Shown: one piece after another, positions 1 through 21,429 of the stretch
Layout: the number at the start of each line of letters is the position of its first letter
Position numbering within the stretch: the stretch's first letter is position 1
Virus record (IMG/VR): IMGVR_UViG_2609459820_000008
DNA length: 21,429 nucleotides
From: a virus
Taxonomy: Duplodnaviria; Heunggongvirae; Uroviricota; Caudoviricetes
Reading direction: 5' to 3' (one strand)
Notes under the pieces: model-generated
Databases searched by the model: none
What the model was told of the DNA's origin: nothing
What the model saw: only the letters and a program-made list of their open reading frames with translations
Made by a program: the position numbers and the translations under genes

Positions 1-591
1 GACAAGCATCGTCTTGCCTTCCGCGCGTAACTCCCTCAACAGGCTGATGATTTTCGCTTCGGTTTTCACATCAACGCCGGTAAAAGGTTCATCCAGCAGG
101 ATCACATCACCCTGCTGTGCAATCGCTCTCGCCAGAAAGACGCGTTTCTTTTGTCCACCGGAAAGCTCGCCGATTTGTCGATGGCGAAAATCCACCATAT
201 CGACACGTTCCAGCGCATCGGTGACAATCTGACGATCCCTCTTTTTGGCTATACGCAACATACCCATGTGCCCATAGCGGCCCATCATCACCACATCTTC
301 CACTAGTACAGGAAATGACCAGTCAACCTCTTCTGACTGAGGGACGTAGGCAACCAGGTTTTTCTGTAGCGCCTGTCGCGTGGGAATACCCAGAACAGAT
401 ATCTTTCCGCTGGTCAGACGCACAAATCCCATAATCGCTTTAAACAACGTCGATTTTCCGGAACCGTTTACCCCAACCAGAGCGGCAATAGATCCACTTG
501 GTACTGTGAAGGATGCATCGCGCAGTGCTGTGTGCCCGTTACGCCAGGTGACAGTAACATCATTAACGACAATGCCCGCAGATTGCATCAT
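1..591 (-). CDS. sitB: Mn/Fe ABC transporter ATP-binding protein SitB, N-terminal part (gene continues past window start)
   Basis: Minus-strand translation from ATG at 589-591 gives [19 protein letters not shown]..., with Walker [13 protein letters not shown] signature LSGGQ and Walker B ILLDEP. Start overlaps the sitA stop (ATAATGATG), typical operon coupling. Plus-strand ORFs here are antisense shadows. Confidence 0.85.
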
Positions 592-1505
592 TATTTCTCC
601 CTTTTCCCGGCTTTAATTCCCTGTACCAGCGTACTGGTAGTAACCTTCAGAAGGTCGATATACGTAGGTACCGGGCCGTTTTCTGTGCTCAGGGAATCGA
701 CATAGAGTACACCGCCGTAGTGCGCGCCGGTTTCACGCGCAACCTGACGCGCTGGTTTATCGGAAATCGTACTCTCGCTAAAGACTGCCGGGATATGATT
801 TTTCTTCACCATATCAACAACCTTACGTACCTGCTGCGGCGTGCCTTGTTGATCGGCATTAATCGGCCACAGATAAAGCTCTTTTAGCCCCAAATCGCGT
901 GCGAGATAAGAAAAAGCCCCTTCACTGGTGACCATCCATCGCTGATTCTCAGGGAGTTCAGCAATCTGCTTACGCAGGGGGGCAAGGGTTTGGGTAATCT
1001 TGGCTTTATAAGTATCGGCATTACGTTGGTAGGTTTGTGCATTTGCCGGATCGTATTTTATCAACGCATCACGAATATTATCGACGTAAATCAGAGCATT
1101 ATCTGGCGACATCCAGGCATGGGGGTTAGGTTTGCCCTCATAGGGGCCTTCAGTGATCCCTACTGGCGTCACACCCGAAGAGACAATTACTTCTGGAACC
1201 CCATTAAGATGCTGGTAAAAGCGTTGGAACCACAATTCCAGATTCATACCATTGGCGAGAATCAGTTGTGCCCCCTGCGCACGTTTAATATCGCCAGGGG
1301 TAGGCTGATACTCATGAATTTCTGCACCGGGCTTGGTTATGGATGAGACTTCTGCAGCATCTCCAGCCACGTTTTTGGCCATATCTGCGATGATGGTAAA
1401 TGTTGTAATGACCTTGAATTTTTCAGTTGCACTCGCCTGAAATGCGATCGAGCAGGTGAGGGCGAGGCACCCCAAGAGCATGGTTACTTTTTTTATTGAG
1501 TACAT
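591..1505 (-). CDS. sitA: Periplasmic Mn(II)/Fe(II)-binding protein SitA of ABC transporter (cluster-9 substrate-binding protein)
   Basis: 304-aa ORF with signal peptide ([26 protein letters not shown]) and strong resemblance to recalled Salmonella/Shigella SitA ([49 protein letters not shown]). Preceded by MntR and Fur boxes. Confidence 0.9.
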
Positions 1506-1537
1506 AATTTAGTACCTATAGTGAGCAAAATTAGAAC

Positions 1538-1559
1538 AAACATAGCAACGGCTATGTTT
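1538..1559. promoter_or_regulatory. MntR operator (perfect palindrome AAACATAGC-AACG-GCTATGTTT) upstream of sitA
   Basis: Perfect 9-bp inverted-repeat arms seen directly, 33 bp upstream of the sitA start. Matches the recalled MntR box of enterobacterial sitA/mntH promoters. Confidence 0.75.
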
Positions 1560-1581
1560 TATAGCACAACCTATACAAAAT

Positions 1582-1600
1582 GAAAATGATTATCATTAGC
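1582..1600. promoter_or_regulatory. Fur box upstream of sitA
   Basis: GAAAATGATTATCATTAGC matches the 19-bp Fur consensus GATAATGATAATCATTATC at 16/19 positions, in the sitA promoter region. Confidence 0.7.
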
Positions 1601-1719
1601 AGCTTTGGGGCCCAAAACAGGGATTAGGTTGTTTCCTGCTGGCGACGCGTTATTGAGGAAAAAAGTAAGGCAGCTAGTAGGCTTTGAAATGACTTGATGA
1701 GGAAAATTGTTGATGGCAA

Positions 1720-1962
1720 AAATGGGGCAAAGCGCTGCAAAAGGGGCAAAAAAGGGGCAAAAAAAGAGTGGGTTATCGTAGCTTATTGTTGTCGCTGATG
1801 ATATTTAACACATTGAAAAATAAGTAAAATACTTATGAGTCAGAGAGTTGTGATTTTTGCCCTTACTTGTTCAGGTTGTATTGTTCTTTCTTTGTAATTT
1901 GTTGATTTTCTTTCATTATTTCAGTTCTCTGGTACTAAATGGGGCAAATTGGGGGCAAACTT
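1720..1962. repeat. Cluster of GGGGCAAA direct/inverted motif repeats beyond the integrase 3' end; candidate prophage attachment-site arm region
   Basis: Motif at about 1724, 1743, 1755 (direct), about 1853 (inverted, TTTTTGCCC) and twice at 1941-1957 (ATGGGGCAAATTGGGGGCAAAC). Position immediately past the int stop is where lambdoid attL/attR arm-type sites lie. Confidence 0.4.
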
Positions 1963-1967
1963 TGCAA

Positions 1968-3203
1968 CTACGATAACCGCGCATTCAACATGGCTACCTG
2001 TTCGTCGTTCATGTCATCAATCCACATACCGTAAATTTCATACACCATCTGCGCAGTTTCATGCCCCATCTGGCTGGCTATAAACGCCGGGTTCGCTCCT
2101 GCCGTCAACAGCCAGCAGGCAAAAGTATGCCGCGTATGGTACGGATTACGGCGGCGAATACCAGCACGTTTTACTGCTGCATTCCATCTCGCACCCAAAC
2201 TGCTTACCGAGTAATAAGGTTTCTGTTTTCCGTTACACACTCTGGGCATGAAAACAAAATGCAGTTTTTGCTTTTCGGTTCTGCCGTACTCCCGATGATA
2301 AAAAGTGATTTCGCTTTTGCGATGATGCCCGGTCAGTTTGTATTGCTCCTTCAGTGCTTCAAGAGCAGGCTGCAGTAGTGTTACTGTCCGGATCCCGGCA
2401 TTTGTTTTTGGGGGACCGAACATATCAAGTATCGTCAGGTTTCTTCTGACATTCACTATTCCCTTTTCGAGATCCACATCCTCCCACGCCAGAGCTGCCA
2501 GTTCCCCGTGACGAAGTCCTGAGTAAACGGCAAATTTCCACAAGTTCTGGCTCTGTCCTTTTTCACTTTCCATTAATGCATTGAATTCTGTTTTAGATAA
2601 CGGATCAGGCTTTATTCTGTTTCGCTGTAATTTTTTTACTCCTTCAAATGGTTTGGTTGATATAAATCCCGACTGATACGCAAAACGCAACAGCGAACAG
2701 AGCAGGGCGATATAGTTATCAACTGTGCGCACGGTTCTTCCTTTTTTGTTGGATCTTGGATTATCCAGGTAAAGCGTTTCTCCATGCAGCAGTTCATTCC
2801 GGTAGATTAAGATATCGCTATAACGAATATGTGATATCGGGGTACTTTCACAAATTATTATTCTGAGTGTTTTTAATTGTGATTTCGTTTTCTTCATTGT
2901 GTTTGTTGTTAACTCTGTCTCTTTAATTTTTGTCCAGATATCACAAAGTTCTCCGAACGTTTTTATGACTCTCGTTGTCACCATTTTTGCCCCAGTGCTG
3001 GACTGGGGAAAACGTCTTAAATACTCAAATTCACCGGAGTTTATTTCATGAACTATCAGCGATCTTAAATTTCCGGCCTTTTTAATATTACTGTTTGTAA
3101 TCTCCCAGCCTTTTAATGTTTCCCGACATCGTTTTCCTCGAAACATGAACCAGATGCGAATGTATCTACCTCTAATCTCGACACCTGTTGGTAATTTAGA
3201 CAT
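1968..3203 (-). CDS. intR: Rac-type prophage tyrosine integrase
   Basis: 411-aa ORF, same length as recalled K-12 IntR. C-terminal tyrosine-recombinase features (R..HTRHT..Y region: NPYHTRHTFACWLL...EIYGMW). Adjacent xis-like gene. Confidence 0.9.
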   Translation of the reverse strand: MSKLPTGVEIRGRYIRIWFMFRGKRCRETLKGWEITNSNIKKAGNLRSLIVHEINSGEFEYLRRFPQSSTGAKMVTTRVIKTFGELCDIWTKIKETELTTNTMKKTKSQLKTLRIIICESTPISHIRYSDILIYRNELLHGETLYLDNPRSNKKGRTVRTVDNYIALLCSLLRFAYQSGFISTKPFEGVKKLQRNRIKPDPLSKTEFNALMESEKGQSQNLWKFAVYSGLRHGELAALAWEDVDLEKGIVNVRRNLTILDMFGPPKTNAGIRTVTLLQPALEALKEQYKLTGHHRKSEITFYHREYGRTEKQKLHFVFMPRVCNGKQKPYYSVSSLGARWNAAVKRAGIRRRNPYHTRHTFACWLLTAGANPAFIASQMGHETAQMVYEIYGMWIDDMNDEQVAMLNARLS

Positions 3204-3204
3204 A

Positions 3205-3420
3205 TCATGAGTCTTTGATAAACTGATTTATCTTTGGATAGTTGTACCAGATAATCCCTCGCTTACTGTCTGGCTTCCCTAAAGGAGATACTCGTTTGAA
3301 GTGGAAGCCTTCCACCCAACAGTTCTGGCGGTATGCTTCAATTTGTCTGGCCCCCAGACCAGTGCGAAGCATCAGGCCGTATTCAACCATCCACTCTTCA
3401 TTAAAGATTACTTGTGCCAT
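3205..3420 (-). CDS. ydaQ: Excisionase-like small protein (YdaQ-like)
   Basis: 71 aa from [16 protein letters not shown]..., directly upstream of and co-oriented with int (stop 1 nt before int ATG). Length and position match the recalled Rac YdaQ. Confidence 0.7.
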
Positions 3421-3519
3421 CGCATCACCTCTGGCAGGCGCCAATGTTAGACTGAAATTGACGCCCGATGTTGATTATTAATAATCAGCTATGAAGTTTT
3501 AATTTGAATACAATGCAAT

Positions 3520-3708
3520 TCACGAGGACTGAAGTCTCTCGCAATTAAAATTTATCAGTTTTACTTTCTGCTCTCTGGAAACGGCTGCTTCTTTTTTACC
3601 TGAGAGCATTTTTTCGCATTCTGATTTCGTTAGTTTAGATTTTGAATATCTTGTCCAGTTAGTAGGAGTGCCACCTTCCTTTTCAATAGTGGCGGTAATT
3701 TTATACAT
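3520..3708 (-). CDS. ydaC: Small prophage protein, YdaC-like (DUF1187-type)
   Basis: ORF starting MYKITATIEKEGG... with a GGAGG Shine-Dalgarno 6 nt upstream; overlaps the ralR stop by 8 nt. Start choice within the 86-aa ORF is inferred from the RBS. Confidence 0.5.
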   Translation of the reverse strand: MYKITATIEKEGGTPTNWTRYSKSKLTKSECEKMLSGKKEAAVSREQKVKLINFNCERLQSS

Positions 3709-3895
3709 GAACACCTCCATTATTATTTCCAGTGGTTCGTTTATTCCATCTTTCGAGTGCTTCTTTTTCACTTCCACCATAACCGGTTCGGGATTCGCAT
3801 CCGTTACACTTCGCTCGGTAATATCCTGAAATGGCTTTCACCGTTACTGATGGACAACCACAAAATGGACATGGTTTAACATTGTCATATCTCAT
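3701..3895 (-). CDS. ralR: Restriction-alleviation/Lar-family zinc-ribbon protein RalR
   Basis: 64 aa from MRYDNVKPCPFCGCPSVTVKAISGYYRAKCNGCESRTGY... with CxxC...CxxC zinc ribbon. Sits just promoter-distal to recT in the leftward operon, as in Rac. Confidence 0.75.
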   Translation of the reverse strand: MRYDNVKPCPFCGCPSVTVKAISGYYRAKCNGCESRTGYGGSEKEALERWNKRTTGNNNGGVHV

Positions 3896-3951
3896 AATTT
3901 TTCTCATAAAAAATATTTCAAGTTGGCGGGGCATTACACCGCCAGACTGAA

Positions 3952-4761
3952 TTATTCCTCTGAATTATCGATTACACTGTATTCCCCGGTTAATACAGAG
4001 GAATCTGCAGGATCGATTGTCAGTGGTTCCTTTTCATCCATTGATACTGCACGCTGGATCTCAATTGATACGGGCAGATATTTGAACAGGCGACGAATAG
4101 CTGTTTTCTTTGCCATTTCTTCCCAGTGAGTTACCCACGGCCCGTTATTACCAGCTTTACTCTGGCTGCGCACCAGCTCAATCTGTCTGCGCGTCATAAC
4201 TTCAAACTGAGTACCTCCGTCTTTCAGTCTTGCGACAGCATAGACGTGGGTAACCGGGGCATCTTCGTTTTCTCCTGGGCGGTGTATTAACTTTTCATCA
4301 AGGCCAAATTCGAAATTAAATTCGTCACCTTCACGGACAACACGGGCTGACAGGCTGGCGATTTGACCTGAACGGCGAGCCAGATCAATCATGCCGCGAT
4401 AGCCAATGATTAGCTGAACGTTTTTTTTACCGCTCTTTTCGTTTTTATTACCAAAAGGCAGTAAATATGCATGACCGAGGGCGCTACCTGGCTCAAGTCC
4501 GAGCTGTGAACACTGTACGATTGCACTGACAAAACTCATAGTGTCACAGTTTCCTAACGCCGGAACTTTACGAATTTCTGTGGTGGCGATACGGATCATA
4601 CGTTCAGCCGTCATATGGCGTGGAAGAGCTGCTGCCAGTTGCTCTTTCATTGATGGCTGGTTAATAAAACTAATCACGTCGTTATTTTTAATTGCTGCTG
4701 GTGCACGGTTTTCCTGAGTTTTTTGCAGATCGGCTTTTGCGATTGGTGGTTGCTTAGTCAT
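3952..4761 (-). CDS. recT: RecT single-strand annealing protein
   Basis: 269 aa from [16 protein letters not shown]..., consistent with recalled Rac RecT. Start overlaps the recE stop by 8 nt. The longer 288-aa ORF-track start lacks an RBS. Confidence 0.9.
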
Positions 4762-7405
4762 TTGCATATTCCTTAGCCCAGCGGGGCAGTGATAACGTCT
4801 TAATAGCTGGCCATTCATCGGTATTGAGGCAGTCAGCCAGGGTTCGCAGATTGCGGTGATATTCCAGCTGACCTGCTAGTTTTGCTTCTTCGCCCATCAT
4901 GAAAATTTCAACCGGATAACGTCCGCATTCAATAGTTGTGCTGGCAACCAGAAAAACGAAAGTTGGCTGCACTCCAAACTGTGCTTCATAACCGTCACTG
5001 TAGAATGCATCCTGAACGTGATAGCGGTAGTCGTAATAAGCGGTTTTGAATCGTTGAATATCCGCCGTAGTTTTCACGTCCATGATCCAGTGAAATTCAG
5101 GGATAATTTTGTCCGGACGGCACCGACACAAAATTCCTGTTTCAGGATCTTCCCAGTAAATTGATGATTCAGCGTGTCCGGCGCTTTCAACAAGCCATTG
5201 CCCCAGCGGCAAAGCCATAACGCTTTGATACATCAGTTCAATTTTCCGGCCTTCTTCCGCAGTGATAACCATTTTTCCTGTGCTTGCGCATTCCATCAGA
5301 AACGCTTTCTCTTCTTCTTTTCCGGCGTTTGTACGGCGGTTAAATTCAGGTGCTACGATAAAGCGGTTACTGAATTCTTCCGGTTCAAGTACCCGGCAGT
5401 GGAAAGCGGTTCCTAAATCGAGCGTTTTTGTCTTTGTGGTGTCCACGGGGGCATTTTTACGCCACAAATACAGTGCCGGAGTATCAGCAATGTCATCGAG
5501 CTGAGACTTACTGACACCGGGACCTGCGTGGTAATTCTCATTCGAAATTCCGTAATAAATACCTGGCTCTATGTCTTCTACGATTACGGGATCTGCGACT
5601 TCGCCAGTTTCATCACTGCAATCGCGATGCGGATCGCTGCCAGCATTCTCATTGTGCGGATGTTCAGCGCCTTCCATTTCCTCCGGATCATTTTCCTTAG
5701 CTTCAACCTGATTCTCTTCATCGAATGTTTCCTGGTTTGTTGCGTCGCCCATCACCGCACCACAGTCAGGGCAGTTACCCCCGCCAGTCTGGCCGCAGGC
5801 ATTGAAGGCTATTTCCGGTTCCTGTTGCACTACTGGCTCAGGTTGTTTCATATCCGGGCTGGTTTTTTCCGTTTCTGGCTGGTTCTGGTACACAGAATCG
5901 CGAGTCTGGATCCCCTTAACCCATTTCGGATCGTTCGGGTCGCTAATTCCGTCAACAAATTCACCACGTGATGCAGCAAGCAATTTATCGGCATCGACAG
6001 GATTTTTTGATGGAATGTTTTTCCGAGCTTCATGGAGTTCTGCCCGCAGTTCCTGATATTTCGCATCAACAGAATTTACCTGTGACTGAGCATCCAGCGG
6101 CTGCGTGTCCTGATGATGTTTAGTTGCGTCCGGTTCCATTGTTTCAGCCTCTCCCTGTTCATCTGCCGTTGTTCCAGATGGTTGCAGTTTTTCTTCATCA
6201 TCCTGTTTTCCTTCTTCTGTTACTCGCTGCGGCATCGGGGCAGAGGAGCGACCGCAGGCAATATCCACGATTTCCGGATCAGGGTTGGCATGATCGGTTT
6301 CAGTCAGTACTTTGTTCAGATATGCAGTGACGTGAGCGGGGATGACCTCGATCCCAATTGGTGCTTCTTTCACGGACGCAACCACGATGGCGCGGGAATA
6401 ATCCAGCCCGCCAGGCATGGTGATGAATTTGTCGCGGAAAACAGAAAAGGGCGGTTTATTTTCAGCGATAATTTCCTCAATGCGTTTAGCGTGTGCCGGA
6501 TGAAGGTTATAGATGTCCACGTCCATTGAACGGGCCAGTACGCCAGTGGCTATATCGCGCGCCAGTGACGTCAGATCGTGGACGAAACCTTCGCCGCGAT
6601 CTGTGAGGTTCCCGCCGCCAGCATTAGCACCGGAAGCCGTGCGAGTGATGCGTGAAACACGATTCCCTTTTCGCCATTCTTTTGTCAGAAGACCGCGATC
6701 AATGTGTTCGGTATCCAGCCAGGCTGAAATGAAATTCTTAAATTCATAGGGCTGATGTTTTTTAGTGATAGAGAAAACTGCCTTAATTGCATCAGTCAGG
6801 CGGAGCAGGGCGGCATTATCCAGAGTTGTCGGTTCTGCCATGCCGCGTATGGCCAACAGCAGATTCTGGACATAGCTGTTTTCCTGATCCATCTCAAGAG
6901 CAGTAATGTGTTCGCGTTGTTCTCGGGTGGCATGATGCAGGTATTTCCGATCCCCGGCCGCATACGTAAAAATGTGCAGAAGACGCTGTGTGAACCGCAA
7001 AGTGGCTACAGAGACTTCGCAATCCTGGCAATCCTCGTGGGCGTCTGCCTGCGCGTTTTCTTCCTGGCCTCCCGCCAGTTCGTTGGTTTCTTGAGCATTA
7101 TCCTGGTGGTGAACGTCGTCTGGCGCTGCTCCCGGTTTTAGTTCCCATGTCATGGAGTCTTTGCTGAGTTGATAGCGTTCACTCCAGGTAAAATCGATCT
7201 CACCTTCAGGGGGAAGGTCATTAACGACAGGAAAATTTGTGGCAACAGCTTTAAAATAGTTGCTCAGTTTTTTACCTGACTTAACGATCAGGTAGTCCAG
7301 AGTGGCACAGGTCGATTCAAAATCGTCGCTTGCCCACAGGACGACGTCAGGTTCACCGGATGATTTTTTCGCTTTCCGTAACAGGAAGAGTGGTTTTGTG
7401 CTCAT
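4754..7405 (-). CDS. recE: RecE exonuclease VIII
   Basis: 883-aa ORF, acidic low-complexity central region and C-terminal nuclease domain, immediately upstream of recT. Matches Rac recET organisation. Confidence 0.9.
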
Positions 7406-7506
7406 TGTTTTTTAACCTCAACTCAGATTAAAATTCGTTTTGTTCAGTGAATGATCTTGCCGGATACACACTGTTCATAGCCTGCGCCATACGCAGGCTA
7501 TTTCTT

Positions 7507-7782
7507 TCAGATTTCACCTTTTAATTTCATTGCAATTAGAGTTGCCAGAAATTCGGCTTTTTTTTCTGCGGGCAGATTCTTTCCGGTATGCACCAGGCAC
7601 ATTTTTTTGACACCTTCGTGAAGTGTTTTAACGTTGCCTGATGGACCGTCGATATCAACCACAGTGAATGGGGTTTCTTTATTTTCTGTTTTAATCACGT
7701 AGCCAATACGCTTTCCTTCCAGATTAACCTCGTGAACAATGTCATCAGTAGTTACAACAGTGGCTTCATAACTGGTAATCAT
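7507..7782 (-). CDS. racC: RacC-like small prophage protein
   Basis: 91 aa from MITSYEATVVTTDD..., with AAGGAG RBS before the ATG at 7782. Upstream of recE in the leftward operon. Confidence 0.7.
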   Translation of the reverse strand: MITSYEATVVTTDDIVHEVNLEGKRIGYVIKTENKETPFTVVDIDGPSGNVKTLHEGVKKMCLVHTGKNLPAEKKAEFLATLIAMKLKGEI

Positions 7783-7857
7783 GTTTTTCTCCTTAATTAA
7801 GGTTGAGCGAATCCCTGCCATTGCTGGCATAAATTCAGTTTCGCATAGTCAGTTAAT

Positions 7858-8037
7858 TAAAGTTCGTGTGCCATCTGGTCTTTTTCGGCACAACTTTCAC
7901 TACAATATTTTTTCATTTCCGTCGTTTGGATAACTCCACGCATGAAATGAAGTGGTCTTTTGATACTTTTGCTTTCTTCAATTTCTTTATTGCAAAGGTG
8001 GTAAGCACATTTTATTTTCTTAGTCATCACCATGACT
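7858..8037 (-). CDS. ydaE: Cys-rich zinc-binding small protein YdaE-like (56 aa)
   Basis: Hand-translated minus-strand ORF not in the 60-aa track: [63 protein letters not shown] upstream. The plus-strand ORF 7866-8126 is its shadow. Confidence 0.7.
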
Positions 8038-8248
8038 CCGCCTTTACAGGTAAACCATTACGACCGAGGAAGACTTTAATCATGCAGTCAGTAATGCATG
8101 TTTTTGTGGTCAGGTTACGAATATAAAGTTTTCGCTTTTTAATATTGTTTGCCGAGGCAATATATGTCCGGCCTTCATGAAGAACATAGTCACCAGGAGT
8201 CACACACTGACGTGGTATTTCATCAGTTCCGAAGTGATGTGCAATCAT
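8027..8248 (-). CDS. kilR: KilR-like cell-division inhibitor (killing function of Rac)
   Basis: 73 aa from [32 protein letters not shown]..., GGAG RBS before ATG at 8248. Position matches kilR of Rac. Confidence 0.75.
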
Positions 8249-8522
8249 AATTATCTCCATTTTTACAAATGAACTTTGTTGATGCGGTGCCTGGTGCCTC
8301 CAGGTGACTGCAACCAGTTAACAATTACAGTCGGCTTTCCCACCCAAACCAATAAGGACTAACATGACTTTTAACTGTGCCGCGTGCGCTTAGCCGCATT
8401 CACCGCATCACAAAATTCACTTTAAAAAGGGCGGGCATCAGTCGAACTTCAAGAAAAAACTGATGCCGCCAAGACTACACATAGCAGTGTTGTTATCCAC
8501 AACCGGAGGCGCACTCCCACCA

Positions 8523-9013
8523 TTTAAATTTAACAGACAAGACCGACTCTTTATGGATATCGGAAATGCGCCTTCGTGTTGTGCCCGGTTTTATTTCACC
8601 ACCTCCGGGCTTTGGTGGTTTCTGCTATACCCCTACAGCGAGAATATAAATTTAACAGACAAGACCGACTCTTTATGGATATCGGAAATGCGCCTTCGTG
8701 TTGTGCCCGGTTTTATTTCACCACCTCCGGGCTTTGGTGGTTTCTGCTATACCCCTACAGCGAGAATATAAATTTAACAGACAAGACCGACTCTTTATGG
8801 ATATCGGAAATGCGCCTTCGTGTTGTGCCCGGTTTTATTTCACCACCTCCGGGCTTTGGTGGTTTCTGCTATACCCCTACAGCGAGAATATAAATTTAAC
8901 AGACAAGACCGACTCTTTATGGATATCGGAAATGCGCCTTCGTGTTGTGCCCGGTTTTATTTCACCACCTCCGGGCTTTGGTGGTTTCTGCTATACCCCT
9001 ACAGCGAGAATAT
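8523..9013. repeat. Perfect tandem repeat, 4 copies of a 122-bp unit (unit starts about 8526, 8648, 8770, 8892)
   Basis: Seen directly: the unit AAATTTAACAGACAAGACCGACTCTTTATGGATATCGG...CTACAGCGAGAATAT recurs head-to-tail with 122-nt period and no visible mismatches. The four staggered plus-strand ORFs in the track are frame-rotated copies of the same sequence. Each unit has a stem ACCACC-N10-GGTGGT. Confidence 0.95.
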
Positions 9014-9034
9014 TGAATTAATCCAAATAATGGA

Positions 9035-9187
9035 TTAGCAAGTATTTCTGGCAAGCCAGCGACGTGCGCCTGTTTCTGTTTTAAATGTTTTGCTTTTGGT
9101 ATACGTCATAGCAGTGAACGTTCCATCTTGGTTAGGGAACACGCCGCACACCATGGATTCGTTATTGCCGAGGTCGATTTTTTGCAT
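9035..9187 (-). CDS. ydaF: Small prophage protein, YdaF-like (50 aa)
   Basis: Hand-translated: MQKIDLGNNESMVCGVFPNQDGTFTAMTYTKSKTFKTETGARRWLARNTC. Lies downstream of the PL-like promoter and ydaG in the leftward operon. Below the ORF-track size cutoff. Confidence 0.5.
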   Translation of the reverse strand: MQKIDLGNNESMVCGVFPNQDGTFTAMTYTKSKTFKTETGARRWLARNTC

Positions 9188-9197
9188 TTTTCGCACC

Positions 9198-9332
9198 TCA
9201 CATCTTGTTGTTGCGGATAGAGGCTTCTGCTTGCCAGAGATCCCAGTCGTTGCTACGTAAAGCCTGCACAGCCTGGCTGTAAGTGATACCGCAACAATCC
9301 ATCAAATACTGAACTACTTCGTAATGCACCAT
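9198..9332 (-). CDS. ydaG: Small prophage protein, YdaG-like (44 aa)
   Basis: Hand-translated: MVHYEVVQYLMDCCGITYSQAVQALRSNDWDLWQAEASIRNNKM, with GGAGAG RBS upstream. First gene of the leftward operon. Confidence 0.5.
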   Translation of the reverse strand: MVHYEVVQYLMDCCGITYSQAVQALRSNDWDLWQAEASIRNNKM

Positions 9333-9501
9333 CTTATCTCTCCCCTTAACGCCGGGTGGCGGAACTAACTGCTGCACTGCAAAATTTGAATCCCGCCGTC
9401 ATGTTCATACGCCTCGGGCTGGCTACTTAACCCCTGACCACTGCCTGGTAACTCGAAGTATTGCCTGGCGTTCTGTGGGGCGGGGTGGGTGGTATGCTGG
9501 A

Positions 9502-9546
9502 ACTATAGGTAATGCCTAATTGATTGTCAATAGGCTATGCCTAATG
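9502..9546 (-). promoter_or_regulatory. PL-like leftward early promoter (-35 TTGACA, 17-bp spacer, -10 TATAGT on minus strand) with overlapping repressor operator
   Basis: Reverse complement of 9502-9530 gives TTGACA-N17-TATAGT. The adjacent half-sites GCCTAAT and ATAGGCTATGCCTAAT are an inverted copy of the operators right of racR. Confidence 0.6.
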
Positions 9547-9640
9547 TTTTAAGCGTAACCTAATAGGTGATGGCGACTGGAGAAAGTGATGGGGGGGTTA
9601 AATAACGGAATCCAGGAGTTTTCCGTCAGACCATATAAGT

Positions 9641-10117
9641 TTAAGTTCCAGTTTTTGTGATGTTCTGGCTTTTCCGTTCAGATTCTAGAGCTTTCAGATA
9701 CTTACCCACTTTCATTTCCATCGCTGCTATGTAGGCGCGAACATCGTGGTCAACCCAATCTGGTTCTGTAGCATTTCCAGATAACAGGAAAGCTACAATC
9801 GCTCTTATTTCATCAGAGGCTGCTTGATAAAGGTTGTTTATATCTAAAAGTTCACTTTTTGTATCTGGATTGGTGGGGGTTGGTATGGGGTATTCGTTAA
9901 GCCCCCAATGCTCTGGACCAACAACATCAGCAAAGAAACGCCATAATTCTGGAAGTTTATCTTTACTTATGGAGCCTTTCTTAATCCAGTCATAGATTGA
10001 TGGTGGTTGGACTTTGAAGTGGCGTGCGACCTCCGCCTTTGATTTGACGGATCCCGATGCGATTTTTTTGTTAATGGCCTGCTCTATCGCTCGGCCTAAG
10101 TCTTTACCACTAAGCAT
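9641..10117 (-). CDS. racR: Prophage repressor RacR (HTH DNA-binding protein)
   Basis: 158 aa (MLSGKDLGRAIEQAINKK...KAEVARHFKVQPPSIYDWIKKG), AGGAG RBS. Divergent from ydaS with operator-rich intergenic region, as in Rac. Confidence 0.85.
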   Translation of the reverse strand: MLSGKDLGRAIEQAINKKIASGSVKSKAEVARHFKVQPPSIYDWIKKGSISKDKLPELWRFFADVVGPEHWGLNEYPIPTPTNPDTKSELLDINNLYQAASDEIRAIVAFLLSGNATEPDWVDHDVRAYIAAMEMKVGKYLKALESERKSQNITKTGT

Positions 10118-10143
10118 TGCTTAATATTCTCCTATGCTCATTG

Positions 10144-10213
10144 CATTAGGCAATCCCTACTCTCATTGTATTAGGCATAGCCTATTGACATTTGTATTAG
10201 GCGTCGCCTAATA
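10144..10213 (+). promoter_or_regulatory. PR-like rightward promoter (-35 TTGACA 10185-10190, -10 TAATAT 10208-10213) plus three operator sites (ATTAGGC half-sites; perfect palindrome ATTAGGCGTCGCCTAAT 10195-10211)
   Basis: Operator motifs at 10144-10153, 10169-10184 and 10195-10211 in the 123-bp racR-ydaS divergent region. The palindrome overlaps the -10 element. Confidence 0.6.
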
Positions 10214-10240
10214 TCTCTGTGTGTTTTTGGAGTTCATTCG

Positions 10241-10537
10241 ATGAAAAAAGAGAACTATTCATTCAAGCAAGCTTGTGCTGTTGTCGGTGGGCAAACAGCA
10301 ATGGCTAGGCTTTTAGGTGTATCACCTCCAAGCGTAAATCAATGGATCAAAGGGGTACGTCAATTGCCTGCCGAGAGATGTCCAGCAATTGAACGTGCAA
10401 CAAGAGGTGAGGTGCTGTGCGAAGAACTTCGTCCTGATATTGACTGGTCATATTTACGACGTTCGGCATGTTGTTCGCAGAATATGTCAGTGAAGCAACT
10501 AAATGACAGTAACAAATCCTCATTTGATCATACCTGA
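10241..10537 (+). CDS. ydaS: Cro-like HTH protein YdaS
   Basis: 98 aa with HTH (QTAMARLLGVSPPSVNQWIKG), first gene rightward of the repressor, GGAG RBS. Confidence 0.8.
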   Translation: MKKENYSFKQACAVVGGQTAMARLLGVSPPSVNQWIKGVRQLPAERCPAIERATRGEVLCEELRPDIDWSYLRRSACCSQNMSVKQLNDSNKSSFDHT

Positions 10538-10559
10538 AACATCAAGAGGCAAATGATTC

Positions 10560-10982
10560 ATGAAAATCAAGCATGAGCACATCGAATCGGTGTTGTTTGC
10601 CCTGGCAGCCGAAAAAGGGCAGGCATGGGTAGCCAATGCAATTACTGAAGAATATCTGCGCCAGGGGGGCGGCGAATTGCCCCTGGTTCCAGGCAAGGAC
10701 TGGAACAATCAGCAGAATATCTATCACCGTTGGTTGAAAGGTGAAACGAATGCGCAAAGGGAAAAAATTCAGAAGCTGATCCCAGCAATTCTGGCAATCC
10801 TTCCGCGCGAGCTGCGTCACCGACTCTGCATCTTCGATACCCTGGAACGCCGTGCATTACTGGCGGCGCAGGAAGCGTTAAGTACGGCAATTGATGCGCA
10901 TGATGATGCAGTCCAAGCCGTTTACCGGAAAGCGCATTTCAGCGGCGGCGGGTCTTCCGACGATTCTGTCATTGTTCATTAA
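10560..10982 (+). CDS. ydaT: YdaT-like protein (toxic partner of YdaS in Rac)
   Basis: 140 aa (MKIKHEHIESVLFALAAEKGQAWV...), immediately downstream of ydaS. Confidence 0.8.
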   Translation: MKIKHEHIESVLFALAAEKGQAWVANAITEEYLRQGGGELPLVPGKDWNNQQNIYHRWLKGETNAQREKIQKLIPAILAILPRELRHRLCIFDTLERRALLAAQEALSTAIDAHDDAVQAVYRKAHFSGGGSSDDSVIVH

Positions 10983-10994
10983 GCAAAAGTTTTC

Positions 10995-11852
10995 ATGCTG
11001 TTTGTGCTTATTCTAAGCCACCGGGCAGCATCATACGGGGCAATTATGGCCGCATTACCATACATGCAACTGTACATAGCTGATTACCTGGCTGACACCA
11101 TGCATTTGTCAGCAGAGGAGCATGGTGCGTATTTGTTGCTGATGTTCAATTACTGGCAAACAGGAAAGCCAATACCTAAAAACAGGCTGGCAAAAATTGC
11201 CCGTCTGACTAACGAGCGATGGGCTGATGTTGAACCATCCTTGCAGGAGTTTTTTTGCGATAACGGCGAGGAATGGGTGCATCTTCGGATTGCGGAAGAT
11301 CTGGCATCAGTCAGGGAAAAATTAACCAAAAAATCAGCCGCAGGAAAAGCATCTGTTCAGGCCAGAAGAAGCAGAAAGGAAGCAGATGTTCAAACAAAAC
11401 AAGAGAGAAATTTAACAGGTGTTCAAACAGATGTTGAAGTGGTGTTTGAACATGATGTCAACACAAAGGCAACTAATAAAGATACAGATAAAGATCTAAA
11501 AACAGATCCCCCCCTAAATCCCCCCCGGGGGAATCGAGGTGTCAAAAAGTTTGACCCTCTGGATATTGCTTTGCCGAACTGGATTTCTGTCTCGCTTTGG
11601 CGTGAGTGGGTTGAATTTCGCCAGGCATTGCGAAAACCGATTCGAACGGAGCAGGGCGCTAACGGGGCGATACGGGAGCTGGAAAAATTCCGCCAGCAGG
11701 GTTTTTCACCTGAGCAGGTGATTAGACACAGCATCGCCAATGAATACCAGGGCTTGTTCGCGCCGAAAGGTGTTCGACCTGAGACGTTACTCCGACAGGT
11801 TAACACCGTCTCGTTACCGGATAGTGCGATCCCGCCAGGCTTCAGGGGGTAA
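10995..11852 (+). CDS. ydaU: YdaU-like replication-associated protein (DUF1376)
   Basis: 285-aa ORF preceding the DnaC-like gene. An alternative internal start (MAALPYMQLY) cannot be excluded. Confidence 0.7.
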   Translation: MLFVLILSHRAASYGAIMAALPYMQLYIADYLADTMHLSAEEHGAYLLLMFNYWQTGKPIPKNRLAKIARLTNERWADVEPSLQEFFCDNGEEWVHLRIAEDLASVREKLTKKSAAGKASVQARRSRKEADVQTKQERNLTGVQTDVEVVFEHDVNTKATNKDTDKDLKTDPPLNPPRGNRGVKKFDPLDIALPNWISVSLWREWVEFRQALRKPIRTEQGANGAIRELEKFRQQGFSPEQVIRHSIANEYQGLFAPKGVRPETLLRQVNTVSLPDSAIPPGFRG

Positions 11853-11858
11853 CTGTCC

Positions 11859-12605
11859 ATGAAAAATATTGCGACAGGCGACGTTCTTGAACGTATCCGC
11901 AGACTGGCCCCGTCACATGTAACCGCGCCATTCAAGACGGTAGCGGAGTGGCGCGAGTGGCAACTTTCCGAAGGCCAGAAACGTTGTGAGGAGATCAACC
12001 GTCAGAATCGTCAGTTGCGGGTGGAAAAAATTCTGAATCGCTCTGGCATCCAGCCATTGCACCGCAAATGCTCGTTTTCGAATTACCAGGTGCAGAACGA
12101 AGCGCAGCGATACGCGTTGAGTCAGGCGAAATCCATCGCTGATGAACTGATGACCGGGTGTACAAATTTTGCGTTCAGCGGAAAACCTGGTACCGGGAAG
12201 AACCACTTAGCGGCAGCTATCGGGAATCGCCTGCTGAAAGACGGTCAGACAGTGATTGTGGTTACCGTGGCTGATGTTATGAGTGCCCTGCACGCCAGCT
12301 ATGACGATGGGCAGTCAGGCGAAAAATTTTTGCGGGAACTGTGCGAAGTGGATCTGCTGGTTCTTGATGAAATTGGCATTCAGCGCGAGACAAAAAACGA
12401 GCAGGTGGTGCTGCACCAGATTGTTGATCGCCGGACAGCGTCGATGCGCAGCGTGGGGATGCTGACAAACCTGAACTATGAGGCCATGAAAACATTGCTC
12501 GGCGAGCGGATTATGGATCGCATGACCATGAACGGCGGACGCTGGGTGAATTTTAACTGGGAGAGCTGGCGTCCGAATGTCGTCCAGCCAGGAATTGCGA
12601 AGTGA
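11859..12605 (+). CDS. ydaV: DnaC-like AAA+ helicase loader / replication protein
   Basis: 248 aa with Walker [16 protein letters not shown] and Walker B LLVLDEIG, in phage replication-module position. Confidence 0.85.
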
Positions 12606-12627
12606 TTTTTACCGGGAGGAAATTTTA

Positions 12628-13389
12628 ATGGAGACTGTTTTTGACGCACTGAAAGCAATGGGAAAAGCCACGTCGGTAGAACTGGCTGCGCGACTTGATA
12701 TCAGTCGTGAAGAGGTACTGAACGAGCTGTGGGAGCTGAAAAAGGCTGGTTTCGTTGATAAAAGCGTATACACCTGGCGTGTGGCTGATAACAACGTTCA
12801 GCAGGAACAGCCAGAGCAGGCAGAACCGCCGGAAGAAACCACCACGGCAACAGTCGCGAAAATTTCGGAGTGCGATTTAACTGCGACGATTGAACAACGT
12901 GGACCACAAACGGCGGATGAGTTGGCTACATGGTTCGGTACCACATCACGCAAAGTGGCTTCAACGCTGGCAATGGCAATCAGCAAAGGTCGTCTGATTC
13001 GCGTTAATCAGAACGGTAAATTTCGTTACTGCATACCGGGCGATAATTTACCAGCAAAGCCGAAAGCTGCATCGGTAACGGAAACTGATTTTAAAGCCTT
13101 TCCTCAGCCAGCAGATGTTGCGTTACCAGTACAGGAAGCTGCAACACAGGAAGATATTAAAACAGAAACTGTGGCGGACATTGTGCAGTCGCTGCCATCG
13201 TTTACTGAAACGCGAGCTGATGACCTGATTTTGCCATCGCTGCATATGGCAAACCGCGAACTGCGTCGGGCGAAAAATCATGTCCAGAAGTGGGAGCGAG
13301 TCTGCGCCGCGCTGCGGGAGCTGAACAAGCACCGGGATATTGTTCGACAGATTGCTGATTCTTCCCGCCGTGTTGTATCGGAAAAGTGA
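12628..13389 (+). CDS. Prophage protein with N-terminal winged-helix-like domain (YdaW-like position), function unknown
   Basis: Start chosen at [13 protein letters not shown]... (GGGAGG RBS 7 nt upstream) rather than the ORF-track start at 12577. Acidic Q/E/P-rich linker and C-terminal domain. Confidence 0.55.
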
Positions 13390-13404
13390 TTGCCGGAGGC
13401 GCTT

Positions 13405-13836
13405 ATGGCAAAAGTATTTACACAAGAAGAGCGGGAAAAAATTAAAGGGCAGGTTGTTGAGCTAGTACGCCGGAGTGGACGCGAGACGTTACGACAACTG
13501 GAGGCCAAGACAGGTGCGACAAGATATCTGATGAGCGTTCTCGCCAGAGAGCTGGTTGCCAGTGGCGATGTATACAACTCTGGTTACGGGTTATTCCCGT
13601 CTGAACAGGCTCGTAAGGACTGGCAAAATGCCCGCAAAAAACTATCCAGGGCAAAGGTGAAGAAACCATCTGTGGTTGATCCGGACCTTATCTGGTCATT
13701 ACCAGACGGAGAAATACGCCGCTACGACAGGCGTCTGAACATAATCTGTCGCGAGTGCCGGAAGAGTGAAGTTATGCAGCGTGTGCTGGCGTTTTATCAG
13801 AATGGTTTTCGAGAGAGGCTTGGAGATCAGGGATGA
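13405..13836 (+). CDS. Hypothetical prophage protein (about 143 aa)
   Basis: ORF with GGAGG RBS before ATG at 13405 (MAKVFTQEEREKIKGQVVELV...). Backbone-like GC content. No recognised motifs. Confidence 0.5.
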   Translation: MAKVFTQEEREKIKGQVVELVRRSGRETLRQLEAKTGATRYLMSVLARELVASGDVYNSGYGLFPSEQARKDWQNARKKLSRAKVKKPSVVDPDLIWSLPDGEIRRYDRRLNIICRECRKSEVMQRVLAFYQNGFRERLGDQG

Positions 13837-14029
13837 ATAGAACGATGAAGGATGGAAGCTACATATTCTCGGTACTAAGATTTATTTTTCTGACACAAAA
13901 TGACCATTTGGCGTTACATAATCCCAAAAAAACGTATCAAAAATCTCAAAATGCGTTACGATTAGAGAGTATTTTGATTCTGCGTGCTCATTTTTTGATT
14001 GCTGTGGCTTTTTGTTGTGGGAGTGTTGA

Positions 14030-15184
14030 ATGGATTATTTATCAGAAGTGTTAAAAATCATTGAAGGTGCAACAAAGGCAAATGCTTCGATGGCTAGTAA
14101 TTATGCTGGGTTGCTGGCAGATAAGCTCGAACAAAAAGGGGAGGTCAAGCAAGCCAGAATGATAAGAGAAAGGTTGCTTAGAGCTCCCCAGGCGTTGGCA
14201 GGAGCTCAAAGGGCTGGAGGTGGGATATCTCTGGGCTCATTACCGGTAGATATTGATAGTCGACTCAACACTGTTGATGTCAGTTATCCTAAATTAGACA
14301 GTTCAGAGATTTTTCTGCCTGCAGCAATCAGTACCCGTGTTGAAGAGTTTATCACTAATGTTCAACGTTATGATGAGTTTGTTAAAGCTGATGCAGCATT
14401 GCCGAGTCGTATGCTCGTGTATGGAAAGCCAGGAACAGGTAAGACTATGTTATCTAAGTACATCGCTACCCGCTTAGATTTTCCACTTCTTACAGTGCGT
14501 TGCGATACTTTGATTAGTAGTTTATTGGGACAAACCAGCAAAAATCTTAGACAGGTTTTCGATTATGTAATGCAGAGGCCATCAGTGCTTTTTTTAGACG
14601 AATTTGATGCTTTAGCTGGAGCAAGAGGTAATGAGAGAGATATAGGTGAGCTTCAGCGAGTTGTCATTTCACTATTGCAGAATATGGATGCGGCATCAGA
14701 GGATACGGTAATTATTGCCTCAACTAACCATGAGCAACTTCTGGATCCTGCAATCTGGAGGCGATTTAGCTTCAGAATTCCAATGCCTCTGCCTGACATA
14801 CATCAGAGAGAGTTAATTTGGAAAAATCGTTTAAAGAATATGATATGTAGCGATCTAGATTTAAGTGATTTATCAAGAAAATCGGAAGGATTATCCGGAG
14901 CAATAATTGAACAGGTGAGCTTGGATGCACGTAGGGATGCAGTTATTGAAGGTGCAAGTGTGATAAATCACCATAAATTGTATAGGCGTTTGTATCTTGC
15001 TCAATCGCTTATGGAAGGTGTAAATTTAAGCACTTACGAAGATGAAATTCGTTGGTTACGTTCTAAAGATAAAAAATTATTTTCTATCAGAGTTCTTGCT
15101 AATTTGTACAAACTTACATCAAGAGTAATTTCAAACATTCTGAAGGAGTCAGGAGCATATGAGCAGAAGGGGTACACAGTTTAG
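14030..15184 (+). CDS. AAA+ ATPase (classic AAA domain) - first gene of a two-gene low-GC cargo; IetA-like candidate defence ATPase
   Basis: 384 aa. Walker A GKPGTGKT (aa 132-139), Walker B VLFLDEFDAL (aa 186-195), sensor-1 IIASTNH, arginine RRF. GGGAG RBS. Sampled stretches of the cargo are about 27-32% GC versus roughly 50% flanking. Confidence 0.9.
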   Translation: MDYLSEVLKIIEGATKANASMASNYAGLLADKLEQKGEVKQARMIRERLLRAPQALAGAQRAGGGISLGSLPVDIDSRLNTVDVSYPKLDSSEIFLPAAISTRVEEFITNVQRYDEFVKADAALPSRMLVYGKPGTGKTMLSKYIATRLDFPLLTVRCDTLISSLLGQTSKNLRQVFDYVMQRPSVLFLDEFDALAGARGNERDIGELQRVVISLLQNMDAASEDTVIIASTNHEQLLDPAIWRRFSFRIPMPLPDIHQRELIWKNRLKNMICSDLDLSDLSRKSEGLSGAIIEQVSLDARRDAVIEGASVINHHKLYRRLYLAQSLMEGVNLSTYEDEIRWLRSKDKKLFSIRVLANLYKLTSRVISNILKESGAYEQKGYTV

Positions 15185-17423
15185 TAACGCAAAAGTTACA
15201 AACCCAATGTTAAGAATCCCTTTTTCCAGTAGTGACTTGGGTGCAATAGTAAACGCTGGCGGTGGGGCAAAGGTATTGGTTGATGTAACAGCCGAATATA
15301 GACAAGGGCTAGTAAGAAATTTAACAACCAGTAAACATTATTTAGAATCCAAACTTTCAGAGTACCCTGGAAGCTTGGGTACTTTGGTTTTCAAATTAAG
15401 AGACCAGGGAATAGCCAAAACGCATAGGCCGAACAAAATTGCTCAAGAGGCTGGATTGCAAAATGCCGGTCATGCCAAAATAGATGAAATGTTGGTTGCT
15501 GCTCATGCCGGCTGTTTTGACGTATTAGAGTCAGTCATTTTACATCGGAATATTAAAGCGATTTTGGCTAATCTAAGCGCGATTGAGCGCATTGAACCTT
15601 GGGATGAGAATAGGAAGGTTCCAGGAGGCACTGATGGTTTGTTTGAATCATCAAACATCCTTGTACGACTATTTGAGTACACAGGTGAAGATGCAACTTA
15701 CAACAACTATGAAAACGTTATTTCTATATTAGAACAACACGGAGTTAAATATGATGAGATTAGACAAAAATGTGGTCTTCCCTTATTAAGGATAATGGAT
15801 TTATCCCCAAATGATAGATATATATTAGACATTCTCATTGATTACCCGGGTATAAGAACGTTAATTCCTGAACCAAAATATTCAGCATTCCCGGTTAGTG
15901 TAAGTGATTCTGTTGGCATTGAAACAAATAGCTTTCCCGTACCATCAGAAGAATTACCCATTGTTGCTGTATTTGACACTGGGGTAAGCCCCATCGCGGC
16001 AACAATTACTCCTTGGGTAGTGAGTAGGGAAACATACGTAATTCCTCCTGATACGAGTTATGAACATGGGACTATGGTGTCTTCATTGATATCAGGCGCT
16101 CATTTTTTAAATGACAATCATCCATGGATTCCTGATACAAAATCTAAAATCCATGATGTTTGTGCCTTAGATGAAAATGGATCTTATATATCAGATTTAA
16201 TTCTGAGGCTAGCAGATGCTGTAAATAAAAGACCAGATATAAAAGTCTGGAATTTGTCTTTGGGAGGCGGACCATGTAATGAGCAGACGTTTAGTGATTT
16301 TGCGATGGAGTTAGATCGGCTCAGCGATAAATTTGGTATTTTGTTTGTAGTTGCTGCAGGTAATTATGTAGATGAACCTATACGTACATGGCCAAATCCT
16401 GATCCGCTTGGAGGTGCTGATTTAATTTCCTCTCCTGGAGAGTCAGTCCGAGCACTAACAGTTGGTTCAGTTTCTCATATGGAAGCTAATGATGCTTTAA
16501 GTGAAATTGGAACACCGACACCATATACTCGTCGTGGCCCTGGGCCTGTATTTACTCCAAAGCCAGATATAATCCATGCTGGCGGTGGGGTTCATAGACC
16601 TTGGAATGTAGGAGCAAGCAGTTTAAAGGTCGTAGGGCCAGATAATAGGCTTTGCTCTAATTTTGGTACTAGTTTTGCTGCTCCAATTGTGGCAAGTTTA
16701 GCTGCGCATACATGGCAGAGAATAGCCACTAATACAGACTTTAATGTTTCACCATCATTGATTAAAGCATTATTAATTCATTCCGCTCAATTATCTTCTC
16801 CTGATTACTCGCCAAGTGAAAGACGCTATTTGGGAGCGGGAATTCCTAATGAAGTTATTGAGACCTTATATGATAGTGATGATAGGTTTACTCTGATTTT
16901 CCAAACATTCTTGGTTCCTGGGGTGAGGTGGAGAAAGGATAACTATCCCATACCATCGGCACTTATTCAAAATGGAAAATTTAAAGGTGAGATTGTAATT
17001 ACTGCTGCATATGCACCACCACTGAACCCTAATGCCGGCAGTGAATATGTTCGCGCGAACGTAGAGCTAAGTTTTGGCTTAATTGAGAATAATACTATAA
17101 AAGGAAAAGTGCCTATGGAAGGAGAAAACGGTCAATCTGGATATGAGAGAGCTCAAATTGAGCATGGTGGAAAGTGGTCACCAGTAAAAATTCATCGCAA
17201 GGCATTTAATAAAGGAATTACTTCGGGTAACTGGGCTCTTCAGGCTAAAACAACGTTGAGAGCGAATGAACCGGCCTTAATGGAGCCTTTACCTGTAACT
17301 ATTGTAGTAACTTTAAAATCATTAGATGGAAACACACAAGTTTATGCTGATGGCGTAAGAGCTTTAAATGCTAATAACTGGGCTCACTATCCATTGCCTG
17401 CTCGTGTGCCAGTTTCCGTATAA
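15159..17423 (+). CDS. Subtilisin-like serine peptidase (S8 family) with extra N- and C-terminal domains; IetS-like candidate defence protease
   Basis: 754 aa. Catalytic motifs in S8 order: Asp in VAVFDTGVS (about aa 273), His in YEHGTMVSS (about aa 303), oxyanion Asn in VVAAGNY (about aa 402), Ser in GTSFAAPIVA (about aa 505). Start overlaps the ATPase 3' end by 26 nt with AGGAG RBS (translational coupling). Low GC. Confidence 0.9.
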   Translation: MSRRGTQFSNAKVTNPMLRIPFSSSDLGAIVNAGGGAKVLVDVTAEYRQGLVRNLTTSKHYLESKLSEYPGSLGTLVFKLRDQGIAKTHRPNKIAQEAGLQNAGHAKIDEMLVAAHAGCFDVLESVILHRNIKAILANLSAIERIEPWDENRKVPGGTDGLFESSNILVRLFEYTGEDATYNNYENVISILEQHGVKYDEIRQKCGLPLLRIMDLSPNDRYILDILIDYPGIRTLIPEPKYSAFPVSVSDSVGIETNSFPVPSEELPIVAVFDTGVSPIAATITPWVVSRETYVIPPDTSYEHGTMVSSLISGAHFLNDNHPWIPDTKSKIHDVCALDENGSYISDLILRLADAVNKRPDIKVWNLSLGGGPCNEQTFSDFAMELDRLSDKFGILFVVAAGNYVDEPIRTWPNPDPLGGADLISSPGESVRALTVGSVSHMEANDALSEIGTPTPYTRRGPGPVFTPKPDIIHAGGGVHRPWNVGASSLKVVGPDNRLCSNFGTSFAAPIVASLAAHTWQRIATNTDFNVSPSLIKALLIHSAQLSSPDYSPSERRYLGAGIPNEVIETLYDSDDRFTLIFQTFLVPGVRWRKDNYPIPSALIQNGKFKGEIVITAAYAPPLNPNAGSEYVRANVELSFGLIENNTIKGKVPMEGENGQSGYERAQIEHGGKWSPVKIHRKAFNKGITSGNWALQAKTTLRANEPALMEPLPVTIVVTLKSLDGNTQVYADGVRALNANNWAHYPLPARVPVSV

Positions 17424-17435
17424 CAACTATATAAA

Positions 17436-17468
17436 TCAAACCCGCTGTAGCGGGTTTGATTTATTTGT
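17436..17468 (+). terminator. Rho-independent terminator after the protease gene
   Basis: Hairpin AAACCCGC-TGTA-GCGGGTTT followed by GATTTATTTG, 13 nt after the protease stop. Confidence 0.65.
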
Positions 17469-17836
17469 GGGTGTGTTTTATAAAAATACCGCCCATACAC
17501 AACAAAATACAAAAAGTATTATAGATAAAAAAGGAACGTAATGTGCAGATTTGTTGTTTTCCATATTTACTCACCTTAATATGATTAACCCTGATAGGGT
17601 TGTTATTTCAGCGGTTTTCAAATGAGATATTATGGTGATCTGGCAGATTTGCATAACATTAAAATTTAATTTGTTTAACCGCTTTTAATAATAAGCGTTG
17701 TTTGTATCCCAGCAATCTGTTTTTTGGTTTTTATTCCATTAAGGTGGGGCTTTACACTGGAGCCAGTTTATTTATACTTCATACGTCAGCCTGAACAACT
17801 GGCATCTGCTGCGCTGCGCCATCGAGAGATTAAGAA

Positions 17837-18436
17837 ATGGCGCATATACAACTGGTCAAACAAACCTCTTCCGGATTACTTCTCCCGGCGACGCCGGAGA
17901 GTTGTGATTTTCTGCATCAAATCAAAATAGGCGAGTGGATACACGCAGACTTTAAGCGTGTGCGTAACTACGCATTCCACAAGCGTTTTTTCAAACTCCT
18001 GCAACTGGGATTCGATTACTGGACTCCGGTCGGTGGGGCGATCACGCCTCGCGAACGAGAACTGCTGTCTGGTTTCGTTGATTACCTGTGCGAATCAGTT
18101 GGTCGGGAACACACGCCAGCCCTGAGTGATGCCGCAGAGCAATATCTGAATACAGTTGCGACACGCAGAACCCGGGATACGGCATTGCTAAAGTCGTTTG
18201 AGGCTTTTCGCGAGTGGGTAACCATTCAGGCTGGATTTTACACCGAACATTTTTATCCGGACGGTAGCCGCGGGCGTCGGGCAAAATCTATCGCTTTTGC
18301 GAATATGGACGAAACCGAGTTTCAGCAGGTTTATAAATCTGTTCTGAATGTGCTGTGGAACTGGATTCTGTTCCGTAAATTTTCCTCTCCGGAACAAGTC
18401 GAAAATGTGGCCGCGCAGCTGCTGGAGTTTGCGTAA
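17837..18436 (+). CDS. Lambdoid nin-region conserved protein (about 199 aa), function unknown
   Basis: ORF directly upstream of, and overlapping by TAATG with, the YbcO-like gene. Family assignment not secure from sequence alone. Confidence 0.55.
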   Translation: MAHIQLVKQTSSGLLLPATPESCDFLHQIKIGEWIHADFKRVRNYAFHKRFFKLLQLGFDYWTPVGGAITPRERELLSGFVDYLCESVGREHTPALSDAAEQYLNTVATRRTRDTALLKSFEAFREWVTIQAGFYTEHFYPDGSRGRRAKSIAFANMDETEFQQVYKSVLNVLWNWILFRKFSSPEQVENVAAQLLEFA

Positions 18437-18726
18437 TGGTGGATTTACGTAAAGCGGCGCGGGGGCGGATGTGCACCGTCAGAATTCTTGGCTACTGCAA
18501 TCACGATCCGGAAACGTCTGTGCTGGCGCATTACCGACTGGCGGGAACGTGCGGAACAGCGACAAAACCACACGATATGCAGGCGGCGATTGCCTGTAGC
18601 TCATGCCACGATTTAATCGACGGGCGGGTAAAAACAAGCGATTACACCAAAGAAGATTTACGCCTGATGCATGCAGAAGGTGTTTTTCGCACGCAAGAAA
18701 TCTGGAGAAAGGAAGGTTATTTATGA
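18436..18726 (+). CDS. YbcO-like DUF1364 protein (putative nuclease of lambdoid nin regions)
   Basis: 96 aa, MVDLRKAARGRMCTVRILGYCNHDPETSVLAH...IACSSCHD, strongly reminiscent of recalled DLP12 YbcO (same length, Cys/His pattern). Confidence 0.7.
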   Translation: MVDLRKAARGRMCTVRILGYCNHDPETSVLAHYRLAGTCGTATKPHDMQAAIACSSCHDLIDGRVKTSDYTKEDLRLMHAEGVFRTQEIWRKEGYL

Positions 18727-19265
18727 TTTACCCAACAAATACAGGCAAAAGCGGGGAACACCTTCGTCTCACCACGCTGGAAAGTGTCTGGATTCAGGGA
18801 AAACTGCGCATGTGGGGGCGCTGGTCGTATATTGGCGGCGGTAAGACGGGGAATATGTTCAACCAGTTGTTGGCCTCTAAAAAGCTGACAAAAACGGCAA
18901 TTAACGAGGCGCTCCGGAGGATGAAAAAAGCAGGTCTGAACAAGTCTGAACTTGAGGCTTTTTTGCGGGATATGATTAACGGTAAGCAAAAGAGCTGGCT
19001 GGCGCATTGTACTGATGCAGAGGCGTTATGTATTGATCGGGTCATAAGTGAGGTGCTGGCAGAGCATCCAGGATTGATTAGCGTCCTTCGGCAACGGTAT
19101 GAGGGGCGGGGGATGACCAAACGCAAAATGGCTGAATTGCTAAATGATGCACACCCAGAGTGGTGTTTTAGCACATGCGAAAAGCGAATTGCTAATTGGT
19201 TGGCCGTTGCTGAGTATGCGCTATACATTCCCATGCGAGAATCATTCGCTCAAAAAACGGCTTGA
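18723..19265 (+). CDS. Putative late-gene antiterminator (Q-like) protein
   Basis: 180 aa from MIYPTNTGKSG... with AAGGAAGG RBS. Assignment by synteny only: last gene before the tRNA/terminator region and lysis cassette. Sequence not independently recognised. Confidence 0.45.
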   Translation: MIYPTNTGKSGEHLRLTTLESVWIQGKLRMWGRWSYIGGGKTGNMFNQLLASKKLTKTAINEALRRMKKAGLNKSELEAFLRDMINGKQKSWLAHCTDAEALCIDRVISEVLAEHPGLISVLRQRYEGRGMTKRKMAELLNDAHPEWCFSTCEKRIANWLAVAEYALYIPMRESFAQKTA

Positions 19266-19350
19266 TTTTTTACGCATAAACTGCTTCAATTTTGCTACGC
19301 TTCGCAAAGCTGTATCGCGAGGCGAATCAAGCGCAATTAAACTTTAATAG

Positions 19351-19380
19351 AACCCGCCATCGAGCGGGTTTTGTTGTTTC
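19351..19380 (+). terminator. Rho-independent terminator downstream of the Q-like gene (candidate tR')
   Basis: Hairpin AACCCGC-CATCGA-GCGGGTT followed by TTGTTGTTTC. Confidence 0.6.
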
Positions 19381-19439
19381 TGTGGTGTGATATCAGAAAC
19401 GACATTTAATCATCGCCTTCAAAATAAATTTATTTATAT

Positions 19440-19560
19440 GTTGTTGTATATATTTTAAGTGAAAGTGAATTATTCACATAAAATAAAAACATATAAATAA
19501 ATTTACATAACTTGACGCAAAGTGTTGTTGCGATTGGAATATTAAATCGTATTATCGAAA
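19440..19560 (+). promoter_or_regulatory. Candidate promoter with AT-rich UP-like region driving the tRNA genes
   Basis: Very AT-rich tract 19440-19510, then TTGACG (19512-19517) and alternative TTGCGA-N16-TATTAT (19528-19555) about 60 nt upstream of the first tRNA. Exact -10/-35 assignment uncertain. Confidence 0.4.
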
Positions 19561-19618
19561 ACGGTTCTGAGGGGGAACTCTTCTTTGCTCGGTGATATCG
19601 CTCCCCTGAAGAACCAAT

Positions 19619-19694
<76 letters not shown>

Positions 19695-19697
19695 TAT

Positions 19698-19772
<75 letters not shown>

Positions 19773-20128
19773 GAGAAACAAGCCTTATTGTATCGTGGCA
19801 CTGGCGTATTTTTTATTACGTGGGGTGGGTTGTTTTAAAAAGACAATCCGTTCTCTGACTATGATTGGAGGTCGGTTGTAGTCACAGTGCTAATTTTTTT
19901 ACGGCAGCAGAATGGTGCATTATCGGTGGAGATTTTGTATTTCCTGGCAGGGTCGGTGATGCATCATTCTGGTGTTGTAAAAGCACCGCAGAGGTGTTCC
20001 TCAGTGCGAGGGTGGTTTAGATAGTGGTTTGGCGGGGAATCACAATATCTGTTGTAGAGATGGATATTTCGGGAGGCACCCGACACCTCGATTCTTATTA
20101 CAATAAAATGATTTATCTCATGCAGTGA

Positions 20129-20158
20129 CCAACCGCCATATTTGGCGGTTTTTTTTAT
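20129..20158 (+). terminator. Strong Rho-independent terminator
   Basis: Hairpin AACCGCC-ATATTT-GGCGGTT followed by a run of eight T, about 355 nt downstream of the tRNA pair. Confidence 0.75.
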
Positions 20159-20546
20159 TCCTTCCTCAGGACAAAAAAAGACACGAGCATCCTGGAATAC
20201 TCGTGGGACAAAGTCCTTTAGATAGCAATTTGCGAGAGGGTAAAAAAGTAGCGCGGTCGTCGGATTAAGCCCGCGGGACAAAGTCCATGAAGAATAATAA
20301 GTATTGGCCCCCTTCTGGGGACATGTTCATACTACTAAGCTTCAGAAGTGGTTTAAATCATCAAATTGACCTTAATTTTCGATAAGTCTTATTTCATTTC
20401 TTTGCGCCACATCTGGCGCGCATCAAATAACGCCACGCAAAGGGCATCTGCGGATGCCGGTGCTTTTGACGGGGTGTTTTTTACGGGCCGCTGGTGGCCA
20501 TTTTTTGTTTCCATTACACAGCGCCCGCATCTGCGAGGTGGGGGTT

Positions 20547-20762
20547 ATGAAATCCATGGATAAGTTAACAACGGGTGTCGCCTATGGCACCTCCGCAGGC
20601 AGTGCTGGCTACTGGTTTTTACAGTTGCTCGATAGAGTAACTCCGTCACAGTGGGCTGCAATCGGTGTGCTGGGTAGTCTGGTATTTGGCCTGCTGACGT
20701 ACCTGACAAACCTTTATTTCAAGATTAAAGAAGATAAGCGCAAGGCTGCGAGAGGTGAATAA
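20547..20762 (+). CDS. S: Class II holin (phage-21 S-type pinholin), dual-start motif MKSMDK
   Basis: 71 aa [31 protein letters not shown]...[11 protein letters not shown]: two transmembrane segments, charged C-terminus. Start within the 102-aa ORF chosen by GGTGGGGG RBS and similarity to recalled S21/EssD. Confidence 0.85.
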
Positions 20763-21259
20763 TGCCTCCATCATTACGAAAAGCCGTTGCTGCTGCTATT
20801 GGTGGCGGAGCAATTGCTATAGCATCAGTGTTAATCACTGGCCCAAGTGGTAACGATGGTCTGGAAGGTGTCAGCTACATACCATATAAAGATATCGTTG
20901 GTGTATGGACTGTATGTCACGGACACACCGGAAAAGACATCATTCCCGGTAAAACGTATACCGAAGCAGAATGCAAAGCCCTCCTGAATAAAGACCTTGC
21001 CACGGTCGCCAGACAAATTAACCCGTACATCAAAGTCGATATACCGGAAACAACGCGCGGCGCTCTTTACTCATTCGTTTACAACGTGGGTGCTGGCAAT
21101 TTCAGAACATCGACGCTTCTTCGCAAAATAAACCAGGGCGATATCAAAGGCGCATGTGATCAGCTACGTCGCTGGACATATGCTGGCGGTAAGCAATGGA
21201 AAGGTCTCATGACTCGTCGTGAGATTGAGCGTGAAATCTGTTTGTGGGGTCAGCAATGA
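20762..21259 (+). CDS. R: SAR endolysin (T4-lysozyme-like muramidase with N-terminal signal-anchor-release domain), phage-21 R-type
   Basis: 165 aa. N-terminal Gly/Ala-rich weakly hydrophobic segment ([20 protein letters not shown]) followed by lysozyme-like domain. Start overlaps the holin stop. Confidence 0.9.
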
Positions 21260-21429
21260 ACAGAGTAACCGCGATTATCTCCGCTCTGGTTATCTGCATC
21301 GTCGTCTGCCTGTCATGGGCTGTTAATCATTACCGTGATAACGCCATCGCCTACAAAGAACAGCGCGACAAAAATGCCAGAGAACTGAAGCTGGCGAACG
21401 CGGCAATTACTGACATGCAGATGCGTCAG
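21256..21429 (+). CDS. Rz: Rz-like inner-membrane spanin subunit, N-terminal part (continues past window end)
   Basis: ATG at 21256 overlapping the endolysin stop (ATGA). [58 protein letters not shown]: N-terminal TM anchor followed by coiled-coil-like sequence. Confidence 0.7.

Follow-up and report, generated by a model that had tools for sequence, protein, structure and literature searches.

The stretch of DNA analyzed here (21,429 nucleotides; IMG/VR virus record IMGVR_UViG_2609459820_000008, class Caudoviricetes), referred to below as the window, opens in a metal-transport operon and continues through an integrase gene into the early region of a phage. The genes at this end are all encoded on the minus strand:

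1–593, minus strand: sitB, 3' part; the open reading frame continues beyond the window end.
591–1505, minus strand: sitA, periplasmic Mn/Fe-binding protein; a 304-aa open reading frame with a Pfam match to ZnuA (289.9 bits).
1968–3203, minus strand: int, encoding an IntR-type tyrosine integrase (Int) of 411 aa; Pfam Arm-DNA-bind_2 and Phage_integrase.
3205–3444, minus strand: XisR-type excisionase; Pfam DUF1233 putative excisionase, annotated as xisR in homologous records.

The window itself holds just sitA and part of sitB; sitA–D are annotated in near-identical records, and sitB is annotated in the stretches of strains ERP001 and WP9-S17-ESBL-11 that are 99.4–99.8% identical to the window. 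Int is 100% identical to the intR product of many E. coli Rac-like prophages. Its N-terminal Arm-DNA-bind_2 domain (PF12167) spans residues 5–69 (89.8 bits, against a cut-off of 22) and its Phage_integrase domain residues 205–391 (81.7 bits), both by Pfam. Beyond int, Pfam identified the excisionase, a DUF1187 open reading frame, recT and recE. The early-region order, intR-xisR-ralR/RalA-recT-recE...racR-ydaS/T/U/V, is of the Rac type according to Pfam, Rfam (RalA, 220 bits) and the RefSeq annotation of a 99.97% identical prophage. The sitA start (1505) and the int end (1968), both on the minus strand, leave a gap of 462 bp (1506–1967), in line with the roughly 460 bp given in an earlier note on this DNA.

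A search of 5426 complete E. coli genomes split these 462 bp into pieces with different histories. Positions 1506 to ~1693 travel with sit, plasmid copies included. Positions 1714–1909, on the other hand, match the right end of the K-12 Rac prophage, and 1867–1967 match the ttcA/intR junction. The gap consists of two unrelated modules that abut, namely the sit promoter region and a complete Rac-type attP, and is without any host DNA. The features on the sit side are the following:

1506–1693, minus strand: sit regulatory region and right end of the mobile sit cassette; homology to other sit copies ends here.
1538–1559, no strand assigned: MntR-box-like palindrome AAACATAGC-AACG-GCTATGTTT, perfect (9+4+9), kept in plasmid and icd-prophage sit copies.
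1582–1600, no strand assigned: Fur-box-like sequence GAAAATGATTATCATTAGC, largely conserved in other sit copies.

The end of sit homology falls at 1693 for the copy in an icd-integrated prophage and at 1690 for copies in lambda-like phages, while sit copies on ColV-type plasmids remain homologous to about position 1720 at 83–86% identity. The palindrome and the Fur-like box lie 33–95 bp upstream of sitA and are candidates for the MntR and Fur boxes that the earlier note had placed in the gap. The palindrome resembles the E. coli MntR box, and GAAAATGATTATCATTAGC agrees with the Fur consensus at 16 of 19 positions. When the gap was scanned for promoters and terminators, the sole "terminator" returned was the MntR-like palindrome. 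The same sit cassette is also found at the att-proximal end of the icd-integrated prophage and in lambda-like phages. Carriage of sit as a lambdoid-prophage moron has already been described for the LF82 prophage Perceval (PMC9928086), and Fisher et al. (2009), at least as summarised in PMC7545054, present sit as an unstable, multi-site "PAI sit". The sitABCD operon that enters the window is best viewed as a mobile cargo ("moron") cassette, transcribed leftwards and with predicted Fur/MntR control, a reading that we hold to be probable.

The anatomy of the attachment site was worked out by a four-way alignment of the window with K-12 Rac attL, K-12 Rac attR and the empty attB of strain WB61, in which ttcA is directly followed by uspF and sit is absent. 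The alignment yielded these elements:

1712–1866, plus strand: P arm of a Rac-type attP; 97.4% identical to the phage side of K-12 Rac attR and absent from the empty attB.
1867–1892, plus strand: core identity block TTGTTCAGGTTGTATTGTTCTTTCTT, 26 bp, containing the crossover region; the sole block common to all four sites.
1893–1967, plus strand: P' arm of attP; matches the phage side of K-12 Rac attL (ttcA–intR) except for one base.
1863–1916, minus strand: replacement 5' end of ttcA carried by the phage, MKENQQITKKEQYNLNK*; in attP it forms a stub of 17 codons.

The core, which the earlier note had considered impossible to fix without the other end of the element, is placed by this alignment at 1867–1892 and falls in ttcA codons about 9–17. 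Comparison of the stub with the K-12 TtcA start (MQENQQITKKEQYNLNKLQ...) indicates that the phage supplies a replacement N-terminus. Integration of Rac at the 5' end of ttcA, as described in the literature (PMC4632033, PMC6379469), fits these observations, and attL forms of the identical phage lie in ttcA. The core is shared by attP, attB, attL and attR, and in the attP form it has phage-specific DNA on either flank. Since these flanks, the P arm and the P' arm, both consist of phage DNA, the site is classed as attP rather than attL, and the int–sitA gap is on this comparative evidence the seat of an intact attP.

The earlier note had instead drawn the prophage boundary in the gap. Under that reading the gap would be the left prophage/host junction (attL), with sit either chromosomal or lying between int and the true border. 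The direction of int, which reads towards the gap like the integrase gene of a lambda-type attL, would suit such a junction, but the DNA to the left of the core (1712–1866) is a phage arm from the far end of K-12 Rac, true attL forms match the window from 1867 only and then run into ttcA, and the empty site between ttcA and uspF has no sit. We consider the boundary reading refuted, its remaining probability being negligible. The same empty site disposes of the suggestion that the phage had integrated right beside a resident sit operon.

Complete Rac-like prophages of ~52 kb are present in many E. coli, and the one carried by WP9-S17-ESBL-11 accounts for both halves of the window. It is ordered ttcA, attL, intR, early genes, iteA/iteS, lysis, trkG, head, tail, tail fibres, sitDCBA, attR, uspF. 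Window positions 1–1909 are 99.84% identical to the attR end of this prophage, and positions 1867–21429 are 99.97% identical to its attL end; many E. coli genomes carry the attL form, with a 100% match to the window beginning at 1867. Since the halves of the window match opposite ends of one prophage, sitABCD is cargo that the integrated phage carries at its far (right) end, as the first of two options in the earlier note had it. Once the phage is integrated, ~52 kb separate sit from int, and sit is found at the attR end beside uspF. By its sequence, the window is exactly the product expected of Int-mediated attL x attR recombination of a WP9-S17-ESBL-11-type prophage. It shows the phage in its un-integrated topology, either as a circular or packaged genome or at the point where two tandem copies meet. 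Strain Jnd12 provides an example of the latter, with Rac prophages in tandem and an attP between them. Such arrangements are rare: among the 5426 complete E. coli genomes, P-O-P' followed by an intact int was found in five, none of which has sit on the left; ERP001 has sit and attP followed by a truncated int. The order sit-attP-int was also detected in S. flexneri SFBU1023 and in several IMG/VR contigs. In the phage collection searched, the whole window was absent as such, the best record beginning at the core (1867), and when viral contigs were scanned by protein, the 80 prophage ends obtained were nearly identical, most of them stopping three bases past the int stop, and so were of no use for studying divergence.

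Both arms of this attP carry copies of a short motif, GGGGCAAA. Seven copies are present in the 21.4-kb window as compared with 0.97 expected, and none of 100 shuffles reached seven. Five perfect copies are located in the gap, at 1724, 1743, 1754, 1941 and 1952, all on the plus strand, and together with degenerate in-register copies (ATGGCAAA at 1713–1720 and GCTGCAAA at 1734–1741) they form two groups:

1713–1761, plus strand: array ATGGCAAA, GGGGCAAA, GCTGCAAA, GGGGCAAA, GGGGCAAA; five phased units spaced 11, 10, 9 and 11 bp apart; candidate P-arm Int sites.
1941–1959, plus strand: pair GGGGCAAA-N3-GGGGCAAA, 11 bp start to start; candidate P' arm-type Int sites.

The nearest copy is only 8 bp from the int stop. 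At least six copies in direct and inverted orientation had previously been reported for the gap. The count comes down to five, and the direct orientation holds for all of them; the inverted orientation does not stand, as the sole inverted copy is a 7/8 match (AGGGCAAA, 1856–1863, minus strand) that is lost in diverged relatives (strain 106 and phage PHB10). This copy was rejected as a site and is probably a chance match, as is a perfect inverted copy inside int (2986–2993), which is gone even where Int identity is 95%. A GGGGCA conserved at int nucleotide 1137, in sequence coding for the catalytic domain, was put down to codon conservation; the codons there are presumably those for Leu-Gly-His (CTG GGG CAT).

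As the array lies 210–460 bp upstream of sitA along with the pair, and repeats are still found beside sit in the attR form, they could in principle be regulatory elements of the sit promoter. The earlier note had named just this, their presence at the sit promoter in prophage-free contexts, as a finding that would count against arm sites. When checked, the repeats were absent upstream of sit on plasmids, in the icd-integrated prophage and in lambda-like phages, and the K-12 Rac prophage, which has no sit, does have them. A promoter function of this kind is refuted and can be given next to no weight.

The conservation of the motif was followed in the P-arm array among phages with ttcA-type cores plus two distant phages, and at the int 3' end in a wider set of relatives. 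One attR has an overall identity of 80%, with ~93% conservation in the array block compared with ~70% for the remaining P arm. Phage PHB10, a free phage genome with an Int that is 69% identical, has a four-unit P array and a two-unit P' pair at equivalent distances, while its P arm outside the array is essentially unalignable to the window. Across nine Int lineages (69–95% identity), no non-coding blocks are invariant except two GGGGCA hexamers; relatives in Enterobacter, Erwinia, Hafnia and Citrobacter have diverged from the int stop to the ttcA start and keep the hexamer pair, 11 bp apart. All relatives examined, with Int identities as low as 42%, have a GGGGCA-N5-GGGGCA pair at the int 3' end. 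These include relatives that target rstB rather than ttcA (Int 49–52% identity), with the same 11-bp spacing, and the free phages mEp460_ev081 and CobraSix (Int 42–43% identity), in which a second motif-bearing site is found ~200 bp away, as a full pair in CobraSix and as GGGGCA and GGGACA 11 bp apart in mEp460. In a set of 78 loci (400 kb), the pair was found at the int end of 23 loci whose Int is related; its single other occurrence is oppositely oriented and distant from int. S. flexneri copies that have decayed retain one unit of the array, and their int is disrupted.

This pattern also bears on whether the repeats need a sequence-specific binder at all, since they might be mere phased A-tracts conferring intrinsic curvature, or slippage-prone simple sequence. 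The GGGGCAAAAAA units do recur every 11 bp and their copy number differs among strains. However, it is GGGGCA that is invariant across lineages, the A-run being replaced by TAATA, CCACA, TGGAT and others; because the invariant part is GGGGCA and not the A-run, the comparison argues against a mere A-tract bend, and we regard this explanation as highly improbable. The repeats are units unlike the core that recur on each of the two arms, and their conservation follows the integrase lineage. They belong to the attachment site and appear arm-like by comparison across relatives, as the earlier note had proposed, and the GGGGCA units are very probably integrase arm-binding sites.

Which protein recognizes them is a separate matter, because excisionase genes travel with int and the co-inheritance of the motif with the int lineage alone therefore cannot separate Int from Xis. 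Five units phased at one helical turn look like cooperative Xis arrays, which are known from lambda and P22, and the units could accordingly be bound by XisR or by a host architectural protein instead of the integrase. XisR does bind a 294-bp attR fragment that includes the array (PMC4632033). In the gel shifts of that study (Liu et al. 2015), XisR shifted the AttR fragment but not AttM, and mapping of the primers places the whole array in both fragments. The unbound 291-bp AttM control thus holds the entire array, so that XisR is an unlikely binder, as far as one published gel shift can tell. The motif is moreover also found on the P' arm, hard by the int stop, where Xis sites are unexpected, and it is Int that carries a dedicated arm-binding domain. 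Taking both sides together, recognition by XisR or a host protein is unlikely, and we infer that Int is, with good probability, the protein that binds the motif. Searches of the literature returned no report of IntR binding to, or recombination at, GGGGCA motifs; a query for GGGGCA with "arm-type" gave nothing relevant.

Under the preferred reading, the N-terminal arm-binding domain of Int would bind the GGGGCA units and its C-terminal domains the core. Int would then bridge arms and core in a lambda-like intasome and exchange strands with ttcA. In the prophage that results, the P' arm and int remain beside ttcA as attL, giving ttcA a new N-terminus, and the P arm and sitABCD are ~52 kb away beside uspF as attR.

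These results correct a mis-drawn border: sitABCD, encoding a virulence-associated Mn/Fe transporter, lies inside a complete and apparently mobile Rac-type phage and moves with it. They also suggest a signature, a GGGGCA-N5-GGGGCA pair at the int 3' end plus a second cluster 100–200 bp beyond the core, that marks candidate attP arms for an enterobacterial integrase clade comprising Rac IntR, PHB10, mEp460, CobraSix and the rstB-targeting relatives. Such a signature should be useful for delimiting prophages of this kind and for recognising tandem or circular forms. All components are of known kinds, and the understanding of lambda-type recombination is unchanged; the sole new element would be the candidate arm-site code of the IntR integrase clade, for which a literature search found no description. 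The arrangement also invites a speculation about regulation. Whether in the attP or the attR form, the candidate Fur/MntR operators are only ~115–175 bp beyond the outermost candidate arm site, and in the attP form int and sitABCD are co-directional and 462 bp apart. Metal-dependent repressor binding, or read-through transcription between sit and int, might influence intasome assembly; we give this very little credence, but if true it would couple iron/manganese status to the integration or excision of a phage carrying a metal-uptake virulence factor.

The closest general model for the locus is the lambda attP, which is laid out as P1-H1-P2-X1-X2-F-H2-C-O-C'-H'-P'1-P'2-P'3 and served by a heterobivalent Int. 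As in lambda, transcription of int runs towards a neighbouring attP of about 250 bp, Int combines an N-terminal arm-binding domain with a catalytic domain and is encoded beside attP, a repeated motif unlike the core is found on both arms with contiguous, helically phased copies after the int stop, and a cargo region lies beyond the P arm. In contrast to lambda, the candidate arm motif is GGGGCA rather than the lambda arm consensus, and the arm-binding domain is Arm-DNA-bind_2 (PF12167) and not of lambda's Pfam family. There are two P' copies and a contiguous P array of three to five units here, whereas lambda has 3 + 2 separated copies. The core, finally, falls within the 5' part of a host coding sequence, for which the phage supplies a replacement N-terminus.

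Among systems that carry sit, the locus resembles LF82 Perceval and the "PAI sit" in that sit is placed beside tail-fibre genes at that end of a lambdoid prophage which is proximal to att, and the same cassette is found at several chromosomal sites. It differs from them in its carrier, a ttcA-integrating Rac-type phage, and in that no more than about 20 bp lie between the cassette and the outer edge of the P arm. With known tandem dilysogens (attL-prophage-attP-prophage-attR; Jnd12, and ERP001 with a truncated second copy) it shares an intact P-O-P' junction followed by int, but in contrast to the complete E. coli genomes that have P-O-P' with an intact int (5/5426) it has sit on the left. The nearest relative is K-12 Rac itself, which has the same core, the same P and P' arms (97–98% identity), the same GGGGCAAA units and the same gene order int-xis-ralR/RalA-recT-recE. 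K-12 Rac is a 23-kb defective remnant with pinR/ynaE as its right-end cargo, whereas the phage in the window is of the full ~52 kb with sitABCD in that place; and where K-12 Rac holds its arms apart, with attL in ttcA and attR beside ttcC/uspF, the window holds them joined as attP.

Three loci keep the order sit-attP-int with an eroded array of candidate Int arm sites: one in S. flexneri SFBU1023 and two others (L102, L166 and L168). In each, the P-arm array is down to one GGGGCAAA, and sequence comparison attributes this loss to a deletion of about 30 bp between repeats. The match to int is also broken in all three, from the equivalent of window position 2609 to 3032. This arrangement looks like an immobilised remnant. 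In E. coli ERP001 (L001), a frameshifted fragment annotated as 'metal ABC transporter permease' is found at 22048-22648 of that locus, past a truncated second int and immediately to the left of uspF, and may be what is left of sitD from another, second copy that carried sit and has been deleted. On plasmid p109 (L008, 2700-2720), weak similarity of the plasmid sit copies persists up to ...AATGGCAAAG, which reaches slightly into the Rac P arm's first degenerate unit. This similarity hints that plasmids may have acquired their sit cassette from a Rac-type phage.

The window carries additional cargo and regulatory features:

3524-3702, + strand, RalA antitoxin sRNA (Rfam match, 220 bits)
14030-17423, + strand, a 384-aa and a 754-aa ORF (annotation of a near-identical RefSeq prophage)
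19619-19772, + strand, two phage-borne tRNAs, tRNA-Thr(TGT) and tRNA-Gly(TCC), that lie upstream of the lysis genes

RalA overlaps an ORF on the opposite strand (3520-3780, -) and is antisense to the ralR/DUF1187 region, with which it forms the type I toxin-antitoxin pair of Rac. The RefSeq counterparts of the 384-aa and 754-aa ORFs are labelled anti-phage ATPase IteA and S8 peptidase IteS, respectively; these iteA/iteS ORFs are defence cargo in the replication/late-regulation region.

A repeat scan detected a perfect 122-bp tandem repeat (8525-9013; 4.0 copies, 100% identity) in the early region, with kilR-side genes on one side and the repressor on the other. Sequence comparison found fewer copies in the WP9-S17-ESBL-11 prophage, although the rest is 99.97% identical. 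The scan also detected a 25-bp unit (10137-10210; 2.9 copies, 79% matches) within the divergent racR/ydaS intergenic region, and these units are plausibly repressor operators.

More distant relatives of IntR (49-52% identity) were found in Enterobacter spp. and Pantoea (L103-L105, L107 and L108, at approximately 3745-3830), immediately upstream of rstB, a gene identified by its match to the RstB equivalog profile (789 bits). The GGGGCA pair falls within the final int codons in all five loci. By analogy with ttcA, these integrases would insert at the 5' end of rstB and replace that end.

Follow-up and report, generated by a model that had tools for sequence, protein, structure and literature searches.

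We analyzed a 21,429-nt stretch of viral DNA (hereafter, the window) that carries, in its leftward early region, a perfect tandem array of four 122-bp units. Our analysis indicates, with a probability of about 0.65, that this array is a recent tandem amplification of the 122 bp upstream of kilS in a Rac-like phage that lacks sieB, with the origin and the consequence proposed below. The first-pass annotation had treated the unit as an anonymous repeated RNA module; because the unit aligns as the promoter and upstream region (−5 to −126) of the known sRNA gene kilS, we interpret the array instead as an amplified promoter. The kilS gene has already been described, and the array is a copy-number variant of this known locus, not a new class of element.

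TRF placed the repeat at 8525–9013 of the window, with a period of 122, 4.0 copies, 100% matches, no indels, and a score of 978, and a direct string comparison found the four units to be identical strings, with a total length of 488 bp. Base 8524 is a mismatch to the unit, and base 9013 is one extra base that matches it. The perfect 4 × 122-bp tandem structure reported earlier was thus reproduced by both methods, while the coordinates proposed at that time (8523–9013) began 2 nt too early and took in the extra matching base at the other end. The flanks of the array are clean, and its copy number is an exact integer; 488 bp of perfect tandem repetition is far more than chance would give. The features of the region, in which kilR and ydaF flank the array, are as follows:

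8525–9012, no strand assigned: tandem array of four identical 122-bp units (TRF, string identity, and mapping to K-12 kilS)
8525–8646, 8647–8768, 8769–8890, and 8891–9012: the array units (string comparison)
8027–8248, minus strand: kilR, FtsZ/cell-division inhibitor, downstream of kilS (RefSeq annotation of identical DNA and ORF list)
8241–8427, minus strand: leader between the KilS terminator and kilR, matching the full Rfam STnc100 model at 37.4 bits, which is under the gathering score of 47
9035–9187, minus strand: ydaF (DUF1391), upstream of the array in the leftward operon (annotation of identical DNA)
9530→9502, minus strand: predicted PL-like promoter, TTGACA-17-TATAGT, 11/12 consensus (consensus scan, sequence match only)

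The window is a Rac-like phage without sieB, with the gene order intR-xisR-ralR/RalA-recT-recE-racC-ydaE-kilR, array, ydaF-ydaG-racR / ydaS-ydaT. K-12 Rac has sieB between kilR and ydaF, in agreement with the earlier placement of the array at the sieB slot of the leftward early region. The ydaF stop codon is 22 bp from the array. The array had also been placed downstream of a PL-like promoter, and the consensus scan recovered such a promoter, which would, as predicted, transcribe ydaG-ydaF, the array, and then kilS. Further, the window contains a perfect attP (core, 1867–1892), with its left arm being the attR side beside sitA and its right arm being the attL side beside intR; this attP form means that the source of the window was an excised circle, a permuted phage contig, or a tandem prophage. 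The kilR gene encodes an inhibitor of cell division; Rho/NusG normally keeps it silent, and oxidative stress relieves the silencing via OxyS (PMC5793797, PMC12482147). Our literature search for a kilR promoter, or for YdaT or RacR binding at the array region, returned nothing relevant.

The identity of the unit was established by comparison with K-12, where the sRNA gene kilS (b4833) is annotated at 1418405–1418502 on the minus strand, between sieB and kilR. The corresponding features of the window are as follows:

8424–8520, minus strand: kilS homologue (KilS sRNA, 97 nt), +1 at 8520, single copy just outside the array
8434–8467, minus strand: KilS intrinsic terminator hairpin, with arms at 8434–8442 and 8459–8467 and a T-run at 8424–8428 (inverted repeat and fold)

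The window and K-12 kilS sequences are identical at 89/98 positions, and the 126 bp upstream of kilS are identical at 120/126, including every position from −1 to −61. KilS +1 (the K-12 transcription start site [TSS] at 1418502) aligns to window position 8520, which puts it 5 bp outside the left end of the array, and by this alignment each 122-bp unit comprises kilS positions −5 to −126. The predicted terminator consists of a 9-bp perfect inverted repeat followed by a T-run, and the KilS fold has a z score of −2.58 against shuffles. Moreover, the 3′ half of KilS aligns to the whole Rfam DicF model (RF00039, 1–52; 34.4 bits, E about 5e-6), at a score below the DicF gathering score of 48, so that KilS is best described as DicF-like and not as a family member. 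The window therefore presents (i) kilS homology upstream of kilR, (ii) an aligned TSS with a conserved promoter, at the level of sequence, and (iii) an intrinsic terminator. In K-12, KilS was predicted from RIL-seq and verified by northern blotting as an Hfq-dependent RNA of ∼98 nt; the wild type has it, a strain deleted for hfq does not, and it builds up in stationary-phase cells (Bar et al. 2021, PMC8175672). From global TSS data these authors concluded that KilS can be made from a promoter of its own, and their Supplementary Table 6 gives 1418502 as a TSS and 1418471, inside KilS, as an RNase E site (PMC8175672).

The unit carries the kilS extended −10 element, TGTTAAATT, at −15 to −7, with the TAAATT hexamer at −12 to −7 and the TG at −15/−14. 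Its four copies are as follows:

8527–8535, minus strand: native kilS extended −10, TGTTAAATT (position relative to the mapped TSS)
8649–8657, minus strand: second extended −10 copy (repeat of TGTTAAATT)
8771–8779, minus strand: third extended −10 copy (repeat of TGTTAAATT)
8893–8901, minus strand: fourth extended −10 copy (repeat of TGTTAAATT)

Four same-orientation copies of −126 to −5 are therefore present upstream of kilS, and at the sequence level they amount to four putative kilS-directed promoters in tandem, 122 bp apart and identical from −5 upward. Downstream of the −10, the native copy reads TAAATGGTGGGAGT and the three distal copies read TATATTCTCGCTGT, so that −4 to +1 and the initial transcribed region are changed in the distal copies (TATATTC versus the native TAAATGG). 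The motif GTTAAATTT and the whole −61 to +22 block are nearly invariant among 62 distinct variants and in a second locus family, where −5 to −39 were fixed by the search pattern in the 62-variant set and the remaining positions were free. The −35 of the kilS promoter is poor and its consensus score is weak, and because of this poor −35 it is absent from our consensus-scan list; the scans found no consensus promoter in the array and, on either strand of 8525–9012, no terminator-like site (a G+C-rich stem followed by a T-run). Candidates for a plus-strand (sieB-side) promoter in the unit are weak. From the duplicated promoter elements, it may be supposed that the distal copies fire as well.

To place the array among its relatives, we compared a 1201-bp query with 5426 complete Escherichia coli genomes. 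Nearly all of the close relatives match over 835 bp (1201 − 3 × 122), which corresponds to one copy, and a few genomes match over 957 bp, which corresponds to two. Strain 144 (NZ_CP023364) is a one-copy relative. A search for the perfect unit found it in 59 complete E. coli genomes, with one copy in 56/59, two copies in 3/59, and more in 0/59. An 80-nt junction probe, which is unable to match single-copy loci, matched 3/5426 complete genomes, once each. The two-copy state is thus represented by three independently assembled genomes (USA, Germany, and UK), all of which have the prophage at ttcA. The sieB-less allele is present in 167 genomes, and a looser census (unit at ≥90% identity) found the unit at up to three places per genome. 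Outside these genomes, a 35-nt promoter motif located 65 metagenome, 6 species-representative, and 120 viral loci (191 in total), all of which are single-copy, and the junction 40-mer and 80-mer were both absent from GTDB representatives, JGI metagenomes, IMG/VR, INPHARED phages, and PLSDB plasmids. No other array of at least three copies occurs in the searched collections, and the four copies are so far unique.

Plus-strand ORF products that are specific to the copy number provided a further probe for arrays. An exact look-up of the products that require at least two copies found none, and among 5.8 billion protein clusters there was one partial protein, WP_257256584.1, with the junction signature ...YSENINLTDK.... 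This protein is encoded on a 221-bp contig (122 + 99) with the same junction in a draft E. coli assembly, and 221 bp is the output expected of a k = 99 de Bruijn assembler for a loop with a period of 122. At least one further isolate therefore has the array left as a loop in its assembly. The duplication is real and has been sampled repeatedly.

These counts bear on several earlier suggestions. A recent expansion had been proposed, and it is most likely recent, as the units are 100% identical and the relatives nearly always carry one copy. A second proposal, of a variable-number locus affecting kil expression, holds in part: head-to-tail copies of one unit differ in number among related genomes (1, 2, and 4), while one copy is near-universal, which makes the multiplicity a rare variant, and an effect on kil is plausible by inference. 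The reservation that the array might be a well-characterized typing repeat found no evidence in its favor, given one copy in 56/59 of the perfect-unit genomes; the locus is nearly monomorphic among the 5426 genomes, and the literature searched, which covered multilocus VNTR typing (MLVA) schemes in part, yielded no use of it as a typing locus. The multiplicity is a rare strain-level variant and not a designed feature.

The unit–unit junction (...GAGAATA/TAAATTT...) has 1 nt of microhomology, and because of this minimal microhomology the founding event was illegitimate and probably single. The distal breakpoint lies 3–4 nt from the boundary of the sieB indel. The backbone SNPs are star-like, with four sites private to the window, and the window is not linked to the two-copy genomes. 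We propose that one illegitimate duplication would have created the junction, and that homology-driven unequal exchange or replication slippage between the 122-bp units may then have led to a stepwise rise to four. The proximal copy keeps the native promoter-to-kilS context, and the extra promoters, which lie upstream of it at distances of 122, 244, and 366 bp, would fire toward kilS and kilR.

What such transcripts would become depends on a helix that encloses the kilS promoter:

8562–8582, minus strand: helix 5′ arm (kilS −62 to −42), repeated at 8684–8704, 8806–8826, and 8928–8948
8499–8518, minus strand: helix 3′ arm (KilS +3 to +22), single copy, outside the array

The folding of the unit alone is ordinary (z = −0.68 and −0.33 for the two orientations against shuffles). 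The unit together with KilS folds much better (z = −3.44, with 0/200 shuffles as good), because −62 to −42 pairs with KilS +3 to +22; the kilS −10 element lies in the loop of this helix. RNAalifold with 19 representatives gave 17 pairs, among which three are changed on both sides, all of these two-sided changes stemming from one deep split between two locus families, and the one-sided changes are all G·U on the minus strand. In a formal count, 99.1% of the cells are paired, versus 30–43% when the arms are slid, and 0/500 shuffles reach the observed value. The second family of lambdoid loci, which is large and widespread, keeps the helix with a different inner stem. The primary KilS transcript is without the 5′ arm, whereas read-through RNA from the PL-like promoter or from the distal promoters would contain it. 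We infer that the helix marks a KilS precursor route and that the extra-promoter transcripts would be of the precursor type.

By this mechanism, the extra-promoter transcripts would carry a full unit before KilS, much like the precursor that read-through from the PL-like promoter naturally gives. The 5′ arm would pair with the KilS 5′ end, forming a likely RNase III/RNase E substrate as in dicF, whereas primary KilS would have its 5′ end free; on our model, the conserved helix of ∼20 bp would suit RNase III. The net outcome may be more, or differently processed, KilS together with somewhat more kilR read-through, or it may be no measurable effect. Among functional consequences, altered dosage or processing of KilS, with changed read-through into kilR, is the most likely and is plausible; against active extra copies, upstream transcription could occlude the native promoter instead of adding to it. 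The covarying helix around the kilS promoter provides a testable model in which DicF-like sRNAs arise via both primary transcripts and processing. A bolder extension is that the kilS region is an undescribed dual-biogenesis switch, in which primary KilS has a free 5′ end and the read-through precursor is sequestered and processed, that the unit (promoter, helix 5′ arm, and upstream hairpins) is a self-contained module, and that its copy number acts as a heritable, reversible, contingency-like dial for a DicF-like sRNA and the FtsZ inhibitor KilR, with expansion perhaps favored in the excised, RecET-expressing phage; we regard this extension as a long shot.

The other half of the unit contains three dyads, namely P0, S1, and S2:

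8583–8646, minus strand: distal half of the unit (−63 to −126), present in each unit, with three dyads that are kept with changed sequence in a diverged allele
8620–8644: P0 dyad, within the distal half of the first unit

S1 is the ACCACC-N10-GGTGGT stem noted earlier, and it was indeed found in every unit; S2 (GCCCGG/CCGGGC) is interleaved with it. The spacings are N10 and N16, and the stems, at 6 bp, are below the limit of the repeat finder. As an RNA structure, the 6-bp stem receives mixed support, with the unit having no unusual fold energy (the z scores above) and the stem being kept in the diverged allele. In this allele (type C), which is ∼65% identical over −63 to −126, P0, S1, and S2 are all kept with changed sequence, as assessed by a custom search, the diverged allele not being in structural register on the MAFFT alignment; one homologous dyad pair is changed from G:C to T:A. 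The interleaved stems recur in 0/3000 and 1/3000 shuffles. One-sided dyad changes favor the minus strand by only about 4:1. In the second family, the S2 equivalent is a simple hairpin, CCCTGA-AAAG-TCAGGG, with compensatory variants. A structural or binding role for S1 and the interleaved dyad is possible. Neither the 64-nt element nor its diverged form recurs elsewhere in the window, and no Rfam family falls inside the unit, either at the gathering score or at E ≤ 1.

The distal half also borders the position that sieB occupies elsewhere. Alignment with a sieB-bearing Rac-like phage and with K-12 places the unit in front of sieB, and in the window about 42 bp stand where the sieB body would be. 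The unit aligns to −165 to −46 upstream of the K-12-type SieB start (MLDVF..., 162 aa), which lies 45 bp beyond the unit; the long sieB ORF of the sieB-bearing phage record begins inside the unit. We considered a sieB pseudogene or remnant and rejected it, as all of the unit precedes the real SieB start and none of it is sieB coding sequence. The −63 to −126 element is common to sieB alleles and to several sieB-less alleles, and in three sieB-less allele types a different plus-strand gene, with its own Shine-Dalgarno sequence, begins at P0. Because sieB or other plus-strand genes occupy the P0-side site, this position is a cargo slot.

Could the array itself encode a protein, either through plus-strand ORFs of 102–107 aa or through a 27-codon MRLRVV... 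ORF in each unit? The plus-strand frames are open, and the phage record annotates a long sieB ORF starting here, but the ORFs of 102–107 aa arise by frame-walking, the period not being divisible by 3 (122 = 3 × 40 + 2), and have no Pfam match, no CDS is annotated at this position in RefSeq in one- or two-copy genomes, and the real SieB start is beyond the unit. Moreover, products that require at least two copies are absent from 15 billion proteins, except for the one partial call on the loop contig, and on the minus strand no ORF of >38 codons is open in the array. The noncoding nature claimed for the array is thus upheld, and the chance of a protein product is negligible. The array could also be a functional series of RNA modules (P0/S1/S2 and the helix 5′ arm), acting in antitermination, in processing, or by offering competitor arms that would release the KilS 5′ end. 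Consistent with this, the three dyads are kept with changed sequence, the interleaved stems recur in ≤1/3000 shuffles, the one-sided dyad changes are mostly G·U on the minus strand, there are four helix 5′ arms for one 3′ arm, and the array, in which no terminator is predicted, would be transcribed through. We nevertheless consider this reading very unlikely: one copy is the norm everywhere, so the multiplicity is not part of the design; the folding energy of the unit is ordinary and Rfam has no match inside it; and the dyads could equally be protein-binding palindromes or a leader of the plus-strand cargo gene. Antitermination, which had been suggested earlier, is further disfavored by the lack of a twin element elsewhere in the window, unlike put/nut systems, which have a rightward-arm twin. 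The same dyads raise the question of a protein-binding decoy or operator array, with TTAAATTTAA at the −10 and the S1/S2 dyads as palindromic sites for titrating a regulator. Dyad symmetry is present, and symmetric half-site changes in the diverged allele are also the pattern of co-evolving operators; on the other hand, the analysis turned up neither a known regulator nor a known motif, only the native copy (8524–8533) has the full palindrome TTAAATTTAA, two interleaved dyads with different spacings (N10 and N16) are unusual for dimer sites, and the strand bias of the one-sided changes favors RNA. A decoy array, likewise among the earlier candidate roles, therefore found no evidence and appears highly improbable.

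Two further alternatives accept the duplication and concern its count or its effect. By the first of these, the tandem duplication is true, but the assembler looped it arbitrarily, so that the true number of units is not four. No other searched sequence has four copies, the 122-bp period is shorter than common short reads, which consequently cannot count the copies, in a draft E. coli assembly this repeat ended up as a 221-bp loop contig, and the circular, permuted, or tandem attP form of the window is typical of phage or virome assemblies. Against this stand the genuine unit–unit junction in three complete genomes from different laboratories, the exact integer of perfect copies with clean flanks, and the tendency of assemblers to collapse such tandem repeats more often than they expand them. 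We judge an artefactual count to be unlikely; given the attP-type origin and a period below common read lengths, four is to be read as the assembled count, and the exact number may differ. A more serious contender, though still doubtful, is that the extra copies are a neutral variant, being silent or without measurable contribution (with inactive distal promoters or degraded transcripts), and a transient by-product of recombination. This would fit the extreme rarity of the multicopy alleles (three with two copies and none with at least three among the 59 perfect-unit genomes), the single copy at 191/191 further loci, the lack of divergence between copies, which gives no sign of long retention, and the weak promoter consensus score. 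However, the duplication took in, unbroken, every recognized promoter element from −5 upward, E. coli test systems show additive output from tandem promoters, and the two-copy allele has persisted long enough to be sampled in the USA, Germany, and the UK. We therefore favor a recent amplification of the kilS upstream region with a plausible influence on kilS and kilR.

If the extra copies are active, the array would be a natural tandem amplification, inside a prophage, of the promoter of an sRNA and a toxin gene, and baseline amounts of KilR, the cell-division inhibitor, and of a DicF-like regulator could change; otherwise, it is an ordinary, rare structural polymorphism. The one-, two-, and four-copy alleles are ready-made for probing how the output of kilS and kilR is set.

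Among known systems, the lambda nut and HK022 put sites resemble the array in being hairpin-bearing RNA elements of early leftward transcripts, and the second-family hairpin homologous to S2 begins with CCCUGAAAA, as in lambda boxB. We rejected membership in this group, as no paired site was found within the window: there is no rightward-arm copy, the position is not just downstream of PL, the stem/loop geometry differs from that of boxB, and Rfam gave no match. A close counterpart is the kilS locus of K-12 Rac (PMC8175672), which shares the homologous sRNA, the aligned start, the terminator, and the position before kilR; K-12 differs in having one copy of the upstream segment, against four here, and in having sieB, which is absent here. 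The dicF locus is similarly arranged, with an sRNA and its intrinsic terminator followed by a leader and then by a division-inhibitor gene. Further, the KilS 3′ half covers the whole DicF model, both RNAs accumulate in stationary phase, an RNase E site is recorded inside KilS, and the conserved helix described here would suit RNase III. Unlike dicF, KilS scores 34.4 against the Rfam gathering score of 48, its start is mapped as primary, whereas an internal dicF promoter was not found, and tandem amplification is not known for dicF.

With respect to copy number, the array is comparable to bacterial minisatellite/VNTR loci and to spontaneous promoter duplications, in that the copies are perfect and head-to-tail, isolates differ (1, 2, and 4), and the unit-length homology permits expansion and contraction. 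In contrast to VNTR loci, the kilS array locus is almost monomorphic (one copy in 56/59) and is probably not a useful typing locus, nor one known from the literature searched; all of its arrays have one common junction, which suggests a single founding event. With respect to the proposed output, the array may be compared with the engineered MCPtac promoters, which combine strong synthetic tac cores at short spacing, whereas the kilS array would combine natural weak-consensus extended −10 elements of presumed activity at a 122-bp spacing, with a structured leader. Both have identical promoters placed head-to-tail in one orientation upstream of one gene, and in E. coli the tandem tac core promoters raised transcription stepwise with up to five copies (Li et al. 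2012, PMC3293061).

A perfect attP-type junction lies within positions 1781-1990 of the window, with its core (1867-1892) reading TTGTTCAGGTTGTATTGTTCTTTCTT; the left arm is identical to the attR side, namely the sitA upstream region, and the right arm to the attL side, which carries intR. Such a junction rules out a simple ttcA-integrated prophage as the form of this DNA, and points instead to (i) an excised circle, (ii) a permuted phage contig, or (iii) a tandem prophage. The features outside the kilS region (kilS being the sRNA gene next to the 122-bp unit) are as follows.

1-1866: sitB'/sitA, iron/manganese transporter, at the right end of the Rac-like phage
3524-3702, + strand: RalA antitoxin sRNA (Rfam RF02694, 220 bits)
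10137-10210: imperfect tandem repeat (25 bp x 2.9, 79% matches), intergenic between racR and ydaS
14030-17423: homologues of iteA (ATPase) and iteS (S8 peptidase), two anti-phage genes, from the RefSeq annotation of near-identical DNA
19619-19769, + strand: two phage-borne tRNA genes, annotated as Thr and Gly in related genomes

In related genomes, sitABCD resides within the prophage, flanked by the tail-fibre genes on one side and attR on the other, a placement that makes it phage cargo. RalA sits opposite ralR, and this type I toxin-antitoxin pair of Rac is intact. The 25-bp repeats adjoin a promoter-like site (10185-10214) and are probably repressor operators. The iteA/iteS homologues occupy the rightward region of the prophage, and the two tRNA genes precede the lysis genes, on their upstream side.

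The window differs from all relatives compared, with one or two copies of the unit, at four sites (3930, 5778, 20242, and 20270), so that its source lineage lies outside the complete genomes examined. At a looser threshold, the E. coli genome census placed the unit at 1819 positions in 1732 genomes, with up to three places per genome; the extra places could be either additional Rac-like prophages or other duplications.

On the minus strand, a conserved RNA helix of ∼20 bp, formed by 8499-8518 pairing with 8562-8582, encloses the kilS -10 and pairs with the 5' end of the sRNA. Another large family of loci in lambdoid prophages (L206-L325) has this helix too, with covarying stems. The interleaved dyads, which recur in every unit (8583-8646) with a pseudoknot-like topology, are retained in diverged alleles; the loci behind this observation and the next are of type C (L057, L115, L118, and L191), type B (L074 and L179), and type D (L172 and L174). 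Distal to the dyads, some alleles contain sieB and others unrelated + strand genes, a variability in content that marks this position as a cargo slot.

The 3' half of KilS (8429-8483, minus strand) scored 34.4 bits against the full Rfam DicF model, under the gathering score of 48, and the leader ahead of the cell-division inhibitor gene kilR (8241-8427, minus strand) scored 37.4 bits against Rfam STnc100, under 47. The order of kilS, leader, and kilR mirrors the dicF, dicB layout.

What the first reader, a model, noticed from the sequence alone, without database searches (positions are those of the whole stretch)
13837..17470. Low-GC two-gene cargo: AAA+ ATPase translationally coupled to an S8 subtilase (IetAS-like candidate anti-phage module)
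A 384-aa AAA+ ATPase and a 754-aa S8 peptidase form a tight operon (26-nt overlap, own RBSs, terminator right after) in an island far more AT-rich than the surrounding prophage. It occupies the moron slot between replication and nin genes, where Rac of K-12 carries trkG. The pairing matches the ATPase-plus-subtilase IetAS defence architecture as I recall it. The protease has about 260 aa N-terminal and 220 aa C-terminal of unrecognised sequence around the catalytic core, which could be sensor or effector domains. If it is divergent from characterised homologues, the mechanism is essentially unknown.
Basis: partly seen in the sequence, partly recalled or inferred. Interest (0 to 1): 0.85.

Follow-up and report, generated by a model that had tools for sequence, protein, structure and literature searches.

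The report
Known IetAS anti-phage system in prophage
The two genes are a textbook copy of IetAS, a known ATPase-plus-protease anti-phage and toxin-antitoxin system, carried as swappable cargo by a Rac-like E. coli prophage and already annotated as such in public genomes, so the call is right but the finding is ordinary.

Summary
ietA (14030-15184, 384 aa) and ietS (15159-17423, 754 aa) overlap by 26 nt, each has an RBS, a hairpin follows at 17431-17464, and the island is 39% GC against about 50% in the flanks.

Both proteins match the PADLOC IetA and IetS profiles end to end. Both pass NCBIfam's curated equivalog cut-offs. The DNA is at least 99.5% identical in 78 of 5,426 complete E. coli genomes, where PGAP already names the genes iteA and iteS.

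Walker A K138, Walker B D190/E191 and the triad D273/H303/S505 are intact and invariant across 120 homologues.

The "unrecognised" protease flanks are conserved family domains. The N-terminal part is two ferredoxin-like modules of ACT or subtilase-propeptide type. The C-terminal part is a beta jelly roll as in the subtilases Tk-SP and KP-43.

The cargo spans about 13800-17438, in a variable slot between DUF977 and DUF1367 that holds SIR2, NACHT, BstA-like, HokD or Doc genes in sibling prophages. trkG is not allelic to this slot.

The family's mechanism is unsolved. The protease is the toxin, the ATPase is the antitoxin, and a Bacillus homologue acts by abortive infection.

Small additions: a conserved 30-nt motif upstream of ietA, and a possible HTH tail on IetA.

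The parts
13800..17438 (+). IetAS-specific cargo island of about 3.64 kb and about 40% GC, inserted between the DUF977 gene and the shared DUF1367-upstream region of a Rac-like prophage
   Evidence: Homology to sibling prophages with other cargo (L004-L007) ends at window 13798-13800 and resumes at 17439, 17477 or 17814.
13933..13962 (+). Conserved 30-nt motif CGTATCAAAAATCTCAAAATGCGTTACGAT, 68 nt upstream of the ietA ATG. It is a candidate promoter or operator.
   Evidence: The pattern is exact in E. coli, Klebsiella, Morganella and Leclercia loci whose other upstream DNA does not align. It occurs once in the window, with 0 expected by chance. All 23 IMG/VR matches to a relaxed pattern lie just upstream of ietA. 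Its function was not tested.
14030..15184 (+). ietA (iteA), a 384-aa classic-clade AAA+ ATPase and the antitoxin/regulator component. The N-terminal region is residues 1-95, the AAA+ core plus lid is about 96-315, and a conserved C-terminal tail of about 316-384 may be an HTH.
   Evidence: PADLOC IetA 474 bits. NCBIfam NF042959 526.6 against a cut-off of 510. Pfam AAA 106 bits. Best solved relatives are p97/CDC48 D1 and D2. Walker A K138, Walker B D190/E191, sensor N233 and R244/R245 are present.
15159..15184 (+). 26-nt overlap of the ietA 3' end with the ietS 5' end, consistent with translational coupling
   Evidence: The same 26-nt overlap is present in the Klebsiella, Morganella and Leclercia loci. 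The Pseudomonas locus has a 41-nt overlap.
15159..17423 (+). ietS (iteS), a 754-aa cytoplasmic S8 subtilase and the toxin/effector component
   Evidence: PADLOC IetS 998 bits. NCBIfam NF042956 1043 against a cut-off of 900. Pfam Peptidase_S8 over residues 268-544. D273, H303, N365 and S505 are invariant in 120 homologues.
15159..15944 (+). IetS N-terminal region, residues 1-262: a disordered head (1-40), a long helix, then two ferredoxin-like alpha/beta modules. The second (residues 167-237) has beta-alpha-beta-beta-alpha-beta topology and lies directly before the catalytic domain.
15945..16793 (+). IetS catalytic subtilase core, residues 263-545
   Evidence: Pfam PF00082. The nearest solved sequences are KP-43 (1wmd) and SubHal (5fax).
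16794..17420 (+). IetS C-terminal beta-jelly-roll domain, residues 546-754. It is the most conserved part of the protein.
17431..17464 (.). Hairpin terminator 8 nt after the ietS stop. It is bidirectional in form, and its right-hand part belongs to the shared prophage backbone.
   Evidence: Scan and sequence. A homologous hairpin is present in the SIR2- and NACHT-cargo prophages.

Best explanation
This is a canonical two-gene IetAS system, spelled IteAS by NCBI. It is a toxin-antitoxin-type anti-phage module carried as exchangeable cargo (a moron) by a Rac-like lambdoid prophage of E. coli.

Shown here:
- Both proteins are full-length members of the IetA and IetS families, with all catalytic residues intact.
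- The genes overlap by 26 nt.
- The pair sits in a variable slot between the replication genes and the nin/Q genes. Sibling prophages fill that slot with other defence-type or toxin genes.

Inferred from characterised homologues:
- IetS is a cytoplasmic subtilase whose activity is toxic.
- IetA is a p97-like AAA+ ATPase that holds IetS in check in the uninfected lysogen.
- When a sensitive phage infects, a phage protein relieves that restraint, directly or indirectly.
- IetS then degrades cellular or phage proteins, and the cell stops growing or dies before progeny are released. This is abortive infection, and it protects the sibling lysogens and therefore the prophage.

My own inference from the models:
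- IetS resembles a complete pro-subtilase without a signal peptide. It has tandem ferredoxin-like N-terminal modules of the kind that serve as subtilase propeptides or ACT-type regulatory domains, then the core, then a jelly-roll domain.
- The restraint is therefore likely to act on the N-terminal modules.
- The operon may be autoregulated through the conserved motif at 13933-13962.

The confidence given (0.85) is for the identity and the general toxin-antitoxin, abortive-infection mode. For identity alone it is about 0.97. For the specific inferred steps it is about 0.5 or less.
For: Identity: PADLOC IetA scores 474 bits and IetS 998 bits, both end to end. Both NCBIfam equivalog cut-offs are passed. 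The identical DNA is annotated iteA/iteS in 78 complete E. coli genomes. Catalytic residues are present and invariant.

Architecture is conserved in Klebsiella, Leclercia, Morganella and Pseudomonas.

Cargo status: GC drops from about 50% to about 39%. Sibling prophages hold SIR2 (PADLOC PDC-S25, 277 bits), NACHT, KilA-N/BstA-like, HokD or Doc genes in the same slot.

Mechanism by homology:
- The protease is the toxin and the ATPase the antitoxin in pTiC58 IetAS, as cited in PMC13069673.
- The same holds for SGI1 SgiAT, PMC5006074.
- The same holds for Mycoplasma TA132/133, PMC8562856.
- The B. cereus IetAS collapses cultures at high MOI and is made toxic by SPbeta yosG, bioRxiv 10.1101/2022.08.27.505566.
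- E. coli ECOR52 ietAS has been tested against 29 phages, bioRxiv 10.1101/2022.08.21.504612.
- Protease activity is needed for defence, and an ietA mutant could not be built, in the ietHAS variant, PMC13069673.

Domain models.
Against: - No phenotype was or could be measured for this allele.
- I could not establish whether this allele is the one tested in ECOR52 or by Gao et al.
- ECOR52 ietAS alone gave only limited protection.
- No sigma-70-type promoter was found upstream of ietA, so expression in the lysogen is unproven.
- The family's substrates, trigger in E. coli and mode of IetA action are unknown. PMC13069673 states that the anti-phage mechanism remains unknown.
- IetA pore loop 1 reads S-L-L-G with no aromatic residue. 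This argues against a processive unfoldase.
Confidence: 0.85

Rival explanations
1. The primary role is prophage addiction or stabilisation. On this reading IetAS acts as a post-segregational killing toxin-antitoxin pair that penalises loss or excision of the Rac-like prophage, and phage defence is secondary or absent for this allele.
For: The family was first described as a plasmid-stability TA system on pTiC58 (cited). SgiAT promotes maintenance of SGI1. The Mycoplasma pair is a chromosomal TA module. ECOR52 ietAS alone gave limited protection.
Against: This is not exclusive of defence. Homologues defend against phages. The slot holds other defence-type genes in sibling prophages. SgiAT gave no killing effect from its own promoter.
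Confidence: 0.2
2. The genes serve the phage's own lytic cycle, for example as a maturation protease with a chaperone ATPase or as a host-takeover function, rather than as defence or TA cargo.
For: The genes lie on the early-right strand with no terminator between DUF977 and ietA, so they could be co-transcribed with the replication genes after induction.
Against: Near-identical sibling prophages lack the pair and carry unrelated cargo in the slot. The pair lies outside the head and tail module. Both proteins pass defence-family equivalog models. Homologues also occur outside phages, including on a Ti plasmid, on SGI1, in a Pseudomonas island and in Mycoplasma chromosomes.
Confidence: 0.03
3. 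It is silent cargo: intact in sequence but not expressed in the lysogen, so it has no present function.
For: No consensus promoter was found in the 193-nt upstream region. The upstream operon is expected to be repressed by RacR in a lysogen, which is established knowledge of Rac.
Against: Both ORFs and all catalytic residues are intact. The allele is at least 99.5% identical and unbroken in 78 genomes. A motif upstream of ietA is perfectly conserved across genera while the DNA around it is not, which indicates a maintained regulatory element.
Confidence: 0.05

Closest known systems
IetAS / IteAS anti-phage system (Gao et al. 2020; NCBIfam NF042959 and NF042956; PADLOC PDLC02196 and PDLC02197)
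   Same: It has the same two genes in the same order, full-length profile matches above the curated cut-offs, and intact ATPase and protease motifs. RefSeq gives the identical DNA these names.
   Different: No difference was detected. This is a member, not a variant. Whether it is the very allele tested experimentally could not be checked, because neither the Gao et al. paper nor the ECOR52 sequence is held.
IetAS of Agrobacterium Ti plasmid pTiC58 (Yamamoto et al. 2009), and SgiAT of Salmonella genomic island 1
   Same: An AAA-ATPase antitoxin is paired with a subtilase toxin in a two-gene operon on a mobile element.
   Different: Those systems sit on a plasmid and on an integrative mobilisable element and were studied for stability. 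This one is prophage cargo. SgiA is 50% and SgiT 36% identical to the pTiC58 proteins. Identity of the window proteins to either system was not measured.
ietHAS (Liu-DS4), the three-gene variant with an SNF2 helicase (PMC13069673)
   Same: It shares the IetA and IetS components, and protease activity is needed for defence.
   Different: There is no helicase gene here. The neighbours are DUF977 upstream and DUF1367 downstream.
Bacillus cereus m1293 IetAS (Stokar-Avihail et al.)
   Same: It belongs to the same named system. It supplies the evidence for abortive infection and for a phage trigger, SPbeta yosG.
   Different: It comes from a Gram-positive host, and sequence identity to this allele was not measured. 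The trigger in E. coli is unknown.
Subtilases with a propeptide and a C-terminal beta jelly roll (Tk-SP 3afg, KP-43 1wmd)
   Different: Those enzymes are secreted degradative proteases. IetS has no signal peptide, has two N-terminal modules behind a long helix, and is partnered with an ATPase.
p97/CDC48-type classic AAA+ ATPases, and TRIP13 of CBASS
   Same: The IetA core aligns with p97 D1 and D2 at E about 1e-53. It gives a weak PADLOC TRIP13 match of 58 bits.
   Different: IetA has a single AAA module. Pore loop 1 is S-L-L-G with no aromatic residue. There is no HORMA or cyclase partner. The N- and C-terminal extensions are specific to the family.

Membership tests
IetAS (IteAS) defence / toxin-antitoxin system | An AAA+ ATPase that matches the IetA family model over its full length and above the curated threshold | tested here: met
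   NCBIfam NF042959 equivalog scores 526.6 bits against a cut-off of 510, over positions 1-367 of 367. PADLOC PDLC02196 scores 474 bits over positions 1-371 of 374.
IetAS (IteAS) defence / toxin-antitoxin system | An S8 subtilase that matches the IetS family model over its full length and above the curated threshold | tested here: met
   NCBIfam NF042956 equivalog scores 1043.4 bits against a cut-off of 900, over positions 1-747 of 747. PADLOC PDLC02197 scores 998 bits over positions 3-748 of 749.
IetAS (IteAS) defence / toxin-antitoxin system | The two genes are adjacent and co-directional, with ietA upstream of ietS | tested here: met
   ietA is at 14030-15184 and ietS at 15159-17423, both on the + strand, with a 26-nt overlap. 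The arrangement is the same in homologous loci.
IetAS (IteAS) defence / toxin-antitoxin system | Intact Walker A and B motifs in IetA and an intact Asp-His-Ser triad in IetS | tested here: met
   K138, D190/E191, D273, H303 and S505 are present. The triad and N365 are invariant in 120 homologues.
IetAS (IteAS) defence / toxin-antitoxin system | Confers resistance to phage when expressed | not testable with these tools
   This needs plaque assays. Homologues do confer resistance.
IetAS (IteAS) defence / toxin-antitoxin system | IetS is toxic alone and is neutralised by IetA | not testable with these tools
   This has been shown for the pTiC58, SGI1 and Mycoplasma homologues but not for this allele.
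ietHAS three-gene variant | An SNF2-family helicase gene (ietH) in the operon | tested here: not met
   The flanking genes are DUF977 and DUF1367. There is no helicase ORF between 13390 and 18436.
CBASS TRIP13/HORMA regulatory module | A TRIP13-type ATPase with HORMA and cyclase/effector genes nearby | tested here: not met
   The TRIP13 match is only 58 bits against 474 bits for IetA. The annotated neighbourhood has no HORMA or CD-NTase gene.
Phage head-maturation protease | Located in the head-morphogenesis module and conserved among sibling phages | tested here: not met
   The pair lies between the replication and nin/Q genes. It is absent from sibling prophages that share both flanks.

The most novel reading that the evidence does not exclude
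IetA may be a two-in-one antitoxin.

First, its conserved C-terminal tail (about residues 338-376, EIRWLRSKDKKLFSIRVLANLYKLTSRVISNILKE) may be a helix-turn-helix. It would bind the perfectly conserved motif at 13933-13962 and autoregulate the operon, as type II antitoxins do.

Second, its AAA+ ring may act on the tandem ferredoxin-like (propeptide- or ACT-like) N-terminal modules of IetS to keep a cytoplasmic pro-subtilase locked. A phage cue that stalls or titrates IetA would then both de-repress the operon and unlock the protease.

None of this has been described for the family in the literature held here.
Probability: 0.12. Interest if true: 0.55.

Novelty: already known. Interest (0 to 1): 0.17.

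Why it matters
As a discovery it does not matter much. The system is named, has curated models, is found by PADLOC and PGAP, and this allele is annotated in dozens of genomes.

Its residual value is as material for an open question, namely how an AAA+ ATPase and a subtilase together sense phage and stop infection. The held literature still calls this mechanism unknown.

This work adds four practical things:
- a domain map of IetS: tandem ferredoxin-like modules, the catalytic core, then a jelly roll;
- a conserved upstream motif that could be the operator or promoter;
- exact cargo borders;
- evidence that the boundary between the replication and nin genes of Rac-like and related enterobacterial prophages is a recurrent landing site for IetAS and for other defence-type genes.

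Tried and rejected
- The 73-aa ORF at 13833-14054 has an ATGA overlap with the DUF977 stop and is called "kinase fragment" in the phage record ON470595. I rejected it as a gene. It has no Pfam or PADLOC hit, it is not annotated by PGAP, and the frame is not kept in the Klebsiella, Leclercia or Morganella loci.
- A sigma-70 promoter upstream of ietA was not found by the consensus scan. By eye, TACGAT at 13957-13962 has only a 3-of-6 match at the -35 position.
- The inverted repeats in the upstream region are A/T runs and are not conserved in other genera, so I dropped them.
- An HTH in the IetA tail gave no Pfam hit even at E = 10. A six-sequence profile gave only E 0.03-0.3 against PDB chains. 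I keep it as a by-eye lead only.
- The exact 30-nt motif found nothing in the one-genome-per-species collection. A relaxed pattern there gave three unrelated chance hits.
- The Gao et al. 2020 and Yamamoto et al. 2009 papers are not held, so what they showed is cited second-hand from papers that are held.
- Searches by protein accession and by the IteAS spelling found no relevant paper. No mechanistic IetAS paper was found.
- There is no match on plasmids.
- ECOR52 was not among the strains listed in the rows shown, so identity to the tested allele is unresolved.


Full report
**Observation**

The window holds two + strand ORFs at the stated place. One runs 14030-15184 (384 aa) and the other 15159-17423 (754 aa), and they overlap by 26 nt. 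GGGAG sits 6 nt before the first ATG. AAGGAG and AGGAG sit before the second.

The ietS stop codon (17421-17423) is followed after 8 nt by a 15-bp-stem hairpin at 17431-17464 with a T-rich tail. GC is 39.3% across 13837-17836, against 49.8% for the replication genes to the left and 49.9% for the nin/Q genes to the right.

Pfam finds AAA (106 bits) in the first protein and Peptidase_S8 (92 bits, residues 268-544) in the second. Walker B D190/E191, D273, H303 and the oxyanion N365 are also present.

**Identity**

Both proteins match the IetA and IetS models of PADLOC from end to end. IetA scores 474 bits over profile positions 1-371 of 374, and IetS scores 998 bits over positions 3-748 of 749. 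Both pass the curated equivalog thresholds of NCBIfam: IteA_antiphage 526.6 against 510, and IteS_antiphage 1043.4 against 900.

The 3.6-kb stretch is at least 99% identical in 78 of 5,426 complete E. coli genomes. It is always chromosomal and single-copy, and PGAP already labels the genes "anti-phage ATPase IteA" and "S8 family anti-phage peptidase IteS". A more sensitive search adds only one diverged allele at 66% nucleotide identity. The same DNA is in the deposited phage vB_EcoS-683R6 and in about 20 IMG/VR viral contigs. It is on no plasmid in PLSDB.

The module is therefore a plain member of a described and curated family, not a divergent relative.

**Context and borders**

The surrounding genes are those of a Rac-like lambdoid prophage. 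In order they are intR, xisR, ralR with the RalA sRNA, recT, recE, kilR, racR, ydaS, ydaT, ydaU, ydaV, DUF1627 and DUF977. IetAS follows, then DUF1367, YbcO, a Q-like DUF1133 protein, two tRNAs, holin and lysozyme.

Many E. coli prophages share both flanks but carry different cargo between DUF977 and DUF1367:
- a SIR2 protein (PADLOC candidate PDC-S25, 277 bits) with an IS421;
- a NACHT protein with HokD;
- a KilA-N protein with a BstA-like C-terminus, with Hok;
- a Doc toxin with HokD;
- an HNH nuclease, and others.

Pairwise comparison places the cargo borders at about 13800, in the last codons of the DUF977 gene, and at about 17438. The AT-rich 17439-17836 stretch and the right half of the terminator hairpin belong to the shared backbone.

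In Klebsiella and Leclercia, IetAS pairs that are 74-75% identical sit in the equivalent position of other lambdoid prophages. There they follow the DnaT/P or DnaC-like replication genes and precede DinI, DUF1367, NinG and Q, and they keep the same 26-nt overlap. In Morganella the pair sits beside a prophage integrase. In Pseudomonas it lies in an island with Fic, NERD and AAA_15/21 genes.

The statement that K-12 Rac carries trkG there is not. In intact relatives trkG lies after the lysis genes of the same prophage. K-12 Rac simply lacks the equivalent of window 13078-21275.

**The protease flanks**

All 120 best homologues are 708-771 aa long and align over 94-100% of the query, down to 50% identity. 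The flanks are therefore family features. The C-terminal region (546-754) is the most conserved part (0.66), ahead of the catalytic core (0.62) and the N-terminal region (0.45).

A model of residues 1-262 is confident from residue 40 to 240, with pLDDT of about 93. It shows a long helix followed by two alpha/beta modules. The second (residues 167-237) has beta-alpha-beta-beta-alpha-beta topology and lies just before the catalytic domain.

There is no hydrophobic N-terminal signal (direct reading of the sequence), so the enzyme is cytoplasmic.

**The ATPase**

IetA is a single-module classic-clade AAA+ protein. Its closest solved relatives are p97/CDC48 D1 and D2, at E about 1e-53. Walker A, Walker B, sensor 1 (N233) and the arginine pair R244/R245 are present.

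In the HMMER alignment the pore-loop-1 position reads S-L-L-G. The equivalents are K-L-A-G in p97 D1 and M-W-F-G in D2. The absence of an aromatic residue argues against processive threading.

The first 95 and last 70 residues match nothing in Pfam, yet the family profile covers them. The tail (EIRWLRSKDKKLFSIRVLANLYKLTSRVISNILKE) is conserved from E. coli to Pseudomonas and looks like a three-helix HTH by eye. The only statistical support is E 0.03-0.3.

**Mechanism**

The steps below come from homologues, not from this allele.
- The pTiC58 pair is a plasmid-stability toxin-antitoxin system with the protease as toxin and the ATPase as antitoxin (cited in PMC13069673).
- SgiAT of SGI1 behaves the same way in E. 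coli (PMC5006074).
- So does the Mycoplasma TA132/133 pair, whose toxin causes filamentation in E. coli (PMC8562856).
- A B. cereus IetAS protects by abortive infection and becomes toxic when the SPbeta gene yosG is co-expressed. Escaper phages also carry mutations in replication proteins (bioRxiv 10.1101/2022.08.27.505566).
- An E. coli ietAS from ECOR52 gave limited protection alone and synergy with Zorya II against T3. Its mutual exclusion with Zorya II was attributed to its prophage location (bioRxiv 10.1101/2022.08.21.504612).
- In the helicase-bearing ietHAS variant, protease activity is required and an ietA mutant could not be built. [quoted passage not shown]

No solved structure of either protein exists by sequence search, and I found no mechanistic paper.

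The explanation I commit to has four steps. A toxic cytoplasmic subtilase is held inactive by its ATPase partner. A phage product lifts that hold. Proteolysis arrests the cell. The lysogen population, and with it the prophage, is spared. Prophage addiction is a likely side benefit.

**Small additions**

A 30-nt motif, CGTATCAAnAATnnnAnnATnCGTTACGAT, lies at 13933-13962, 68 nt before the ietA ATG. It is identical at all specified positions in the E. coli, Klebsiella, Morganella and Leclercia loci, although the rest of their upstream DNA cannot be aligned.

All 23 IMG/VR matches to a relaxed form sit directly upstream of ietA. ietA is visible downstream in 20 of them, and 3 are cut by contig ends. 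Most of those contigs carry the same E. coli allele, so there are only four or five independent lineages.

The motif is a candidate promoter or operator. No consensus sigma-70 promoter was detected.

**Verdict**

The thing is already known and already annotated, so interest is low. The residual interest lies in the unsolved mechanism of the family, for which the domain map and the upstream motif are modest leads.

Noticed in passing
window 1-1909: The left end carries sitB' and sitA of the iron/manganese transporter (SitA ORF at 591-1505, minus strand). This is followed at 1714-1909 by sequence matching the right end of K-12 Rac plus the att core, directly abutting intR. In lysogens sitABCD sits at the far right end of this same prophage, next to uspF. 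The window therefore shows an attP-type junction, from an excised circle or a tandem copy. Seven complete genomes have sitA, att and only a fragment of the integrase.
   Followed up: partly
window 8525-9013: A perfect 122-bp tandem repeat is present in 4.0 copies, next to the position of the K-12 kilS sRNA. Near-identical prophages have 2 copies (L001) or 1 copy (L002, K-12). sieB, which follows in K-12, is absent here.
   Followed up: partly
window 13933-13962: A 30-nt motif upstream of ietA is perfectly conserved across four enterobacterial genera while the surrounding intergenic DNA is not. It is always found just upstream of ietA in viral contigs. It is a candidate operator or promoter.
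   Followed up: partly
window 15041-15157 (IetA residues about 338-376): The conserved C-terminal tail of IetA resembles a three-helix HTH by eye. It has no Pfam hit and only weak profile hits (E 0.03-0.3).
   Followed up: partly
window 13078-21275 versus K-12 Rac (L003 13201-13202): K-12 Rac has a clean 8.2-kb deletion relative to this phage. It removes the 3' part of the DUF1627 gene (hence the truncated ydaW), DUF977, the cargo slot, nin/Q, both tRNAs, the holin and the lysozyme gene. This is why trkG follows ydaW/rzpR in K-12.
   Followed up: yes
window 13837-17836 slot, in loci L004-L007: The DUF977|DUF1367 boundary of Rac-like prophages is a cargo hotspot. Occupants seen include SIR2 (PADLOC PDC-S25), NACHT, KilA-N/BstA-like, HokD, Doc, HNH and DUF5677 genes. 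Related Klebsiella and Leclercia prophages carry IetAS at the equivalent boundary.
   Followed up: partly
window 19619-19772: tRNA-Thr(TGT) and tRNA-Gly(TCC) genes lie between the Q-like gene and the lysis cassette of the prophage.
   Followed up: no
window 3524-3702: The RalA antitoxin sRNA (Rfam RF02694, 220 bits) lies opposite ralR. Together they form a second toxin-antitoxin and defence-related module in the same prophage.
   Followed up: no
window 10995-11852: The ydaU-like replication gene (285 aa) is intact here. It is annotated as frameshifted in the otherwise 99.9% identical prophage of strain 266917_2 (L001).
   Followed up: no
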